Below are positions 1 to 64,000 of a DNA stretch of 64,000 nucleotides, piece after piece (the first letter of the stretch is position 1; every line of letters starts with the position of its first letter). The position numbers were made by a program, and so were the translations under genes. The notes beneath the pieces are model-generated. The model was not told the DNA's origin, ran no database searches, and saw nothing but the letters and a program-made list of their open reading frames with translations. Location: contig CAYPBP010000001.1 of NCBI GenBank assembly GCA_964408995.1, positions 10,823 to 74,822 of the forward strand, written 5' to 3'. This DNA comes from an uncultured Gammaproteobacteria bacterium. Its GTDB lineage: Bacteria; Patescibacteriota; Microgenomatia; UBA12405.

Positions 1-1
1 T

Positions 2-529
2 GTTTTTATCAGAGAAAGACCAGGTATTCGTCAAACTTCATTTGAAGATACTTTACCTATAGATATCAACCATACTTATTTTCAATCTTTTAATTCTGAT
101 CAAGACAATCTTAATTCAGTTTCTGTCTTATTAAAAAATCCTGGATTAGAAAGCTATGATGCTGTTTATTTAGAAGTTTTGGATAATAAACAAAAGATAG
201 TTAGAGAATTAAGTATCTCTGGTCGGGGTATCCAAGATCCTGGTTGGTTAAACTTTAAATTTCCAGCATTAATTTCTAAAAAAGGGGATACATTTTTTAT
301 AAAAGTTAGTGGTAACAGTCAAAGAGACAATTTACTTTATGTTTATGGAAATTATGAAAATAAAAATATTAATTTCAAAACTACTTATACTACCTTAAGT
401 TTAAAAGATTCTGTTACAAAGACAATTGAAAATCAAAAAACTAAAATTCAACAAAGAAATTTTTATCAATCTGTAACTTATTCACTTTTAATTTTTCTAG
501 TTAATATTTTAATCTTCACTTTAATATAA
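2..529 (+). CDS. hypothetical protein, C-terminal part (5' end outside window); track start 179 is a TTG inside a continuous open frame
   Basis: frame open from nt 2 without stop; C-terminal hydrophobic helix SVTYSLLIFLVNILIF; immediately precedes GT-C array. Confidence 0.45.
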   Translation, partial: VFIRERPGIRQTSFEDTLPIDINHTYFQSFNSDQDNLNSVSVLLKNPGLESYDAVYLEVLDNKQKIVRELSISGRGIQDPGWLNFKFPALISKKGDTFFIKVSGNSQRDNLLYVYGNYENKNINFKTTYTTLSLKDSVTKTIENQKTKIQQRNFYQSVTYSLLIFLVNILIFTLI

Positions 530-543
530 AATAAAGAATAGAA

Positions 544-2232
544 ATGAAAAAGAAATTTATCATCTTATTTTTAATAATATTCCTATCAGGAATAATTAGA
601 CTAATCTATTTAGATAGAATCCCTAACGGTATTAACAACGATGAATTACATTTTGTTTTAAACGCTAAGGCAATTTTTTATGGTTTTACCAATATTGAAG
701 GTAATATCAATCCTTTAAAACTTGCTGAAATGTCTAGTTTAATTTTTTCTCCCATCATAGGACTCCTCCCAACCAATCTCTTTACTGCTAAATTACCTTA
801 CGTAATTATTAGCTGCTTGTCTATACTATTAATTTATTTAATAACATTTAAATTAACTAAAAAAAATAATTTAGCCATAATTTCTTCTCTTGTTGCTGGA
901 ATTAATCCATGGAGTATTTATGTTAGTCGCACTTCTTTTGATGCTCCAATCGCTATTTTCTTTTTTTTATTAACTTTTTATCTTTTAAGTTCACTTAAAC
1001 CAAAGTATCTATATTTATCAATAATCACTGGTTATATAGCCTTCAATTCATATATTGGCACTAAAGTTTTACTTCTTCCATTTATTGTTATTAGTTCATA
1101 TTTTTTATGGAAATTTAACAAAAAAAATGGGAAACACTATTTAATAGTTACTTTAGGAGCATTACTAATCACTTTAAACTTTATTTTTACATTAAAAAGT
1201 CAACCTATTGGGAACAGGATAGGTGAAATAATAACTCCTTATTCTCAAAAAATTGTAGATCAAGTAAATCTTGAAAGAAGACAATCAATTCAATCAGAAC
1301 CATTTAAAAAAATATTAACTAATAAATATACTGTTTACACCAGAAAATTTATTGAAAAATATTTATATAATTTTTCTACAGACATTCTCTTCTTAAACGG
1401 TGATCACGCTGCTACTGGTTCACTTTGGAAACATGGTTATTTCTATTATATAGATGCATTTTTAATTATCATGGGAATCATTTATTTGTATATAAAAAGT
1501 CGAAGTTTTTTGTATCTTATCTGTTCCTTTATCCTTCTCTCTCCTGTTCCAGAAGCTATTCGGTCAGACTCTATTCCGTCTTATGTCTTTCATTCATCAT
1601 TTCAATATCCTTACCTTTTTATTCTTATTGCTGCTGGTATTCTCTTATTCTGGCAAACTTTTTCCAATAAATTTTTAAAATTTTTATTAATTGCTATCTA
1701 TTTAATAAGTTTTATCAATTTTATTGATATTTATTTTCTTAAATCTCCTATTTATCAATCAGAGTCTTTTGCTTCTAGTAATAGAATTGTTTCTAATTAT
1801 TTAAAATTAGAAAGTAGTAAAAATAGAGAAATATATGTTATTAGTCGTGAACCAGAAGTATTGTTTAGATCTTATTTATTTTTCTCTAACTCTTACCAAA
1901 AAAATAACTTCCATTTAATTAAAAATATCTATTCCAAATCGAAAGACAATATTTCATTTAAAAATATTCATTTTATAAACAACAATAAATATCTTCCTTC
2001 CGGTAACAACTACACTTTAATTTTTGATACAGATGATTTCGTTTTTAACGAAAAAGAACCAAAACTTTATATAAGTCGCCTCTCAGATGCCGGTAAAATT
2101 TTTTCAATCAACAGGGGATACACTTGCCAAAACTACAGTTTAATTAATTATCCTAATAATTTAAGTATTAAATCTATTAATATAGAAAAACTTGATGAAA
2201 AAAGTTTTTGTGAAAAATATATCACTATTTAA
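544..2232 (+). CDS. polytopic membrane glycosyltransferase, GT-C fold (PMT_2/GT39-like), tandem paralogue 1
   Basis: 562 aa; N-terminal TM helix then loop motif NNDELHF (DE motif typical of PMT/ArnT-type GT-C); many hydrophobic helices; C-terminal soluble domain. Confidence 0.6.
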   Translation: MKKKFIILFLIIFLSGIIRLIYLDRIPNGINNDELHFVLNAKAIFYGFTNIEGNINPLKLAEMSSLIFSPIIGLLPTNLFTAKLPYVIISCLSILLIYLITFKLTKKNNLAIISSLVAGINPWSIYVSRTSFDAPIAIFFFLLTFYLLSSLKPKYLYLSIITGYIAFNSYIGTKVLLLPFIVISSYFLWKFNKKNGKHYLIVTLGALLITLNFIFTLKSQPIGNRIGEIITPYSQKIVDQVNLERRQSIQSEPFKKILTNKYTVYTRKFIEKYLYNFSTDILFLNGDHAATGSLWKHGYFYYIDAFLIIMGIIYLYIKSRSFLYLICSFILLSPVPEAIRSDSIPSYVFHSSFQYPYLFILIAAGILLFWQTFSNKFLKFLLIAIYLISFINFIDIYFLKSPIYQSESFASSNRIVSNYLKLESSKNREIYVISREPEVLFRSYLFFSNSYQKNNFHLIKNIYSKSKDNISFKNIHFINNNKYLPSGNNYTLIFDTDDFVFNEKEPKLYISRLSDAGKIFSINRGYTCQNYSLINYPNNLSIKSINIEKLDEKSFCEKYITI

Positions 2233-2235
2233 ATT

Positions 2236-3957
2236 ATGAAAAAAATATACATATTAAGTTTAATCCTACTTCTAACTTTTTCCTTTTTTCTTTATTTATA
2301 TAAAATTACAATTGTTCCACCATCTATTTTTTCAGATGAAGCCGATGCTAATTATCAAGCCTTTGTTTTTAACAATAGAGGTACCGATTATTTTGGCAAC
2401 AAATTTCCAATTCATTTTCATTCATATTCAGACTGGAGAACTCCATTTTATATCTATTCAATTGCCATTGTTCAAAAGTTTGTTGGACACACTGATTTTG
2501 CTGCTAGATTACCAGCTGCTATTTTTGGCATTTTAAGCGTTTTTGTGTTTTTCTTAATTTTAAAAAGTCTTTTTGAAAATCAAGTATGGGCCTTAATTGG
2601 ATCTTTTTTATTTTCCATTACACCATGGCTGTTCCATTACAGTCGAGTTGCTTTTGAAGCCACAGGCATGCTTCTTTTTTTACTTTTAGGTTTTTATTTT
2701 TGGATAAAATTCATTAATTTAAAAAAGGACAAGTTTTTGTTCTTTTCAGCCATTTCTTTTATTTTAACTGTTTATTTTTATAGCACTGCCAAATTATTTT
2801 TAATATTTATTGGCATAATTTTATTATCTATATGGTTTAAAACTTTAATAAATCTTTCCTTAAAAACAAAATTTATTCTAAGTTTGATTATTTTTATAAT
2901 GACTATTCCTTTTGTAGTAGATACTTTTAATGGTCGTGCTGGTTATCGTTTTTCTTATATAAATATTTTTAGTGATCCAACTATTAGTAAAACAGTTGAT
3001 TATCTTCGGCAAGAAGACTCTGTAATGGTTTATGGTCAACAAATAGGACTTAAGCCAACGTTTATTTCAAAGATTTTTCACAACAAACTATCTCAATGGA
3101 CAGAAATGTTTGTTAAAAATTATTTCTCTGCTTTTTCCACTGAATTTCTATTTCTAAAAGGAGACGGTAATCTTCGTCAAGGAATTCAAACTACAGGTAA
3201 TTTACTCTTTCCAGATTTGTTTTTAATAATTATTGGAATTTCTTCAATTTTTATTAAAAAATCACCAAATCGAAAATTTTATTTTTTCTTTTTGATAAGT
3301 TTGCTTTGTGCCCCAATTCCTTTTTCTTTAACTCGTGATTCAGCTTTTCCTCACGCCACTCGTCTTATTTTAATGTTGCCATTTTTGATTTTATTTTCAA
3401 CCATAGGTCTTAAACAAATTTTTGATATTACTAAATCAAAAATCTTTATTATTTTCATTCTATTTTTATATGTAATTTGTTTTAGTAGATATATTCATCA
3501 ATACTATTTTCATTATCCAAACATTTCAGCTCGTGATTGGCATTATGGAATGAAAGAGGCAGTTATTAAGGCTATAAGTATTAATAAATCAAAAACTTTT
3601 TTTATTAATTCATACGAGCCTTTTATGCCCTTCTTTTTAAATTATAGTGAATATCTACCTTCAAACAAAAATATTTCTCCAGCCAAAGCTTTAGTTTGGG
3701 ATAATAATTCCTTTTTTACTGGTATGCAAGCTGAAAATAAATACTATCTTGGTACTATTGAGTGGTCTAATATGCTTAGTAATATTCCTAATAATTCTCT
3801 TTTTGTTATTCCAGAAAAAGAATTGATTAGAATTAAAAATAGTTTAGAAGACTATAACAAAAATCATCAAACTAAAATTAGTTTTGAACAAATTGATCAA
3901 GTTGAAAAAAAATATACCGAACAAGAAAAAATTTATTTAATCAATTTTAACCAATGA
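2236..3957 (+). CDS. GT-C fold membrane glycosyltransferase (PMT_2/GT39-like), paralogue 2
   Basis: 573 aa; FSDEADANYQAF loop motif after first TM; same architecture as neighbours; 3-nt gap to upstream gene. Confidence 0.6.
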   Translation: MKKIYILSLILLLTFSFFLYLYKITIVPPSIFSDEADANYQAFVFNNRGTDYFGNKFPIHFHSYSDWRTPFYIYSIAIVQKFVGHTDFAARLPAAIFGILSVFVFFLILKSLFENQVWALIGSFLFSITPWLFHYSRVAFEATGMLLFLLLGFYFWIKFINLKKDKFLFFSAISFILTVYFYSTAKLFLIFIGIILLSIWFKTLINLSLKTKFILSLIIFIMTIPFVVDTFNGRAGYRFSYINIFSDPTISKTVDYLRQEDSVMVYGQQIGLKPTFISKIFHNKLSQWTEMFVKNYFSAFSTEFLFLKGDGNLRQGIQTTGNLLFPDLFLIIIGISSIFIKKSPNRKFYFFFLISLLCAPIPFSLTRDSAFPHATRLILMLPFLILFSTIGLKQIFDITKSKIFIIFILFLYVICFSRYIHQYYFHYPNISARDWHYGMKEAVIKAISINKSKTFFINSYEPFMPFFLNYSEYLPSNKNISPAKALVWDNNSFFTGMQAENKYYLGTIEWSNMLSNIPNNSLFVIPEKELIRIKNSLEDYNKNHQTKISFEQIDQVEKKYTEQEKIYLINFNQ

Positions 3958-5633
3958 AGTCTAAAAAAAATATTATTCTTTTAATTTGTCTTTTTCTAAT
4001 TTCCATAATCACTTTTTATCGTCTTTTAAGACCTGGTTATTTTTCTATGATGGATGATATGCATGTTTTTAGATTAGATCAACTAGATAACTGTCTAAAA
4101 GATGGTCAAATACCTTGCAGGGTTATAAAAGATGGGGGAATGGGCTATGGTTACCCTCTCTTTAATTATTACTCACCACTAGCCTATGGTATAGCTGAAT
4201 TTTTTCACTTAATTGGTTTTAGTTTAATTAATAGTCTTAAAATAACCTTTGCTTCTTGTCATCTGATTGGTGTTTTTGGAATGTATTTTTTTGCTAGCAT
4301 TTTTTGGGGAAAACTAGGTGCTTTTATTTCAGCTATTATTTTTCTCTTAGCTCCTTACCAAGCCACCGATAGCTTTGTCAGAGGCGCTCTTTCTGAATCT
4401 TTAGCTATTAATATAATTCCCTGGGTTTTTTATTTTCTAACTAAATTCATTAAAAATTTCAAATTAAAAATTAAAAATTGGATTTTTCTAACCATATCTC
4501 TATCAGCTCTTTTGTTAAGTCACAATCTTACTAGTCTAGCTATTGCTCCAGTTCTTATTGTTTATTCGCTTTTAATTTTATTTAAAAATAAGAACTTAAA
4601 TGCTAAATCAATCTTTAAATTATCTATTCCTGTTTTAATTTCTGTTGGAATTAGTTCTTTCTTTTTATTACCAGCAATCTTTGAAAAAAACTTAGTTACT
4701 GTTGACACTATGACTCAGGGTTATTTTCAATACATTATTCATTTTGCCACTTTAAATCAATTATTTATTTCTCGCTTTTGGGGATTTGGAGCTTCACTTT
4801 GGGGCCCAATTGATGATATGGCTTTTTCAATTGGTCTTGTTCAATGGCTACTTCCTTTAATATCAATTTTATTTTTATTTTTCAAACGAAATCAAATCAA
4901 AACAAAACAATTGGCTTTGGTTATTTTATTTTTCTTTATTTTTCTTTTTTCAGTTTTTCTAACCCACAACAAATCAACTTTTATTTGGCAAATGTTTCCT
5001 CTTATGGCTTTTTACCAATTTCCATGGCGCTTTTTATCAATCGCCATTTTTGCCTCATCTTTTGTTGCTGGATCAATAATCTTATTAGTTAATAAAAAAC
5101 AACAAATATTAACAGTAGTTCTTGTCTCCATAATCACTATTATTTTAAATTTCTCTTATTTCAAAGAAGATATTTGGTTTCCTAATCTAACTGACACTCA
5201 AAAACTATCATCATCAGAAATAATTGCTCAAAGTGGTGCTGGTCTAAAAGATTATTGGCCCAAATATGGTCAAAGTTTTCCAACTTCTTTTGCTCCAGAA
5301 AAACCAATTGTTTCCGATAATATCGTTATAACTAATTACAATAAAAAAAGTAATCAAATTAATTTAACTATTATTGCCAATAGCAATGGAAAAATTACTT
5401 TACCTTTAGTTTATTTTCCAAATTGGCAATTATTTGTAAATAATCAAAAAACTAATTTTGAAATTAATAAAGAGTTAGGGTTAATTGAATTTAATGTAAG
5501 TAAGGGTAACCATTACATTTTGTTAAAATTAACCAACACTCCAATCAGAACAGCAAGCAACTTAATCAGTATTATTAGTCTAGCTTTAGCTATAATTATT
5601 GCCATAAGATCAAATCGAAAAAATGAAAAATAA
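3954..5633 (+). CDS. polytopic membrane protein, probable GT-C glycosyltransferase (divergent member of the array)
   Basis: 559 aa; ATGA start/stop overlap with upstream gene; loop motif MMDDMHVF instead of DE; multiple TM helices; C-terminal soluble domain and terminal TM. Confidence 0.45.
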   Translation: MKSKKNIILLICLFLISIITFYRLLRPGYFSMMDDMHVFRLDQLDNCLKDGQIPCRVIKDGGMGYGYPLFNYYSPLAYGIAEFFHLIGFSLINSLKITFASCHLIGVFGMYFFASIFWGKLGAFISAIIFLLAPYQATDSFVRGALSESLAINIIPWVFYFLTKFIKNFKLKIKNWIFLTISLSALLLSHNLTSLAIAPVLIVYSLLILFKNKNLNAKSIFKLSIPVLISVGISSFFLLPAIFEKNLVTVDTMTQGYFQYIIHFATLNQLFISRFWGFGASLWGPIDDMAFSIGLVQWLLPLISILFLFFKRNQIKTKQLALVILFFFIFLFSVFLTHNKSTFIWQMFPLMAFYQFPWRFLSIAIFASSFVAGSIILLVNKKQQILTVVLVSIITIILNFSYFKEDIWFPNLTDTQKLSSSEIIAQSGAGLKDYWPKYGQSFPTSFAPEKPIVSDNIVITNYNKKSNQINLTIIANSNGKITLPLVYFPNWQLFVNNQKTNFEINKELGLIEFNVSKGNHYILLKLTNTPIRTASNLISIISLALAIIIAIRSNRKNEK

Positions 5634-7326
5634 TTTAAATAAAAATAAAGGTGCCCTGTCAAGGGAAAGGTGGTACGAAGTACCAAAGGGTTTATTTATT
5701 TTAATTACCATAATTGCTTTTTTTCTTCGACTTTGGCAATTAGATAAATTCCCTGTTGGTTTAAATTGGGATGAAGTTAGTCATGGTTATAACGCTTATA
5801 GCCTCTTAAATACAGCTAAAGATCAGTGGGGGAGTAAATTACCTATTTTTAATTTTAGAGCCTATGGTGATTACCCTACTACCCTTAATATGTATCTTTC
5901 AATGCCCTTTATATATTTCTTTGGTTTAAACGAATGGACTACTAGAATTGTCTCCGCTCTTTGTGGTTTTGGGTTAGTTATAATTTCCTATTTTTTAGGA
6001 AAAGAACTATTCCGTAATTCAAAAAATGCTTATTTACTAATGTTATTAGTAGCCTTATCTCCATGGACATTATTTCCATCCAGGGCTGTTTTCCAATCCA
6101 CCGTGGCTCAATTTTTTCTTGTTCTTGGAATTTTATTCTTAATTAAATCAATCAAAAAAATAAATTTTATTTTGCCAGCAGTTTTCTTCACATCAATTTC
6201 TACTTATGCTTATCATAATACTAAAATAGTTGTTCCATTTTTGCTTTTTTTCTACTTTATTATCTTTTTTAAAAACATCAAAGAAAAATTTAATAAACAT
6301 AAAAAACTTTTTACAGCTAGTTTGTTGATTCTTTCTTTTTTACTAATTCCCCAAATAATCAATACTTTCAACAAAGAGGCTCAAGCCAGAAGTCGATGGG
6401 TTTTTGCTATTAACCCAGCTTCGATTAATGAAATAGAAAATAATCGAAATAATTATCAAGGTAATAAATTTATTGCCAAATTAAAATACAATCGAGTAAC
6501 TTTTTTTTCCTCTGTTGTCACCAAAAATTATCTTGGTTTTATTAATCCTAAAATATTATTTTTTGACAGCACTCAAAATTTTCAATTTAACATCCCAAAA
6601 AGTGGTGTTCTTTTTCCAATATGCCTCCCATTCTTTTACATTGGGCTAGTAATACTATTTATAAAATTATTCAAAAAAGATCAGCTGTCATTTTTTCTAT
6701 TATCTTGGTTCCTAATCGGTTTAATTCCAGCAGTTATCACTGTTGGAGATTTTCCAATCATTAGAGGCATGACTATATTACCTCTTCCCCAAATTTTTAT
6801 AATTTATGGTCTTTCCCAAATTATTTCTTTATTAAAAGATAAAAAATTAAAATCAATCTTTATTTCTTTATTTCTATTAATTTTAATAATTCAATCAATT
6901 ATTTATCTTAAAAATTATTTCATTGATTACTCAAAAAACTATTCTAGCTCTTGGCAATATGGTTACAAAGAATCTATTAGCTATATAAAAGAAAATTATC
7001 ATAATTATGATCAAATAATCTTCACCAAGAAATATGGTGAAGCCCATGAATTCATATTATTTTATTGGCCATGGGATCCAAAATCATATCAAACAGATAC
7101 TCGTAAAAATTGGGGTTTTCATACTGATTGGTATTGGGTTAACGCTTTTGATAAATTCAAATTTATAAATGATTGGGAAATAAAAAAAGAAACCGAAAAT
7201 GTTAATCAAAAAACTCTTTTAATAACATCCCCTGACAACTATAATAAAAACAATACTACCTTACTTAAAACTATTTATTTTTTAAACAATTCACCTGCTT
7301 TCGATATTTTAACTATCAATGACTAA
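5623..7326 (+). CDS. GT-C fold membrane glycosyltransferase (PMT_2/GT39-like), paralogue 4; N-terminal tail encoded by a 47-nt GC-rich inserted element
   Basis: 567 aa; NWDEVSHGYNAYS motif shared with paralogues 5 and 6; N-terminal extension KGALSRERWYEVPKG is translated from the 47-nt element. Confidence 0.6.
   Translation: MKNNLNKNKGALSRERWYEVPKGLFILITIIAFFLRLWQLDKFPVGLNWDEVSHGYNAYSLLNTAKDQWGSKLPIFNFRAYGDYPTTLNMYLSMPFIYFFGLNEWTTRIVSALCGFGLVIISYFLGKELFRNSKNAYLLMLLVALSPWTLFPSRAVFQSTVAQFFLVLGILFLIKSIKKINFILPAVFFTSISTYAYHNTKIVVPFLLFFYFIIFFKNIKEKFNKHKKLFTASLLILSFLLIPQIINTFNKEAQARSRWVFAINPASINEIENNRNNYQGNKFIAKLKYNRVTFFSSVVTKNYLGFINPKILFFDSTQNFQFNIPKSGVLFPICLPFFYIGLVILFIKLFKKDQLSFFLLSWFLIGLIPAVITVGDFPIIRGMTILPLPQIFIIYGLSQIISLLKDKKLKSIFISLFLLILIIQSIIYLKNYFIDYSKNYSSSWQYGYKESISYIKENYHNYDQIIFTKKYGEAHEFILFYWPWDPKSYQTDTRKNWGFHTDWYWVNAFDKFKFINDWEIKKETENVNQKTLLITSPDNYNKNNTTLLKTIYFLNNSPAFDILTIND
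5648..5694. repeat. 47-nt GC-rich hairpin element, copy 1 (identical to 58350..58396)
   Basis: aaggtgccctgtcaagggaaaggtggtacgaagtaccaaagggttta; sub-hairpins CCCT-GTCA-AGGG and GGTAC-GAA-GTACC; TA dinucleotide flanks both copies. Confidence 0.85.
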
Positions 7327-8959
7327 AAATATTAAATTTTTTCTAATAATTGTTTTTATAGTTTCTTTTTTTATAAGATTCTATAAAGTAGGGGAATATC
7401 CTCCACTTCTTTGGGATGAGGCCGCACTTGGTTACAATGCTTATTCCATAATAGAAACTGGCAGGGATGAATATGGCAAAATTACCCCAATTATTTTTAA
7501 ATCATTTGGTGACCATAAACCTGGACTTTATGTTTATCTAGCTATTCCTTTTATAAAATTATTTGGGTTAAATGCCATTGCTACCAGACTACCATCAATT
7601 TTACTTGGATCTTTATTGCCAATTTTAATTTATTTTTTAATCAAAGAGATTAATCAAAAAAGCCATAAAACAGCCATTATTGCGGCTATTATTACAAGCC
7701 TTAACCCTTATTCCATTCATTTTTCCAAAGGTGCTTGGGAAACTAATGTTTTAACTTTTGAATTAGTGTTAGCCTCATATTTTTTCTTCAAATATATTAA
7801 TAAAAAAATAAATAAATATTTGTTATTTTCTGCTATCACTTTTGGTTTAACTCTTTTTACCTATCAAGCTGGCAAAATGATAAGTTTGTTTTTAATTATC
7901 ATTTTGTTCTTAACAAATTTACAAATAGTAAAAATAAAAAATATAAAACCATTATTTTTGAATTTTGTTTTACCTCTCTTTATTTTTTCTATCCCTATTA
8001 TTTACGGAATATTTTTTTCCAATAATACTAATCGTTTAAAAGTTGTTAGTTTATTTTCTTATCCCAGATCAGAAATTGAAACTCAAACTATAATCAACGA
8101 ATCAAGTAAAATTAATTATCAAATATTCTACAATCAATCAATTTTCTTTTTAAGAAATTTTTCTTCTCGTTATCTAAATCATTTTTCTCCTAGATTTTTA
8201 GCTTTTGAAGGAGATTGGCAAAGCCCACGTCACTCAGCTCCATACGTTGGCGTTATACTTTATCCAAGTCTTTTGTTTTTAATCATCGGAATTTTCTTTG
8301 CCTTAAGTCGTCAAAAAATAGACAAACTTAATCTTTTCTTTTTCCTTTGGCTTTTAGTAGCCCCAATACCAGCGGCTCTAACCAGAGATTCCCTTCAAGC
8401 AGTTAGGGTTATGTCTCTTTCCATTCCTTTAATTTATTTTATTTCTCTTGGAATTTATGTTGTCATTAATAAATATAAAAACATATTTTTATATAGTCTA
8501 ATTATTGGTGCTTATTTAATTTCTTTTATTTACTATAGTGATCTTTATTTAAATCATATGGTTAAAAAAAGTCCAGATGATTTTCTTTATGGCTACAAAC
8601 AATCTATGGATTATTTAATAAAAAATAAGAATAATTTTAATCAAATAATTATGAGTGATTATTATGGTCAAGCTTATATCTATTACCTTTTTTATTCAAA
8701 ATATCCACCTAAAATTTATCAACAACAAGCCAAATTAACAGAAAATTTATCTGGTGATACAGGAAGAGTTGAAAAAATAGACAATATTAAATTTACTACC
8801 CCAGATTTTAATGTAATTAAAGATCAACCATCTTCTCTGGCTGTTTTTAATTATAATGAAATATACCGTCAAACAATTGACAAGTCAGATAATTTTAAAA
8901 ACTTTTTACCACTAAGTCCAATAAATAATATTTCCACTTTTTATGGCTACCAAAATTAA
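7319..8959 (+). CDS. GT-C fold membrane glycosyltransferase (PMT_2/GT39-like), paralogue 5
   Basis: 546 aa; LWDEAALGYNAYS motif; polytopic; overlaps upstream stop by 8 nt. Confidence 0.6.
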   Translation: MTKNIKFFLIIVFIVSFFIRFYKVGEYPPLLWDEAALGYNAYSIIETGRDEYGKITPIIFKSFGDHKPGLYVYLAIPFIKLFGLNAIATRLPSILLGSLLPILIYFLIKEINQKSHKTAIIAAIITSLNPYSIHFSKGAWETNVLTFELVLASYFFFKYINKKINKYLLFSAITFGLTLFTYQAGKMISLFLIIILFLTNLQIVKIKNIKPLFLNFVLPLFIFSIPIIYGIFFSNNTNRLKVVSLFSYPRSEIETQTIINESSKINYQIFYNQSIFFLRNFSSRYLNHFSPRFLAFEGDWQSPRHSAPYVGVILYPSLLFLIIGIFFALSRQKIDKLNLFFFLWLLVAPIPAALTRDSLQAVRVMSLSIPLIYFISLGIYVVINKYKNIFLYSLIIGAYLISFIYYSDLYLNHMVKKSPDDFLYGYKQSMDYLIKNKNNFNQIIMSDYYGQAYIYYLFYSKYPPKIYQQQAKLTENLSGDTGRVEKIDNIKFTTPDFNVIKDQPSSLAVFNYNEIYRQTIDKSDNFKNFLPLSPINNISTFYGYQN

Positions 8960-10565
8960 CAAAATACCATTAATAATTATTCTTCTAATTGCCTTTCTAA
9001 TTAGATTTATTAATTTAAACACTACTCCAGCCCTAAACCCTGATGAGGCCGCTCTTGGTTACAATGCTTATTCTCTTTTAGAAACTGGTAAAGACGAACA
9101 TGGAGACCCTTGGCCACTCCATTTTAAGTCTTTTGGTGATTTCAAACCGGGTGGCTATGTTTATTTAGCCTTACCTTTCGTTAAAATATTAGGGCTCACA
9201 CCATTGGCCGTCAGATTGCCAAATTTAATCTTAGCAGTATTAACCATCCTTTTTTTATATAAATTAATATTACTTCTCTCAAAATCTAACGCTCTAGCTC
9301 TCTTAAGCTCTATCGTTTTATGTTTATCTCCTTGGCACATTCATTTTAGTCGTGGAGCTTGGGAATCTTCGGCCGCTCTTTCCTTTATTGTTATTGGTAC
9401 CTATTTCTTTTTCAAATCAATTAAAGAAAAGTTTTTATTAAATTTTAGTATTTTTGTTATTCTTTACATCCTGTCTTTGTACATTTATCATTCAGCTCGT
9501 CTTATCGCTCCACTTTTAGCCTTTACCTTAGTTATTCTTTATTTTAAATTTTTGTTAACAAAACTTCCAAAAATATTAATCCCTATCATTTTTGGAATTA
9601 TTCTAGCCATACCAGTGGCTTTTTCATTTTTAAATAATGGTGGGACAAAGCGTCTCGGTGGAGTCGGGCTAACTGCCGATCAAGGTCCAATTTGGAGAGC
9701 TAATGAGCTTATAAACCATCATAATAATGTTAAGTTAATCAACAGGGGAATGCATAATAAAAGAATTTTATACTTAGTATCTTGGGCTCAAAAATATACT
9801 TCCCACTTTGATTTAAATTTTCTAGCAATTAATGGAGATGAAGTTCCTAGATCAAAAGTTCCTGAAATGGGCCAAATACATTTAATAGAATTACCATTTT
9901 TAATATTAGGTATTATATTTTTATTAAAAACTATTTTGTTTAATAAAAAATCCAAGATTTTTATCTTAGCCTTTTTATTAATATCTCCAATTGCCTCATC
10001 CTTAACTTTTCAAGCTCCATCAGCTCTTAGGGCCTTAGCCATGGTTATACCTATATCCATTTTAATTGCTAGTGGTATTTATTATTTCTTTACTTTATTT
10101 AAAAATAAAAATCTATTTAAGATAATTACTCTTATTTTTATAATCATTTATAGTTATTTTGTTGCCTATTATTTAGACGCTTATTTTGTCCATTATCCTA
10201 AAAGATATCCTTTTGCTTGGCAATATGGTTTTGATCAACTAGTTCCTTATCTAGAGCAAGAAAAAGATAAGTACAGTCAAATCTATGTAACTAATAAATA
10301 CGATCAACCTTATATCCTCTTTTTATTCTATTCTCAATATCCACCACAACTTATTCAATCACAAATAAAATTAACTCCACCAGATAATTTTGGTTTTTCT
10401 ACTGTTTTAGATTACAATAAATATCATTTTGAAAAAATTAATTGGGATAATATTCCATTAAATTCATTGGTTGTAACCAGTGATGAAGAAGCTCTTTTAA
10501 ATCCTTATAAAGTTATAAATTTCCCAAATGGCCAACCAGGGTTTAAAATATATTCAAAACAATGA
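8943..10565 (+). CDS. GT-C fold membrane glycosyltransferase (PMT_2/GT39-like), paralogue 6
   Basis: 540 aa; NPDEAALGYNAYS motif, clearly paralogous to 7319..8959; polytopic. Confidence 0.6.
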   Translation: MATKINKIPLIIILLIAFLIRFINLNTTPALNPDEAALGYNAYSLLETGKDEHGDPWPLHFKSFGDFKPGGYVYLALPFVKILGLTPLAVRLPNLILAVLTILFLYKLILLLSKSNALALLSSIVLCLSPWHIHFSRGAWESSAALSFIVIGTYFFFKSIKEKFLLNFSIFVILYILSLYIYHSARLIAPLLAFTLVILYFKFLLTKLPKILIPIIFGIILAIPVAFSFLNNGGTKRLGGVGLTADQGPIWRANELINHHNNVKLINRGMHNKRILYLVSWAQKYTSHFDLNFLAINGDEVPRSKVPEMGQIHLIELPFLILGIIFLLKTILFNKKSKIFILAFLLISPIASSLTFQAPSALRALAMVIPISILIASGIYYFFTLFKNKNLFKIITLIFIIIYSYFVAYYLDAYFVHYPKRYPFAWQYGFDQLVPYLEQEKDKYSQIYVTNKYDQPYILFLFYSQYPPQLIQSQIKLTPPDNFGFSTVLDYNKYHFEKINWDNIPLNSLVVTSDEEALLNPYKVINFPNGQPGFKIYSKQ

Positions 10566-11386
10566 AAAACAAAAAAAATACTATTTCAGTTGCTATCGCT
10601 ACATATAATGAAGAAGCTAATATTCAAAAGTGTTTGGAAGCCCTAGATTGGGTAAATGAAATTGTTATTGCTGACGGTGCTTCTCAAGATAAAACCATAG
10701 ACATAGCTTCTAAATTTAACAATGTAAAAATAATTAAAACTACCAATAAGCCAATGTTTCATATTAATAAAAACATTGCTATTGATGGCTGTACTGGTGA
10801 TTGGATACTTCAACTCGATGCTGACGAGATAGTCACTCCAGAACTTAAAGATGAAATAATTTCTTATCTTAAAAAGGATATTAATAAAGTAAAAGAAAAT
10901 GCTTTTTGGGTTCCTCGTCAAAACTATTTTTTGGGTTCTTTTTTAAAAAAAGGTGGTCAATATCCTGATCCAACCATTAGATTTTATAAAAATGGTAAAG
11001 CTAGACTTCCTTGTGTTGATGTCCATGAACAAGCCAAAGTAGAAGGGGAGATTGGTTGGTTAAAAAATGATCTTGAGCATTACGCCGACACTTCTTTTTC
11101 CAAATATCTTCTTCGTCACAATCGATATACCACTCTCTTGGCCCAAGAACTACAACAAAAAAACACAAAAATAAACTTTATAAATGCTATAAACTTTTAC
11201 TTTTTCAAACCAAATTGGTGGTTTTTCAAAACCTTTTTCCGACACCGTGGTTATGTTGATGGTTTTCCTGGTTTTGTCTTTTCTTTTTATTCTGCCCTAA
11301 GATTCCCAATTACTTATACTAAATTTTGGGAATTAACCAAAACCAATCGTAAAATTGATTTAAAAAATGATTGGGACAAAAAATAA
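10562..11386 (+). CDS. glycosyltransferase family 2
   Basis: VAIATYNEE...DGASQDKT...QLDADE motifs of GT-A/GT2; ATGA overlap with upstream gene. Confidence 0.65.
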   Translation: MKNKKNTISVAIATYNEEANIQKCLEALDWVNEIVIADGASQDKTIDIASKFNNVKIIKTTNKPMFHINKNIAIDGCTGDWILQLDADEIVTPELKDEIISYLKKDINKVKENAFWVPRQNYFLGSFLKKGGQYPDPTIRFYKNGKARLPCVDVHEQAKVEGEIGWLKNDLEHYADTSFSKYLLRHNRYTTLLAQELQQKNTKINFINAINFYFFKPNWWFFKTFFRHRGYVDGFPGFVFSFYSALRFPITYTKFWELTKTNRKIDLKNDWDKK

Positions 11387-12483
11387 TGTCTAAAAAAATA
11401 AAAATAGCTATTGATATTTCTCCAACTCTTGATGGCAATGCTCTTCGAGGGGTTGGTTATTACACTTCAAATTTAATCACTGCTCTTCAAAGCGAAGTTA
11501 AAAATAATCCTGATTATAAAGATTGGTCAATAAAATTAATCAAAGACTGGAAATTAGAAATTGGAAATTATAATTTAATCCACTATCCTTACTTTGATCC
11601 CTTCAAATTAACTCTACCCAAAAAAAGTAATCTTCCCACTATAATTACTGTTCATGATTTAATCCCTATCGAGTTTAAAAAACATTTTCCTGTTGGTATT
11701 AAAGGTTATTTAAAGTGGTTAATTCAAAAAAATAGATTATTAAAAGTTGACAAAATATTAACTGTTTCTAACTATTCAAAAAATATTATTAATCAAATCA
11801 CTAAATTTAAATTAAGTAATATTTTCGCTACTCATTTAGCTGCTGATTCAAGTTTTAAACCTTGCAATAATATAAATAAATTAAAAGAAATTAAAAAGAA
11901 ATATAAATTACCATCAAAATTTGTCCTCTTTGTTGGTGATATTAATTGGAACAAAAATATTCCAACTTTAGTAAAAGCTTGTTTAAAATTAAAATATCCA
12001 TTAGTTATAGTTGGGTCTTCTGCTACTAAAAAAGATGTCCCTAATCATCCTTGGACTCAAGATTTACTTTGGCTCCAATCTAAATCTAGAGAACCAGAGC
12101 TCCAGCGCACCAAGAAACTAATTCTTACTGGCTTTGTATCTGACGAAGAGTTACCTTTTATTTTTAATTTAGCAACTATTTATTGTCAACCATCATTTGC
12201 CGAAGGGTTTGGATTACCTCTTGTTCAAGCCATGCAATCTGGCATCCCAATCGTTTACAGCCAAGATTCTTGCCTTAATGAAATTATGGACTCTAATGGT
12301 CTAAAATTTAATCCATACTCTCAAAAAAGTTTAGAGAAAGCTTTAAATCAATTTTGGCAAAGTGGAACTCTTCGTCAAAAATATGCCCAACTTGGTTTAG
12401 TTCGCGCTAAAAATTTTAGCTGGAAAAAAACTGCTCTTCAAACACTTGCCCTTTATAACTTGACTCTTTTAAATGAAAAATAA
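11386..12483 (+). CDS. glycosyltransferase family 4 (GT-B)
   Basis: C-terminal EGFGLPLVQAMQSGIPIV motif; track start 11371 is TTG, first ATG at 11386 overlapping upstream TAA (TAATG). Confidence 0.6.
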   Translation: MSKKIKIAIDISPTLDGNALRGVGYYTSNLITALQSEVKNNPDYKDWSIKLIKDWKLEIGNYNLIHYPYFDPFKLTLPKKSNLPTIITVHDLIPIEFKKHFPVGIKGYLKWLIQKNRLLKVDKILTVSNYSKNIINQITKFKLSNIFATHLAADSSFKPCNNINKLKEIKKKYKLPSKFVLFVGDINWNKNIPTLVKACLKLKYPLVIVGSSATKKDVPNHPWTQDLLWLQSKSREPELQRTKKLILTGFVSDEELPFIFNLATIYCQPSFAEGFGLPLVQAMQSGIPIVYSQDSCLNEIMDSNGLKFNPYSQKSLEKALNQFWQSGTLRQKYAQLGLVRAKNFSWKKTALQTLALYNLTLLNEK

Positions 12484-13276
12484 CAATCACTTTTTATCTG
12501 TCATCATCCCTATCTATAAACAAGAAAAAACCATCAAAAAAGATCTTAAGTCTATTAATGAAACTTTAAAACAAATTCGTTACGATTATGAAATTATCGC
12601 TGTTGTTGATGGAACCTCTGTTGATAAGTCTTTTAAAGAAATTAAAAAACTAAAGCTTCAAAAACTAAAAGTTTTTGGCTATAAAAATAATCATGGTAAA
12701 GGTTATGCTGTTCGTTATGGTATGGCCAAAACAAAAGGGGATTATATCGCTTTTATTGATTCAGGTATGGAAATTGACCCTAATGGTATATCACTCATCC
12801 TAGAGCATATGGAGTGGTATAAGGCTGATATTATCGTCGCTTCAAAACATCATCCAGCTTCTCAAGTTGATTATCCTCTTGATCGAAAGATAATCAGTTT
12901 TGGAGCTTATCTTATCTCTAGATTTCTATTAGGTATTAAACTGCATGACACCCAAGCTGGTCTAAAGATCTTTAAACGACCAGTTTTAACCAAAGTTTTG
13001 CCCCGTCTTTTAGTTAAAAGTTATGCTTTTGATTTAGAAATTTTATCAGTTGCCAATCGTCTTGGTTTCAAAAAAATTTACGAAGCCCCAATCAAATTAA
13101 ATTATAGTTTTACCAGCCTAACCCATGCTAATGGCCTTAATGTTATTTTTAATTGCTTAAAAGAAGCTCTAGCTGTTTTTTATCGTCTTAAAATTCTTCA
13201 TTATTATGATGACAAAAATAAAAGAAAATGGATCTACAATCCAGAATTAGATATGAGAATTAATACCGGAAAATAA
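12473..13276 (+). CDS. glycosyltransferase family 2 (polyprenyl-phosphate sugar transferase-like)
   Basis: LSVIIPIYKQE...DGTSVDKS...AFIDSG motifs; Dpm1/GtrB-like length. Confidence 0.6.
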   Translation: MKNNNHFLSVIIPIYKQEKTIKKDLKSINETLKQIRYDYEIIAVVDGTSVDKSFKEIKKLKLQKLKVFGYKNNHGKGYAVRYGMAKTKGDYIAFIDSGMEIDPNGISLILEHMEWYKADIIVASKHHPASQVDYPLDRKIISFGAYLISRFLLGIKLHDTQAGLKIFKRPVLTKVLPRLLVKSYAFDLEILSVANRLGFKKIYEAPIKLNYSFTSLTHANGLNVIFNCLKEALAVFYRLKILHYYDDKNKRKWIYNPELDMRINTGK

Positions 13277-13278
13277 TT

Positions 13279-14259
13279 ATGAAATCTAAGTTTTTTTCCA
13301 TTATTATTCCCGTCCGTAAAGTTAACCCATACCTCAAAGAAACATTATTAAAATTAAAGCAACAATCCTTTAAAAATTTTGAAGTTTTAGTTATCACTGA
13401 CAAAATTTCCGGTTCTGCTAACCCTTCTGAAAAAAGAAATTTAGGTGCCAAAAAAGCCAAAGGTGAATATTTAGTTTTTTTCGATGATGATTCCTATCCC
13501 AAAAAAAACTATTTTAAAAATGCTTTTAAATTAGTTCAAAAAAATCCTGATTTTGCCGCTTTTTGTGGCCCTTGCCTTACTCCGCCAAAAGATGATTATC
13601 TAAAACAAGCTTCTGGTTTAGTTTGGTCAAGTTGGCTTGGCAGTGGTGGAGCCGGACTTTATCGAAATAGTATTCAATCCTCTCGTTTTGTCACTGATTA
13701 TCCTAGTGTTAATTTAATTGTCAAAAAAGATGATTTTAATTCAATTGGTGGTTTTAATACTTCTTTTTGGCCAGGAGAAGATACTGTTCTTTGTTTAAGT
13801 TTAGTCAAAAAACTTAATAAAAAAATTTTTTACCATCCATCTTTAGTTGTTTATCATCATCGCCGATCAGTTATCATTCCTCATCTTCAACAAATCACTC
13901 GTTATGCCATTCAAAGAGGTTTCTTTGCCAAAAAGTTTCCTGAAACTAGTTTCAAAATTGGTTATTTCATTCCCACTTTCTTTGTATTTTATACACTACT
14001 ATTAACTATTAATTATTTAACAATTAACTATAATCTATTGTATATACCATTATATTTATATCTATCAATATTAATATTAACTTTTTTTAAATTTATATTA
14101 ACCAAAAACAAATTATTAACTTCCATTTTAGCCACCATTACCATCCCTATTACTCACATTTACTACGGTATACTATTCCTACGTGGTTTATTTAAAAAAG
14201 AAGTTAAATTCAAAGCCCATGCCTTCAACAAAAAAACCGGTAAATACATCGGTGGTTAA
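13279..14259 (+). CDS. glycosyltransferase family 2 with C-terminal membrane domain
   Basis: FSIIIPVRKVNP...FFDDDS motifs; four C-terminal hydrophobic helices. Confidence 0.6.
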   Translation: MKSKFFSIIIPVRKVNPYLKETLLKLKQQSFKNFEVLVITDKISGSANPSEKRNLGAKKAKGEYLVFFDDDSYPKKNYFKNAFKLVQKNPDFAAFCGPCLTPPKDDYLKQASGLVWSSWLGSGGAGLYRNSIQSSRFVTDYPSVNLIVKKDDFNSIGGFNTSFWPGEDTVLCLSLVKKLNKKIFYHPSLVVYHHRRSVIIPHLQQITRYAIQRGFFAKKFPETSFKIGYFIPTFFVFYTLLLTINYLTINYNLLYIPLYLYLSILILTFFKFILTKNKLLTSILATITIPITHIYYGILFLRGLFKKEVKFKAHAFNKKTGKYIGG

Positions 14260-17113
14260 ATCTATTTCTATTTCCTACCCACCACTAGTTTCTTCAAAAG
14301 GAACTCCTTTTTTATCCCAAAATCGTCAATTCCAATGGACAAACACTGGCAATGTTATTTATCCTGTCATTCCTGCCTATGCTGCTACTCTACTTAGTAA
14401 ACTTGGCTACAAAGTCTTTTGGGACGATGCTATAGCCCAAAAACTCACTTATTCAGACTGGCTAAAACGTCTTAAAAAAAATAAACCGAATATTATTGCC
14501 ATTGAAACCAAAACTCCAGTTATTAAAAAACATTGGCAAATAATTAATCAGATTAAAAAAGAATGTAAATGGAAACCTATTGTTATTCTTATGGGCGATC
14601 ATGTCACTGCACTACCGCAAGAATCAATTAAAAATAGTAAAGTTGATTATATTTTAATTGGTGGCGATTATGACTTTCTCTTATCCGAATTAATTGAATT
14701 AATTAATAACAAAAAAGCTCCAAAAAATAAAATATATAAATCCACCAAAAATCACAATTTAAATCAATTGCCAATCATTGATCGAAAATTAACTCAATGG
14801 CAAATCTATGCCTACAACAACACTAACTACAAATACAAACCCGGTTCTTATATTATGTCTGGTCGTGATTGTTGGTGGGGCAAATGCACTTTTTGCATAA
14901 CTGGTGATACTGGAATTACCACCAAGGAAAAAATTGATACAATAGAAAATATTGTCAACAGTAAAATTCCCTGCGAAGTTTTAACAGCCGAACATGGATA
15001 TCAAAAAGTTATCGATTGGCATAAAAGATTTATAAATGAAAATATAAAAAATGTTTCAACTCTATATCTACCAAATGTCTTAAAAATAACTCCTAATCAT
15101 AAAGTATATTATTTATCTAAAAATTCCTTAATCAGATGTAATAATAAAAACTCCTGGTCTTATAAATGTAAACCTTCAATGGTTTCCAAATTTCTTAAAT
15201 GTGATTCTTGCTTAAAGCAATATTATAAAAACTACACTATAGATTCAATTGAAGCTGGTAATTTAAAAGTTGGAGATTTTCTTGCAATTCCTATAGATTA
15301 TGAAATAAAAGATATAAAACAACTTAATGTTGAAAACATTATCTCTAAACAGCCAACAATATTTACTACTAATAAAAAAATAGCTGATAAAAAGGTTGAA
15401 AAAATAATTAAGCTTTGGGATCTAAAAAAATCTGAAAGAGCAATAAGTAAACTATTAGAAATTGATAGAGAAACTGTACATAGATATTTATCTTTAAATA
15501 AAAAAGGTGAATTATTAGAATCTATTAATCATCTATCATCTATTGATGATAAAATTTCATTTTTTAATGGTCATCACAAAATACCTAAAACTATTGAAAT
15601 CAATAATGATTTTTTGTTTATAGCTGGATTATTTATTGCAGAAGGACATGTTAGTTTTCATAAAAATAGACCAAATTCTGCCACGATTGGATTTACTTTT
15701 AATATAAAAGAGACAGATTTAATAGATAAAACAAAACAATTTTTTGCAAAATATCTCAATTTGAAATTAACAGAAACTATTAATGAAATTAACCATTCTT
15801 GTCAAATATCAGTTAGTTCAACTATTGTCGCAAAATTATTCCAAATTTTATTTGGAGACAATTGCTATCAGAAAAAAATCCCACCAGAATTACTATATCT
15901 TCCAATAGAAAAACAAAGACACTTACTTAACGGAATATTTACAGGAGATGGTCATCTACGTCCAGAAAATAAAAAGCGCAGTGGAAAGGAATATATTCTT
16001 GAAACTACATCTCTAACTCTTGCTAATCAAGTTTTTAATATGTTGTTAAGATTTGATGTATTACCAAGCTACAAGGCAATTTCACCAAGATTAGAAAATG
16101 AATCTATAAAATATAAAATTACCTTATTTAGGCAAGACATATTAAAAGTGTTCCCTGATATCAAATTTTTTGATAATCCCAAATCAACCTACAAGAAAGG
16201 ATTTATTTTAAACAATTTTGCTTTCGTTCCAATTATAAAAATAACAGAAGAAAATTTTAATGGTTATGTTTATAACTTAACTGTCAATAAAGACCATTCA
16301 TATGTCGCCAATTTTCTGGCAGTCAAAAATTGCTCTTGGACTACTCTTTTCCCAGGCAAATGTTTTCGTCAATTTTCTGTAAAACACACTATTAAAGAAA
16401 TTGAAAATTTAGTTTACAACTTCAAAGTTAAAGAAATTTTTGATGATTCAGGCACTCTTTCAGTTGGCCCATGGTTGAAAGAACTATGCCAAGAGTTAAT
16501 TAACAGAGGTCTTAACAAAAAAGTAAAAATAGGCTGTAATATGCGCTTTGGAGCCCTATCTTTAAAAGAATATCAATTAATGTATAAAGCTGGTTTCCGA
16601 TTTATTCTTTATGGACTTGAATCAGCCAATCAAAAAACTCTAGACTTTGTTAATAAAAATGAAAAAACTAGTGATGCTCTAAAAACTCTAACCATTGCCA
16701 AAAAAGCTAAGTTAGAACCACACGTCACGGTTATTATTGGTTATCCAAATGAAGATTTAAAAGATGCCAATAAAACTCTGTCACTGGCCAGAAAAATTTT
16801 CAAAAATGGTCTTGCTGACAGTCTTCAAGCCACCATTTTAATTCCCTATCCTGGCACCCCGCTTTTTAAATACTGTCAAGATGAGAATCTTCTTTTAACT
16901 AAAAATTGGGATGATTTTGACATGCGCCAACCAGTCATCAAATCATCTATTTCTCCAACAGAACAATTAGAATTAGTTCAAAACTTATTTAAAGGTATTT
17001 TAAGTCCTAAATTTATTTTCCAAAAGATAATTTCAATTCAATCTTTTTATGACATCAAACATCTTTCAAATTACGCTATTAAATATATTAAAAAATTAAA
17101 AGATTTCTCATGA
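14219..17113 (+). CDS. B12-binding domain / radical SAM protein (class B radical SAM, probable methyltransferase) interrupted by an intein
   Basis: N-terminal cobalamin-binding-like Rossmann region (IIAIETKTPVIKK...IVILMGDHVTALP...ILIGGDYD); Cys motif CWWGKCTF-C at the radical SAM cluster position; C-terminal region with GLESANQKTLD and IIGYPNEDLKD typical of the radical SAM core; track start 14183 is GTG, first ATG at 14219. Confidence 0.65.
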   Translation: MPSTKKPVNTSVVKSISISYPPLVSSKGTPFLSQNRQFQWTNTGNVIYPVIPAYAATLLSKLGYKVFWDDAIAQKLTYSDWLKRLKKNKPNIIAIETKTPVIKKHWQIINQIKKECKWKPIVILMGDHVTALPQESIKNSKVDYILIGGDYDFLLSELIELINNKKAPKNKIYKSTKNHNLNQLPIIDRKLTQWQIYAYNNTNYKYKPGSYIMSGRDCWWGKCTFCITGDTGITTKEKIDTIENIVNSKIPCEVLTAEHGYQKVIDWHKRFINENIKNVSTLYLPNVLKITPNHKVYYLSKNSLIRCNNKNSWSYKCKPSMVSKFLKCDSCLKQYYKNYTIDSIEAGNLKVGDFLAIPIDYEIKDIKQLNVENIISKQPTIFTTNKKIADKKVEKIIKLWDLKKSERAISKLLEIDRETVHRYLSLNKKGELLESINHLSSIDDKISFFNGHHKIPKTIEINNDFLFIAGLFIAEGHVSFHKNRPNSATIGFTFNIKETDLIDKTKQFFAKYLNLKLTETINEINHSCQISVSSTIVAKLFQILFGDNCYQKKIPPELLYLPIEKQRHLLNGIFTGDGHLRPENKKRSGKEYILETTSLTLANQVFNMLLRFDVLPSYKAISPRLENESIKYKITLFRQDILKVFPDIKFFDNPKSTYKKGFILNNFAFVPIIKITEENFNGYVYNLTVNKDHSYVANFLAVKNCSWTTLFPGKCFRQFSVKHTIKEIENLVYNFKVKEIFDDSGTLSVGPWLKELCQELINRGLNKKVKIGCNMRFGALSLKEYQLMYKAGFRFILYGLESANQKTLDFVNKNEKTSDALKTLTIAKKAKLEPHVTVIIGYPNEDLKDANKTLSLARKIFKNGLADSLQATILIPYPGTPLFKYCQDENLLLTKNWDDFDMRQPVIKSSISPTEQLELVQNLFKGILSPKFIFQKIISIQSFYDIKHLSNYAIKYIKKLKDFS
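14894..16330 (+). mobile_element. intein (479 codons) with double-motif LAGLIDADG homing endonuclease domain
   Basis: starts CITGDTGI (intein block A with Cys1), block B-like ITPNHKVYY, LAGLIDADG motifs FLFIAGLFIAEGH (15611..15649) and LLNGIFTGDGH (15923..15955) about 100 aa apart, ends HSYVANFLAVKN followed by +1 Cys (CSWTT); inserted exactly at third Cys of the Fe-S motif. Confidence 0.7.
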
Positions 17114-18126
17114 TTAAAGTCTCTTTTGTAATTCCCACTCTTAATGCTCAATTAGTTTTAGAAACCTGTCTTAAATCAATTAAAAAACAAACTGTATCAT
17201 CAAAAAACTACGAGATTATTATTGCCGATGGGGGATCGACTGATAAAACTTTGTTAATTGCTAAAAAATATCATGCCAAAATATATAAAAACCCATTAAT
17301 AACTGCCGAAGCTGGTAAAGCAGTTGGTGTTAAAAAAGCTATCGGTCAATATATTGCTCTAATTGATTCTGACAACATTCTTCCTACAAAAAATTGGCTC
17401 CAAAATAATATAAACATTCTAGAAAAAGACCAAAAAATAATTGGCACAGAGCCATTATTCTTCACCTATCGACCTAAGGCAGGCTTTATAGAAAGATATT
17501 CAGCCCTAACTGGTGTCAACGATCCATATGCCTTTATTTCTGGTGTTTATGATCGCCAAAACTATATAAATTTCAAATGGACTGGCCTTAAAATAGATCA
17601 AGTTGATAAACATCAATATATAAAAATACAACTAAAACCAAATTCAGAGATTCCAACTATTGGTGCCAATGGAACTATTTTTAGGACTGATTTTCTAAAA
17701 AATAATTTAATTTCAGATTATTTATTTGATATTGATATTATTGCTAGTTTTCTATCAAAAAAGAAAAAATCTATTTATTTTGCCAAAGTTAAACAGGGGA
17801 TTATTCATACTTTTTGTGAAAGTTCTATTAAAAAATTTATTCGCAAACAAAATCGTCGTATTACTGATTATTTTTATTATCAAAACCTCCGTCAATTCAA
17901 TTGGGAAAAAACTAATAAATCTGGTATCATAAAATTTATTCTTTACGTTGTTTTGATTATTCCTATGCTTTTTGACACCCTTAAAGGCTTTTTTCACAAA
18001 CCAGACATTGCTTGGTTCTTTCATCCATTGGCTTGCATAATAACTCTCTATCTTTATACTATAAACACAATTAAAAATAAATTTGGTTTATTAAAACAAT
18101 TAAATAGACAAAAATGGCAACAATAG
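17110..18126 (+). CDS. glycosyltransferase family 2 with C-terminal TM segment
   Basis: VSFVIPTLNAQ...ADGGSTDKT...LIDSDN motifs; ATGA overlap with upstream gene; last gene of the + strand operon. Confidence 0.55.
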   Translation: MIKVSFVIPTLNAQLVLETCLKSIKKQTVSSKNYEIIIADGGSTDKTLLIAKKYHAKIYKNPLITAEAGKAVGVKKAIGQYIALIDSDNILPTKNWLQNNINILEKDQKIIGTEPLFFTYRPKAGFIERYSALTGVNDPYAFISGVYDRQNYINFKWTGLKIDQVDKHQYIKIQLKPNSEIPTIGANGTIFRTDFLKNNLISDYLFDIDIIASFLSKKKKSIYFAKVKQGIIHTFCESSIKKFIRKQNRRITDYFYYQNLRQFNWEKTNKSGIIKFILYVVLIIPMLFDTLKGFFHKPDIAWFFHPLACIITLYLYTINTIKNKFGLLKQLNRQKWQQ

Positions 18127-19134
18127 ATTAGAATAAATTTTTTCCAAATCAAATTTTATTTGTAATTTTTTCAATTTTCTAATCATTTCCTGATACTCAA
18201 AATCAGTCATTTTATTTATTGTTAATAATATATTTCTAAGTTCAGGGGCGTTACTATAAACAAAACCAATATTATTATCTTTAATATAGCTTGAAACTTC
18301 AACAACAGAAGAAGTAATCACTGGCACTAGACAAGACAAATACTCTTTAATCTTCACCGGATCACAATAATAAGTCCAATCATTAGTCAAATTACTATAA
18401 GGTGCCAGTCCAAATCCATTAAAATCAGATAAATAATCAATTACTTCTTCATGAGTCTTTCGACCCAAAAAATTAACCCTAGATTCTATTTTGTTTTTAA
18501 TAACATATTTTTTATAATTTTCTAACTCCGGCCCATCACCAATAACTTCTAAGACAAGATTATTTTTTAATATGCACTTTAGTATATCCATTAGTCCATG
18601 TTCTTTTGTAATGTGTCCAATAAAAACTAATTTTTTATTATATTTACCTTTCTTTATTTTTTTTATTTTTTTGACAAAAACTCCATTTGGGGTATATATT
18701 ATTTTTTTAAAATCAACATCTTCATCAACTCTTTTATTTATTGTCCTTTGACTGTTACAACAAATAATATCGGCCTTTTTAGCACAGTATTTATCAATAC
18801 TAATATATATAAAATTCAATAATTTATTACTAAATCTCTTTCTAGAAAAATCAGTATTAAAAAAGATTATTTTTCTTATATTTTTAAACTTTCTTAATAG
18901 CAACAAAGGCAAAGTGTCAAAACAATTCATCCCAATTCCAATATCAATTTTTTTTTCTTTAGATATTTTTATTAATGCCAAAAAAAAATCTTTAATATAA
19001 AATAAGTTATTTCTTCCATCCAGTTGAAAATATATTTTTTTTAAATTATATTTTTTATTCTCAATAAATTCTGCCAAAGTTTGAACAGGGCCAGGAATAG
19101 AAGTTACATGGGCTATCTGAATTATATTTTTCAT
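18100..19134 (-). CDS. glycosyltransferase family 4 (GT-B)
   Basis: VFIGHITKEHGLMDIL...VIGDGPE pattern of GT4 C-terminal domain; convergent with upstream operon. Confidence 0.5.
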   Translation of the reverse strand: MKNIIQIAHVTSIPGPVQTLAEFIENKKYNLKKIYFQLDGRNNLFYIKDFFLALIKISKEKKIDIGIGMNCFDTLPLLLLRKFKNIRKIIFFNTDFSRKRFSNKLLNFIYISIDKYCAKKADIICCNSQRTINKRVDEDVDFKKIIYTPNGVFVKKIKKIKKGKYNKKLVFIGHITKEHGLMDILKCILKNNLVLEVIGDGPELENYKKYVIKNKIESRVNFLGRKTHEEVIDYLSDFNGFGLAPYSNLTNDWTYYCDPVKIKEYLSCLVPVITSSVVEVSSYIKDNNIGFVYSNAPELRNILLTINKMTDFEYQEMIRKLKKLQIKFDLEKIYSNLLLPFLSI

Positions 19135-19210
19135 TTTTACTTTTATATAAACACTTTATTCTAACCTAAAAATTGATAAAATTAACCAAATGAAAATATT
19201 TCATTAATTT

Positions 19211-20371
19211 ATGAAAAATATTTCCTTATTACTTTTTGGCTTAGTTCCCGAACAGAAACATGAAGAAATTAGTGGCGGAGATATACGTTTTTTAAAAATT
19301 TTAAAAAACATTTCTTCAAAAAAAATATCTATAACACTAATTGGAACCAATAATTGGGCACACAAATTAAAGGCGAATAGTATATATTTTAAACACATAA
19401 AAATAAATTCATTATTAAAAGCAAATAATATAATAGCTCTTTGTTTATTTTCTGTTTTAAATATCTTAAAAACGCTATCAACAATATCTATTGAAAAAAA
19501 ATCTGTTATTTATTCAACTTCCGATCTTTTTTGGGAAACTATTCCTGCTTTTTACTTTAGAAAAAAATGTCTTCTATGGGTACAAGTAATTCATCATGTC
19601 TATCCACCATGGCAAAATCGTCCAGGCAATCCAATTATAAATTTTTTTGGATTTTATCTCCAAAAAATGTCTTTTTTATTAATAAGAAAAAGAGCTGATT
19701 TAATTATTGTAGTTAACAAAAACGTTAAAGAAGAACTTGTAAAGTTTGGCATACCTAAAGAAAAAATATTTTTATCTTCTAATGCTATTGATTTTAAAAA
19801 TAGCCAATCAAAGTTAAATTCAAAATATGAAGCTGCTTTCTTAGGTCGTCTTGATCCTTCAAAAGGATTAGACGATTTCATTCCAATTTGGAAAACAGTT
19901 TGTAAAAGTCTTCCAAAAGCAAAGTTAGTTTTAATGGGAGCAATTTCAACAGATAAATTAAAAAAAATAAAAGAAGATATAAATAAAAATTCACTTACTA
20001 AAAATATAAAAGTATTAGGTTATGTTAGTGATAAAAAACTTAGTCAAGTTCTAAACTCATCAAAGATTTTTGTTTTTCCCTCTCATGAAGAGGGTTGGGG
20101 AATTGCCATTGCCCAGGCCATGTCTTATGGATTACCAATAGTTTGTTGGCAACTCAAAAATCTTAAAACAATATTTAAAAATAATTTAATTTATAGCAAG
20201 CCCTTTGACATTAATGATTTTTCCAATAAAATAATCAAATTATTAAATAGTTCTAAAAGAATAGAATTTATAGGATTAAGTAATAAAAAATATGTTCAAC
20301 GTTTTTCTTGGCAAAAAGTTTCTTTAAATGAATACAACAATATTATTAAAAAAATAAAATCTATTTCTTAA
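19211..20371 (+). CDS. glycosyltransferase family 4 (GT-B)
   Basis: FLGRLDPSKGLDD...SHEEGWGIAIAQAMSYGLPIV motifs. Confidence 0.6.
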   Translation: MKNISLLLFGLVPEQKHEEISGGDIRFLKILKNISSKKISITLIGTNNWAHKLKANSIYFKHIKINSLLKANNIIALCLFSVLNILKTLSTISIEKKSVIYSTSDLFWETIPAFYFRKKCLLWVQVIHHVYPPWQNRPGNPIINFFGFYLQKMSFLLIRKRADLIIVVNKNVKEELVKFGIPKEKIFLSSNAIDFKNSQSKLNSKYEAAFLGRLDPSKGLDDFIPIWKTVCKSLPKAKLVLMGAISTDKLKKIKEDINKNSLTKNIKVLGYVSDKKLSQVLNSSKIFVFPSHEEGWGIAIAQAMSYGLPIVCWQLKNLKTIFKNNLIYSKPFDINDFSNKIIKLLNSSKRIEFIGLSNKKYVQRFSWQKVSLNEYNNIIKKIKSIS

Positions 20372-22094
20372 GTTGATCTAAAAGATCTTTAACTTCTTTT
20401 ATATTAGGAGCAACTTTAACAATTTGTTCTAAAATTGAAATAGCCTTATCTTTTTGACCCATATTAGCATAAACAACAGCTGTTATATAATAAACCTGAA
20501 CATCATTTGGTCTAACCTTATTAAGTCTTTCCAAATGATTCATTGCCAAATCATATCGCTTTTCCGCCAAATCAATTTGCAGTAAACTAAAATAACTTTG
20601 GTACAAATTAGGTCCAAAAGACAAAGCTGTTTCATAACTATCCCTGGCCAAATCCAATCTTCCTATTTTATAAAAAATATTAGCTCGATTATGAAAAGCA
20701 TCAGCATAATTTGGTTTAACTATAGTCGATTGAGTGAAACCTTTAATTGAATTTAAGTATTGCGTCATCTTCCCTTCGTTTGTAGTTTCTGCTTGAGCTA
20801 ACTTATCATAATCATCACCAATATTATTCCAAGCATTGTGGCTATTAGGTGATACTTGGCAAGTGTTTACCCATAATTTATGATTTGTCTGCCAATCACT
20901 ATTTCTATAAAAAGTTCTAACTGAATAATAACTAATCAAAGCTATAAATAAGAAAAATAAAGGCACTTCAAATTTTCTTCCAAGTCTTTGAAAAAATAAA
21001 ACCAAAAAAGCACAAAAACCCAAACTACCTAATAAAGCATATCTTTCAGCCACCAACCAACTGACTTTTACCGGAGCCATTGATGGTGCAGTTGCCAAAA
21101 AAATAAAAGCTAGAGCAAAAAATATTTTTTTATCTTTAAAGAAAAAATAACCAACAGCTGTTAGATAAGACAATAAAATTGACCAATTCAACCAAACTGG
21201 CAAAATATACATAGTGTGATACAAAGTCAAATCAGCTGGAACCAGCATTAATTGTAAATATTTAGCTATTGCCGTTGGGTATTGAAAAAATGGATTATAA
21301 AAAACACTTTCACTTCCATTATAGCCCGAATTAACATTTCCAATTCTTTGATTAATTAAAGGCCACAAAATAACCAACAAAATTATTATTCCAACAAAAC
21401 AATATAAAAATATTTTTAACCAATCAATATTTTTCTTTAATTTACTACCAAAAGATAAAATCAAAAGAGGGACTAATAATAATACTGAAATAGACCTAAC
21501 TCTTTCGGCCAAAAAAGCAATTGGTAAAGAAATTATAAAAAACCAAAAGTACTTTTTAATTCCAGTTTTTAAATATAAAACAAAAAATATTAAAGACAAT
21601 AAAACAGTCAAAGATGTAAACAAATAAGGTTTACCAGAAATCCAAGATACAGCTTCCACATGAATTGGTAATACTGCAAATAATATAGTAGTTAAAATAG
21701 CTGTTTTTTTACTAAAAATAATTTTTATGAAAATAAATGCCAAAACACAAACTCCTAAATAAATTACCAGATTAAAAACATGAAAAGGAATAGGATTTTT
21801 AATCCCAAAAAGAAATGCCAAAAACCAATTAGACAATCCTGTAATTAAACCAAAAAATCCATGTTTAAAACTCATTATTTGAGGATTGTTTGGAATTGTT
21901 GCATAATCATCTGACACAAAATCACCATATAGCGAATTAAAATACAAAACAAAAATACCGACACACAAGGCCAATAAAAATTTCCAATTCTCTTTAACTA
22001 TCTCTCTTATCCCCAAAACAGGTTCAAAAACATCTTCTTTCACTAAATTTTCCGTTTCCAATTTTCTTAATTTCTTAAGTTTCTTCTGAGACAT
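20361..22094 (-). CDS. TPR-repeat-containing GT-C membrane protein (TMTC/PMT_2-like O-glycosyltransferase architecture)
   Basis: N-terminal polytopic domain with GDFVSDDY and HVFNLVIY motifs; C-terminal soluble region with TPR-like repeats (AWNNIGDDYDKL, AFHNRANIFYKIG, VYYITAVVYANMG). Confidence 0.5.
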   Translation of the reverse strand: MSQKKLKKLRKLETENLVKEDVFEPVLGIREIVKENWKFLLALCVGIFVLYFNSLYGDFVSDDYATIPNNPQIMSFKHGFFGLITGLSNWFLAFLFGIKNPIPFHVFNLVIYLGVCVLAFIFIKIIFSKKTAILTTILFAVLPIHVEAVSWISGKPYLFTSLTVLLSLIFFVLYLKTGIKKYFWFFIISLPIAFLAERVRSISVLLLVPLLILSFGSKLKKNIDWLKIFLYCFVGIIILLVILWPLINQRIGNVNSGYNGSESVFYNPFFQYPTAIAKYLQLMLVPADLTLYHTMYILPVWLNWSILLSYLTAVGYFFFKDKKIFFALAFIFLATAPSMAPVKVSWLVAERYALLGSLGFCAFLVLFFQRLGRKFEVPLFFLFIALISYYSVRTFYRNSDWQTNHKLWVNTCQVSPNSHNAWNNIGDDYDKLAQAETTNEGKMTQYLNSIKGFTQSTIVKPNYADAFHNRANIFYKIGRLDLARDSYETALSFGPNLYQSYFSLLQIDLAEKRYDLAMNHLERLNKVRPNDVQVYYITAVVYANMGQKDKAISILEQIVKVAPNIKEVKDLLDQLKK

Positions 22095-22138
22095 ATTTCA
22101 TTCTACCAAAAATTTTCTTTTACTACTTCTCTATTTAT

Positions 22139-23122
22139 CTAAATTTCTAATGATCTAAACAACTCTCCAAGCTTCTCTTCACTATGCCTCAACCTCATAT
22201 TCGATTCATCTATTGTTGCCAAGTCAACTTTTATTGTTTTGACTGGACAAAGCATGTCTTTTTCTACCAATAGTGAATTCTCTAATTTATAAAAATAAAA
22301 GACTTTCTTTAATAATTTTTTATCCAAATCAGCTAAATCAGCCATAATTATCAGATCAAAAGGGGTTTTATTTCTTAAATATTTTTGAAATATTTCTAAA
22401 TAACCATTTTGACTAGCTTTTTTAACTTCATTACCAGTAGAAAAAATATTAACCAAAAATATCTTCTTAGCCTTACTTTTATTAAAACTTTCTACAATTC
22501 CATCAGGTAAAAAATTAGGTAATACCGATCCATAAGTCGTCCCAGGCCCAATTATAATCACATCAGCATTCTCTATTATCTCTTTTGCTTTTTTATTTGC
22601 CTCAACTTTTGGAGATAACCAAATATTATCAATTTTATCCAAAGACATTCTTAAATCATCAATAAAATTTTCTCCCTTATATTCCTTGCCACTGATAGTA
22701 GTAAAACAAACATTTGATGGTTTTAAAGACACTGGAATAACTTCTCCGCAAAGTTTAGCCCCAGTCAAACTAGAAAACAAATCATCAATTTCACCCAAAT
22801 TACCTTCTTTTTCTGACAAAAATTGCAAAAATATATTTCCAAAGTTTCTATCCCTGCCATCTCTAAATCTAAGCATATCTTGCCAAATTTCTTTTTGTTT
22901 TCCATCATCCCAAAGCGAAATCAAAGCTCTCCAATAATCAGAAAAAGCCAAAAGTTTTCCTCTTTCATCAGTTCTCATCCGACCAGTATCTCCACCATTA
23001 TCAAAAGTTGTCACTATTGATTTAATGTCCCTAAATCCTGCTTTAATCAAAGCTTTATTAACAATCGGCATTCCTGATCCACCACCAATAGTACAAACTT
23101 TAAGATTTTTATTCATAAACAT
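22139..23122 (-). CDS. YvcK/CofD-family protein (UPF0052, gluconeogenesis factor-like)
   Basis: VCTIGGGSGMPIV...TFDNGGDTGRMR...GNIFL...IIIGPGTTYGSVLPNFL motifs. Confidence 0.65.
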   Translation of the reverse strand: MFMNKNLKVCTIGGGSGMPIVNKALIKAGFRDIKSIVTTFDNGGDTGRMRTDERGKLLAFSDYWRALISLWDDGKQKEIWQDMLRFRDGRDRNFGNIFLQFLSEKEGNLGEIDDLFSSLTGAKLCGEVIPVSLKPSNVCFTTISGKEYKGENFIDDLRMSLDKIDNIWLSPKVEANKKAKEIIENADVIIIGPGTTYGSVLPNFLPDGIVESFNKSKAKKIFLVNIFSTGNEVKKASQNGYLEIFQKYLRNKTPFDLIIMADLADLDKKLLKKVFYFYKLENSLLVEKDMLCPVKTIKVDLATIDESNMRLRHSEEKLGELFRSLEI

Positions 23123-23153
23123 TATTATATAACAAATACTCTCAATTGGTTTT

Positions 23154-24125
23154 TTATCGTTTAAATATCTTATTAAATAAACCTGTTGTAATTTTTGACG
23201 ATAAAGTTAACACTATTACAACTGTAGTAATCACCAAATAACTTATTACCTTTATATTTGATGACAAAATATCATATTGAAATACCTTTTCCAAATATCT
23301 AATCACAAAACCATGAAGTAAATAAACCACCATACTATTTATTCCAATATCAGTAATTTTATATATCTTAAAATTAGGAACAACAATCATTATCATCACT
23401 GACAAAAGCAAAGCTATTAAATAAATTCCTAATCTAATAATTAAATTATAATCAAGATTGTTATAGCTCGAAAAACTATACATCCACCACACCTTTATAC
23501 TATCAATATAAAGATACAATCCCAAAACTATTAAAACAGACAATAAACTCACTAAACTTACCAATAACTTATTTTTTTTAAGCTTACTAAAATCTATTTT
23601 GTTTTTATTACAATAAAATCCCAAAAGAAAGAAAGGGAAAAAGACGATTGTTCTTGACAGACTCAAGTAAGAGCCTATTGAACTATTAAAACCCGCTAAT
23701 AATCCTAATCCAAAGGCTATTAAAATAACTTTTATATTAACTTTTTTAATAAACTGCACCATTGTTCCCCAAAACATAAAAGACAATAAATACCACAAAC
23801 TCCAAGCTGGATTTGTTAAGTCATAAGTTACCCCCGCATTCTCTAATACATATTTATTAAAGAAAAAATATAAAGTTTGAAACACCAAATAAGGAAACAC
23901 TAATCTACTAATTATTTTTTTAAAATTAATATTGGTAGCAAAATAACCAGAACAAAAAACAAACAATGGCATATGAAAAGAAAATATTAAGACGTAAAGA
24001 TATTTAACAAAACCTAAGTTCAAAAAATCTTCTAACAAGTGGCCAAAAACAACTAATATAATTAAAAATCCTTTGATATTGTCAAAATAACTATTCCTCC
24101 CTGTCTTTGTTTTTATTTTTTCCAT
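23154..24125 (-). CDS. acyltransferase family 3 membrane protein (probable O-acetyltransferase of glycans)
   Basis: YFDNIKGFLIILVVFGHLL N-terminal motif; about 10 TM helices. Confidence 0.6.
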   Translation of the reverse strand: MEKIKTKTGRNSYFDNIKGFLIILVVFGHLLEDFLNLGFVKYLYVLIFSFHMPLFVFCSGYFATNINFKKIISRLVFPYLVFQTLYFFFNKYVLENAGVTYDLTNPAWSLWYLLSFMFWGTMVQFIKKVNIKVILIAFGLGLLAGFNSSIGSYLSLSRTIVFFPFFLLGFYCNKNKIDFSKLKKNKLLVSLVSLLSVLIVLGLYLYIDSIKVWWMYSFSSYNNLDYNLIIRLGIYLIALLLSVMIMIVVPNFKIYKITDIGINSMVVYLLHGFVIRYLEKVFQYDILSSNIKVISYLVITTVVIVLTLSSKITTGLFNKIFKR

Positions 24126-24237
24126 ATTTTTGTAAATTAATTCATTATACTAAAAAAATACTCCAAATCTTTAACTCTCTAACGCTCTATGTTAAAAACA
24201 ATAATCTAGTAATATTTTTTTCTGTTATCATGTATTT

Positions 24238-24807
24238 ATGATTACAAAAAATAAAATTATTTATGCTTTCATCGACAGCCAAAATTTAAACTTAGGCACA
24301 AGTAAAGATTTGTTTAAAAACGGTCTACAAATATATACTGGATGGAAGCTAGATAATAAAAAATTTCATCAATTCCTTTTAGACAAATTTAGAGTAACAA
24401 AAGCGTTTTTATTTATTGGTTATCTTGATCAGTATAAAGATTTATATAAATTTCTTAAATCAATTGGCTACACTCTTATTTTCAAACCTACGGTTAAAGA
24501 TGAACACGGAAAACCAAAAGGGAATGTTGATGCTGAATTAGTTTTACATTCCGCTGCTATTGAATTTGAAAATTATGACAAAGCAGTAATCGTTTCAGGA
24601 GATGGTGACTTCAGTTGTTTACATAAATATCTCAAACAACACAAAAAATTAGAAAAAATTATTATTCCAAACAAATTTTCCGAATCAAGTCTTTTAAAAG
24701 ATTTTCAAGATTATAAATTGTTTTTATACCGGGAAAAAGAAAAGCTAGAATATATACCACCAAAATTACAAATTAAGTCCAAAAAAAATGGGAGGCGTCG
24801 CTCATAA
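24238..24807 (+). CDS. NYN (LabA-like) domain protein
   Basis: IYAFIDSQNLNLG...KGNVDAELVLH...VIVSGDGDFSCL motifs. Confidence 0.55.
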   Translation: MITKNKIIYAFIDSQNLNLGTSKDLFKNGLQIYTGWKLDNKKFHQFLLDKFRVTKAFLFIGYLDQYKDLYKFLKSIGYTLIFKPTVKDEHGKPKGNVDAELVLHSAAIEFENYDKAVIVSGDGDFSCLHKYLKQHKKLEKIIIPNKFSESSLLKDFQDYKLFLYREKEKLEYIPPKLQIKSKKNGRRRS

Positions 24808-25055
24808 GCACTTAGCTTAAGGGTCGTGTTCTCCCTGATGATTGTGTCAATTATACAATAATTATCCATATCATGTCAATCCCACCATAGTCCTCTAAAG
24901 CACCAGAGTACAGCAAGCACTAATGCATCAAAGTGCTAGTGTGTTAAATTAACCTCTTGACACAAAATATCGTGTCATAACCTGTAAGTGTAATATATTT
25001 ACATATAGGGGTCACATGAGCTTTATAAAAGATTTTATTAAATCAAAAAAAGTTT

Positions 25056-25826
25056 TTAAACAGTTTTTAAATTTTCTTTTATAAAATCCAAGATATAATC
25101 ATAAAATTCCAACAAACGATCTCTTTGATCAATAGGCACAAATGGTTTCAAGTCTAAGATAAACTTTTCCTTACTAAACTTATTTATCTTAGCAATTAAT
25201 TGGTCCGACATAAAAGTCTTTATATTGTAATATTTTAATTTTTCTTTCACTAATTTTTCATCTATAAAAATATTTTTACTCAATAAAAACCATAAATCAT
25301 AAATATCTCGTCCTTTATCTCGAGTTAATGTTGCTCTAATTTTTTCGGCCAATATTTCTTCAGCTGACAAATGATTCACATAAGCAGTAAATATAACTGG
25401 ATAATTTGTGTTTACAATTGATTGACTTGGATTTATCACTTTTTCCCTAAAAGAAAAATCAAGATTAATAAATATTTTATAATTAACTATATTCAAATCA
25501 GCCGTCAACAAATATTTATCTCCAGTAATAGTTTTTCTTTTCTTGAAATTAAAACCATATAATTTTTCTAGTTTCTTAAAAAATTTTATTATAAACACAT
25601 CAAATTCCTCTTTATCTCCCATAACGGTAAAATCTAAATCTTCTGAAAAACGTGTTCCTTTTAAAATTAATCTTATTGCTGTTCCTCCCTTAAAAAAAAT
25701 ATTTTGAGAATATTTTTCATCGTATAATTCCTTCAAAAATAGTGTTTGAATATACTCTCGAACCACTACACTTTCATTTATTTTTAACAGTCTTGAAAAT
25801 TCTTTTATTTGATTAGTAGTTAACAT
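25056..25826 (-). CDS. AbiEii/AbiGii-family nucleotidyltransferase toxin (type IV toxin-antitoxin/abortive infection)
   Basis: FFKGGTAIRLILKGTRFSEDLDFTV motif; 4-nt gap to upstream antitoxin gene. Confidence 0.6.
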   Translation of the reverse strand: MLTTNQIKEFSRLLKINESVVVREYIQTLFLKELYDEKYSQNIFFKGGTAIRLILKGTRFSEDLDFTVMGDKEEFDVFIIKFFKKLEKLYGFNFKKRKTITGDKYLLTADLNIVNYKIFINLDFSFREKVINPSQSIVNTNYPVIFTAYVNHLSAEEILAEKIRATLTRDKGRDIYDLWFLLSKNIFIDEKLVKEKLKYYNIKTFMSDQLIAKINKFSKEKFILDLKPFVPIDQRDRLLEFYDYILDFIKENLKTV

Positions 25827-25830
25827 ATTA

Positions 25831-26424
25831 TTATTTAATGATTTTTTTAACCAATTCCATAATATTCTTATCTGCTTTTAATTGACGACACATATCTAAA
25901 AATGTTTTTACATTAATGTTTCCCAGATCATATTCATCAAAATTAATTGATTTAAGACCTTTTGAAGCTAAATAAATTTGATCAAAAAGAGCTTTTTCTG
26001 GCAAAGCTATCAGCATATTATTTTTTTTAGTAAACATTCCAAAATATTTGGAATTTATATGACTGTAACTATATATTTTTTCATCAAATTTTTTAGTGAT
26101 ATTTTTCTTTGAAGTTACGTTAGTTATTTCAAAAGGAAATTGTGACAAAATACCCCAATAATTAAGAGCTGTTTCCAAAGAAATATAAGATGGTTGGTAC
26201 AAAAAATTAGCTATTTCAAAAGTATCTATATTTTTTCCAGTTACACAATACTTATTCTTTTCGATATTAATTAAAACTCCATTCTTTATAAAATCACTAA
26301 CAATTCGGTAATAAGTCCTTTCACTTTTTATACCCAAAATATCTTTTAATGTTTTTGAATTTATCAAAGTAAACCCAGACTCAAGTAATTTTTTTGTCAA
26401 TAAACTTAAACTATACGATTCCAT
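25831..26424 (-). CDS. AbiEi-family antitoxin / transcriptional regulator
   Basis: N-terminal winged-helix-like region, C-terminal AbiEi-like domain; directly upstream of AbiEii-like gene. Confidence 0.55.
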   Translation of the reverse strand: MESYSLSLLTKKLLESGFTLINSKTLKDILGIKSERTYYRIVSDFIKNGVLINIEKNKYCVTGKNIDTFEIANFLYQPSYISLETALNYWGILSQFPFEITNVTSKKNITKKFDEKIYSYSHINSKYFGMFTKKNNMLIALPEKALFDQIYLASKGLKSINFDEYDLGNINVKTFLDMCRQLKADKNIMELVKKIIK

Positions 26425-26433
26425 ATACTGTCA

Positions 26434-26462
26434 ATATTAGACACTATATAGAACCGTGTCAA
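26434..26462 (-). promoter_or_regulatory. sigma70-like promoter TTGACA-17-TAATAT for the abiEi/abiEii pair, overlapped by TGTC-N7-GACA inverted repeat (candidate AbiEi operator)
   Basis: minus-strand read agtacTTGACAcggttctatatagtgtcTAATATtgacagtatATG; further GACAC-N8-GTGTC and TGTCAA repeats at 24841..24981 on the other flank. Confidence 0.45.
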
Positions 26463-26539
26463 GTACTAATAAAAACAACCTCCTAGTAAATTGACCAGAC
26501 TACTAGCACACCAGAGCACTAACGTACTATAATGCATTA

Positions 26540-27340
26540 ATGCTTTCTCTTATCAAAGAAATAAAAGACATCTACAAATGGCGCGAACTATTATGGCAAA
26601 TGGTTGGCCGTGAAGTCAAAGCTCGCTACAAACAATCCATCCTCGGTTATTTCTGGGTTATCCTAAATCCACTAGCTCAAATGCTAGTCATGTCTTTTGC
26701 TTTCTCAATCATCATGCGAATTCCTACCAATTCAGCCAGCAATATTCCTTATTCTATTTTCCTTTTCGTTGCTCTTTTACCTTGGAACTTATTCACCGGT
26801 TCCCTTAGTTCAGCCGCTGGAGCCATAGTTGGAGCCGGTGGTTTAGTTACCAAAATTTATTTCCCTCGAACTATTTTAGTAATTGCCACTATCGTTGCTA
26901 AAATTATTGATTTTCTTTTTGCCAACATAGTCTTAGTTATTTATATGATTATTTACAACATACCAATCAATATAAATATTCTTTGGGTTATTCCAATCTT
27001 TTTTATTCAACAAATTTTCACTCTTGGTCTATCTCTTTTCTTTGCCGCCGCCAATCTTCTCTACCGAGACATTCAATACCTTTTATCAATGATTTTGCTT
27101 CTTTGGATGTATGTCACTCCAGTCATCTTCCCAGCCGATTTAGTCCCAGAAAGATACCGCTTTGTTTTCCAGATAAACCCTATGGCTGTCATTATTAATG
27201 CTTACAGGCAAGTAATTCTAGCTGGAGGTGTCCCTAAATACTCCAGTTTAGCCATCGCCATTGTCGTTTCTCTTATAACTCTTTTAATTGGCTTTAAATA
27301 TTTCAAATCTCGCGAAAAAATCTTCGCCGATAATATTTAG
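26540..27340 (+). CDS. ABC-2 type polysaccharide export permease (Wzm/TagG-like)
   Basis: WRELLWQMVGREVKARYKQSILGYFW signature; 6 TM helices. Confidence 0.7.
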   Translation: MLSLIKEIKDIYKWRELLWQMVGREVKARYKQSILGYFWVILNPLAQMLVMSFAFSIIMRIPTNSASNIPYSIFLFVALLPWNLFTGSLSSAAGAIVGAGGLVTKIYFPRTILVIATIVAKIIDFLFANIVLVIYMIIYNIPININILWVIPIFFIQQIFTLGLSLFFAAANLLYRDIQYLLSMILLLWMYVTPVIFPADLVPERYRFVFQINPMAVIINAYRQVILAGGVPKYSSLAIAIVVSLITLLIGFKYFKSREKIFADNI

Positions 27341-27341
27341 T

Positions 27342-27374
27342 CCTCTAGAACGCTGGTACTCTAGATCTCTAGAC
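27342..27374. repeat. degenerate period-8 array (ctctagNN)
   Basis: tcctctagaacgctggtactctagatctctagac; intergenic between the permease and the four-helix-bundle gene. Confidence 0.6.
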
Positions 27375-27409
27375 AATTAACAAATCAAAAACTAGCGAAA
27401 TAAATTAAT

Positions 27410-27775
27410 ATGAATTTTACTGATCTAAATATTTGGAAAGAAAGTAATAAATTAGCTATTACCATATATAAAATAACTAAAAATTTTCCAAAATCGGAAA
27501 TTTTTGGAATAACATCCCAACTACAAAGGGCTTCTACTTCTATTTCTGCTAATATTGCTGAAGGTTTCGGAAGGAAAGGCAATAAAGAATTTATCCAATT
27601 TTTATATCAAGCAAAAGGTTCTCTCTATGAAACTCAAAATTTTATACTTTTCAGCCGAGATATAGGTTATATTGAAAAATCAGAATCAGAAATTTTATTA
27701 AATCAATACGAATCATTAGCTAAAATGTTAAATTCCTTTATTACTAAGGTAAAATATAATAATGAAAACAAATAA
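27410..27775 (+). CDS. four-helix-bundle protein (PF05635-like, '23S rRNA intervening-sequence protein' family), copy 1
   Basis: 121 aa; LNIWKESNKLAITIYKIT...SQLQRASTSISANIAEGFGR motifs; sits between wzm- and wzt-like genes. Confidence 0.65.
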   Translation: MNFTDLNIWKESNKLAITIYKITKNFPKSEIFGITSQLQRASTSISANIAEGFGRKGNKEFIQFLYQAKGSLYETQNFILFSRDIGYIEKSESEILLNQYESLAKMLNSFITKVKYNNENK

Positions 27776-28553
27776 GGTGTCTAGCGAACCAGCGAACCAG
27801 CGAACCAGCGAACCAGACCAAATCGTTATACGATTTGGTCATGTTACCAAAGATTTTAGCAAACTCTCTCATAAAACCTTCAAAGAATTTCTTCCCGCTC
27901 TAATCAAAGGCGAAAAAACAGCTGAAAGTTTTACTGCTCTAAAAGACATTAGCTTTGAAATTAAAAAAGGGGAGACAGTTGGCATAATTGGTCCAAATGG
28001 CAGTGGCAAATCAACTATTCTAAAGCTCATTGCCGGCGTTATGTGGCCAACATCCGGAACAGTGCAAGTCAAAGGTAAAATCTCTCCTCTAATCGAGCTT
28101 GGTGCCGGCATGCATCCAGAATTAACTGGCAGTGAAAATATTTACTTAAACGGCGCCATTCTTGGTCTTTCTCAAAAAGAAATTGCGACCAATTACAAAT
28201 CTATTGTCGATTTTGCCGAAATTTGGGAATTTATCGATCAACCAATCAAACATTATTCTTCAGGTATGTATATGCGCCTTGCTTTTGCCATTGCCATTCA
28301 TGTCCACCCCGAAATTCTAATAGTCGACGAAATTCTATCTGTTGGTGATGCTGCTTTCCAAGACAAATGTTTCAAAAAGATGGAAGAATTTCAAAAATCA
28401 AAAGACATTACCATTATTTTTGTTACCCATGCTTTAGCTCAAGTCGAAAAATTCTGCACCCGCGCCATTTACATCAACAACCATCAAATCCAGTACGACG
28501 GCGATACTCAAAAAGCAACTAAAAAATATTTAGACGATCTAGAAAACAAATAA
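27762..28553 (+). CDS. ABC transporter ATP-binding protein (Wzt/TagH-like polysaccharide export ATPase)
   Basis: Walker A GPNGSGKST, signature YSSGM, Walker B ILIVDE; 5' end contains perfect octamer repeat. Confidence 0.75.
   Translation: MKTNKVSSEPANQRTSEPDQIVIRFGHVTKDFSKLSHKTFKEFLPALIKGEKTAESFTALKDISFEIKKGETVGIIGPNGSGKSTILKLIAGVMWPTSGTVQVKGKISPLIELGAGMHPELTGSENIYLNGAILGLSQKEIATNYKSIVDFAEIWEFIDQPIKHYSSGMYMRLAFAIAIHVHPEILIVDEILSVGDAAFQDKCFKKMEEFQKSKDITIIFVTHALAQVEKFCTRAIYINNHQIQYDGDTQKATKKYLDDLENK
27783..27819. repeat. perfect tandem octanucleotide repeat (agcgaacc) x4 plus partial copy, inside codons 8-19 of wzt-like gene
   Basis: ctagcgaaccagcgaaccagcgaaccagcgaaccagacc; translated SSEPANQRTSEPDQ. 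Confidence 0.9.
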
Positions 28554-28572
28554 TACACTAGCGCAAGTAGTA

Positions 28573-29397
28573 TTATTTGAGCTTAATGGATTTTTTCTGA
28601 GATAAATAGTTTTTTTTAGAAACAATTGTTTTACCAAGTTCATTTTCCAGTTCTTTTCTGGCATTTCCAGCAATTTTACCACCTCTGTTCGCGTCACTTT
28701 TTAATTTGGGTACACCAATGGATTTTTCTTGGCGATGAATTTCAGTAGTAGACCTTTCTCCTAGCATAGTGAAGATCAATTCGAAATCATCCATATGATC
28801 TCTTAAATTTTCTCTTTTGATTCCTTTGAGTTTTTTATATTCAATTGGAGTTACTCCAAAAGTGGCTTTAGAAATTTCTGCAGTCAAAATTTCATAATCT
28901 TTTTGTTCTTTAGCACCTCGTTTTTGCCATTCGTCAGTTAATTCCTCGCGGATGGCAATACCACGCATTCTTTTTTCAATCCAACTTTCTGAATAACCTT
29001 TAGCTTGGTACAAGGCACGAGTTCGCTTGGTGGCTAATTCTGGATCTTCGATTTCTTGGACTCGTTCATAACCAACTTTTGCTAACCACATTTTAAATGG
29101 TTCAGCCTTAGGTGAGGGGATTGATTGAATAATTCTAAATATTCCTTCAGTATTAGCACAATCTGTAATATATTTTTTCCCATCTGATGATTCAAGTTTC
29201 AGTTGTCGACAAATTGTCGATAACTGAAATCCATCATCATTCTTAACTCTTATTTTCATTTTAAACCAATAATCGTTAGGATTGACACTATCAGTGAGTG
29301 ATTGAACTACATCCACAACTGAAAACCACCACTCATTTGAATAAATTGTTCTTCTAATTTTTTTACCTTTAAAAATTGCCAAATAATTGTTGTTCAT
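28573..29397 (-). CDS. Bro-N domain protein with DinD-like C-terminal region, copy 1
   Basis: Bro-N pattern (KKIRRTIYSNEWWFSVVDV...NTEGIFRIIQSIPSPKAEPFKMWLAKVG); near-identical paralogue at 52925..53746. Confidence 0.6.
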   Translation of the reverse strand: MNNNYLAIFKGKKIRRTIYSNEWWFSVVDVVQSLTDSVNPNDYWFKMKIRVKNDDGFQLSTICRQLKLESSDGKKYITDCANTEGIFRIIQSIPSPKAEPFKMWLAKVGYERVQEIEDPELATKRTRALYQAKGYSESWIEKRMRGIAIREELTDEWQKRGAKEQKDYEILTAEISKATFGVTPIEYKKLKGIKRENLRDHMDDFELIFTMLGERSTTEIHRQEKSIGVPKLKSDANRGGKIAGNARKELENELGKTIVSKKNYLSQKKSIKLK

Positions 29398-29403
29398 ACT
29401 AAA

Positions 29404-29431
29404 ATAATACTAGAGTAATTGGTCTTGTCAA
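29404..29431 (-). promoter_or_regulatory. sigma70-like promoter TTGACA-16-TATTAT, 6 nt upstream of Bro-N copy 1 start
   Basis: minus-strand ttcggttttagtcaTTGACAagaccaattactctagTATTATtttagtATG; about 60 nt conserved with 51841..51888. Confidence 0.45.
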
Positions 29432-29652
29432 TGACTAAAACCGAAGAAAACACGAATGTAAATAAATAATAAAATTTAAAAAAATACATTAGTACTATAT
29501 GTTAAACTCATTAATCATCTAACAAAAGCGATTCAATAATACTCATCTTATCCCCAAATTTCAACTCAAGCAATTGTGCAAGAAAATGTGTATAAATGCT
29601 TGAAACCAAGCAATTATTCAATTTTTGTGAAACTGTGTTAAAATTATAATTA

Positions 29653-30858
29653 ATGATACAAAGACCAGAATATATTCAAAAACTTAAAGATTTACGCGAC
29701 AAAAAAATAATTAAAGTAATAACCGGTGTTCGTCGTTGTGGAAAGTCAACTTTATTAGAAATATATCAAAAAGAATTAATTAATGATGGTGTTTCCTCTA
29801 GCCAAATTCAATATTATAATTTCGAAAACCCAAAAAATTTAGTTTGGGCCGATAAATGGTTGGAACTTTATCAAAATATTATAAATAAAACCATAAAAGG
29901 TAAACAAAATTATATTTTTTTGGATGAAATTCAAAATATAAATAATTTTGAACGCCTAACTGATGGCCTTTTTGTTAAAAAGGGAATTGACTTATATGTT
30001 ACTGGGTCAAATGCTTATTTTCTCTCCCAAGATATAGCTACTATTCTTTCTGGTCGAATGTTTGAAATCAAAGTATTTCCCTTATCTTTTTCAGAGTATA
30101 TTTCAGCATTCAAAGATAAAAATGATCTTTCAGATAAGTTCGAAAAATATATTCAATATGGAGGAATGCCTCAAATTTTAGATTTTAAGAACAACCAAGG
30201 CCTTATATTAGAATATCTTCAAGGTTTATATAATACGGTTCATCTTAATGATGTTCTTAAACGACCTGGAGTTAATGATAAAGATGTTCTTAAAGATATT
30301 TCAGCTTTTATGTTAGATAATATTGGCAATATTACTGCTGCTAAAAAAATTGCTGATACTCTAACTTCAAAAGGTCGAGCAATATCTCACAGTACTGTTG
30401 AAAAATATATTTCCGCCTTAGCGGAAAGTTTACTCTTCTATTCAATTGACAAAATTGGCCTTAAAGGTCGTAAACGTTTATATTCTCAAAAAAAGTTTTA
30501 TACAATAGACACTGGTTTTAGACAAATAATTCTTAGTAGCAACCAATCAAGTGAAGACAGAGGCCATTTATTAGAAAATATTGTATATTTAGAATTACTC
30601 AGACGTAATCTTAAAGTAAATTTTGGTCGAGTTGGTGATAAAGAAGTCGATTTTGTAGTTACAACAAAAGAAGGGTATACTGAATATTACCAAGTATCTT
30701 GGAGTGTTAGAGACAAACATACATATCAAAGAGAAATAACACCCTTAGAATCTATAAAAGATCACAATACTAAATATCTGTTAACGATTGATCCAGAAGA
30801 ATCAATTAATAACGGCATCCGTCAAAAAAATGTCATCAATTGGCTTCTTGAAATTTAA
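29653..30858 (+). CDS. AAA+ ATPase (DUF4143-type 'ATP-binding protein')
   Basis: Walker A GVRRCGKST, Walker B FLDEIQ; C-terminal DUF4143-like region. Confidence 0.6.
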   Translation: MIQRPEYIQKLKDLRDKKIIKVITGVRRCGKSTLLEIYQKELINDGVSSSQIQYYNFENPKNLVWADKWLELYQNIINKTIKGKQNYIFLDEIQNINNFERLTDGLFVKKGIDLYVTGSNAYFLSQDIATILSGRMFEIKVFPLSFSEYISAFKDKNDLSDKFEKYIQYGGMPQILDFKNNQGLILEYLQGLYNTVHLNDVLKRPGVNDKDVLKDISAFMLDNIGNITAAKKIADTLTSKGRAISHSTVEKYISALAESLLFYSIDKIGLKGRKRLYSQKKFYTIDTGFRQIILSSNQSSEDRGHLLENIVYLELLRRNLKVNFGRVGDKEVDFVVTTKEGYTEYYQVSWSVRDKHTYQREITPLESIKDHNTKYLLTIDPEESINNGIRQKNVINWLLEI

Positions 30859-30864
30859 AACAAA

Positions 30865-30987
30865 ATGAAATTACAAATCAAAAAATTCTGCACCCGCGCC
30901 ATTTACATCAACAATCATCAAATTCAATATGATGGTGATACTGCAAAAGCCACTAAAAAATATTTAGCTGATTCAGAAAATAAATGA
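30865..30987 (+). pseudogene. decayed duplicate of the last ~36 codons of the wzt-like gene (mini-ORF remnant)
   Basis: aaaaattctgcacccgcgccatttacatcaacaa identical to 28442..28475, remainder ~85% identical to 28476..28553 with mostly synonymous changes; stop overlaps downstream ATG (ATGA). Confidence 0.55.
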
Positions 30988-32111
30988 ACCTCTATAGAAA
31001 ATTAGTTCCCGAAATTATCCGAACTCAAATCCGAAATCCCCAATATATTTTTGATGATCTAAAATTTCTATCAAAATTTTTATCAAAGGCTCAATCATCA
31101 ACAAATTCCACCATTGCAAAATCTATTTGTTATATCATTCCCACAACCAACATCACTGGTGGTGTGGCTGTTGTCTGTGAACACTTAAACAGGCTAAAAA
31201 AACTTGGCTACAAAACTCTAATTGCAAGTTATGACAATAAAACCGATCTTTCTTGGTTCCCAGATCAATCTGTCAAAGTTATCCCTCTAAAAGGTAACAA
31301 GGAAACTATTGAAAAATACGAAACAGTTGTGGCCACTGGTTGGATAACCGCCTATGAGCTCTTATTATTAAATGTCAAAAGAAAAATTTATTTTGTTCAA
31401 TCCGATGAAACCCGATTTTACCCCAAGGGTAGTTATCTAAAACAAAGAGTCAAAAGAACTTACTCTTTTCCTTTCGAATTTATGACCATTGCCAAATGGC
31501 TTCAAAAATTCCTAAAAGAAAATTTTAATCAAGATTCTTTTTATGTCCCCAATGGCATTAATACCGATATTTTCCATCCCGATACTCCGTTTGCTCCAAA
31601 ACCAAAAAACAAAAAAAGAATATTACTCGAAGGAGCCATAAACCTTCCTTTCAAAGGCATGGAAGAAGCATTTAAAGTTGTCCAAGACCTAGATTGTGAA
31701 GTATGGTGTGTTTCCTACGATGGCAAACCAAAACCAGAATGGCATTGCAACAGATTCTTTGAAAAAGTTCCCATGCAAGACATGAGAAAAATCTATTCAT
31801 CTTGTGACATTCTATTAAAATTATCAAAAGTAGAAGGCTTCTTTGGTCCTCCACTTGAAATGATGGCCTGTGGGGGAGTCTCAATTGTTGCCAAAGTCAC
31901 TGGCTATGATGAATATATAATCGATGGCTATAATGCACTAGTTACAGAACCAAATAACTTCAAAAAAACCAAAAAACTTTTACAAAAGCTAATTAGTGAT
32001 AAAAAATTGTATAATCATCTAAAATCCAATTCTCAAAAAACAGTTGAAAAAATGAGTTGGAATAAAACAATTTTAAATTTAAAAACATTTATAAATGAAA
32101 AAAGAAAATAA
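30984..32111 (+). CDS. glycosyltransferase family 4 (GT-B)
   Basis: YVPNGINTDIFHP and KVEGFFGPPLEMMACGGVSIV motifs. Confidence 0.55.
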   Translation: MNLYRKLVPEIIRTQIRNPQYIFDDLKFLSKFLSKAQSSTNSTIAKSICYIIPTTNITGGVAVVCEHLNRLKKLGYKTLIASYDNKTDLSWFPDQSVKVIPLKGNKETIEKYETVVATGWITAYELLLLNVKRKIYFVQSDETRFYPKGSYLKQRVKRTYSFPFEFMTIAKWLQKFLKENFNQDSFYVPNGINTDIFHPDTPFAPKPKNKKRILLEGAINLPFKGMEEAFKVVQDLDCEVWCVSYDGKPKPEWHCNRFFEKVPMQDMRKIYSSCDILLKLSKVEGFFGPPLEMMACGGVSIVAKVTGYDEYIIDGYNALVTEPNNFKKTKKLLQKLISDKKLYNHLKSNSQKTVEKMSWNKTILNLKTFINEKRK

Positions 32112-33267
32112 AAAGAAAATTTTACTTGTATGCGACACACCCAATTGGGCATTTAGCAACATTGCTAAATCAATCAAGAAAAATTTATCAAAAAACTTTG
32201 ATATAAAAATAGAATATGTAATTAATTACAAAGATATAGGTAATTTTTACAAAAAAATATTAAGAAAAAAATTTGATTTAATTCATTTTTTTTGGAGACT
32301 CATACCATGTGATTTTTTCAACCAAAATATTCATAATTCAGAAGATATTATCAACAACATAATATCTTCTACAAAACCTGTCATTACTAGTTCTGTTTAT
32401 GATCATGCTTTTTTAGACAAAGAATCTATAGAAAAATATTTTAATAAATTTAATACAATCGTTGATTTTTACACTGTTAGTTCTAAAAAACTTTATAATA
32501 TTTATTCTTCGAATGAAAAAATTAAAAAACCTAATTATATAATTCAAGATGGGGTTGATTTAAATCTTTTTTATCCAATTAATTTAAATCGATTTAATAA
32601 AGACAAAAAAGATTTAATAATTGGTTGGGTTGGAAATAGTAAATGGTCTATAAAAAAAGGAGACGACATTAAAGGTGTAAACACTATTATTAAACCAGCC
32701 ATTAAAATTCTTAAACATAAAGGATTCAATGTCGTCGAAAATTTCGCTGACAGAAATAAAATATTTATACCTCTTAAAAAAATGGTTGATTATTACAGTA
32801 ATATAGACATTTTGATTTGTGCCTCAGAAGTAGAAGGTACACCAAATCCAGTTTTAGAAGCAATGGCTTGTGGAGTACCAATAATATCAACTGATGTTGG
32901 AATTGTTTCAGAAGTCTTTGAAAAAAAACAAAAAAAATTCATAATTAATAGAAATATAGATGATTTAATACTAAAAATAGAAAAGTTATATAACAACCGA
33001 AAAATGATTTTGGAATTATCAGAAGAAAATATAAAACAAATAAAAAAATTCACTAGAATAAAAGAATCAAAAAAATGGCTTTCTTTTTTTGAAGAATCAT
33101 TAAAAAAAGAACAATCTTCTAAAGACAAAGAAAACGCTTTATTAAAAGAATTTTTAAAAGAGGCTATTGATAAAAATAAAAGAACAGAAGATAGAATAAG
33201 AATTAGACGAATTCTTTTTAATAAGATAGAAATTGGTTTGTTTTTAAAGAAAAAATCATCCCAATGA
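32095..33267 (+). CDS. glycosyltransferase family 4 (GT-B)
   Basis: GWVGNSKW...EVEGTPNPVLEAMACGVPIISTDVG motifs. Confidence 0.6.
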   Translation: MKKENKKKILLVCDTPNWAFSNIAKSIKKNLSKNFDIKIEYVINYKDIGNFYKKILRKKFDLIHFFWRLIPCDFFNQNIHNSEDIINNIISSTKPVITSSVYDHAFLDKESIEKYFNKFNTIVDFYTVSSKKLYNIYSSNEKIKKPNYIIQDGVDLNLFYPINLNRFNKDKKDLIIGWVGNSKWSIKKGDDIKGVNTIIKPAIKILKHKGFNVVENFADRNKIFIPLKKMVDYYSNIDILICASEVEGTPNPVLEAMACGVPIISTDVGIVSEVFEKKQKKFIINRNIDDLILKIEKLYNNRKMILELSEENIKQIKKFTRIKESKKWLSFFEESLKKEQSSKDKENALLKEFLKEAIDKNKRTEDRIRIRRILFNKIEIGLFLKKKSSQ

Positions 33268-35144
33268 AAAGAACTAATAAATTTTTATATATAGTAAATC
33301 TTTTCGCAGTTTCATTTATTTTATTTCTAAATATTGAAGAATATATCCCTAATTTAAAAACACCAACTTACTTAATAAGCGCAATAAATCAAAAGAACGA
33401 AAAATCTAACGATACTGAAGTTTGGATTTCAAACTATAAAAAACCAGTTTTAATTAATAAGGATATAAAAAATTGGTTTAAAAAAGATGGAGCTTATTAT
33501 TCTAATGGAAAAGAAGAAAACTATATAAATATTAGAAATCAGGAAAAAATCACATTTATAAAACACCAATGGTCGGGAATAGTTTCAATAGAAAATACTA
33601 ATACTAAAGAAAAAGAAATCATTGATTTGTATTCAACAACAGACGATTCGTACATTTATAACCTAAAAATCTTACCAACAAACCATTTTTTTTACTATCT
33701 CATAAGAATCTTAATCTTTTCTTTTACAATTGCCTTTATTAATATATTAATCAAATTAGTTTTCCTAATTAAAACTCCAAAGTTCAAATTCAACTTAAAA
33801 ATAAGTGATAAAACAATAATTATTTCTATAATATTTTTTTCACTAATTCCAATTATTTATCTAGTTACTTTTTATCCAGGATTATTAAGTGGTGACTCTT
33901 TAGGCCAATGGAAGCAATTAACAGATTTCCAATTTATAGATGCTCATCCTGCATTTCATACTCTTATATACTGGCTAATAACTCGTATTTATTACAGCCC
34001 AGTTTCAATAGTTATTTTCCAAATAATTAGTCTTTCTGCAATTTGGGTTTATGGAATATTATCTTTAATAAAAAATTTAAAACCAAATAATTTAAATAGA
34101 CTTTTAATTATACTAATCAGTCTCATTTTTTTTGCCGCACCACAAAATGGATTAATGGCAATTACATTATGGAAAGATGTTTTATTTAGTTATTCAATTC
34201 TTTTTTTAACCATCAACTTATTCAACATTATCTTCGATATTAAATGGATAAACAAAAAAAACAATCAAATACTATTAATTTCATCTTTAGTATTAGTCTG
34301 TCTTTTACGACACAACGGTATAATTACCTTTATTAGCACAATTGTTAGTTTAATTTTAATATATAAAACCAAGTTCTTAAAAATAACTTTAATTTCAATT
34401 TTAGTGATTTTATTAATTAAATACCCTTTATACAAAATATTAAAAGTTAATAAAATAGAAGAAACTTTTAGCTCAGGATACACACTAAATTATTTAAATG
34501 GTTATTTTTACGAAAATCAAATTTCAAAAGAAAAATACAAAGAATTTTACAATAGTCTTTATCCACAAAAACAAGCATCTACTTTTTATAATTCATATTG
34601 TATAAACTATGGCGGTAATGGTTTAGAAAAAGATTTTTTTATAAAAAACAATAATAAAATAAACCAATATTTAAAAAAAGAAATAATTGACAATCCAAAT
34701 ATCTTTCTTAAATTAATTAAAAAAAGAGCCTCTTTAGTATGGCAAATAAAACAACCATCAGATTCATATACATACACCACTCCAATTGATGATTATAAAT
34801 CAAGAACTATCTTAAAAGAAAACTACAATATAGATTCTTTTAATCCTGATTCTAAATTAACCTTTTTTATAAGAAAACTAGTTTATCTTACTGAAAGTGA
34901 AAAATACAAAAGTCTTTTTTGGAGACCAGCCTTAAGTTTAATAATAATTCTACTTATTTCACTATATCTATTTAAAAAAAATAAAAACAATCTCTTACTT
35001 CTTCCACTTATTCCAGTAATAACACTATCTGCTGGATTAATTTTGACCATTCCTGGACAGGATTATAGATACCTATTCTCGAATTATCTCATATCAATCT
35101 ATTTTATTTTGATACTTTTAGTGTTCAACAAAAAATTAAGATAA
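33264..35144 (+). CDS. large polytopic membrane protein, putative GT-C glycosyltransferase/polymerase
   Basis: 626 aa; N-terminal signal/TM and ~150 aa soluble region then >10 TM helices with YPGLLSGDSLGQW loop. Confidence 0.35.
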   Translation: MKRTNKFLYIVNLFAVSFILFLNIEEYIPNLKTPTYLISAINQKNEKSNDTEVWISNYKKPVLINKDIKNWFKKDGAYYSNGKEENYINIRNQEKITFIKHQWSGIVSIENTNTKEKEIIDLYSTTDDSYIYNLKILPTNHFFYYLIRILIFSFTIAFINILIKLVFLIKTPKFKFNLKISDKTIIISIIFFSLIPIIYLVTFYPGLLSGDSLGQWKQLTDFQFIDAHPAFHTLIYWLITRIYYSPVSIVIFQIISLSAIWVYGILSLIKNLKPNNLNRLLIILISLIFFAAPQNGLMAITLWKDVLFSYSILFLTINLFNIIFDIKWINKKNNQILLISSLVLVCLLRHNGIITFISTIVSLILIYKTKFLKITLISILVILLIKYPLYKILKVNKIEETFSSGYTLNYLNGYFYENQISKEKYKEFYNSLYPQKQASTFYNSYCINYGGNGLEKDFFIKNNNKINQYLKKEIIDNPNIFLKLIKKRASLVWQIKQPSDSYTYTTPIDDYKSRTILKENYNIDSFNPDSKLTFFIRKLVYLTESEKYKSLFWRPALSLIIILLISLYLFKKNKNNLLLLPLIPVITLSAGLILTIPGQDYRYLFSNYLISIYFILILLVFNKKLR

Positions 35145-35150
35145 TTAAAA

Positions 35151-36926
35151 TTATTTTGATATTTTTAAAAATCTAACATTTACATTTTCTTTTTCAACAA
35201 AATACAAAACAGAATTACTACCCCGTAAAGAATATTTTTTATATAACCTTACACAAATCTCACCATTGTTTTGACTTTTTAATATCTTCTTAAATTCTTC
35301 TAGATACCTACCTTCAATCTGTATCTTTTCTTGATTTAAATATCCCGAATGTAAAATTTTATTTCCACTGATAATTTCATATTTAAAAATATCTTTAATA
35401 TAAATATTTTCTTTTCTATTATTGGTCAAATAAATAACAAAACCCCCAATTTTATCATCCCCAATATTTTCACAAAATTTATTGTCAGTAATAGAAATGA
35501 GTTCGTATCCAGAATTTTTGTTTTTATAATCTTTATAACCATCTAAAGTTAGTTCATTTATATTTTTATAAACACTAGAATAATCATAATAACGTAAATA
35601 AACAGATTTAATTACACTAACAGACACTACAAAAACAAAAATCACACTAAAAATTAATTCCATCTTTTTCATTCCGATTATTTCAATTAAACGTACTATT
35701 CCATACATAAAAAATAAAAAAAGAATAAAGAAATATCTTCCTTGAACTCCACCAATAATTTTGTTTGCCACAGGAGTCCATGTTAAATATAAAGAAGTTT
35801 CTATAATTACATACGAACCAATCACAATTCCAAAAATAAAAAGCAATTCAAAAATATTTTTTAATTCTAATTTCTTTGTTTTAACAAATTTAATTTTAGA
35901 TACAATAAAAATTACAAAAAAAATTATTAATAAATAAACACTAAAAGGTAGTTGATAATCTAACCAACCAAAATTACCTAAAAAACTATTCCAATAAAAA
36001 TATAAATTTTCTGCAGTTGTTTTAGATAATACACTTATAAAATAAAATGGATCGTCTAAAACAATTTCTTTCTGTAAAAAAGGATTCACTAAACCACTTT
36101 GAACATTGTCAACAAAAGAAACATTTGTTTTAATCAAAAAAAATGTCAATAAAAAGTAAATTATCAAAATTAAATATTTAATAAAAATATTTTTTATATT
36201 TTTATTAAAAAAAGGATAAGATGGCAATAAAATAGGCAAAAGTAACAACAAATAATAACCGCTCTTAACTAAAACAAAGATTAGAATCAAAGCATAAAAC
36301 AAAAACAATAACCATAATTTAATCTTTGAAAAATTATTTTTTAAATAAACATAAAGAGAAAAAGACAATAAGCCTAAAGAAATATGAAAAGAATCATAAC
36401 TTATAGCTGTAACTTGATGAATTACCATTGGAATAATTGAAATGGCCATAATTAAAGGAAAATATCTCCCTGATAAATTTAATGAAATAAACACTGCAAC
36501 TAGAAAAATAATAAAACCAAATAATCTAGAAAGATAAAAAGAAAGCAATAAATTGTTACCACCAATAGTTATCCCTATTATGTTTGGCAAATAAGACAAA
36601 ATACCAAACTTAACACAAGAACCATTGTAGACTGCCTTTTCCTTCGAATTTATTTCATATTCTCTAAATAAAATCGATTTTGGAAACTTATTCTGGCTAT
36701 TCATAATAAGAGTACTTGCTTTCATTTGTTCTGGGAAATTAAGGATATCTACAGGTAAGTTATTTAAACCAACACCAAAAAAACCACACTCACCCCTAAC
36801 AGAAACACTATATGTATTGAAATAATGATAAGACTCATCTGCTTTTTGAAAAGGAGGCACCAAAAAAACAAAGATTAAACCAATCAAAATAATAAAAAGA
36901 AAAAAAACTTTATTGAATTTATTCAT
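35151..36926 (-). CDS. DUF2142-like polytopic membrane protein (GT-C-like)
   Basis: N-terminal VPPFQKADESYHYF (P-DE-H motif of DUF2142) after first TM; many TM helices; C-terminal soluble domain. Confidence 0.45.
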   Translation of the reverse strand: MNKFNKVFFLFIILIGLIFVFLVPPFQKADESYHYFNTYSVSVRGECGFFGVGLNNLPVDILNFPEQMKASTLIMNSQNKFPKSILFREYEINSKEKAVYNGSCVKFGILSYLPNIIGITIGGNNLLLSFYLSRLFGFIIFLVAVFISLNLSGRYFPLIMAISIIPMVIHQVTAISYDSFHISLGLLSFSLYVYLKNNFSKIKLWLLFLFYALILIFVLVKSGYYLLLLLPILLPSYPFFNKNIKNIFIKYLILIIYFLLTFFLIKTNVSFVDNVQSGLVNPFLQKEIVLDDPFYFISVLSKTTAENLYFYWNSFLGNFGWLDYQLPFSVYLLIIFFVIFIVSKIKFVKTKKLELKNIFELLFIFGIVIGSYVIIETSLYLTWTPVANKIIGGVQGRYFFILFLFFMYGIVRLIEIIGMKKMELIFSVIFVFVVSVSVIKSVYLRYYDYSSVYKNINELTLDGYKDYKNKNSGYELISITDNKFCENIGDDKIGGFVIYLTNNRKENIYIKDIFKYEIISGNKILHSGYLNQEKIQIEGRYLEEFKKILKSQNNGEICVRLYKKYSLRGSNSVLYFVEKENVNVRFLKISK

Positions 36927-38709
36927 TTTTATTTTTATTTAAAGAAACACTACAATTTCTACGAAATAAATCAAGATCAAATGGGGGATATATGTATATA
37001 TTAGCAGATTGTGTGGCAATTTTTATCAAACCTTCAGATTCACAATCAAATTCAAGAACTTTTATCGGATTAACAATTAATGTATTAGAATCAATTTGTT
37101 TTAATTGAGAAATATAGTAATCATAATTTTTATAATTAATCACCGATTTTAGATCATAAATTACATTATACTTCGTAAGCAAATATGAAGATGTTGCCCA
37201 TCTTGTGCTTTGATAATCACCATCAATATAAATAACATTTTTAAAATTAGAAAAATTTTCCAAAGCATAAATAACACCATTGTACTTTTCACTACTATTA
37301 GAGAAAAAATTTCCATACCCATGAATTATGTCTCCAAGAGGTGGGTTTATAATACTTGCATATTTAAAAGATATTAATATTATAAAAATAAAGATCATAA
37401 TCTTATTAAAAATGGATGTCGATGTTTTATTATTTTTTTTAAAAATAGACTTTAAAAAAACAATAAAACCTGCCACAGCAAACATACTAAAAAACAAAAT
37501 TGAAGAAGCAAAAACCTTATGGAAAGAATACGAAATTTCTCCCTTAATATAAAGTTGTAAAATTGCTAAGCCAAAACTATAAAATAGAAAGACTAAAGCA
37601 ATAATAGATAAATATTTAGAAGTTTTTGATTCTTTTTTATTATTTTTAGATAAAAAATAGATACTTAATATTACGTAAATCAAAAGTGTCATAACTGGGT
37701 AAACAGGAAAACCTCCACTTGCAGCTACTATACCACTTAGACTGAAAACAGAAGAAAATATTTGTAACATAAAAATAATAGAGAGTAGTAGGGTTATTAT
37801 TAATAAAGATAAATATTCTTTTTCTTTTTTAAAAAACCATAAATAACCATAAAAAATACACAAAACTGGGGCAAAAAAACTGTATGAAAAGAAAAAACCA
37901 AACGATAATGGAATTAATAAAAAAATTGATTTCGATTCATTACGAGACAATAAATAAATCATTCCTAAAGAAAATAGCTGATTAAACCAGTTTGATAAAA
38001 AACCATGTTTAACAAAATACAAACTAATCACAGATCCAAATACTACGGTAACAATTGGAATTATTATTTTCCAATAAAAATTACTTTTTTCATTATTATT
38101 CACTAAATCAAAAACAATTATCGACATTAACGAAATTGTTAAAAAGAATATTAACCATATATACATAGAAAAAATGTTAGTTATTAACACAATATCATTA
38201 TTAACCCCGATTAATCGTGTAACTAATTTTATAGACAACCAAGCATTACCATGAAAAGCATGTGGATAAAAACCCCCAGATAACTTGTTGTTCGATAAAA
38301 AATTTAACGCATAATTAAAATGTGCCGCAGCATCTTCAGTAAATGAAGGTATTGGAACTCTGAAACCATTATTAAAACTTTTAAAATTAAAAATAAACAG
38401 AACTATACAAAAAATGGCTGCGGTAATTATAACTATTTCATAACTATTGCTTTTACTCTTAAGAGGGTTTTTTATTCTTATATTTTTACCAACACAATAA
38501 AACAATATACTGTATACAAAATTTAGAAGAAACAGTGAAAATATACTTAACTCCAAATTAAAAATAGATACAATAAAAAAATAAACAGAGTTTACACCAA
38601 AAAAGATAATAAATCCAAATACTATACTCTCAAATATTTTTTTATTCCAAAATTTTTTATATATAAATATATAAATTAAAAAAACAATTAAAAGCAAATA
38701 ATTTACCAT
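36919..38709 (-). CDS. polytopic membrane protein, unknown family (likely glycan polymerase/GT-C)
   Basis: 596 aa, >12 hydrophobic helices, C-terminal soluble domain; 8-nt overlap with downstream membrane gene. Confidence 0.35.
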   Translation of the reverse strand: MVNYLLLIVFLIYIFIYKKFWNKKIFESIVFGFIIFFGVNSVYFFIVSIFNLELSIFSLFLLNFVYSILFYCVGKNIRIKNPLKSKSNSYEIVIITAAIFCIVLFIFNFKSFNNGFRVPIPSFTEDAAAHFNYALNFLSNNKLSGGFYPHAFHGNAWLSIKLVTRLIGVNNDIVLITNIFSMYIWLIFFLTISLMSIIVFDLVNNNEKSNFYWKIIIPIVTVVFGSVISLYFVKHGFLSNWFNQLFSLGMIYLLSRNESKSIFLLIPLSFGFFFSYSFFAPVLCIFYGYLWFFKKEKEYLSLLIITLLLSIIFMLQIFSSVFSLSGIVAASGGFPVYPVMTLLIYVILSIYFLSKNNKKESKTSKYLSIIALVFLFYSFGLAILQLYIKGEISYSFHKVFASSILFFSMFAVAGFIVFLKSIFKKNNKTSTSIFNKIMIFIFIILISFKYASIINPPLGDIIHGYGNFFSNSSEKYNGVIYALENFSNFKNVIYIDGDYQSTRWATSSYLLTKYNVIYDLKSVINYKNYDYYISQLKQIDSNTLIVNPIKVLEFDCESEGLIKIATQSANIYIYPPFDLDLFRRNCSVSLNKNKNE

Positions 38710-38803
38710 AAATTAATACAAATAATTTTTATAAAAAAATAATATAAATTCTACAAAATAAATCATGTTATTATAAACACATAGTAACAAATATCTTTTA
38801 AAA

Positions 38804-39829
38804 ATGATAATCTCTATATTCAACCATATCTGGAATCGTTTTAGTAATAACTACAAATTTAACACAAAAATAAGAAAGTATATAAATTTGTTGTTAGATA
38901 TGGTTGAAATTATTTTTAATAGAAATTTATTTAAAACAATTAATAAAAAAAATAATAATCCTAAAAAAATAATTATTTTTGCATATGGAACTACTGGCGA
39001 TATTGCTGTTTTCTCTTCATTTACTAAATATCTAAAAACACTATTTCCAAATTCAAAAATATTTTATATTATAAATTATGTCGATAAAGTAAAATATATA
39101 TCCTCATTGGATAAAAACATATACAAAATAATCACCATAAATATACCTAGATTTTTTACATTCAAAATAATTAATAAAATCAAAAAAAAATACCCTGATT
39201 ATGATTTATTCATTAATTTGAATCTCTATCCTAGTCTAAGACACTTAATGTCATATATAAAATTCATTGAAATGCCGTATTTTATTTTTAAAAAGAAACC
39301 AAATAAACTTCCTATACCAAAACTTTATCTTGATTTTAAAGTAAAACAACAAAAAATAATTTTTTTAAATTTAGAAATGATATCTCTAAATTTTAATAAT
39401 AGTTATCTACAATCACAAGAAATGGAAGAAATAATATTTTTTTTAGCCAATAAATTCAAAGAATATCAATTTATAGTAAATAATTATTCAAAGTTAACAA
39501 ATATAAAAAACATTAAAAATGTAAAATTATTTAATGGAAATTATAAAGAATTGGTTAAAATAGCAGCTTCTGCAAAAATATTTATCTCATCAAGAAATGG
39601 CCTTTGCGACGTTATAGCTGCTTCTGTTAGTAACAAACCAATGTTTATTATCTATCCCAACCTATTATTTCCTGGAAATAATGGAACCGAATTTATTTAT
39701 ATTTATGGCATGAAAGATATTGAATACCCAAATCCAATCGAAGAAACTATTTTTGATAGAGATATTAATGGTGTTAATAATTTAAAAAAACAAATAAAAA
39801 CTTTTATAGAAAAGCATTATGAAAAATAA
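38804..39829 (+). CDS. GT9-like glycosyltransferase (heptosyltransferase-family resemblance)
   Basis: KIIIFAYGTTGDIAVFSSF and YDLFINLNLYPSL resemble GT9 N-domain motifs (kILiir.sa.GDvv.t.P, YDlviDL); alternative ATG at 38900. Confidence 0.35.
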   Translation: MIISIFNHIWNRFSNNYKFNTKIRKYINLLLDMVEIIFNRNLFKTINKKNNNPKKIIIFAYGTTGDIAVFSSFTKYLKTLFPNSKIFYIINYVDKVKYISSLDKNIYKIITINIPRFFTFKIINKIKKKYPDYDLFINLNLYPSLRHLMSYIKFIEMPYFIFKKKPNKLPIPKLYLDFKVKQQKIIFLNLEMISLNFNNSYLQSQEMEEIIFFLANKFKEYQFIVNNYSKLTNIKNIKNVKLFNGNYKELVKIAASAKIFISSRNGLCDVIAASVSNKPMFIIYPNLLFPGNNGTEFIYIYGMKDIEYPNPIEETIFDRDINGVNNLKKQIKTFIEKHYEK

Positions 39830-41351
39830 TATTAAGTTTGTAGTTATTCAAGCTGGAGGATTAGGTACAAGATTAGAACATCTCACTCACAATAAACCGA
39901 AATGTCTAGTTTCTATTATTGGTAAACCAATTCTTTTTCATACTTTTGATAATTTCAAAAATGCAAAATTTATAATCATTGCCGACTATAAAAAGGATGT
40001 ACTAAAAAAATATTTAGAAATATTTGCAAAAGATATAAACTATAAAATAGTAACTTCAGAAGAAAAAGGTACTTGCGCTGGAATAAATGAAGCTCTCGAT
40101 TTAATACCTAAAAAAGAACAATTTATTATCACTTGGAGTGATTTACTTTTTACCGGGAAACCTTTTAAAAACACAAGTAACAATACTAATAGTATTGGCT
40201 TATCACAAAACTTTACTTGTCGATGGAGATTTTACAATAATTCTTTAAATGAAAATAAAAGTAAAAAAAATGGAGTAGCTGGTTTTTTTATTTTTAAAGA
40301 TAAAAATGAATTAAATAATTTGCCTCAAGGTGGTGAATTTGTTCGATTTCTTAAAGAAAAAAAAATCAAATTTAAGCCACTAAAACTAATAAATACTTAT
40401 GAAGTAGGTACTATTGAAAAATATCTAAAAATTCAAAAGGATTATCCACCAGTCAGACCTTTCAATCAAATTATCAAACAAAAAAAAGTAATTATAAAAA
40501 AACCATTAGATCAACAAGGTAAAAATGTAGCCATAGATGAAAAAAATTTTTATAAAAAATTTGAAAAATTTAAATACAATTTTATCCCTAAAGTTTTTAA
40601 ATACAATCCATTTACAATGGAAAGAATTAATGGAAATTCATTATTCCTTTATAAGGAATTAACTAATAAAAATAAAAAAGAAATTTTACAAAATATAGTT
40701 TTGTCTTTAAAGAAAATTCACGAATCGTTTCCACCAATTTCTTCAAATAAGAATAATGACTATCAAGCTATAATTGGAAAAACATTTGATAGATTAAATA
40801 AAATTAAAGATCTCATTCCAAATATTGATTCTGATTTTTTTTATATAAATGAAAAAAAATGTATTAATGTTTTTAAAAACTGGAATCTAGTTGAAGAAAC
40901 AATGAATCATTTTTATCCGAAAGAATATTTTCCAATCCATGGAGACTTAACCTTCTCTAATACTCTTTACAATCCAAAAAAAAACAAAATATATATTATT
41001 GACCCAAGAGGATATTATGGTAATACTAAAATATTCGGTGATATTGATTATGATTGGGCAAAAATCTATTATTCCCTAGTTGGTAATTATGATCAATTTA
41101 ACATAAAAAATTTCAAACTTGAAATCGATAAAGAAAAAATCAAAATTGATATTAATTCAAACAATTGGGAATTTATAGAAAGTTATTTTTTTGAACTAAC
41201 CAACACAAATAAAGATAAAATTAAATTCTTTCATGCTATTATTTGGCTTTCTTTAACCACATATGCCTGGGATAACATTGACTCGATTCTAGGTGCCTTC
41301 TATAATGGTAGTTATTATTTACAAGATTTTTATGATAAAAAAACATTTTAA
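39819..41351 (+). CDS. bifunctional sugar nucleotidyltransferase / APH-fold kinase (LicC-LicA or MurU-AmgK-like fusion)
   Basis: N-terminal FVVIQAGGLGTRLEHLTHNKPKCLV (NTP-transferase); C-terminal HGDLTFSNTLY...IIDPRG (aminoglycoside/choline-kinase-type phosphotransferase motifs). Confidence 0.6.
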   Translation: MKNNIKFVVIQAGGLGTRLEHLTHNKPKCLVSIIGKPILFHTFDNFKNAKFIIIADYKKDVLKKYLEIFAKDINYKIVTSEEKGTCAGINEALDLIPKKEQFIITWSDLLFTGKPFKNTSNNTNSIGLSQNFTCRWRFYNNSLNENKSKKNGVAGFFIFKDKNELNNLPQGGEFVRFLKEKKIKFKPLKLINTYEVGTIEKYLKIQKDYPPVRPFNQIIKQKKVIIKKPLDQQGKNVAIDEKNFYKKFEKFKYNFIPKVFKYNPFTMERINGNSLFLYKELTNKNKKEILQNIVLSLKKIHESFPPISSNKNNDYQAIIGKTFDRLNKIKDLIPNIDSDFFYINEKKCINVFKNWNLVEETMNHFYPKEYFPIHGDLTFSNTLYNPKKNKIYIIDPRGYYGNTKIFGDIDYDWAKIYYSLVGNYDQFNIKNFKLEIDKEKIKIDINSNNWEFIESYFFELTNTNKDKIKFFHAIIWLSLTTYAWDNIDSILGAFYNGSYYLQDFYDKKTF

Positions 41352-41922
41352 ACAACAAATTGACACTTTATCTCAAGTATATAATTCATTTGATTCAAAA
41401 AATGCTGATCTTCTGCTTGAAGAATGCATAAAAACCATAAAATCAGGAAAAAAGATAATTTCAAGCGGACTAGGTAAAAATGCACCAATCTGTGAAAAAT
41501 TTAATGGAACACTAAATTCAATCGGAATTAAAGGATACTTTATGAATACTAATTCCGCTGTTCATGGTGATTTAGGTGTTATAGAAGATGGTGATCTTGT
41601 TATTTTATTATCAAAAAGTGGAAATACAGAAGAAACTGTTCATCTAGCCAAGTTAATTAAAAAATTTAAATCCCAAAACTGGCTTCTTACTTGTAGTGAA
41701 TCTTCAAAAACCGAAAAATTAGTAAACAATACAGTTGTATTTAATTTACTAAATGAAGGAGATCCTTGGAATCTTCTTCCAAATAATTCAACTATTCTTT
41801 TTCTTGTGTTTCTTCAATCACTAGCTATGGCTTTAATAGAAAAACAAAATATACCAATTAGAGTAATTAAAAGAAATCATCCAGGCGGAGCCATAGGAGA
41901 AAAACTTTTAAAAATAAAATAA
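41332..41922 (+). CDS. SIS-domain sugar-phosphate isomerase (KpsF/GutQ/GmhA-like, single domain)
   Basis: SSGLGKNAPICEKF...AVHGDLGVIEDGDLVILLSKSGNTEE matches KpsF-type SIS motifs; track start 41293 is GTG, ATG at 41332. Confidence 0.55.
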   Translation: MIKKHFKQQIDTLSQVYNSFDSKNADLLLEECIKTIKSGKKIISSGLGKNAPICEKFNGTLNSIGIKGYFMNTNSAVHGDLGVIEDGDLVILLSKSGNTEETVHLAKLIKKFKSQNWLLTCSESSKTEKLVNNTVVFNLLNEGDPWNLLPNNSTILFLVFLQSLAMALIEKQNIPIRVIKRNHPGGAIGEKLLKIK

Positions 41923-41923
41923 T

Positions 41924-42274
41924 ATGAATCAATTAGATAATCTTTCCGACTTACCAAAAACATGGTTAATAGATTTAGATGGTGTAATTTTTATTCATAA
42001 TTATTATTTAGAACACAATAAAGATAAACTAGTTACAGGAATAAAAAAACTTCTTAAAAAAATAGATAAAGACGATTGTTTAATTTTATTAACTGCACGT
42101 GAAGAAAAATATAAAGATTTAACTTTAAATTCACTTAAAAAATACAATATTAAATACAATCAAATAATATTTAACCTTCCTGTTGGAGAAAGAATACTTA
42201 TTAACGATGAAAAACCAAGAGGATTAAAAACAGCAATTGCAATAAATACAATTAGAAATAAAGCTCACTATTAG
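41924..42274 (+). CDS. small HAD-like phosphatase
   Basis: 116 aa; motif I LIDLDGVIF, later LLTAREE and ILINDEKP. Confidence 0.4.
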   Translation: MNQLDNLSDLPKTWLIDLDGVIFIHNYYLEHNKDKLVTGIKKLLKKIDKDDCLILLTAREEKYKDLTLNSLKKYNIKYNQIIFNLPVGERILINDEKPRGLKTAIAINTIRNKAHY

Positions 42275-42285
42275 TAAATTGAAAG

Positions 42286-43524
42286 ATGTATCACAAAAAA
42301 ACAACTAAAAAAATTCTAGTAATTTGCCAACATTATTGGCCAGAAAATTTTCGAATAACCGATATGTGTGAAGGCTTTATTGAAAGAGGATATGAAGTAG
42401 ATGTTTTATGCGGTATTCCAAATTATCCACTAGGTATTTTTTTTAATGGGTATTCTTATTTTAAAAACAGAAAAGAAATTCATAATAAAGTAAAAATTAA
42501 CCGCGTTTTTGAAATTCCCAGAAGAGGGAACTCTAATCTAATGATTTTTTTAAATTATATTTCTTTTCCAATCGCCAGTTTATTCCATTTACCAAGATTA
42601 TTAACTAAAAAATATGACAAAATATTTGTCTATCAACTTTCTCCAGTATTAATGGGAATTACCGGTATTATCTTGGGAAAAATAAAAAAAATCGAAACAA
42701 TTTTTTATGTTTTAGATTTATGGCCAGAAAATCTTTACTCGGTTTTAAAAATAAAAAATAAAACTTTACAAAAAATAGCCTTCAATGTTTCAACTTGGTT
42801 CTACAAAAAAGCTGACAAACTTATAGCTGTTTCTCCAGAAATGGAAACCTTATTAAGAAATAGGACCAGTAAACCTAAAAATAAAATAACAACTGCCTAT
42901 CAATACTGCGAAAAAATTTATGAGATACCTAAAAAGGATAAAAAATTAGAATCTAAATTTTCCAAATTTTTCAATATAGTTTTTACTGGAAACTTAAGTC
43001 CTGCTCAATCTTTAGAAACAATTACCAAAACAGCCATTTTGCTTAAAAAAAATGGTTATGAAAATAAAATACGTTTTATCGTTGTTGGTAATGGAATGTC
43101 TATGGTTTCTTTTACAAAAGAAATAGAAAAAAATAATTTAAATAAAATATTCATTTTTGAAGGTTTAAAGCCAAAAGAAGATATTCCTAAATACACAAAC
43201 CTTGCTAATGCACTTTTGGTAACCATGGCAAAAAGTGATTTATTAGAGTTAACCATACCAGCAAAAATTACCTCTTATATCGCCGCTAGCAAGCCAATTT
43301 TAGCATCAGTAGATGGATCTAGTAGCAAATTAATTAAGGAAATAAATTGTGGTCTTGTTTCTAAATCAGAAGATAGTCTTTCTTTGTATAAAAACATTGT
43401 ACTTTTATATAAAATGGACAAATCAAAAATAAAAAATCTTTGTAATAATGCCAAAGAATATCACTTAAAACATCTAGAAAGAAATAAAAGCCTTAGTAAG
43501 ATAATTAAATTTATTTTTAGCTAA
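42286..43524 (+). CDS. glycosyltransferase family 4, WbuB-like (L-FucNAc-type transferase)
   Basis: N-terminal ILVICQHYWPENFRITDMCEGFIERGYEVDVLCGIPNYP typical of WbuB-type GT4; adjacent to fnlABC-like genes. Confidence 0.55.
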   Translation: MYHKKTTKKILVICQHYWPENFRITDMCEGFIERGYEVDVLCGIPNYPLGIFFNGYSYFKNRKEIHNKVKINRVFEIPRRGNSNLMIFLNYISFPIASLFHLPRLLTKKYDKIFVYQLSPVLMGITGIILGKIKKIETIFYVLDLWPENLYSVLKIKNKTLQKIAFNVSTWFYKKADKLIAVSPEMETLLRNRTSKPKNKITTAYQYCEKIYEIPKKDKKLESKFSKFFNIVFTGNLSPAQSLETITKTAILLKKNGYENKIRFIVVGNGMSMVSFTKEIEKNNLNKIFIFEGLKPKEDIPKYTNLANALLVTMAKSDLLELTIPAKITSYIAASKPILASVDGSSSKLIKEINCGLVSKSEDSLSLYKNIVLLYKMDKSKIKNLCNNAKEYHLKHLERNKSLSKIIKFIFS

Positions 43525-44641
43525 TCTTTTTCCAAACTTCTCGGTTAACATAATCTGTATAAGACAGAATAATTTTCAAAATTTTATCCGATACATTGGG
43601 AACATTGTAATCAGAAACTATTCTTGTCTTATTTTCTGTTTCAAGTATTTTTAATCCTTGTAATATTCTGTCTTTTTTTAATCCAACCATCATAACAGCC
43701 ACTTCTTCCATAGCCTCAGGTCTTTCATGGGCTTGTCTTATATTAAGAGCTTTAAATCCAAGAATAGAAGATTCTTCACTAATTGTTCCACTATCACTAA
43801 TTACTGCTTTAGAATTAACTTGAAGATTTAGATAATCATTAAAACCAAGTGGCTTCATCAATGAAATCAATGAATTTAAAACAACTCCCTTAGAGTCTAT
43901 CATTTTTCTAGTTCTTGGATGAGTACTAACTATAATTGGTAATTTAAATTCTTCAGCTAGTGTGTTTAAACTTTCAATTAAATCCTCAAAATTATTTTCA
44001 ATGTTTATATTTTCTTCTCTGTGAGCAGATACTACAAAATATTTTCCTTGCTTCAATGACAGTTTTTTTAAAACATCAGATTTTTCAATGTCTCTCTTTT
44101 TGGAATTAATAACTTCAAACATCGGACTACCAGTTTTAATTATCCTATCAGCAGGCAAACCTTCTTTTAATAAATATTCTCTGGCAATAGAACTATAAGT
44201 TAAATTAATATCAGAAATATGATCAACTATTTTTCTATTGGTTTCTTCAGGAACTCTTTGATCAAAACATCTATTTCCGGCTTCCATATGAAAAATAGGA
44301 ATATGTCTTCTCTTTGCAGCTATTGCACATAAACAACTATTTGTATCTCCAAGGATAAGAAAAGCATCAGGTTTTACTTCTTCTAAAACAATATCTATTT
44401 TGATTAAAATATTCCCAATAGTCTCAATAGCATTTTCACCAGCTGCATCAAGAAAATAATCCGGTTTTTTTAAATTAAAATCTTTAAAAAAGATTTCATT
44501 AAGTTCATAATCATAATTTTGACCAGTGTGTACAAGAATATGATCTATTGCCTCTGATTCTTCTAATTTTTTGATTACTGCCGACAATCTTATTATTTCT
44601 GGTCTAGTTCCAACCACTGTTATTACTTTAAGTTTTTTCAT
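43517..44641 (-). CDS. fnlC: UDP-N-acetylglucosamine 2-epimerase (non-hydrolysing), FnlC/CapG-like
   Basis: MKKLKVITVVGTRPEIIRLS N-terminus; HTGQNYDYELNEIFF; FHMEAGNR; 374 aa. Confidence 0.7.
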   Translation of the reverse strand: MKKLKVITVVGTRPEIIRLSAVIKKLEESEAIDHILVHTGQNYDYELNEIFFKDFNLKKPDYFLDAAGENAIETIGNILIKIDIVLEEVKPDAFLILGDTNSCLCAIAAKRRHIPIFHMEAGNRCFDQRVPEETNRKIVDHISDINLTYSSIAREYLLKEGLPADRIIKTGSPMFEVINSKKRDIEKSDVLKKLSLKQGKYFVVSAHREENINIENNFEDLIESLNTLAEEFKLPIIVSTHPRTRKMIDSKGVVLNSLISLMKPLGFNDYLNLQVNSKAVISDSGTISEESSILGFKALNIRQAHERPEAMEEVAVMMVGLKKDRILQGLKILETENKTRIVSDYNVPNVSDKILKIILSYTDYVNREVWKKIS

Positions 44642-44644
44642 AAA

Positions 44645-45751
44645 TTAAATCTCCATTAAATATGTATCTGGTGAATTTTGATCAAATATCTCATTACACC
44701 ACAATAATAATACCATCTCATCTTTTCCTATATTTTCTATTTTATGTGTATATCCAACTGGTATATTAATTATTTTAAATTCTTTATCATTTACAAGAAA
44801 TTCTTTTGAATCATTTGTAATGATATGTTTAAAAGTAATTTTTGCACTTCCTTTTACCACTATAAACTTTTCCATTTTTGTATGGTGATAATGATTTCCC
44901 CTAATAACTCCTGGTTTTGATACGGAAACAGACATCTGCCCACTATCAACAGTTCTAATTAATTCTGTAAAATTTCCTCTCTCGTCTATATTCATTTTAG
45001 GAATAAAAACAATATCATCTAATTCAACATAAGAAAGATAAGTCGAAAATAATTTCTTTACAAATTCATCACCTGTCTGAGGAACCAATATACTATCCAT
45101 ATTATTCTTAAACCCTTTTATTCTATTTGCTAACTCACCAACAGTAATCTTGTAAAGCGGTTTTATAGAATAAAAATCATTTCTCTTTATCAGCTTATTT
45201 GTTTTCAATATATTTAGAAATTCTTTTATTACATCATCAATATATATTAATTCTAATTCAGCTTTTTTATCATTAACAATGATATTTAAATTATGAGAAA
45301 CATTGTAACAAAAAGTTGCAACTACTGAATTATAATTCGGTCTACACCACTTTCCAAATACGTTATTTAATCTATATATATATGAATTATTATAATCTTT
45401 TAATAAATCCTCTGCCAATTTTTTACTTTTTCCATAGTCATTATCCTTGGTAACTTGAATACTAGACGTCATTACAATCGGTATATTAAGTTTATTCTCT
45501 TTTAATAAATCTATGATTGACTTAGTTAAATCAGTATTCCCTTTATAAAACTCCTTTATATCTTCAGGTCTATTAACACCAGCTAAATGAAAAATAAAAT
45601 CTATATTTTTAATATTATCTCTAATAATAGAAAAATCATCTTCTTTATCAAAATAAATAATTTCTATATTATTTATTTCTTTTAAATGAGAACATAAATT
45701 TTTTCCAATAAAACCATTCGAACCAGTAACTAAAACTTTAATCTTTTTCAT
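44645..45751 (-). CDS. fnlB: FnlB/CapF-like bifunctional reductase/epimerase (SDR N-domain plus cupin C-domain)
   Basis: VLVTGSNGFIGKNL Rossmann motif; C-terminal GNHYHHTKMEKFIVVKGSAKI cupin; between fnlA- and fnlC-like genes. Confidence 0.6.
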   Translation of the reverse strand: MKKIKVLVTGSNGFIGKNLCSHLKEINNIEIIYFDKEDDFSIIRDNIKNIDFIFHLAGVNRPEDIKEFYKGNTDLTKSIIDLLKENKLNIPIVMTSSIQVTKDNDYGKSKKLAEDLLKDYNNSYIYRLNNVFGKWCRPNYNSVVATFCYNVSHNLNIIVNDKKAELELIYIDDVIKEFLNILKTNKLIKRNDFYSIKPLYKITVGELANRIKGFKNNMDSILVPQTGDEFVKKLFSTYLSYVELDDIVFIPKMNIDERGNFTELIRTVDSGQMSVSVSKPGVIRGNHYHHTKMEKFIVVKGSAKITFKHIITNDSKEFLVNDKEFKIINIPVGYTHKIENIGKDEMVLLLWCNEIFDQNSPDTYLMEI

Positions 45752-45752
45752 T

Positions 45753-46784
45753 TTACTTTTGTTTTAATTCATTTTGAATAAAATCTAGTTTAATCAATTT
45801 TTCTACTACCTCATCAACAGTAAGTCTTTTTGTATTATGTGAAGTATAATCTTCCTCTTTTGAAATTTCTTTATCACCTTGGGTAAAATATTTTGCATAA
45901 TTTAAATCACGACTATCAATAGGCACTCTAAAGAATCCCCCAAGATCTTCTGCCTTTGCCATTTCTTCCCGATTTACTAAAGTTTCATACAATTTTTCAC
46001 CATGACGAGAGCCAATTACTTTAATATTATTTTTTGCTTTAAATATCTTTTGTAAAGCTAGAGCCAAATCCATGATTGTTGACGCTGGTGCTTTTTGCAC
46101 AAAAATATCACCACTTTTTGCATTTTCATAAGCATATAAAACCAAACTTACTGATTCATCCAAAGACATCAAAAATCTAGTCATATTTGGATCCGTTACT
46201 GTAATATCTTTATTTTCTTTAATTTGCTTCACAAATAGGGGAATAACAGAACCTCTCGAAGCCATCACATTTCCATATCTAGTTGCACAAAAAGTTGTTT
46301 GATTACAATCCACAGACCTTGCTTTTGCCATCATTAATTTTTCCATTAATGCTTTGGTCATCCCCATAGCATTAACTGGATATACTGCCTTATCAGTACT
46401 CAAAACTATTACTTTTCCAACTTTGTTATTCTCGGCTGCGTTCAAAACATTGTTTGCTCCAATTATATTTGTTTTAACAGCTTCCATTGGAAAAAACTCA
46501 CAAGAAGGCACTTGTTTTAATGCTGCTGCATGAAACACAAAATCAACTCCACACATTGCCTTATTTATACTTTCATAATCTCTAACATCTCCAATAATGA
46601 ATTTTAATTTAGAATCACAAATTTCATTTCGCATTTTATCTTGTTTTTCTTCATCACGGCTAAAAATACGGATTTCACCAATATCAGTATTATTCAAAAA
46701 ATATCTAAGCATTCTATTACCAAAAGATCCAGTTCCCCCAGTAATAAGTAATGTTTTATTTTTAAAATTCATTTGTTTTTTCAT
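45753..46784 (-). CDS. fnlA: UDP-GlcNAc 4,6-dehydratase/5-epimerase, FnlA/CapE/WbjB-like
   Basis: KTLLITGGTGSFGN, extended SDR; YGNVMASRGSVIPLF. Confidence 0.7.
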   Translation of the reverse strand: MKKQMNFKNKTLLITGGTGSFGNRMLRYFLNNTDIGEIRIFSRDEEKQDKMRNEICDSKLKFIIGDVRDYESINKAMCGVDFVFHAAALKQVPSCEFFPMEAVKTNIIGANNVLNAAENNKVGKVIVLSTDKAVYPVNAMGMTKALMEKLMMAKARSVDCNQTTFCATRYGNVMASRGSVIPLFVKQIKENKDITVTDPNMTRFLMSLDESVSLVLYAYENAKSGDIFVQKAPASTIMDLALALQKIFKAKNNIKVIGSRHGEKLYETLVNREEMAKAEDLGGFFRVPIDSRDLNYAKYFTQGDKEISKEEDYTSHNTKRLTVDEVVEKLIKLDFIQNELKQK

Positions 46785-47116
46785 AATTTTTTATTTTTAA
46801 CTGCTATTTTTCTAACCAATATTTCCATTTGTGTTTCCATTTTTTTTATTTTTATATTATTTTCAATCGATACATAAGTCAAAATCATAAAAGCCCCAAT
46901 CATTCCTAAATCCATTACTCTTACAAGAAATAACTCTTTTAATAAAGGTTCTAGAATTTTTGGAAATATAGCTATAAAAATAAAAACAATAAAAACAAAC
47001 ATCCAAAAAAAGAACAAATTATTTGAAATATCTTTCTTTTTCCAATGCAAAAACAAGGAATACATCATTAATATTGCAAAAGCCAACAAGACTATTTGTA
47101 GTGTGATTACATTCAT
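46781..47116 (-). CDS. small membrane protein (DUF2304-like; GtrA-like role inferred)
   Basis: 111 aa, 3-4 TM helices; ATGA overlap with upstream GT2. Confidence 0.4.
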   Translation of the reverse strand: MNVITLQIVLLAFAILMMYSLFLHWKKKDISNNLFFFWMFVFIVFIFIAIFPKILEPLLKELFLVRVMDLGMIGAFMILTYVSIENNIKIKKMETQMEILVRKIAVKNKKL

Positions 47117-47787
47117 ATATTAAAATACCAAAAGGGGATTTTAAATAATATTTTTAATGCATCAAAAATTGTTACCCCTTTGTACTTGTCAATATAAATT
47201 GTATCAATTTTTACTTCAAAAAAGGGTATTTTATTTTTTCCAACCTTTGTTGCCATTTCAGTTTCAATCCCATATCTAGACGACTTCCAATTAATCTTTT
47301 TATAAACATCCTTTCTAAAACCCAAAAATCCACAAAGTAAATCTTTTCTCTTTATATTAAACAAAAATCCAATTAAAAAACCAGCAAATCTATTACCATT
47401 TCGCCTTATCCAAGGCGCATTTTTGTTTAGCTCTCTGTAACCAAACACCACTGGATATTTTTCTAATTCTTCTATAAATTTTGGTAAATATTTTGGATTG
47501 TGTTGACCATCAGCATCTATAAAAATTACAGCCTCTCCACCCAATTTCCAAGCAATTTTTAAACCAGTTTTCATTGCTGCACCTTTACCAAGATTTATTA
47601 TATGACTAGAAATAATTACTTTAGAATTATTTTTAAAATTATTCTCTAAAATTTCTAAAGAATTGTCTGATGACCCATCGTCTATCACAATTATATTTAA
47701 ATCTTTATCTGTCTTTAGAATTTGTTTAATTGTTTCTACAGCTCTATTTTCTTCATTATAAACTGGAACAATTACAAAAATATTCAT
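47113..47787 (-). CDS. GT2 polyprenyl-phosphate glycosyltransferase (GtrB/DPM1-like)
   Basis: IFVIVPVYNEE...IDDGSSDNS...IFIDADGQH motifs; 224 aa. Confidence 0.6.
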   Translation of the reverse strand: MNIFVIVPVYNEENRAVETIKQILKTDKDLNIIVIDDGSSDNSLEILENNFKNNSKVIISSHIINLGKGAAMKTGLKIAWKLGGEAVIFIDADGQHNPKYLPKFIEELEKYPVVFGYRELNKNAPWIRRNGNRFAGFLIGFLFNIKRKDLLCGFLGFRKDVYKKINWKSSRYGIETEMATKVGKNKIPFFEVKIDTIYIDKYKGVTIFDALKILFKIPFWYFNI

Positions 47788-49367
47788 TTCTTTAATTCTA
47801 ATTTATATAATTTACATTCATCAAGACAACCACTTTTAACTTGGATAAATCTAAAAACTTTTTCTAAACTATAATATTGACTATCTAAAGAACCTTTGTA
47901 GTAAGTCAAATAATAATTTGTTACATAAATTTCTTTCCCTTGATTCAATAAGTTTTTATATAAATCAACTACAGTTTTATCTTTCTCAAAATATCTATCA
48001 ATAAAACCTTTTCCAGGACCAGAAAATTCTTGACCTTTTGATAATGGCAAAAAATTATAATTTTCATTACCAAAAAACATTACATAAAAAGGATTCAGTG
48101 CTGTTCCTAAATAAACATCTTTTTTATCCTTAAAATATTCATTAATATTTTGAATAGCAATATAACTCCAAGGAATTTCATTTTGTTCTAACTGATTATT
48201 TAAAATTTGTCTTTTCAAACTAGTAGCTTTTCTTTCATAAAATCCATTTACAGTTCCTCTTGTTAAGAGATACATGCCTAAAAATAAAATAATCCAAATA
48301 GAATTTTTAAATCTTATTAAAATTATTCCAGAAAATAATAAAAATAAAGGTATTACTGTTGAAATATATCTTCCCTCAGGATAACTCATCATTGAATGAA
48401 ACAATGTCACCCCAAAAATAACAGACGCTAAAATCAATATATTACTTCTATATTTCTTCAAAAACAAACCTAAAAACATCCCACCTAAACAAAAAAAACA
48501 AATAATTTGTTCCAATTGTTGATTATTGTACCATAGATAACTTCCATCAACACCTATAAATTCCTTAAGAAAAATAGGCAAAGTTTTTTTAATAAAATTT
48601 ATTGAAAAAAGACCACTAGAAGCAGGTAAAGCTTTCGCATTTGGCAAAACAATTTTAATAAAAGTTATACTCGTTATTAGTATAAATAAAACACCTAAAA
48701 ACAAGCACCATTTTTTAGGAATTTTATATATAAATTTTGATTTTATAACTTTAATTAACAAAACTACTCCCATCACTAATACCACAGGAAAACTCGACAA
48801 TTTAGTAAAAGCTAATAATACTATAACCACTAAACTCAAAATAAAATTTAATAAATCTATTTTTTTTAAAGATAAAATTACAGCTACTAAAGTTAATGGA
48901 ATCAAAATATTTTCTGCCATTAATAATGTTGGTAAATTATAGAAATAAAAATTAGTTACTAAAACCAACCCTAAAGCAAATTTTAAAAAATATTTTTCTT
49001 TTTCAAAAAAAGTTTCAGCTAAAATCAAAAACAAATATATACTTATAAAACACAAAACTAAGTTAGCAAAATAATAACTTCGAACATCATCAAAAACTAA
49101 AAAAAATGGAGTTAAATAAAAGCTATATAAAGGAGTAGAAAGTTTTCCAATTTCAATTCCAAAAGCTTCCATCTTAAATCCTTTTTCATGAACTAAATTC
49201 CATGCTGGCACTGAATAATAAAAAACATCTGGTGATGGTTCTAGGTTGGATATTAAATTATTAGTTTTATATGGATTTTTAAAAGCTAAACTCAAATAAA
49301 TAAAAGCTAAAAAAATAAAAGCAATTAAAAAACTATTTTTATTTAAAAAAACATTAATTCTCTTCAT
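47784..49367 (-). CDS. polytopic GT-C-like membrane glycosyltransferase (acceptor-specific partner of the GtrB-like GT2)
   Basis: 527 aa; >10 TM helices; C-terminal soluble domain; ATGA overlap with GT2 gene. Confidence 0.45.
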   Translation of the reverse strand: MKRINVFLNKNSFLIAFIFLAFIYLSLAFKNPYKTNNLISNLEPSPDVFYYSVPAWNLVHEKGFKMEAFGIEIGKLSTPLYSFYLTPFFLVFDDVRSYYFANLVLCFISIYLFLILAETFFEKEKYFLKFALGLVLVTNFYFYNLPTLLMAENILIPLTLVAVILSLKKIDLLNFILSLVVIVLLAFTKLSSFPVVLVMGVVLLIKVIKSKFIYKIPKKWCLFLGVLFILITSITFIKIVLPNAKALPASSGLFSINFIKKTLPIFLKEFIGVDGSYLWYNNQQLEQIICFFCLGGMFLGLFLKKYRSNILILASVIFGVTLFHSMMSYPEGRYISTVIPLFLLFSGIILIRFKNSIWIILFLGMYLLTRGTVNGFYERKATSLKRQILNNQLEQNEIPWSYIAIQNINEYFKDKKDVYLGTALNPFYVMFFGNENYNFLPLSKGQEFSGPGKGFIDRYFEKDKTVVDLYKNLLNQGKEIYVTNYYLTYYKGSLDSQYYSLEKVFRFIQVKSGCLDECKLYKLELKK

Positions 49368-49702
49368 TCTAATTACTTTTATAACATAAAATGTATTCTA
49401 TAATTCACTATAGTGAAAAAATCTTTCTATTTAAATTCATTAACTCAAAATGGCACAACTCTAAATAAATATTCTCAAAACAATTTTAATTCCGATCAAT
49501 TAAAAAACTACCAACTCATCCAATATGACATTTTATCTGGTAAACAATATTCTTTGAAATAAACTTTTGTGCTAAAATATTCCACTAATAGACAATAGCG
49601 TCTAATTAGTCACACTTTAAAAAAGGAAAGGGGAGAAAAAATGTTTTGAGCTAAGATATCTTTCTTTGATCACCAAATCTACTATGAAGAAAGGAAATAA
49701 TA

Positions 49703-49885
49703 ATGTCCGATTATCTTGAAATTAGGCATTCCCTTGTAAGTGGAGGAAAAACAATTAACCAAATTTGTGAAGAAACAAAACTCCAAATGGGAAAAGTGAT
49801 GAAAATTATACACCGCACCCATAAAAAGCATTTTTGTGTTATCGATTGTAAAATCCATATTAAAAGACAAAAAGAGGGAAAATAG
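49703..49885 (+). CDS. small winged-helix-like protein, tandem paralogue 1
   Basis: 60 aa; RBS aaggaaa; HTH-like TINQICEETKLQMGKVMKII. Confidence 0.4.
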   Translation: MSDYLEIRHSLVSGGKTINQICEETKLQMGKVMKIIHRTHKKHFCVIDCKIHIKRQKEGK

Positions 49886-49886
49886 T

Positions 49887-50066
49887 ATGTGTAAATATTC
49901 GCAGATTATTGAATGTCTTCAAGGCGGTCCTATCCATGTTTCAAAATTATCCAAAAAAACCGATTGTTCTTTAAAAGAAATAAAAGATGAACTCAAAAGA
50001 AAGGGCAAGAAGTTTTTAATAGCCAACGGCAAAATCAGCTTAATAGAAAGTACGGAGGCAAAATAA
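49887..50066 (+). CDS. small winged-helix-like protein, tandem paralogue 2
   Basis: 59 aa from ATG 49887 (track 49836 start lies inside previous gene); RBS agaggga; SKLSKKTDCSLKEIKDEL. Confidence 0.4.
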   Translation: MCKYSQIIECLQGGPIHVSKLSKKTDCSLKEIKDELKRKGKKFLIANGKISLIESTEAK

Positions 50067-50249
50067 ATGACCAAATTCAGAAAAGTCACAACGGCCTTAA
50101 ACAAATCAGGTAAAAAAACCCTAAAAGAAATTGCAAATGAAACAGGCCTGAGTGAAGAAGCGGTTAATGATGTTATTTTAAAACACCAAGACATTATCGA
50201 ATCCAAACAAAACGGAATATATTTTTACTCATACCAATACCCCTCTTAA
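50067..50249 (+). CDS. small winged-helix-like protein, tandem paralogue 3
   Basis: 60 aa; RBS ggagg; HTH-like TLKEIANETGLSEEAVNDVILKH. Confidence 0.4.
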   Translation: MTKFRKVTTALNKSGKKTLKEIANETGLSEEAVNDVILKHQDIIESKQNGIYFYSYQYPS

Positions 50250-50272
50250 AAACCCTTTTCCTTTAAAATAGT

Positions 50273-50328
50273 CGCCGGCAGGATATTGTAAATAATTTAT
50301 TATTTATCTCTATCTCTGCCGGTTTTTT
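50273..50328 (+). terminator. putative rho-independent terminator after the mini-WH operon
   Basis: cgccggcag ... ctgccgg stem followed by tttttt (50323..50328); loop is long (~30 nt). Confidence 0.4.
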
Positions 50329-50410
50329 CGTATTTTTAGGTCTAAATTTGAAATGTAATGCCAAATTTTGCCTAAAAATACAATCCCGCAACTGCGGGAT
50401 GATATCCTCT

Positions 50411-50440
50411 CTCTAAAGTTCTAACCATCTAAAGTTCTAT
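50411..50440. repeat. degenerate period-8 array (tctaaagt/tctaacca/tctaaagt/tctattat) immediately upstream of ugd
   Basis: ctctaaagttctaaccatctaaagttctat; GC hairpin cccgcaactgcggg just upstream at 50385..50398. Confidence 0.6.
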
Positions 50441-50459
50441 TATGCTTTATAATATTCCT

Positions 50460-51755
50460 ATGAACAAAATAACAGTTATTGGAGTTGGTTATGTAGGTTT
50501 AGTTACTAGTACTTGTTTTGCCGAACTCGGCAATCAAGTCATTGGTGTTGATATTGATCAAAACAAAATTGACAATTTAAACAAAGGTATTATTCCAATC
50601 TACGAAGAAGACTTAACAGATTTAGTTGTCAAAAATCATAAATCTGGAAACTTATCTTTTACTACTGATATTTCTAAAGCTGTTAAAGAATCAGAAATCA
50701 TTTTTATTGCTGTTGGTACTCCACCAATGCCCGATGGCAGTGTTAATTTGGAATATGTTAAAGCTGTGGCCCAATCTATTGGCAAAAATATGAACGGTTA
50801 TAAAGTGATTATCAACAAATCTACTGTTCCTATTGGCACCGGTAACATTGTTAAAACCATTATTAATGAAAACTATAAAGGCAAATTCGATGTTGTTTCT
50901 AATCCAGAATTTTTAAGAGAGGGGAGTGCTGTCTATGATTTTATGAACCCTGATCGAATTATTGTTGGCACTGATTCGCCAAAAGCTCAAAAAATAATAA
51001 ATGATTTATATGCTCCTCAAAATTCAACTATTGTTAATACCGACATCAAAACAGCTGAACTAATTAAATATGCTTCTAATGCCTTTCTGGCCACTGAAAT
51101 CTCCTTTATAAATTCTATTGCTAATATCTGTGAAAAAATTGGAGCTGATGTCAATGATGTTTCCCAAGGTATGAAACTTGATAATCGAATTGGTAAAAAA
51201 GCTTTTTTAAGTGCTGGAATTGGTTATGGTGGTAGTTGTTTTCCAAAAGATGTTAAAGGCCTAATTCAAATTGCCCAAGAAAATGGTGTTCCTTTTAGTA
51301 TTCTTGATGCTGTGGAAGACACTAATTTAGCTCAAAAACAATCTTTATTACCTAAGATCCAATCTCTTTTAGGTCAAGATTTAAACGATAAAAATATTAC
51401 TATTTGGGGATTAGCTTTTAAACCAAATACTGATGATATGCGTGAAGCTCCATCATTGGTTGTCATTAAACAACTCTTAGATCGCAATGCCAATATCACT
51501 GTAGTTGATAAAGTCGCTACCAATCAAGCTAAATTAATTTTAAAAAATACTGTAAATTATGAAACTGATTTAATCAAATCGGTCACCAATGCTGATTGTT
51601 TAGTTATTGCTACCGAATGGGAAGAATTTAAAAATGTTGATTTAAAACAAATTAAAAAATCAATAAAAAAAGCAAATGTTGTTGACGGCCGAAATATTTT
51701 TGACAAAAAAGAAATGAAAAAACTAGGCTTTAAATATATTTCTGTTGGTAGATAA
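50460..51755 (+). CDS. ugd: UDP-glucose 6-dehydrogenase
   Basis: MNKITVIGVGYVGLVTSTCFAELG NAD-binding N-terminus; GYGGSCFPKD catalytic Cys motif; track start 50442 is 6 codons upstream. Confidence 0.8.
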   Translation: MNKITVIGVGYVGLVTSTCFAELGNQVIGVDIDQNKIDNLNKGIIPIYEEDLTDLVVKNHKSGNLSFTTDISKAVKESEIIFIAVGTPPMPDGSVNLEYVKAVAQSIGKNMNGYKVIINKSTVPIGTGNIVKTIINENYKGKFDVVSNPEFLREGSAVYDFMNPDRIIVGTDSPKAQKIINDLYAPQNSTIVNTDIKTAELIKYASNAFLATEISFINSIANICEKIGADVNDVSQGMKLDNRIGKKAFLSAGIGYGGSCFPKDVKGLIQIAQENGVPFSILDAVEDTNLAQKQSLLPKIQSLLGQDLNDKNITIWGLAFKPNTDDMREAPSLVVIKQLLDRNANITVVDKVATNQAKLILKNTVNYETDLIKSVTNADCLVIATEWEEFKNVDLKQIKKSIKKANVVDGRNIFDKKEMKKLGFKYISVGR

Positions 51756-51854
51756 AAATAAAAACCTCTTTGTCTCACTTCATTCGACATCTCCCCTTAA
51801 AAAAGGGAGATAAAAAAATAATTTACAGATTTGGGTTTTATTCGGTTTTAGTCA

Positions 51855-51882
51855 TTGACAAGACTAACTAGTCGAGTATTAT
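51855..51882 (+). promoter_or_regulatory. sigma70-like promoter TTGACA-16-TATTAT, 6 nt upstream of RhuM-like gene start
   Basis: ttcggttttagtcaTTGACAagactaactagtcgagTATTATtttgatATG; conserved with the minus-strand copy at 29404..29448. Confidence 0.45.
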
Positions 51883-51888
51883 TTTGAT

Positions 51889-52932
51889 ATGAACAATAAA
51901 AAATTAATCATTCCGGAAAATTCTTTTACAGAATTTCTCTTATATACCACTCCAAATGAAAAAGTAAAAGTTGAAATCTTTTTACATAATGAAAATATCT
52001 GGCTTACTCAAGAAAAAATTGCTGGACTTTTTGATATAGAAAGAAGTGTTGTTACTAAACATCTACAAAATATTTATAAAGATAATGAACTTGATAAAAA
52101 ATCAACATGTGCAAAAATTGCACAAGTTCAAGTTGAAGGACAAAGAAAAGTTACTAGAAATATTGAATTTTATAATCTAGATGCAATTATTTCTGTTGGA
52201 TATAGAGTAAATAGTAAAAAAGCCACACTTTTTCGTATTTGGGCAACAGAAAGACTTAAAGAATATATTATTAAAGGTTTCACCATGGATGATGAAAGAC
52301 TAAAAAATCCTAATAATTTTTTTGGGCAAGATTACTTTGAAGAACAACTCGCCAGAATTAGAAATATTAGATCCAGTGAAAGACGTATGTATTTAAAAAT
52401 CACTGATATTTATGCTCAATGTAGTGCTGATTATTCACCAGAGAGTGAAATTACTAAACAATTTTTTGCAACCGTTCAAAACAAACTACATTTTGCTATT
52501 ACTGGAAAAACAGCAGCTGAGATTATTTCCCAAAGGGCAAATAATAAAAAAGTAAACATGGGTTTAACTGTTTGGAAAAATTCACCAAAAGGTATTATAC
52601 GTGAATCTGATGTTGTTGTTGCTAAAAATTATTTAAACGAAAAAGAACTTGACCAACTCAACCGCATTGTGACAATGTATCTTGATTATGCTGAAATGCA
52701 AGCCCAAAAAGGAATCATTATGTATATGAAAGATTGGATATCAAAGCTTAATGCTTTTCTAAAATTTAATGAACAAGAAATATTAAAAAACACTGGCAAT
52801 ATAAGTCATGAGGTTGCCCAAGCGTTAGCTTTAAAAGAGTATGAAAAATATAGAATACAACAAGATAAAAACTATATCTCTGATTTTGAAATTGCAGTAA
52901 AAAAACTTTTAGAAAAAAACAAAAATGAATAA
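51889..52932 (+). CDS. RhuM-family protein (PF13310-like)
   Basis: EIFLHNENIWLTQEKIAGLFD...YNLDAIISVGYRVNSKKATLFRIWATERLKEYIIKGF signature. Confidence 0.6.
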   Translation: MNNKKLIIPENSFTEFLLYTTPNEKVKVEIFLHNENIWLTQEKIAGLFDIERSVVTKHLQNIYKDNELDKKSTCAKIAQVQVEGQRKVTRNIEFYNLDAIISVGYRVNSKKATLFRIWATERLKEYIIKGFTMDDERLKNPNNFFGQDYFEEQLARIRNIRSSERRMYLKITDIYAQCSADYSPESEITKQFFATVQNKLHFAITGKTAAEIISQRANNKKVNMGLTVWKNSPKGIIRESDVVVAKNYLNEKELDQLNRIVTMYLDYAEMQAQKGIIMYMKDWISKLNAFLKFNEQEILKNTGNISHEVAQALALKEYEKYRIQQDKNYISDFEIAVKKLLEKNKNE

Positions 52933-53746
52933 TAACCATCTAGCCATTTTTAAAGGCAAAAAAATTAGAAGAACAATTTATTTAAATGAGTGGTATTTCT
53001 CAGTTGTGGATGTGATTGAAGCACTCACTAATAGTGTTAATCCTAACGACTATTGGTTTAAAATGAAAATACGAGTTAAAAACGATGATGGATTTCAGTT
53101 ATCGACAATTTGTCGACAACTGAAACTTGAATCATCTGATGGGAAAAAATACTCAACTGATTGTGCCAATACAGAAGGAATATTTAGAATTATTCAATCA
53201 ATTCCATCGCCAAAAGCCGAACCATTCAAACTTTGGTTAGCCAGAGTTGGTTATGAACGAGTTCAAGAAATTGAAGATCCAGAGTTAGCTACCAAAAGAA
53301 CAAGAGCCTTATATAAAGCCAAAGGTTATCCAGACTCTTGGATTGAAAAACGAATGCGAGGAATTGAAGTTAGGGAAACCCTAACTGATGAATGGAAAAA
53401 AAGAGATGTTGGTGGTGATCTTGAATATGCCATATTGACAGCCGAAATTTCTAAAGCCACTTTTGGAATGACACCATCTGAATATAAAGAATTCAAAGGC
53501 ATTAAAAGAGAAAATCTTCGAGATCATATGAATGATTTAGAACTAATTTTTTCAATGCTAGGTGAAGCTTCAACTACTGAAATTGCCAAGAATAAAGACA
53601 CTAAAGGATTTGTGGAAAACAAACAAGTAGCTAAAGAAGGTGGCACTGTGGCTGGCCATGCCAGAAAAGAACTAGAGCAAAAAAGCGGAAAAAAAGTATC
53701 AACTAAAAAAAATTATTTATCAATAAACAAAAATTACCTGAAATAA
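52925..53746 (+). CDS. Bro-N domain protein with DinD-like C-terminal region, copy 2
   Basis: about 80% aa identity to 28573..29397 product; 8-nt overlap with RhuM-like gene. Confidence 0.6.
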   Translation: MNNNHLAIFKGKKIRRTIYLNEWYFSVVDVIEALTNSVNPNDYWFKMKIRVKNDDGFQLSTICRQLKLESSDGKKYSTDCANTEGIFRIIQSIPSPKAEPFKLWLARVGYERVQEIEDPELATKRTRALYKAKGYPDSWIEKRMRGIEVRETLTDEWKKRDVGGDLEYAILTAEISKATFGMTPSEYKEFKGIKRENLRDHMNDLELIFSMLGEASTTEIAKNKDTKGFVENKQVAKEGGTVAGHARKELEQKSGKKVSTKKNYLSINKNYLK

Positions 53747-53747
53747 T

Positions 53748-54998
53748 TTATTTAACAAAAGATTTTAGTCCAATCACCATTGCCACCAACACCACCAATT
53801 CGCTGATTATTAAACTTATTCCACCTTGGACAAATCCTAATTTTGGAACTAATAAATAATTAGTTGTCAAATTTACTATAGTTCCAATTAAAATTGCCCA
53901 AAAAATCATTTTTTGTTTATGTTTTATTAAAAGTAAATTCCCCACAAAAACTCTAAAATAATTAATTACTCCCGACCAAATTAAAAGACTCATAACTCCA
54001 GACGAAACTACAAAAGACTCTCCATAAATCAGTCTAATAATTAAATCTCTTTGCCAAGTTATCAATAAAGCCAAAGGAATTAACCCAACTAAAGACAAAG
54101 ATAAAACTATTTTCATCAATTTCTTAGCCGTTTCTAATTTATCTTGATGAAATAAAACTGTTAACCGAGGAAAAATCACATTGTTAATCACATTAATACT
54201 TTGAAAAGCAAAAAGTATTTTATAAGCAGTTTGATACCAACCAACTTGACTATTACCAAAATATCGACCAATCAATAAAGTGTCATTATTTGCATAAATC
54301 ACTGTCGCTATTGTTATCCCCAAAAGAGGCAAAGCTTCTATTATCAATTCTTTCCAAAAAACAAAATCAAAGGCTATTTTAATTTTAATTTTTAACAAAC
54401 TTGTTTGCCACATTCCCAAAAACATAGCTATTAAAGTTGCTATGCTATAACCCAAAGCCAAATGAATAGCTCTCCCATTGAAATTGACAATTAATAAAGC
54501 AGTTACCAAAAATCCTAAATAAAAAACCATTTGATTTAAAAAAACCATTTCCATTTTTTCCCAAGCCCTAAAAATTGATCCAAATAATCCCAAGAAACTT
54601 TGACTTAAACAAAAAACCAAAGTTAGTATTAATAGTTCTATTGAAACTGGTTTGTTAATAAACAAAAAAGAACTGGCAAATAATAAAACAACTAATAACG
54701 ACAAAGCCAACTTTAATCCAAGTAAATTATTTAAATATTTTTCACTTAAATCTTTATGCTTAGCAATATCCCTAATTGCTATCGTTGATAATCCAAAATC
54801 AGCTAAAACCACAAATAAAGACACATAAGCAAAAGCTAGATTATAAGCTCCAAATTCTTCTGGACCCCAAAATCTAACCAAAGCAACAATCACTACAAAC
54901 ATCAAGATCTTGGAAAAAAATTCCAAAGCACTTAACCAAAAAGTATTTTTGATTAGAATATGTTTGTTAGATAATTCTTTTTCAGTATTTAAAATCAT
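53748..54998 (-). CDS. wzx: polysaccharide flippase (Wzx/MOP superfamily)
   Basis: 416 aa; about 12 TM helices; N-terminal KNTFWLSALEFFSKILMFVVIVALVRFWGPEEFGAY typical of Wzx. Confidence 0.6.
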   Translation of the reverse strand: MILNTEKELSNKHILIKNTFWLSALEFFSKILMFVVIVALVRFWGPEEFGAYNLAFAYVSLFVVLADFGLSTIAIRDIAKHKDLSEKYLNNLLGLKLALSLLVVLLFASSFLFINKPVSIELLILTLVFCLSQSFLGLFGSIFRAWEKMEMVFLNQMVFYLGFLVTALLIVNFNGRAIHLALGYSIATLIAMFLGMWQTSLLKIKIKIAFDFVFWKELIIEALPLLGITIATVIYANNDTLLIGRYFGNSQVGWYQTAYKILFAFQSINVINNVIFPRLTVLFHQDKLETAKKLMKIVLSLSLVGLIPLALLITWQRDLIIRLIYGESFVVSSGVMSLLIWSGVINYFRVFVGNLLLIKHKQKMIFWAILIGTIVNLTTNYLLVPKLGFVQGGISLIISELVVLVAMVIGLKSFVK

Positions 54999-55966
54999 TT
55001 TTTAAATTGTTTATGCCAATTCCAAGCACTGCTGACAATGATTTCCAAATCAAAATACTTTGGCTCCCATTTTAAAACATTTTTAGCTTTGCTTGCGTCA
55101 GCAATTAATTCTGGTGGATCACCAGCCCTGCGATCTTTGGGAGTTACTTTAAAATCAATTTGAGTAACTTTTTTGGCCATATCAATTACTTCTTTGACAG
55201 AAAAGCCTTTACCGTTGCCCAAATTAAAACAATCACTTTGACCCCCGTCCATCAAATATTTCAAAGCCAACACATGAGCATCGGCCAAATCAGTCACATG
55301 GATATAATCACGAATACAAGTTCCATCTGGGGTTGGATAATCAGTTCCAAAAACTCCAATTTCTTCCCTGGCCCCAATAGCCGCATCTAGCACCAATGGA
55401 ATCAAATTTGAACTGCTTCCTTGCCATTCACCAGTTTCACCATCTAAATCAGCTCCACAAGCGTTGAAATATCTCAATGACACATACTTAAAACCATAAG
55501 CTGAAGAATAATCACGCATTATATGTTCTGTTATTAATTTAGTTTCGCCATATGGATTGATAGGGGATTGTGGGTGTTTTTCATCAAGAGGCATATATTG
55601 TGGTTCTCCATAAACTGCCGCTGATGAAGAAAAGATAAATTTATCCACCTTATTTTCCATCATCACCTTAAATAAATTCAAAGCGTTAGATACATTATTA
55701 ATATAATATTTTTGAGGATCAACTACCGATTCACCAACTGCTTTAAAAGCAGCAAAATGAAATACTGCTTCAATCGGATATTTTTTAAAAACTTCTCTAA
55801 TATTTTCAATATTTCCCAAATCACCTTCGAAAAATTCTCCCCATTTAACCAAATCTTTTTTACCCGAAGACAAGTTATCAAAAACAACTGTTTTGTAACC
55901 TTGTTTAGTCAGTTCTTTGTTAATATGAGAACCAATATATCCAGCTCCCCCTACAATTAAAATCAT
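54995..55966 (-). CDS. galE: UDP-glucose 4-epimerase
   Basis: MILIVGGAGYIGSH; YGETK catalytic motif; 323 aa. Confidence 0.8.
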   Translation of the reverse strand: MILIVGGAGYIGSHINKELTKQGYKTVVFDNLSSGKKDLVKWGEFFEGDLGNIENIREVFKKYPIEAVFHFAAFKAVGESVVDPQKYYINNVSNALNLFKVMMENKVDKFIFSSSAAVYGEPQYMPLDEKHPQSPINPYGETKLITEHIMRDYSSAYGFKYVSLRYFNACGADLDGETGEWQGSSSNLIPLVLDAAIGAREEIGVFGTDYPTPDGTCIRDYIHVTDLADAHVLALKYLMDGGQSDCFNLGNGKGFSVKEVIDMAKKVTQIDFKVTPKDRRAGDPPELIADASKAKNVLKWEPKYFDLEIIVSSAWNWHKQFKK

Positions 55967-56008
55967 ATTTAGTTTAATAGATAAATAGATAAATAGTTTA
56001 ATAGATAA

Positions 56009-56374
56009 TCAATAACTACAACTTTTTACCTTTGTTAATAATGAGTTTAACATTTTTGCTACTTCTATTGATAAATTAACAAGTCTTTCAAATTCATCAT
56101 TATTAATATATTCCAAATCTCTCGATAATTCTAAAAAATACTGTGTTTCAGACAAAGAACCTCTAGCCTGAACTAAAAACTGAGCAAATTCTTTGCTTGA
56201 TCTTCTGGCATTACCTTCTACAATATTTGCTGGAACAGAGCTAGAAGCTCTTCTTAATTGAGAAATAATTCCAAACAATTCATCTTTTGGATATGTTTTA
56301 GTAATTTTATACACCTCTAAAGTATACTCGTGGGCTTTTTTCCAAACTAATATATTATGGTACAACACAAACAA
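56009..56374 (-). CDS. four-helix-bundle protein (PF05635-like), copy 2; non-ATG (TTG/GTG) start
   Basis: ILVWKKAHEYTLEVYKIT...SQLRRASSSVPANIVEGNAR; no in-frame ATG near the N-terminus. Confidence 0.55.
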   Translation of the reverse strand: MFVLYHNILVWKKAHEYTLEVYKITKTYPKDELFGIISQLRRASSSVPANIVEGNARRSSKEFAQFLVQARGSLSETQYFLELSRDLEYINNDEFERLVNLSIEVAKMLNSLLTKVKSCSY

Positions 56375-56407
56375 TTCTACTACTCAACTACTTATCTAAT
56401 CAACTAC

Positions 56408-57511
56408 TTATCTAATCTCTTCCCATGGATACTCTTCATACCCAAAATGCCCATATTTAGCTGTGTTTTTATAGATTGGTCTTTTTAAATCAAATTTATC
56501 AATAATTCCTTTAACTGATAAATCCATTAAATTCCAAGCAAAATCATTAATTTCTGACAAATCTTTTTTGGATGTTCCAAAAGTTTCAATTGATTTACAA
56601 ATAAGATCCCGAAGACCAATTACATAGGCCAATTGCACTTCACATCTATCGGCCAACCCTGCTGCTACAATATTTTTAGCAATATATCTGGCTGCATAGG
56701 CTGCACTACGATCAACTTTTGTTGGATCTTTTCCCGAAAAACAACCACCACCAATTCTGCCCATGCCACCATAAGTATCCACCACAATTTTTCTACCAGT
56801 CACTCCCGTATCTGATGCTGGACCACCAATTTCCCAAGCCCCAGTTCCATTAAAAATAATTTCTTCTTCTGTTAACTTGTTTAGATTATATTTTTGCAAA
56901 ACTGGTAAAACAGCCAAATTATATAAATCAGATTTAACTTTTTCTTTATCAACTTGAGGATCAAATGGTTTGGCTAAAACTATTTTTTCAATTTTAGAAA
57001 CTTTACCATTTTCGTAACTAACACTTACTTCTGCTTTTCCATCCGGTCTTAAATAATTTAATTCACCAAATTGAAGTTCATCCATTTTTTTACAAAGTTC
57101 ATGAGACAAAACAATTGGCAAAGGCATTAGTTGTGGCGTTTCATTACAAGCATAACCAAACATCATTCCCTGATCTCCAGCTCCATCATTATCTGCACCA
57201 ATAGCAATATCTTTTGATTGCTGATGAACTAAAACCTCAATATCTGCACTTTCATCAAAATTTAAAATTGGATCTGTGTAACCAATTTCTTTAATTACTT
57301 TTTTAGCAATTTCAATATAATCCAAACTTTGACTACAAGTAACTTCACCTGCCATCACTATTTTATTAGTTGTTACTAAAGTTTCCAAAGCTACTCTAGC
57401 ATTTTTATCAACTATTAAAGCTGCATCTAGAACAGCATCTGAAATTTGATCCGAAACCTTATCTGGATGACCACAACACACTGACTCTGACGTAAATAGG
57501 AGATAATTCAT
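56408..57511 (-). CDS. metK: S-adenosylmethionine synthetase
   Basis: FTSESVCCGHPDKVSDQISDAVLDA, GDQGMMFGYA, GGGCFSGKDPTKVDRSAAYAARY motifs. Confidence 0.85.
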   Translation of the reverse strand: MNYLLFTSESVCCGHPDKVSDQISDAVLDAALIVDKNARVALETLVTTNKIVMAGEVTCSQSLDYIEIAKKVIKEIGYTDPILNFDESADIEVLVHQQSKDIAIGADNDGAGDQGMMFGYACNETPQLMPLPIVLSHELCKKMDELQFGELNYLRPDGKAEVSVSYENGKVSKIEKIVLAKPFDPQVDKEKVKSDLYNLAVLPVLQKYNLNKLTEEEIIFNGTGAWEIGGPASDTGVTGRKIVVDTYGGMGRIGGGCFSGKDPTKVDRSAAYAARYIAKNIVAAGLADRCEVQLAYVIGLRDLICKSIETFGTSKKDLSEINDFAWNLMDLSVKGIIDKFDLKRPIYKNTAKYGHFGYEEYPWEEIR

Positions 57512-57660
57512 TATTTTTCCTCCGTTTTAATTAATAAAGAGGCTTGTCTTTCTACTATTTAGTAGAAAAAAGCACCGCGAGTCTCGATTTATCGGACCTC
57601 GGTTGCTGCCCTGAAATTAATCAGGACTCTTAACAAAGCAAAGTTATTCTAGCAAAAAAA
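57512..57660 (-). promoter_or_regulatory. structured GC-enriched metK leader; candidate divergent SAM riboswitch (uncertain)
   Basis: minus-strand leader holds AAGAG ... CCUGA-UUAAUU-UCAGG hairpin ... GCAGCAACC ... bulged hairpin ... GCGGUGC ... CUACUAAAUAGUAG hairpin ... CUCUU; GCAACC and GGUGC islands recall SAM-I/IV but canonical GAGGGA/GGCCC is absent. Confidence 0.25.
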
Positions 57661-57714
57661 TAATTAATATTCCAACAATTAATTATAGATAACAAGTATA
57701 ATTAAGCTAATTAA

Positions 57715-58938
57715 ATGAAAATCTTATTATTAAGCCACATTTTTCCACCTGCAATTGATGGTGGTTCAAAAGTAATTTATAAACTTGGTCAATATTTTGA
57801 ATCTCAAGACCATCAAACCCTTTATCTTTCTTCCAATTGCACCAGCACCGACGATTTTGTTAAAGCAAAAAATTATCGACAATCTAACAGCAACGATCCA
57901 ACCTCTCTTTTAAAACTTCCTGTCTATCACCATCTTCGTCGTCCACTAAAATTTTTAAACTTATTTTTAAAAAAAGATCTATTAAAAGTTTTTCAAAAAG
58001 GCCCCATTTTTAAATTTATTCCATTTATAAAAGCCACTTATCAAGTAATAAAATTCAAACCCGATTTAATTGTTGCCGGACCACTTCCCACCACCATAGT
58101 CCTCTACGCCAGATTTTTCAAATTTATTTCTAAAGCTCTAACACTCAAAAGTTCTAAAGTTCTAATCAATTCTTCTTTCCATCAAACTGATCAAGACTTT
58201 CAACAAAAATCCTTAATCAAATCTCTTCAAAATGCTGATTATCTTTGGACCTTAACTCAATTTGAAACTGATTACTTTATTAAAAATTTTAAAATTAACC
58301 CTCAAAAAATAATCCTCGCCGGCAATGGCATAGATAATAACTTCTTAGTAAGGTGCCCTGTCAAGGGAAAGGTGGTACGAAGTACCAAAGGGTTTAATAT
58401 CTTGTTTATAGGAAGCCTTGCTGCCCATAAACGCGTAGATCTTCTTATCAAATCTTTTTCTAAAGTTCTAAAGCTCTACAGCTCTAACCCTCTAACTTTA
58501 ACCATCGCTGGTCAAAAAACCCTCTTTTATCCCCAAATACAAAAAACCATAAAGTCTCTTCCCAAAAATATTCAAAAACAAATAAAATTTATTTTTAATT
58601 TTAAAGAATCAGATTTAGCCAAATTAATCGATAATTGCGATATATTAGTTTTACCTTCAGTCCAAGAAAGTTTTGGTTTAGTTCTCGTCGAAGCCTGGGC
58701 CAGACAAAAACCAGTTATTACTAGTGACATTCCATCATTGAAAGAATTAGTTTCTAAGACTAAAGGGGGATTAACTTTTAAAACTGATAACCAAAAAGAT
58801 CTTAGTCAAACAATTATTAAACTAATTAACAACCAGAAACTTTGCCACCAATTGGGCCAAAATGCTTTTGAATATGTTAAAACTAATTATACTTGGAAAA
58901 AAGTAGGAGAAAAAATATGTCAAAAAATATTATCTTAA
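57715..58938 (+). CDS. glycosyltransferase family 4 (GT-B) carrying the 47-nt element and two period-8 arrays in-frame
   Basis: NGIDNNF ... FNILFIGSLAAHKRVDLL ... SVQESFGLVLVEAWARQKPVITSD motifs; 15 inserted residues VRCPVKGKVVRSTKG encoded by the element. Confidence 0.6.
   Translation: MKILLLSHIFPPAIDGGSKVIYKLGQYFESQDHQTLYLSSNCTSTDDFVKAKNYRQSNSNDPTSLLKLPVYHHLRRPLKFLNLFLKKDLLKVFQKGPIFKFIPFIKATYQVIKFKPDLIVAGPLPTTIVLYARFFKFISKALTLKSSKVLINSSFHQTDQDFQQKSLIKSLQNADYLWTLTQFETDYFIKNFKINPQKIILAGNGIDNNFLVRCPVKGKVVRSTKGFNILFIGSLAAHKRVDLLIKSFSKVLKLYSSNPLTLTIAGQKTLFYPQIQKTIKSLPKNIQKQIKFIFNFKESDLAKLIDNCDILVLPSVQESFGLVLVEAWARQKPVITSDIPSLKELVSKTKGGLTFKTDNQKDLSQTIIKLINNQKLCHQLGQNAFEYVKTNYTWKKVGEKICQKILS
58129..58168. 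repeat. degenerate period-8 array (tctaaagc/tctaacac/tcaaaagt/tctaaagt/tctaatca) inside GT4 coding sequence
   Basis: translated FISKALTLKSSKVLINSS. Confidence 0.65.
58350..58396. repeat. 47-nt GC-rich hairpin element, copy 2 (identical to 5648..5694), translated in a different frame
   Basis: aaggtgccctgtcaagggaaaggtggtacgaagtaccaaagggttta. Confidence 0.85.
58459..58498. repeat. degenerate period-8 array (tctaaagt/tctaaagc/tctacagc/tctaaccc/tctaactt) inside GT4 coding sequence
   Basis: translated SKVLKLYSSNPLTL; the 'tctaa' unit is read in all three frames. Confidence 0.65.
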
Positions 58939-59372
58939 TTATTACCCCATTATTAATAATCGCCACTATTTTAATTTGGCGTTTATTTTTTTATATGCCA
59001 TCAGCAGAATTTATTAATCTGAATATTAAAGATCAAAAATATAAAATCGAATTAGCCAAAACTTCTGCTCAAAAAATCAAAGGTTTATCAAAAAGAGAAA
59101 AACTTTGTAAAAATTGTGGCATGCTTTTTATTTTTGCTTTTGAAACCGAACTTCCTTTTTGGATGAAAGACACTCTGATTCCTCTTGACATTATTTGGCT
59201 TAATAAAGATGGTAAAGTAGTTGATATTCAAACAGCCACCACTACCAGCTCTCAAAAAATTTATAAAAATAAATCAAAAGCTCAATATGTTTTAGAACTA
59301 AATGCCACTGATTCTCAAAAATTGAATTTAAATATCGACGATATTATTCAATTACCCAATTTCAATGACTAA
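58917..59372 (+). CDS. DUF192-family protein
   Basis: CGMLFIFAFETELPFWMKDTLIPLDIIWLNKDGKVVDI signature; RBS aggaga before ATG 58917 (track start 58893 is TTG). Confidence 0.55.
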   Translation: MSKNIILIITPLLIIATILIWRLFFYMPSAEFINLNIKDQKYKIELAKTSAQKIKGLSKREKLCKNCGMLFIFAFETELPFWMKDTLIPLDIIWLNKDGKVVDIQTATTTSSQKIYKNKSKAQYVLELNATDSQKLNLNIDDIIQLPNFND

Positions 59373-60384
59373 AAAATCCAGAGCACCAGAGCACCAGAGC
59401 ACCAGAGCACCAAATTTCTCCATAATCATTCCCAACTACAACGGTGCTCAATTTATAGCTGATTGTTTGAACTCACTTTATCAATCAATTCAAAATTGTC
59501 CCAATTCAGAATTTGAAATAATTCTTGTCGACAATGGATCTAAAGATAATAGTATTGAAATTTTTCAAAAAATAATTCCCAAAAATATTCACTATAAAAT
59601 TTTATTGAATTCTCAAAATAAAGGTTTTGCCCCAGCTGTTAATCAAGGCATAAATAAAGCCAAATATGAATATGTTGTCTTACTAAATAATGACTTAACT
59701 ATGGAACCTGATTGGTTTCAATTAATTTCTAATCAAATAAAAATTAATAAAGATCCAAAAATCACTACTTTCTTTGGCACAGTTTTGACTAAAGATGGCT
59801 CTAAATTTGAATCCCAAGGTTTAGAGTTTTTCTATTCTGGCAAAGCTCAAAATATCTCCAATGGCAAAGATTTTACCCCATCTACGACCTACGACCTACA
59901 ATCTACTAAACTAGTTTGGGGTGCTTCCGCCGCTCTAGTTGTTTACAAAAAAGAAACTCTAGAAAAAATTGGCCTCTTTGATGAAGATTTTTTTGCCTAT
60001 GAAGAAGATGTTGATTTGGCCCTGCGACTCCACAATTTAAACTATAAAACTCTTTATATCCCCGCTGCCATTTCCTATCATATAGGAGGCGGAACCAGCA
60101 ACAAAATGGGGATTTTTAGATACAAAATGGATGCTAAAAATTGGATTTACATTATAATCAAAAACTTTTCCAAAAAAGAAATAATAACTAATTTACCCAA
60201 AATTATAGAAGAACGATTAAGAAACTTATCTGGTTTAAGTAAGCAAACTATTCGTATTTATAAACTGAAATCAATTTTCTATTTACCATACATATTATTT
60301 TCTACTTACGGTGAAGTTTTAGTTAAACTACCAAAAATGTTTAACAAACGTAAATCTATCAAAAAACTTGATAGACTATGCTAA
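59365..60384 (+). CDS. glycosyltransferase family 2 with octamer repeat in its 5' end
   Basis: FSIIIPNYNGAQF...VDNGSKDNS...VLLNNDL motifs; N-terminal SRAPEHQSTRAP encoded by repeat. Confidence 0.65.
   Translation: MTKKSRAPEHQSTRAPNFSIIIPNYNGAQFIADCLNSLYQSIQNCPNSEFEIILVDNGSKDNSIEIFQKIIPKNIHYKILLNSQNKGFAPAVNQGINKAKYEYVVLLNNDLTMEPDWFQLISNQIKINKDPKITTFFGTVLTKDGSKFESQGLEFFYSGKAQNISNGKDFTPSTTYDLQSTKLVWGASAALVVYKKETLEKIGLFDEDFFAYEEDVDLALRLHNLNYKTLYIPAAISYHIGGGTSNKMGIFRYKMDAKNWIYIIIKNFSKKEIITNLPKIIEERLRNLSGLSKQTIRIYKLKSIFYLPYILFSTYGEVLVKLPKMFNKRKSIKKLDRLC
59378..59411. repeat. perfect tandem octanucleotide repeat (ccagagca) x4, codons 5-16 of GT2 gene
   Basis: ccagagcaccagagcaccagagcaccagagcacc. 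Confidence 0.9.
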
Positions 60385-60405
60385 TTAAAATTTAAAAACT
60401 AAAAT

Positions 60406-60436
60406 TCTAGTGCTCTAAAGCTCTAAAACTCTAAAA
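60406..60436. repeat. degenerate period-8 array (gtgctcta/aagctcta/aaactcta) immediately upstream of GT4 start
   Basis: tctagtgctctaaagctctaaaactctaaaatATG. Confidence 0.6.
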
Positions 60437-60437
60437 T

Positions 60438-61580
60438 ATGATCATCGGTATTGATATCTCCACCATTCCCTACAAAACTGGCGTCAGTAATTACACCTTA
60501 AATCTAATTAGAAATCTTTTAAAAATAGATAAGCTTAATACTTATAAATTTTTTTATTCATCCCTAAGACTTCCACTTCCAGAAGAAATTGTTCAACTAA
60601 AAAAAAGTCATTCCAACCTTGAAATTTATCAATTTAAATTACCACCAACCTTACTTCAAATTTTATGGAATCAACTTCACTTATTTCCAATCGAATTTTT
60701 TATTGGCAAATGCCATCTTTTTCATACTTCAGATTGGACTCAACCTCCAACATTAAAAGCCAAAACCATCACTACTGTCCATGACCTAACTCCTTTTTTG
60801 TTTCCAAAGTGGCATCATCCAAAAGTTGTTAAAGCTCATCACCACAAAATGAAATTGGCCATTAAAAAATGTAGTCAATTTATTTGTGTTTCCCAAAATA
60901 CTAAAAACGATTTATTGAAATTATTTCCCAAAGTTGATGCTCAAAAGATTACTGTCATTTATGAAGCTGCTGAAAATAAGTACGATAGTTTCTTAAAACT
61001 TAGTAAAGAAATTCAACAAAAAAAACTTGACACTATTAAAAAACAATATGGTCTTGATAAATTTATTCTAGCTCAAGGAACCAGAGAACCCCGAAAAAAT
61101 TTAAAAAGATTAATTGATGCTTTCATGATATTTAAAAAGAAGTACCCCAGTTGCCATGTTGAATTGGCTATTGCTGGTAAATATGGTTGGGGCCAAGATG
61201 TCGATGGTAAAAAAGATCCATCAATAAAAATACTTGGATTTATCCCCGAAAAAGATATGGTTGCTCTTCATGCCAGTACTATTTGTTTGGCTTATCCATC
61301 ACTTTATGAAGGTTTTGGTTTGCCTTTGGTAAAATCCCTAAAAGTTAAAGTCCCTATTATTACTAGTAATATTTCTTCTATGCCAGAAGTTGCCGGTAAA
61401 GCCGCTATTTATGTTAATCCAGAATCAACCTCTGAACTTGCAAAAGCCATTGAAACAATTGTTAAATCAGCTGCCACCAGAAACAGATTAAAATCTAGAA
61501 GTTTAGATCAAGCCAAAAATTTCAGTTGGATTAAAACCGCCAAAGAAAGCTTAAATGTCTATGTCAAAACCATTAACTGA
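60438..61580 (+). CDS. glycosyltransferase family 4 (GT-B)
   Basis: MIIGIDISTIP...; YEGFGLPLVKSL...ITSNISSMPEV motifs. Confidence 0.6.
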   Translation: MIIGIDISTIPYKTGVSNYTLNLIRNLLKIDKLNTYKFFYSSLRLPLPEEIVQLKKSHSNLEIYQFKLPPTLLQILWNQLHLFPIEFFIGKCHLFHTSDWTQPPTLKAKTITTVHDLTPFLFPKWHHPKVVKAHHHKMKLAIKKCSQFICVSQNTKNDLLKLFPKVDAQKITVIYEAAENKYDSFLKLSKEIQQKKLDTIKKQYGLDKFILAQGTREPRKNLKRLIDAFMIFKKKYPSCHVELAIAGKYGWGQDVDGKKDPSIKILGFIPEKDMVALHASTICLAYPSLYEGFGLPLVKSLKVKVPIITSNISSMPEVAGKAAIYVNPESTSELAKAIETIVKSAATRNRLKSRSLDQAKNFSWIKTAKESLNVYVKTIN

Positions 61581-62244
61581 CTATTACCAAAATAATTCAA
61601 ACAAATTTGGATGGGGGACTGATAATAAAATTTCTGATTACAAAATAAAAGAAATAATTCCTCATATTTCTGGTAAAAAAGTTCTTGATATAGGTTGTGG
61701 CCCAGGTCATTTGGTTGATATTTTGTCTAAAAAAGGTTTTGATTCTTTTGGTATCGATTCAACCCCTAGTTTTATTAACTATGCCAAAAAAAATAAAAAA
61801 GGTACTTTTAAAATTGGTAACGCCAATAAAACTCAATTTAAATCAAAAGAATTTGATACTGTAATTTTAAAAAGTGTTTTAGAACATTTAAAAGACGACA
61901 AAATAGCCCTAAAAGAAGCTCTAAGAATAGGTAAAAAAATAATCATAATTGTCCCTCAAAAAACTAGTTTTAAATTAAAAAAAAGAGGTTTAATTTACTC
62001 TCATTATCAAGACAAAAGTCATCTTAGAAACTACACCAAAAAATCATTAACCAAATTGATTAACTCTTGTAACGCTAAAATAATTAAATTAATCCCAATT
62101 GAACCCTTACCAATCAAATCCATCTTTTTTGAATTATTTATAGCTCCTAAATTACTAAAAAGAATAATCACAAAAATTTTCTTTTTAATTTTTAAACAAG
62201 AAAAATATTATTTAGAACTTTTAGTTATAATTAAAGCATGTTAA
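61555..62244 (+). CDS. class I SAM-dependent methyltransferase
   Basis: VLDIGCGPGHLVDIL motif I; about 100 aa later VLEHL. Confidence 0.6.
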   Translation: MSMSKPLTDYYQNNSNKFGWGTDNKISDYKIKEIIPHISGKKVLDIGCGPGHLVDILSKKGFDSFGIDSTPSFINYAKKNKKGTFKIGNANKTQFKSKEFDTVILKSVLEHLKDDKIALKEALRIGKKIIIIVPQKTSFKLKKRGLIYSHYQDKSHLRNYTKKSLTKLINSCNAKIIKLIPIEPLPIKSIFFELFIAPKLLKRIITKIFFLIFKQEKYYLELLVIIKAC

Positions 62245-63368
62245 TTGGTATTGATGGTAACGAAGCTAATATTAAAAACCGAGTTGGTGTTGGTCAATAT
62301 GCTTTTAATTTATTATTAAACATTTATTCCCTGGACAAAAAAAATAAATATATTATTTATTTAAAAGAAGAAGCCCAAGATGATCTGCCAAAAGCTAATC
62401 CTAACTGGCAATACAAAGTTTTTGGACCGAAAAAACTTTGGACTAAAATAGCCCTACCAATTAAATTGTTTACCCAATCAGATAAATTAGATTTATTCTA
62501 TTCACCTAGCCATTATTCACCATCTCTTTGCCCTTGTCCCACTGTTCCTACTATTCACGATTTAGGTTATCTTCAATCTCAAGATCAATTCACTAAAAAA
62601 GATTTATATCAATTAATCAATTGGACCGAAAAATCTCTCAAAAAATCCAGTCATATTATTACTGTTTCTAATTTTTCCAAAAACGAAATTGAAAAAATCT
62701 ACAAAATAAATCCTAAAAAAATTACTATTGCCTATAACGGAGTTAGTTCGCCACCAAAGATTGATACAAAAGATCAACAAAAAATCCTTTCTCTATACAA
62801 TCTTCAATCTAAAAACTATTATCTCTACTTAGGTACTCTTAAACCCAACAAAAACCTCCCATTTTTAATCAAATCTTTTTCTGAATTTATAAAAAAATCT
62901 AAAGCTCTAAAGATCCAAAGTTCTAACGTTCTAGTTATTGCTGGTAAAAAAGGCTGGCTCTTTGATGAAATTTTTAGTTGTGTCAAACAAGAAGGAATCG
63001 AAAACAATATTGTTTTCACTGACTTTATTGATGAATCTCAAAAGTGGACTTTGTATCAAAATGCTAAAGCTTTGATTATGCCAAGTCTTTATGAAGGTTT
63101 TGGTATTCCTGTTATTGAAGCCATGAAAGTAAACACTCCAGTAATTTCAAGTAATATTATCCCTTTAAAAGAAGTCCTTCAAAACAATGCTTTCTATTTC
63201 AACCCAACTAAAGAAAAAGAACTGATCGATCAATTAATCAAGTTTGAAAAACTTAATTCTTTAGGCATCAAAAAAATAACTGATAAAGCCAAGCTTAGGG
63301 CTGATTTTTTTAGCTGGCAAAACACTGCCAAATCAGTCATTTCTGTTTTTGAAAAATTTAAAAATTAA
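62238..63368 (+). CDS. glycosyltransferase family 4 (GT-B)
   Basis: MLIGIDGNEAN...; SLYEGFGIPVIEAMKVNTPVISSN. Confidence 0.6.
   Translation: MLIGIDGNEANIKNRVGVGQYAFNLLLNIYSLDKKNKYIIYLKEEAQDDLPKANPNWQYKVFGPKKLWTKIALPIKLFTQSDKLDLFYSPSHYSPSLCPCPTVPTIHDLGYLQSQDQFTKKDLYQLINWTEKSLKKSSHIITVSNFSKNEIEKIYKINPKKITIAYNGVSSPPKIDTKDQQKILSLYNLQSKNYYLYLGTLKPNKNLPFLIKSFSEFIKKSKALKIQSSNVLVIAGKKGWLFDEIFSCVKQEGIENNIVFTDFIDESQKWTLYQNAKALIMPSLYEGFGIPVIEAMKVNTPVISSNIIPLKEVLQNNAFYFNPTKEKELIDQLIKFEKLNSLGIKKITDKAKLRADFFSWQNTAKSVISVFEKFKN
62898..62935. repeat. degenerate period-8 array (tctaaagc/tctaaaga/tccaaagt/tctaacgt/tctag) inside GT4 coding sequence
   Basis: translated SKALKIQSSNVLV; same position in the GT4 fold as the array at 58459. 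Confidence 0.65.
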
Positions 63369-63377
63369 AATATAACT

Positions 63378-63407
63378 TTCTAATGCTCTAACCTTCTAAT
63401 GCTCTAT
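63378..63407. repeat. degenerate period-8 array (tctaatgc/tctaacct/tctaatgc/tctattta), intergenic
   Basis: ttctaatgctctaaccttctaatgctctattta upstream of acetyltransferase gene. Confidence 0.6.
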
Positions 63408-63427
63408 TTATTTGCTAAACTATTAAT

Positions 63428-64000
63428 ATGAAAGACCGAACCGGTAATAATTTAAACTCTAAGCAAATTTTTCAAAAAGTAATTATCCGTATTAAAACCA
63501 TTTTTCTAGAATTATTTTTGATGATTTTAAGATTTGTTGGCTATATTCCTATCCACAGCATCAGAAAGATATTCTATCTTGCCTCTGGCATTGATATCCC
63601 TTTTAATTCAACCATTCATATCGGAGCTAATTTCTTTAATCCTTCAAACATCACTATTGGCAATGACACTATTATCGGTGACCATTGTTTTTTGGATGGT
63701 CGAGATAAATTAACCATCGGCAGTCATGTTGGCATCGCCAGTCAAGTTTTAATTTACAACGATGAACACAATATTAATTCTGACAATTATGAAAATTCTT
63801 TTGGCCCAGTTGAAATTGGAGATTATGTTTTTATTGGACCAAGATCAATAATTTTACCCAATATTAAAATAGGTAAAGGTGCCGTTGTGGCCGCTGGAGC
63901 AGTGGTTACTAAAAATATTCCTGACTTTGAAATTTGGGGTGGAGTTCCAGCCCAAAAAATAAGTGATAGGAAAAATAAAAATCCAACTTATAAACTTGGT
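63428..64000 (+). CDS. hexapeptide-repeat (left-handed beta-helix) acetyltransferase, 3' end outside window
   Basis: ITIGNDTIIGDHCF, IGSHVGIASQVLI, IGDYVFIGPRSIILPNIKIGKGAVVAAGAVV hexapeptide repeats; frame open to window end. Confidence 0.65.
   Translation, partial: MKDRTGNNLNSKQIFQKVIIRIKTIFLELFLMILRFVGYIPIHSIRKIFYLASGIDIPFNSTIHIGANFFNPSNITIGNDTIIGDHCFLDGRDKLTIGSHVGIASQVLIYNDEHNINSDNYENSFGPVEIGDYVFIGPRSIILPNIKIGKGAVVAAGAVVTKNIPDFEIWGGVPAQKISDRKNKNPTYKLG

Follow-up and report, generated by a model that had tools for sequence, protein, structure and literature searches.

What produces the short tandem arrays that recur, between genes and within them, along this stretch of DNA from a CPR bacterium, and are they a kind of repeat that is already known? 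An initial annotation had placed seven degenerate arrays of an 8-nt unit in the 64-kb stretch analysed here (the window), and a sequence check found all of them, at the following coordinates:

27342-27374, + strand: CTCTAGAN array plus one ACGCTGGT, intergenic, upstream flank of the first of two PF05635 genes; its unit differs from TCTAAAGN
50411-50440, + strand: TCTAAAGN array (CTCTAAAG TTCTAACC ATCTAAAG TTCTAT), ending 1 nt short of the ugd start codon (ATG at 50442)
58129-58168, + strand: in-frame five-unit TCTAAAGN array in the first of three GT4 genes (GT4 no. 1, ORF 57715-58938), residues 139-152
58459-58498, + strand: in-frame five-unit TCTAAAGN array in GT4 no. 1, residues 249-262
60406-60436, + strand: four-unit array, ending 1 nt short of the GT4 no. 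2 start codon (ATG)
62898-62935, + strand: in-frame five-unit array in a loop of GT4 no. 3 (ORF 62238-63368), residue 221 onward
63378-63407, + strand: intergenic array with period 8/16 (TTCTAATG CTCTAACC), upstream of a hexapeptide-transferase gene

Period-8 arrays in the window

The pentamer TCTAA is present in 173 copies on the + strand of the window, and the spacing of successive copies is exactly 8 nt in 14 instances and 16 nt in four, against an expectation of ~0.5 per distance; each of the other spacings up to 30 nt occurs 0-2 times. Its reverse complement, TTAGA (109 copies in the window), is never found at 8-nt spacing, which leaves the TCTAA arrays without complementary partners there. 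When strict arrays (at least 4 units at ≥75% self-match) were compared with 20 order-3 Markov shuffles of the sequence, five were found at period 8 in the window and none in the shuffles, and a scan across periods 5-13 gave 0-1 arrays as against the five at period 8. At 62% self-match there were 21 period-8 arrays in the window versus 4.4 in the shuffles (shuffle maximum 8). The density of period-8 arrays, 0.141/kb, compares with 0.007/kb over 1.2 Mb of loci from unrelated bacteria, a background set of GTDB genomes drawn from a MetK scan, none with a MetK more than 60% identical, and in these 1.2 Mb TCTAA never recurs at 8 nt. The expectation of the initial annotation that the period-8 signal should exceed what base composition predicts is thus borne out within the 64-kb window. 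The supposition that the pattern reflects chance, or follows as a side effect from the codon usage and amino-acid composition of an AT-rich genome, could appeal to the ~27% G+C of the genome and to its many low-complexity TRF hits, but it is already refuted by the spacing and shuffle statistics, the family moreover recurs in independent assemblies, and we give it practically no credence.

At least nine TCTAA-type arrays lie within the 64 kb, 3.5-5 units in length and with a TRF match of 70-93%, the unit being 8 nt rather than the usual 7. Further members beyond the seven were seen at 12079-12121, 22136-22160, 24155-24193, 26515-26547, 55976-56008, 56379-56417 and, with period 7, 59872-59912. 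Those that do not flank a PF05635 gene are described here, together with two perfect octamer arrays:

12079-12121, + strand: degenerate ACCAGAGC-type period-8 array inside a GT4 ORF (11371-12483)
22136-22160, + strand: weak three-unit TCTAA array between two minus-strand genes, the + orientation being kept
24155-24193, + strand: weak array of the CTCTAACG type, lying 45-83 nt upstream of an NYN-domain gene
26515-26547, + strand: ACCAGAGC ACTAACGT ACTATAAT array running into a TATAAT box, 6 nt upstream of a start codon (ATG at 26540)
27783-27816, + strand: perfect AGCGAACC array of 4.25 units, stop-free and equal on rotation to ACCAGCGA, forming an N-terminal extension of the ABC ATPase ORF
59378-59412, + strand: perfect CCAGAGCA array of 4.4 units, 13 nt into a GT2 ORF
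59872-59912, + strand: period-7 array (ATCTACG/ACCTACG) in a GT2 loop

Scans of the window for tRNAs and Rfam families gave no match, and an inverted-repeat scan returned AT-rich noise only. The pattern TCTAAN3 in 3.5 copies is unspecific: more than 120 viral contigs match it, many of them labelled as giant-virus MAGs.

Coding arrays and their counterparts in related genomes

Strict arrays lie inside ORFs in 7 of 10 cases in the window and in 12 of 17 at related CPR loci, as compared with 33 of 213 in other PF05635 contigs. Within ORFs the unit is read in all three frames, as the initial annotation had it, and the unit whose TAA would fall in frame is always mutated; this applies to every coding array examined (three in the window and five positions in the relative L082), and in the window the third unit has become TCAAAAGT at 58129, where the in-frame TAA is removed, TCTACAGC at 58459 and TCCAAAGT at 62898. 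The arrays at 58129 and 58459 each map to a helix end, loop and strand of GT4 no. 1, and the proposal that the 62898 array of GT4 no. 3 occupies the same structural position as that at 58459 holds, since alignment places the two together. Both intragenic arrays of GT4 no. 1 fall in columns that are hypervariable for indels among 29 GT4 orthologues, and two further indel hot spots map to loops whose pLDDT is below 50. The closest relative of the GT4 gene is 80% identical. The peptides that the arrays encode are not conserved, which upholds the view of the periodicity as a property of the DNA and not a protein repeat; in other genomes the same loops hold unrelated units encoding unrelated peptides, and the type of filler is scattered across the GT4 tree.

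At orthologous loci of Shapirobacteria-like relatives, arrays are found at the same loops, N-termini and junctions, with a unit consensus that is shared within each genome and differs from genome to genome. At the shared hot spots the unit is TCTAAAGN in the window, TCTAACGN in L082, L287 and L288, ACCAGCGA and CTGAAAT in L081, CTGAGAT in L083 and ATCTACR in L084 and L086, while L085 has a GC-rich hairpin or nothing. The TCTAA dialect is common to L287 and L288. At unit positions 5-7 there is a concerted difference, the ratio of AAG to ACG being 11:1 in the window versus 4:10 in L082 (Fisher p=0.0017). Site by site, the array at 62898 is matched by CTGAGAT heptamers in L083 and TCTAACGC units in L288; that at 63378 by CCAGAGCA/CTAGCGAA in L081 and by six near-perfect TCTAACGY units in L288; the perfect tract at 59378 by TCTAAAGN units in L082, a single CCAGCGAAC unit in L081 and none in L083 and L085; and the period-7 array at 59872 by CTGAAAT heptamers in L083 and a GC-rich insert in L081 and L085. 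The array at 60406-60436 belongs to a 53-nt junction insert, in place of which L081 and L083 have overlapping stop and start codons. More generally, some relatives carry a GC-rich hairpin insert at an array site and others carry nothing. That each genome has its own unit at the same sites points to an active process of homogenising or seeding.

Known repeat classes and rival readings

Reports of dispersed heptamer arrays go back to 1990 in cyanobacteria, with Xanthomonas and Beggiatoa following later; to our knowledge their mechanism, binding partner and function have not been established. The statement of the initial annotation that arrays like those in the window fall into no described class of feature has to be withdrawn, since dispersed, genome-specific arrays of short units, repeated 2-6 times close to start and stop codons, are on record for Xanthomonas and Nostoc (PMC4692102), arrays of the same class for Beggiatoaceae, Cyanobacteria and Bacteroidetes (PMC4679880), and the Calothrix STRR and the heptamers of the Coxiella IVS (PMC4990558) also belong here. 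The window arrays have what defines such STRR or heptamer LSSR: a head-to-tail unit of 5-11 nt in 2-6 copies with a mode of about 4, one unit at many dispersed loci far above expectation, and a unit specific to the lineage or genome. They depart from the class in that they are not mainly intergenic with coding copies under-represented, although the intergenic copies do adjoin starts. On balance, and with confidence slightly better than even, we read the TCTAAAGN arrays as this genome's octamer "dialect" of the dispersed, genome-specific class of 7-8-nt tandem arrays (STRR or long-unit SSR), usually of 4-5 copies. Rather than working phase switches, they are probably repeats prone to slippage, with turnover at sites tolerant of indels. 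The octamer, mostly in-ORF variant is new; the class itself was already known, and the window widens it to include CPR bacteria and a period of 8 nt. Here, in a compact genome, the arrays invade ORFs and form variable loops of conserved glycosyltransferases.

The nearest parallels show where the window stands within this class. The TAACTGA repeats (MacGregor 2015, PMC4679880) likewise repeat a single genome-specific unit, 2-6 times in tandem, at numerous sites across the genome, mostly a few nt upstream of start codons lacking a Shine-Dalgarno (SD) sequence and in "forward" orientation; they too have stops in all three frames, with some copies at ORF ends, and a repeat-binding factor has been proposed for them. 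The CPR heptamers of L081 and L083, (A/T)A(A/T)CTGA, resemble TAACTGA. In contrast to TAACTGA, the window unit is of 8 nt and lies mostly in internal loops of ORFs, where the in-frame stop is mutated, its host belongs to the CPR bacteria, and sister genomes have different units at homologous sites. The GGGAATC/GGGGAYT heptamers of Xanthomonas and Nostoc and the Calothrix STRR (Rehm 2015, PMC4692102) are similarly dispersed and genome-specific with about four units preferred, lie no more than 50 bp from the start or stop of an ORF, form inverted pairs, and keep their positions between related genomes while varying in length and sequence. They differ in being under-represented in coding DNA, which dominates here, and in being G-rich and read as G-quadruplex formers, an explanation (PMC4692102) that is ruled out for the window because TCTAAAGN units have at most one G each.

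Three other accounts have to be weighed against this reading. An operator or regulatory function, in which a DNA- or RNA-binding protein with one 8-nt unit per subunit coordinates the glycan genes, or a post-transcriptional factor acts on them, would have precedent in MetJ, which binds tandem 8-bp metboxes, and in the omega repressor, which binds 7-bp heptads. The arrays adjoin, or sit at most 80 nt upstream of, the seven starts at 50442, 60438, 63428, 55966 (- strand), 26540, 24238 and 27410; nearly all genes of the window are without a Shine-Dalgarno sequence; 4-5 units per array would suit such a protein, and a genome-specific unit is what co-evolution with it would give. Nostoc heptamers affect recF and recO expression (bioRxiv 10.1101/2022.06.06.494920), and a post-transcriptional factor has already been proposed for TAACTGA (PMC4679880). 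We nevertheless consider this account rather improbable, as the majority of copies lie in ORFs, in hypervariable loops, and one and the same promoter has a different unit from genome to genome and in some none or a GC hairpin; a ribbon-helix-helix operator would be expected to be kept at orthologous promoters, but the unit differs or is absent in L081, L083, L085 and L086. A candidate regulator gene was not seen among the 20 ORFs scanned, and the promoter and terminator scan was uninformative because it found fewer promoter-like sites than in shuffles. Nor do the arrays appear to act as an unstructured leader: array-preceded starts, at -3.7 to -6.4 kcal/mol, fall within the gene average of -5.3 +/- 3.3, and since these regions fold like others, folding energies lend no support to a role in expression.

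The other two accounts concern the origin of the arrays. That the arrays are a family of miniature mobile insertions resembling MITEs or RPEs, which insert in frame at permissive sites, strikes us as quite unlikely, although the idea has in its favour 18 nt inserted in region 1 that L084 and L085 lack, the 53-nt insert at the GT2/GT4 junction, identical filler peptides on distant branches of the GT4 tree, and the use of the same sites by GC-rich hairpin inserts. Against it, the flanks examined have no terminal inverted repeats, target-site duplications or fixed length, unit number varies and the arrays grade into their flanks, and a transposase was not seen nearby. The Rickettsia palindromic elements (RPEs) are palindromes of fixed length inserted in frame into ORFs; like them, the window elements are small repeated DNA that conserved proteins accept in frame in their surface loops, with orthologues differing in presence or absence, but they are tandem arrays, and the closer analogue of RPEs here is the GC-rich hairpin inserts (e.g., 58345-58400). 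Still more doubtful is the suggestion, also made at the outset, that the arrays are decayed contingency loci, that is, formerly perfect 8-nt frameshift switches of glycosyltransferase genes locked by point mutations. The two perfect octamer tracts, at 27783 and 59378, do lie 13-21 nt into ORFs, the genes concerned are surface-glycan genes, and Coxiella strains differ in heptamer number (PMC4990558). The degenerate and perfect arrays do belong together, as had been supposed: the perfect units on rotation give ACCAGCGA and ACCAGAGC, and L288 has a graded hybrid array (5011-5074) that passes from TCTAACGT at one end to ACCAGAGT at the other and so joins both kinds of unit. A perfect TCTAAAGN tract, however, has TAA in all three frames and could thus never have been open ("ON") within an ORF; many unrelated sites, intergenic ones included, have this same unit, and it is implausible that a single conserved GT4 gene would carry three to four distinct tracts as switches. 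Contingency-locus SSRs have units that are not a multiple of 3 and stand in promoter regions and at the 5' ends of genes for surface glycans, a pattern that the two perfect tracts fit; only these, of the window arrays, combine a near-perfect tract with an open "ON" frame, and the one at 59378 in the GT2 ORF is a possible frameshift switch. The TCTAA arrays, unlike such loci, are imperfect, with stops in all frames when perfect, and repeat one unit over many loci and in internal loops. A literature search on phase variation or octanucleotide arrays in CPR bacteria found nothing.

On the preferred reading, of a dispersed and genome-specific array class, units would be gained and lost by replication slippage. 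Slippage alone does not account for one unit at many sites, nor for the concerted change between 7- and 8-nt periods from genome to genome, and seeding or homogenising between sites could proceed by short-patch recombination or through a repeat-specific factor. Selection may act as a filter only, removing in-frame TAA, keeping lengths that preserve the frame, and tolerating arrays in permissive loops. Stop-free derivatives (ACCAGCGA, ACCAGAGC) could then grow into perfect tracts at the 5' end of an ORF, as possible frameshift switches, and copies adjoining SD-less starts may, by analogy with the TAACTGA and Nostoc heptamer proposals, tune expression.

PF05635 genes and their array flanks

The best candidate for a repeat-specific factor would be the PF05635 protein, which a passage of PMC10053308 citing Lin 2006 describes as a homopentamer. 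The window has two PF05635 genes, and the first is flanked by the arrays at 27342-27374 (upstream) and 27783-27816 (the perfect array, downstream):

27410-27775, + strand: PF05635/TIGR02436 gene 1 (four-helix-bundle IVS protein, Avd-like; E=2e-39), inserted between ABC-2 permease and ABC ATPase genes
55976-56008, - strand: AATAGATA array of four units (ATCTATTT on the gene strand), downstream flank of gene 2, adjoining the epimerase ATG
56009-56374, - strand: PF05635/TIGR02436 gene 2 (E=7e-39), inserted between metK and an epimerase gene
56379-56417, + strand: ACTACTYA/TCTAATCA array with period 8/16, upstream flank of gene 2, overlapping the metK stop

Gene 2 is missing at this site in L081, L083, L085 and L086 and has an orthologue in L288; tblastn found no PF05635 homologue in L001-L086. 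In the 23S rRNA IVS that carries S23p/PF05635 (Coxiella, Leptospira; PMC4990558) the PF05635 ORF likewise lies between complementary arms, which in an IVS-type element should pair over ~25-30 bp, and tandem heptamers adjoin it: in Coxiella, GACAGAT in 2-3 copies, variable between strains, stands just upstream of the ORF in a stem cut by RNase III (PMC4990558). The two genes of the window may be similar, their array flanks having some complementarity. They are dissimilar in lying between protein-coding genes and outside rRNA, and the TCTAA arrays are dissimilar in being solo, in a single orientation and with no adjoining PF05635 gene. Indeed no TCTAA array of the window adjoins either gene, and the link between TCTAA and PF05635 is an indirect one, through shared period, related units and co-occurrence. 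Beyond the Coxiella IVS, we found nothing in the literature linking PF05635 with dispersed arrays.

Taken to its full extent, the idea would be that PF05635 pentamers are the partner of dispersed 7-8-nt arrays, with one pentamer per ~4-5 units, in a semi-autonomous system that inserts between cistrons, spreads and homogenises its genome-specific unit, and remodels CPR gene junctions and the surface loops of glycosyltransferases. We regard this as unlikely; if the link were true, the old question of the dispersed arrays would become directly testable by a binding assay, the pentamer being a testable candidate partner whose genes have array flanks both in the window and in most of a further 80 loci.

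These 80 metagenomic PF05635 loci served as a comparison sample, and period-7 and period-8 arrays are ~20 times denser in them than in unrelated genomes. There are 89 arrays in the 23 kb of flank nearest the genes versus 120 in 294 kb further out, an enrichment that falls to ~2.5-fold with an intergenic-matched control. Gaps adjoining a PF05635 gene are occupied by arrays in 55% of cases, as against 33% elsewhere on the same contigs (p=0.0012) and 2.3% in unrelated genomes. By period, the arrays of these loci comprise 162 of period 7 and 45 of period 8, and the mode of their copy number is 4. The flanks of the PF05635 gene are complementary (z below -3) in 42 of 72 loci, the arrays often standing as inverted flanks, and the duplex z-scores of the two flank pairs in the window are -3.3 and -2.7.

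Period-8 arrays in the window

The octamer arrays of the window constitute one unit family dispersed over many sites, with the consensus T-C-T-A-A-(A>T>C)-G-(T/C/A). The seven arrays described in the initial annotation all have the coordinates and contexts claimed for them, and other members are listed here with the ORFs to which we refer.

Arrays and ORFs of the window
27342, 50411, 58129, 58459, 60406, 62898, 63378: arrays of the initial annotation
22136, 24155, 12079, 26515, 55976, 56379: additional period-8 family members
59872: period-7 array
27783-27816, 59378-59412: perfect octamer arrays, 5' ends of the ABC ATPase and GT2 genes
57715-58938, 60438 (start), 62238-63368: GT4 genes no. 1, 2 and 3
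27410-27775 (+), 56009-56374 (-): PF05635 / TIGR02436 four-helix-bundle proteins, 121 aa each

The array observation is real and significant. Among the 173 copies of TCTAA on the + strand of the window, successive copies are spaced by exactly 8 nt 14 times and by 16 nt four times (~0.5 expected), as compared to 0-2 occurrences (~0.5 expected) of each other spacing up to 30 nt. The 8-nt spacing was never seen for the complement TTAGA (109 copies in the window), nor for TCTAA in 1.2 Mb of unrelated genomes, whose period-8 arrays are 20-fold less frequent than those of the window. A strict scan of the 64-kb window detected five period-8 arrays, whereas order-3 Markov shuffles contained none and other periods gave 0-1 arrays; a looser threshold gave 21 period-8 arrays versus 4.4 in shuffles. 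All TCTAA arrays share one orientation on the operon strand, also amid genes of the opposite strand (window 22138 and 56379, and positions 2279 and 3789 of the syntenic loci L288 and L287).

The window has ~27% G+C, and its 50-64 kb segment is a surface-glycan cluster (ugd, an inserted RhuM/Bro-N pair, and flippase-like, epimerase, metK, three GT4, one GT2, DUF192 and methyltransferase genes). The more than 100 orthologues of GT4 no. 1 (60-82% identity), where named, belong to Candidatus Shapirobacteria or Woesebacteria, and GTDB species representatives include no relative of MetK above 60% identity; the host is therefore a poorly sampled CPR (Microgenomates-type) bacterium. A Shine-Dalgarno sequence is absent from almost all gene starts of the window (GGAGG precedes metK only), and many genes have a TATAAT-like -10 box ~6 nt ahead of the ATG, which suggests that leaderless mRNAs are widespread.

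Several other features of the window were observed in passing. The RhuM/Bro-N pair (51889-53746) lies between ugd and the flippase-like gene, where the syntenic locus L081 has no such pair; the RhuM gene (51889) and a second Bro-N gene (28573-29397, minus strand) have in common a nearly identical ~45-nt upstream segment, 'ttcggttttagtcattgacaagac..', containing TTGACA and TATTAT boxes. Directly upstream of the array before ugd is a terminator-like, perfect 7-bp GC-rich hairpin (50383-50400; ATCCCGC AGTT GCGGGAT, minus strand) with a T-rich tail. Six successive same-strand ORFs of 540-573 aa (544-10565), whose ends abut or overlap, resemble a series of tandem paralogues.

Array sites and units in orthologous loci

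The initial annotation interpreted the periodicity as a property of the DNA rather than of the protein, and this part of its reading stands. Each of the three coding arrays of the window is in frame from TCT, so that the third unit of a perfect tract would contain an in-frame TAA; the third units are instead TCAAAAGT, TCTACAGC or TCCAAAGT, and in-frame TAA is likewise missing from the arrays of the syntenic locus L082 (TCCAACGC, ACCAACGT, TCCAACGT, TCAAAAAA). When 29 orthologues are aligned, both arrays of GT4 no. 1 coincide exactly with indel-hypervariable columns. They correspond in an AlphaFold model (mean pLDDT 86) to a helix end, a loop and the beginning of the following strand (aa 139-152 and 249-262), and two more hot spots of this protein (aa 51-61 and 216-222) are loops of pLDDT <50. 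Array sites are restricted to indel-tolerant positions. Arrays lie within ORFs in 7/10 cases in the window and 12/17 in its relatives, versus 33/213 elsewhere.

Eight syntenic loci were compared, and their common hot spots carry short arrays of a unit that is particular to each genome. These hot spots comprise four loops of GT4 no. 1, one loop each of GT2 and GT4 no. 3, the GT2 N-terminus, the metK 3' end, and the intergenic gaps ahead of the epimerase and hexapeptide-transferase genes.

Units and fillers at the hot spots of syntenic loci from related genomes
L082, L287, L288: TCTAACGN
L081: ACCAGCGA / CCAGAGCA / CTAGCGAA, and CTGAAAT
L083: CTGAGAT (7 nt), with a single orientation on the operon strand, as is true of the TCTAA arrays
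L084, L086: ATCTACR (7 nt)
L085, parts of L081 and L086: GC-rich hairpin insert (core CCCTGTCAAGGG) or nothing

The perfect units of the window are, after rotation, ACCAGCGA and ACCAGAGC, both stop-free. A graded hybrid array at L288 5011-5074 (TCTAACGT, TCCAAAAA, TCCAAAGC, ACCAAAGC, ACCAGCGA, ACCAGAGT) joins the stop-containing and stop-free units, and therefore perfect and degenerate arrays are one family. Units are significantly homogeneous within a genome (AAG:ACG at unit positions 5-7 is 11:1 in the window vs 4:10 in L082, p=0.0017) and evolve in concert there. The type of filler is scattered across the GT4 tree: L084, the closest relative of the window (80% identity), has ATCTACR heptamers and no region-1 array, and TCTAA is common to the window and more distant genomes.

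One GT4 loop of the window contains an in-frame GC-rich hairpin mini-insert (58345-58400; core CCCTGTCAAGGG, then GGTACGAAGTACC), which encodes 'CPVKGKVVRSTKGF'. Inserts nearly identical to it, encoding PALSREGFRKGF or PVKGxVxxGF, fill these hot spots in L085, L086, L081 and L082, namely the corresponding loops, the N-terminus of GT2 and gaps between genes; they are akin to in-frame elements of the RPE type. The array at 60406 belongs to a 53-nt AT-rich insert (60385-60437) separating GT2 from GT4 no. 2, whose stop and start overlap in L081 and L083.

Known repeat classes and a possible mechanism

The initial annotation erred in stating that such arrays are not a described class of feature, as comparable repeats are described in Calothrix, Xanthomonas, Nostoc, Beggiatoaceae and the Coxiella IVS. 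The STRR of Calothrix and the GGGAATC and GGGGAYT heptamers of Xanthomonas and Nostoc prefer four units, lie <=50 bp from ORF ends, include inverted pairs, and are constant in position but variable in sequence (PMC4692102); according to bioRxiv 10.1101/2022.06.06.494920, the Nostoc heptamers act through an unknown partner on the expression of recF and recO. In Beggiatoaceae, Cyanobacteria and Bacteroidetes, TAACTGA repeats, with stops in all three frames, occur in 2-6 copies just upstream of SD-less starts and rarely at ORF ends, and it has been proposed that a protein, possibly mobile, binds them (PMC4679880). In the Coxiella 23S IVS, a 28-bp stem that RNase III cleaves contains strain-variable GACAGAT heptamers upstream of an S23p (PF05635) ORF (PMC4990558). 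The arrays of the window are octamer repeats, mostly in ORFs, of this known but unexplained class. They differ from its described members in their period of 8 nt, CPR host, location mostly inside ORFs, edited in-frame stops and uniform TCTAA orientation, and, among relatives, in the swapping of units and periods at identical sites. The class is already known; the octamer, mostly in-ORF form is what is new, and our literature search found nothing on dispersed arrays of this kind in CPR bacteria.

Units are probably gained and lost by slippage, which Mrazek 2007 proposed for heptamers (as cited in PMC4692102 and PMC4679880). The scatter of fillers over the GT4 tree requires more than local slippage, namely seeding or homogenisation of arrays between sites, perhaps by recombination or a repeat-specific factor, and selection would filter the outcome of gain, loss and seeding. 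Stop-free units could expand into perfect tracts, which might serve the GT2 and ABC-ATPase genes as frameshift switches at their 5' ends. By analogy, a role in expression is plausible for arrays abutting start codons; folding and promoter analyses of the window lent it no support.

PF05635 genes and related arrays

The PF05635 family ('23S rRNA IVS protein', weakly Avd-like) is homopentameric (Lin 2006, as cited in PMC10053308 and PMC4990558), and the structure entries of homologues contain five chains each. The two proteins of the window are 53% identical; one gene is inserted between ABC permease and ATPase genes and the other between metK and epimerase, a site without it in L081, L083, L085 and L086. 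Period-8 arrays flank both genes on both sides, among them the perfect AGCGAACC tract and the array at 27342 of the initial annotation; complementarity of the flanks is moderate (z = -3.3 and -2.7). L288 has an orthologue of the second copy with the same flanks; at L288 1-2340, fragments of the metK C-terminus and epimerase adjoin this orthologue besides the intact genes, indicating a probable duplication or rearrangement at the insertion site.

A metagenome scan with both proteins as queries yielded 80 loci (34-56% identity, 27-61% G+C) in which related arrays are associated with PF05635 genes. Array density in these loci is 0.50/kb for period 7 (the majority) and 0.11/kb for period 8, versus 0.023/kb and 0.007/kb in unrelated genomes; 89 arrays lie <=150 nt from the gene, copy number has a mode of 4, and in 42/72 loci the array upstream of the gene is the reverse complement of that downstream (z < -3). 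In an intergenic-matched control the excess of gaps with an array beside the gene is modest (55% vs 33% for other gaps of these contigs, p=0.0012), but across all gaps the proportion is 43% on PF05635 contigs vs 2.3% in unrelated genomes, and the link is therefore mostly genome-level co-occurrence. Nothing in the literature searched ties PF05635 to dispersed arrays generally, and the pentamer offers a testable lead for the array family. On the contig L222 of another organism, as on L228, L261, L273 and L286, a 7- or 8-nt array occupies nearly every gene junction; the L222 PF05635 gene lies between ORFs whose translations look like a sigma and an anti-sigma factor, and L286 has, at 1924-2032, a hairpin pair of arrays with no ORF.

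Follow-up and report, generated by a model that had tools for sequence, protein, structure and literature searches.

A perfect octamer tract at the start of a Shapirobacteria GT2 glycosyltransferase gene: a candidate phase-variable member of a dispersed repeat family

Can a short, perfect tandem repeat at the start of a glycosyltransferase gene serve as a genetic switch in an uncultivated bacterium of the CPR? In pathogens, SSR contingency loci in glycosyltransferase (GT) genes are familiar from the tetranucleotide repeats of lic2A and lgtC in Haemophilus influenzae and from the poly-G tracts of lgt in Neisseria and of cgtA and wlaN in Campylobacter. The CPR/Patescibacteria possess tiny genomes, live in attachment to host cells and encounter phages; to our knowledge, almost nothing is known about variation of their surfaces, and in full-text literature searches we found no paper linking phase variation to these organisms. 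SSR contingency loci in glycan genes as such are already known; what is new here is the CPR host and a repeat family shared by many sites.

The window, i.e. the whole 64-kb stretch of DNA that was analyzed, is nearly one continuous glycan island with more than 15 glycosyltransferases, wzx, wzm/wzt and sugar-nucleotide enzymes. Toxin-antitoxin, Bro-N and RhuM genes are interspersed among these glycan genes. The homologs of the GT2 gene carry the name Candidatus Shapirobacteria (CPR lineage, Microgenomates), in agreement with the original prediction that the organism is CPR-like.

Anatomy of the tract and its gene

Tandem Repeats Finder describes the (CCAGAGCA) tract as a repeat of period 8 with 4.4 copies and 100% matches. 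It constitutes codons 5-16 of the GT2 gene, translated SRAPEHQSTRAP and followed by NFSIIIPNYNG (N-terminal peptide: MTKKSRAPEHQSTRAPNFS), and the Pfam domain begins at residue 19; the prediction of four perfect octamers in these codons, just before FSIIIPNYNG, thus holds in full. An exact scan for perfect tandem repeats (unit of 5-12 nt, at least 3 copies) detects two in the 64-kb window, namely this tract (59378..59412) and 4.25 copies of AGCGAACC in the wzt gene (27783..27816). Not one of 200 first-order Markov, composition-preserving shuffles of the window contains a perfect 8-mer in three copies, and chance or low complexity is ruled out by the shuffles. The GC content amounts to 27.7% for the window and to 62% for both perfect units (CCAGAGCA and AGCGAACC).

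The gene product matches Pfam PF00535 (Glycos_transf_2) over residues 19-127 (E=1.1e-27; 97.5 bits against a cut-off of 23.3), and D56, D110 and D215/D217 are invariant among 32 orthologs. With its GT-A N-terminal domain matched, the product of 59365..60384 is predicted to be a GT2 (PF00535) family member. The ATG overlaps the stop codon of the upstream DUF192 gene (ATGACTAA), whose longest open reading frame begins with TTG at 58893; its orthologs begin at the ATG at 58917. Located 5' of the Pfam domain, the tract is a solo array within a pre-existing N-terminal leader, MNKK(I/S)NFS. Most orthologs are devoid of this leader (MINFSIIIP...) and others hold up to ~30 aa in its place; hence, the leader tolerates inserts.

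The tract is perfect, its unit is not a multiple of 3 and it lies inside a coding sequence, as is expected of a contingency locus. With 4.4 units it exceeds the octanucleotide threshold of at least three units that is applied to candidate phase-variable genes (PMC7383803), but four units are few beside those of proven contingency tracts built from octamers or tetramers, such as the octamer SSR of hmwA with its 12-15 units (PMC3309571). In silico, the GT2 gene is full length with 1, 4 or 7 units, whereas other numbers lead to a stop after 14-37 aa, and no rescue start codon is found before the first beta-strand. As at a contingency locus, a change in unit number would be predicted to shift the GT2 frame and abolish the product. 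The wzt gene, too, is ON at 1, 4 and 7 units in silico, and the truncated products across both genes comprise 14-57 aa.

A dispersed octamer family and its cassettes

The original prediction treated the GT2 tract and the wzt tract as alike and pointed to related fragments elsewhere in the window. Both fragments are real: one is a 3.5-unit array at 26495..26522, the other a two-unit fragment at 24895..24910. Furthermore, a 3-mismatch search and a period scan of the window gave the first sign of additional period-8 runs, and at least 11 period-8 arrays are now recognized (Table 1). The pattern CYAR-N4-CYAR-N4-CYAR has 23 matches in the window against 0.26 expected, 20 of them on the + strand; the only antisense merged array is the one starting at 27337. 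Period 8 is enriched (7 arrays versus 0.35 in shuffles), whereas the same scan reveals no enrichment in the window for periods 7 and 9-14. All arrays share one register, with C-Y-A-R at unit positions 1-4, and the pooled unit consensus is CTAAMGYT, i.e. C-T-A-A-[A/C]-G-[C/T]-T; positions 1, 3 and 6 are conserved, the last of these as G in 98 of 119 units.

Table 1. Repeat arrays and associated genes in the window. Merged period-8 arrays are those starting at 12086, 26495, 27337, 27781, 50413, 58128, 58455, 59378, 60399, 62899 and 63380.
Feature	Coordinates	Strand	Evidence
Degenerate array in GT4 gene 11371..12483, interdomain loop	12086..12121	+	CYAR pattern, 3-mismatch search
Two-unit fragment CTAAAGCA CCAGAGTA, intergenic DNA	24895..24910	+	
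3.5-unit array CCAGACTA CTAGCACA CCAGAGCA CTAA, 5' of wzm, abuts TATAAT	26495..26522	+	
Antisense array CTAGAGAT CTAGAGTA CCAGCGTT CTAGAGGA CTAA; left arm of IVP cassette 1	27337..27372	-	
23S-rRNA-IVP gene (PF05635, Avd-like), inserted between wzm and wzt	27410..27775	+	Pfam
wzt-like ABC transporter ATPase gene	27762..28553	+	Pfam
wzt tract CTAGCGAA (CCAGCGAA)x3 CCAG, wzt codons 7-18; right arm of IVP cassette 1	27781..27816	+	
Array 9 nt 5' of the UDP-glucose dehydrogenase ATG	50413..50432	+	CYAR pattern
IVP cassette 2; inverted arrays TAGATAAG / TTATCTAT around IVP paralog 56009..56374	55965..56415	-	
Degenerate array, loop of GT4a (57715..58938)	58128..58165	+	Tandem Repeats Finder
Degenerate array, second GT4a loop	58455..58497	+	Tandem Repeats Finder
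DUF192 gene, directly 5' of GT2	58917..59372	+	ORF, Pfam, ortholog starts
GT2-family glycosyltransferase gene, 339 aa	59365..60384	+	ORF, Pfam, homologs
Perfect octamer tract (CCAGAGCA)x4.4	59378..59412	+	Tandem Repeats Finder, frame logic
Heptamer tract CTACGAC CTACGAC CTACAAT CTACTAA, internal GT2 loop	59882..59909	+	Tandem Repeats Finder, homology to L177 tract
Array with all units CTAA/CTAG, ends 3 nt before GT4b ATG	60399..60434	+	CYAR pattern
Degenerate array in GT4c (62238..63368), interdomain loop	62899..62934	+	CYAR pattern
Array ~30 nt 5' of ATG (63428) of hexapeptide acyltransferase gene	63380..63399	+	CYAR pattern

The arrays recur in related loci, where all are sense-oriented and syntenically placed: there are seven in L002, eight in L003, four in L009, two in L014 and three in L015, and L084 and L086 contain them as well. 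As a control, ~1.1 Mb of unrelated loci yielded five single matches. The same consensus is thus found at many separate loci, and the family is lineage-specific, confined to a subclade of Shapirobacteria. The unit CCAGAGCA itself recurs in a GT4a loop of L002 and L003 and in L162, whose wzt leader combines CCAGAGCA ... CCAGAGAA ... CCAGCGAA ... CTAGCGAA and thereby joins the two unit types of the window in a single array. Hence, the GT2 and wzt tracts belong to one repeat family, in line with the sequence family that the original prediction suggested from the fragments, and they are its most homogeneous members; with at least 11 arrays in the window, they are not isolated, independent inventions at 5' ends. 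Long perfect CCAGAGCA tracts were found nowhere in 5.8 billion proteins, and a search with the peptide (PEHQSTRA)x5 returned just four weak matches, all of them small ORFs. An origin from phages or mobile elements was considered and dismissed, as IMG/VR includes neither CCAGAGCA x3 nor CTAACGYT x3.

The arrays are located in promoters, 5' leaders and surface loops of glycan genes, and the unit family is common to more than 10 sites, with a ~10-fold concentration in one conserved cluster. This cluster, GT4a-DUF192-GT2-GT4b-(methyltransferase)-GT4c, is syntenic across the relatives. The arrays of GT4a occupy four variable loops, where array-free orthologs (L081, L006, L011) are gapped, and those of wzt occupy an N-terminal leader that most orthologs are missing (MSNETVIKF...). 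Other arrays end 1-17 nt 5' of start codons, in a genome from which Shine-Dalgarno sequences are almost absent. A second, unrelated type of GC-rich insert shares the array sites. Placement at 5' coding ends, for which the original prediction proposed an enrichment test, is not the rule in the survey of 24 loci: 6 of the 39 arrays lie in 5' coding ends, 21 are internal to coding sequences and 12 are non-coding. The prediction of frame-shifting repeats in glycan genes is borne out in silico by the GT2 and wzt tracts; an association of arrays with glycan genes nevertheless says little in a window that consists almost entirely of a glycan island, in which many GT genes carry no array.

How an array can be translated at all is governed by a simple relation. 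Since 8 and 3 are coprime, an array of at least three units is read in all three phases, and a unit with CTAA or CTAG brings an in-frame stop at every third unit of a coding array. Accordingly, 41 of 47 units in non-coding arrays begin with CT, whereas in coding arrays the units in the critical phase begin with CC in 22 out of 22 cases (other phases: 34 CT, 16 CC). A homogeneous coding array must consist of a stop-free unit, and this is why both perfect coding tracts (CCAGAGCA, CCAGCGAA) are GC-rich in a genome of 28% GC. The commonest length of coding arrays is 36 nt or 4.5 units, a mode that can be traced to a native seed of 1.5 units plus one in-frame step of 24 nt. The same seed and step explain the preference for five CYAR motifs, which peaks in coding arrays exclusively, and we therefore rejected an explanation of this mode by binding of a pentameric Avd-like protein.

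Among the non-coding arrays, the one upstream of wzm is ~93% conserved in L164/L168, with 82% identity between the Wzm proteins; it directly adjoins a TATAAT box located 6-7 nt 5' of the ATG. Some non-coding arrays at least thus seem to be promoter-region elements under constraint. A scan with the sigma-70 consensus predicted fewer sites than in shuffles, and a clear TATAAT is found at this array alone; arrays as sigma-70 promoters in general were thus discarded. Likewise, a known RNA family is ruled out by Rfam, which has no match at gathering thresholds in the whole window, and a palindromic operator resembling the MetJ metbox disagrees with units that are not consistently palindromic and with arrays that are strand-biased.

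What is different about the wzt tract is its association with a second array and a gene between them. In the window and in L162-L167, an IVP gene is inserted between wzm and wzt, with an antisense array on its left and a sense array on its right; its PF05635 protein is Avd-like (PMC10053308). Locus L168 presents the empty site (wzm-stop aatt ATG T CTAACGAA CCAGTCAT), from which it follows that the last unit of the wzt array corresponds to the native wzt codons 2-4. A paralog with 53% identity to the first IVP protein lies, in the window as in L003, between the metK gene and one for an epimerase, and is enclosed by arms of another unit type (23-27 nt, 87-89% complementarity). The arms of both cassettes are predicted to pair as RNA (~-26 kcal/mol, z = -4). 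With its PF05635 gene and inverted partner, the wzt tract is an arm of an IVS-like cassette. For the GT2 tract, we found no IVP gene nearby and no reverse-strand copy in the window. A remnant of an IVP cassette was accordingly ruled out as its origin, because gene and partner arm are missing and the insert is inside the pre-existing MNKK(I/S)NFS leader.

Turnover, stability and slippage

Comparisons of alleles and orthologs show that the octamer arrays turn over fast. In L161, the nearest relative among the matches listed (87% protein identity), the GT2 start reads ...AAAAAAT CAAGCGAA GCAAAT... and thus contains 1.5 units, exactly 24 nt less than in the window. Within clusters of 90% identity, P0033 has the GT2 leader and P0274 lacks it, and an unrelated GC-rich insert replaces the leader in the comparison of P0276 with P0055. 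For wzt, array-free, short-array and 9-unit alleles coexist in one such cluster, another includes a 48-nt in-frame duplication, and the closest ortholog among the matches listed, 92% identical, has no array. L081 and L161 have kept the gene cluster and lack arrays altogether. Signs of stability are present too: the 9-unit P0241 allele of the wzt leader shows no difference among its 16 contigs, which come from at least six samples, the majority of family members are imperfect, in frame and stable, and all coding arrays that were seen are in frame.

Among the 39 surveyed arrays, the longest perfect runs in coding DNA are those of GT2 (35 nt) and wzt (34 nt), followed by a run of 23 nt; the longest non-coding run measures 29 nt, and most runs measure 12-19 nt. 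The GT2 and wzt tracts are hence the youngest or the most actively homogenized members, and their run lengths indicate recent amplification of units. Because homogeneous CC units occupy all three phases, single units were probably amplified, rather than each being selected separately.

L186 (Logan run SRR8925793), retrieved via an identical DUF192 protein, is the only conspecific contig found. It differs from the window by two mismatches in ~980 nt outside one patch. In this patch, a 62-nt segment with a GT4a loop array (58437..58498) differs at 24 positions and is 6 nt longer; it is in frame, its flanking codons are recoded synonymously, and it contains a different octamer unit type, while the flanks are nearly identical to the window. 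Such a pattern indicates short-patch recombination by which arrays are swapped between alleles.

The same contig ends exactly 30 nt into the GT2 tract, after the same flank and at least 3.75 identical units. Logan builds its assemblies as graphs with k=31, where each 31-mer occurs once (PMC12424806). In a simulated de Bruijn graph of this k, alleles of three or four units assemble through and a mixture of four and three units breaks at 27 nt; a break at exactly 30 nt arises solely with an allele of at least five units, alone or mixed. This evidence for a longer tract (at least five units) in the L186 sample is indirect, yet exact to the base; another CCAGAGCA tract of at least 31 nt elsewhere in the SRR8925793 sample could also produce the break.

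Slippage of a comparable tract is observed directly in a sister species, which is represented by ten loci from different samples with 98.9-100% identity across 3.2 kb. Within an internal loop, its GT2 ortholog has (CCATCTA)x4, a perfect tract whose homolog in the window is the CTACGAC repeat at 59882. In L177, 99% identical to its reference, the tract is (CCATCTA)x3: exactly 7 nt are lost, and the GT2 gene is frameshifted with a stop after residue 175. In natural populations of Shapirobacteria, perfect tracts of four 7-8-nt units therefore do slip and OFF alleles of this GT2 enzyme occur, although this example concerns a heptamer at another site in another species, as opposed to the (CCAGAGCA) octamer of the window. 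At the 5' site of GT2 itself, no out-of-frame allele is found in ~20 loci. For wzt, a CTAA unit in L173, a single low-coverage contig, puts a stop in frame, and the start codon is lost; L173 is a possible wzt OFF allele, but its breakpoint is inside the repeat and the contig may be chimeric.

Competing explanations and known systems

Our preferred reading, held at about even odds, is that a stop-free member of the octamer family was recently amplified here and thereby created a frameshift-prone switch at the start of GT2. This reading builds on the anatomy of the tract, its family, the fast turnover of arrays, the frame logic and the slippage of a comparable tract in an orthologous gene. According to this model, an in-frame step of 24 nt would have been added to a seed of 1.5 units in the dispensable N-terminal leader, and the array would have been homogenized recently. 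Slipped-strand mispairing at replication would add or remove whole units of the perfect 35-nt tract, with frameshifts as a consequence because the unit length is not divisible by 3. At 1, 4 or 7 units the enzyme would be made; at other numbers the frame would shift before the catalytic domain and leave a peptide of 14-37 aa. A population would then be a mixture of cells with GT2 ON or OFF, a state both heritable and reversible, and the same would apply independently to wzt, with a varied surface glycan as the outcome. The original claim of stochastic on/off control is in this respect supported in part, by the frame logic, the unit loss in L177 and the break in L186; against it stand the imperfect, in-frame and stable majority of the family and the lack of out-of-frame alleles at the GT2 5' site in ~20 loci, and adaptive control is an additional step of interpretation. 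Phase variation at the (CCAGAGCA) tract is hence plausible and partly supported; a useful switching rate, and selection for switching, are inferences beyond this.

A substantial minority of the probability falls to a tolerated by-product: the tract would be where a selfish or neutral octamer minisatellite has most recently inserted or expanded, its rare frameshift variants would be deleterious, and no regulated switch would exist. Slippage and short-patch recombination would have spread such an element among the glycan genes, and it would survive wherever in-frame, stop-free inserts are harmless. The location of arrays in variable loops, leaders and intergenic DNA, at which array-free orthologs are simply gapped, agrees with this, and arrays in mid-gene loops and promoters are what a mutational process filtered by tolerance would leave. 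Purifying selection on an inserted element is expected to cause the stop avoidance (22/22 CC versus 41/47 CT), and the modal coding length of 36 nt, understood as a seed with one in-frame step, the in-frame state of every coding array seen, the recombined 62-nt patch by which near-identical strains exchange a GT4a array, and the unrelated GC-rich inserts at the same sites fit in as well. What a by-product leaves unexplained is that both long perfect tracts lie at 5' coding ends, that the units of more than 10 sites belong to one family concentrated ~10-fold in one conserved cluster, and that a non-coding member is ~93% conserved next to a protein with 82% identity. Moreover, four identical units reached by single-unit slippage pass through OFF states, so that OFF must be tolerated. 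A third possibility is a cis-regulatory array, whose units would be promoter elements or else DNA or mRNA binding sites for a lineage-specific factor (e.g. the Avd-like IVP, the genes of which the arrays bracket); the GT2 tract would then act on operon transcription, processing or translation initiation, with no frameshift switch. We regard this as improbable for the GT2 tract, which has neither an inverted partner nor an IVP gene nearby, even though the sense-strand bias (20/23 in the window, all in the relatives), the several arrays ending 1-17 nt before starts in a genome almost free of Shine-Dalgarno sequences, the TATAAT box abutting the conserved wzm-upstream array, the conserved unit positions 1, 3 and 6 and the inverted arrays flanking both IVP genes, able to pair as RNA, would all suit it. 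CC-type units lose the TA of the consensus, L081 and L161 have kept the gene cluster with no arrays, Rfam gives no match, the promoter scan remains below shuffles, and a binding protein for the octamer family is not known. An artefact of assembly or sequencing would be conceivable for a metagenome-assembled contig and is nonetheless highly improbable: the 35-nt tract is much shorter than a read, the independent L186 assembly from another run has the same flank and at least 3.75 identical units, and a related array holding the unit CCAGAGCA is identical in six independent assemblies.

A wider model of the Shapirobacteria system is speculative, and we think it rather unlikely to hold as a whole. 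IVS-like cassettes with Avd-like (PF05635) genes and inverted octamer arms would coexist with solo arrays that are seeded into promoters, leaders and loops of glycan genes by insertion or short-patch recombination; stop-free variants would be homogenized to slip-prone tracts, such that one dedicated repeat family would both create and renew contingency loci, along with loop diversity, among the surface-glycan proteins of an episymbiont with a reduced genome.

If the tracts switch, the glycan genes of Shapirobacteria follow the bet-hedging logic of Haemophilus, Neisseria and Campylobacter, with the difference that the repeats are drawn from a shared octamer family shaped by the stop-avoidance rule of 8 versus 3. 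This would also make strain-level heterogeneity of the surface accessible in metagenomes, and offer a way into an uncharacterized class of Avd-like cassettes. As in those pathogen loci, a surface-glycan gene has a perfect tract in its 5' coding end, the unit is not a multiple of 3, gain or loss of units would shift the frame, and several glycan genes of one genome bear tracts. Unlike them, the unit has 8 nt and just four copies, the host is an uncultivated CPR bacterium in which switching is predicted from sequence, and the GT2 tract has not arisen independently but stems from a dispersed family whose units follow one consensus. The short tandemly repeated repetitive (STRR) heptamers of heterocystous cyanobacteria, which are mainly intergenic, resemble the octamers as lineage-specific short (7-8 nt) tandem arrays of obscure function at many loci. 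The octamer arrays are, however, not predominantly intergenic, 27 of 39 being in coding sequences; many are translated in frame, obey a phase rule of stop avoidance and are concentrated in glycan genes. Rickettsia palindromic elements, palindromic units of 100-150 bp inserted in frame within protein-coding genes, provide a parallel for repeat inserts tolerated in surface loops or termini of conserved proteins, but they are neither tandem octamers nor slip-prone. The octanucleotide GCATCATC, present in 12-15 copies 5' of hmw1A/hmw2A in H. influenzae biogroup aegyptius (PMC3309571), is likewise an octamer tied to a surface-structure gene; it differs in its unrelated sequence, its many more copies and its position in a promoter instead of a coding region. 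In the wzt and 55965..56415 arrays, finally, inverted arms surround an IVP gene, as in the intervening sequences of 23S rRNA (an IVP/S23p ORF between inverted repeats), although these cassettes lie between protein-coding genes and their arms are tandem octamers; the GT2 tract, with neither IVP gene nor partner arm, departs from this arrangement. In the one distant IVP homolog from outside Shapirobacteria that was compared (L064), just a weak repeat of the GTCTG type lies downstream.

Cassettes with octamer arms and the wzt start

Both genes of the 23S-rRNA-IVP family (PF05635, Avd-like) in the window are flanked by inverted tandem-octamer arrays, which are capable of RNA pairing around each gene. 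The cassette between the ABC transporter genes wzm and wzt is present in some close relatives and absent from others, and where it occurs it gives wzt a new start codon. It resembles an IVS-type cassette, here residing in protein-coding operons. Immediately upstream of the wzm array, the copy number of a heptamer, (CTACTTT)n, also varies among close relatives (2 units versus at least 3).

One relative, contig L173, carries a rearranged wzt, whose homology to locus L171 starts within the array. Its unit in the critical phase, i.e. the phase in which a CTAA or CTAG unit puts a stop in frame, is CTAACGTT; the resulting in-frame TAA leaves no canonical start codon. Either this wzt is an OFF allele or a pseudogene, or else the contig is a low-coverage chimera. 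Upstream of the gene (L173 60-140) lie hairpins like the GC-rich hairpin CCCGCAACTGCGGG, which in the window (50385-50398) directly precedes the array at 50413.

Locations of repeat tracts, cassettes and modules
Feature	Location	Remark
IVP cassette	window 27337-27816	
IVP cassette	window 55965-56415	
IVP cassette	L162 2560-3100	
IVP cassette	L003 2369-2858	
Empty site of wzm/wzt cassette	L168 880-910	
wzt allele	L173 200-260	homology to L171 starts within the array
(CTACTTT)n heptamer	L164 1690-1720; L168 1-35	5' of wzm array
CTACGAC x2.6 heptamer tract	window 59882-59909	internal GT2 loop
Second GC-rich insert type	L005 ~9950-10010	
Second GC-rich insert type	L005, L084, L015	GT4a loops
Second GC-rich insert type	P0006, P0020, P0048, P0063, P0077, P0276	GT2 leaders
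Promoter-like module	29398-29435 (-)	precedes Bro-N gene 28573..29397
Promoter-like module	51851-51888 (+)	precedes RhuM gene 51889..52932

Probable array exchange and gene disruption in the glycosyltransferase cluster

The window and the conspecific contig L186 are otherwise near-identical (2 mismatches in ~980 nt), but a 62-nt patch spanning the GT4a loop array (window 58437-58498, L186 70-137) contains 24 mismatches and 6 extra nucleotides. In the L186 patch the frame is kept, the flanks are synonymously recoded and the octamer unit type differs from that of the window. The comparison of the two sequences indicates short-patch recombination at the array. In other genomes, a second GC-rich insert type, unrelated to the octamer arrays, sits where those arrays do, both in the loops and at the GT2 leader site; its peptides include SPALSREGLREGF, GLSGKGF and PVKGRGREGF.

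The internal GT2 loop of the sister species (L176-L185) holds the heptamer CCATCTA x4. A gene within the cluster is disrupted in 4 of its 10 contigs: the heptamer tract lacks one unit in L177, L176 has a 1-nt deletion, GT4b a 2-nt deletion (L182) and DUF192 a 79-nt deletion (L184).

Putatively inserted modules, start sites and neighboring genes

Near-identical promoter-like modules (attgacaag...tattatttt..tATG) stand ahead of the Bro-N and RhuM genes, suggesting that these may be related mobile or defence modules inserted into the glycan island. An intergenic fragment (window 24890-24945) is similar to the wzm promoter-array region (26495-26540). On the minus strand between them, at 25056..26424, lies an AbiEii/AbiEi-like pair, an arrangement that looks like an insertion between two copies of such a region.

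Upstream of the 55 ORFs of the whole window, Shine-Dalgarno sequences are nearly absent; the one clear GGAGG belongs to metK. In several window genes a TATAAT-like box lies 6-8 nt ahead of the ATG, a spacing suggesting that their mRNAs would be leaderless or very short-leadered.

Six tandem paralogous ORFs, each of ~540-573 aa, occupy window 544-10565; the first, which was the one searched, has no Pfam match. Within a radical-SAM protein of 976 aa (window 14183-17113) lies an intein that carries a LAGLIDADG endonuclease domain.
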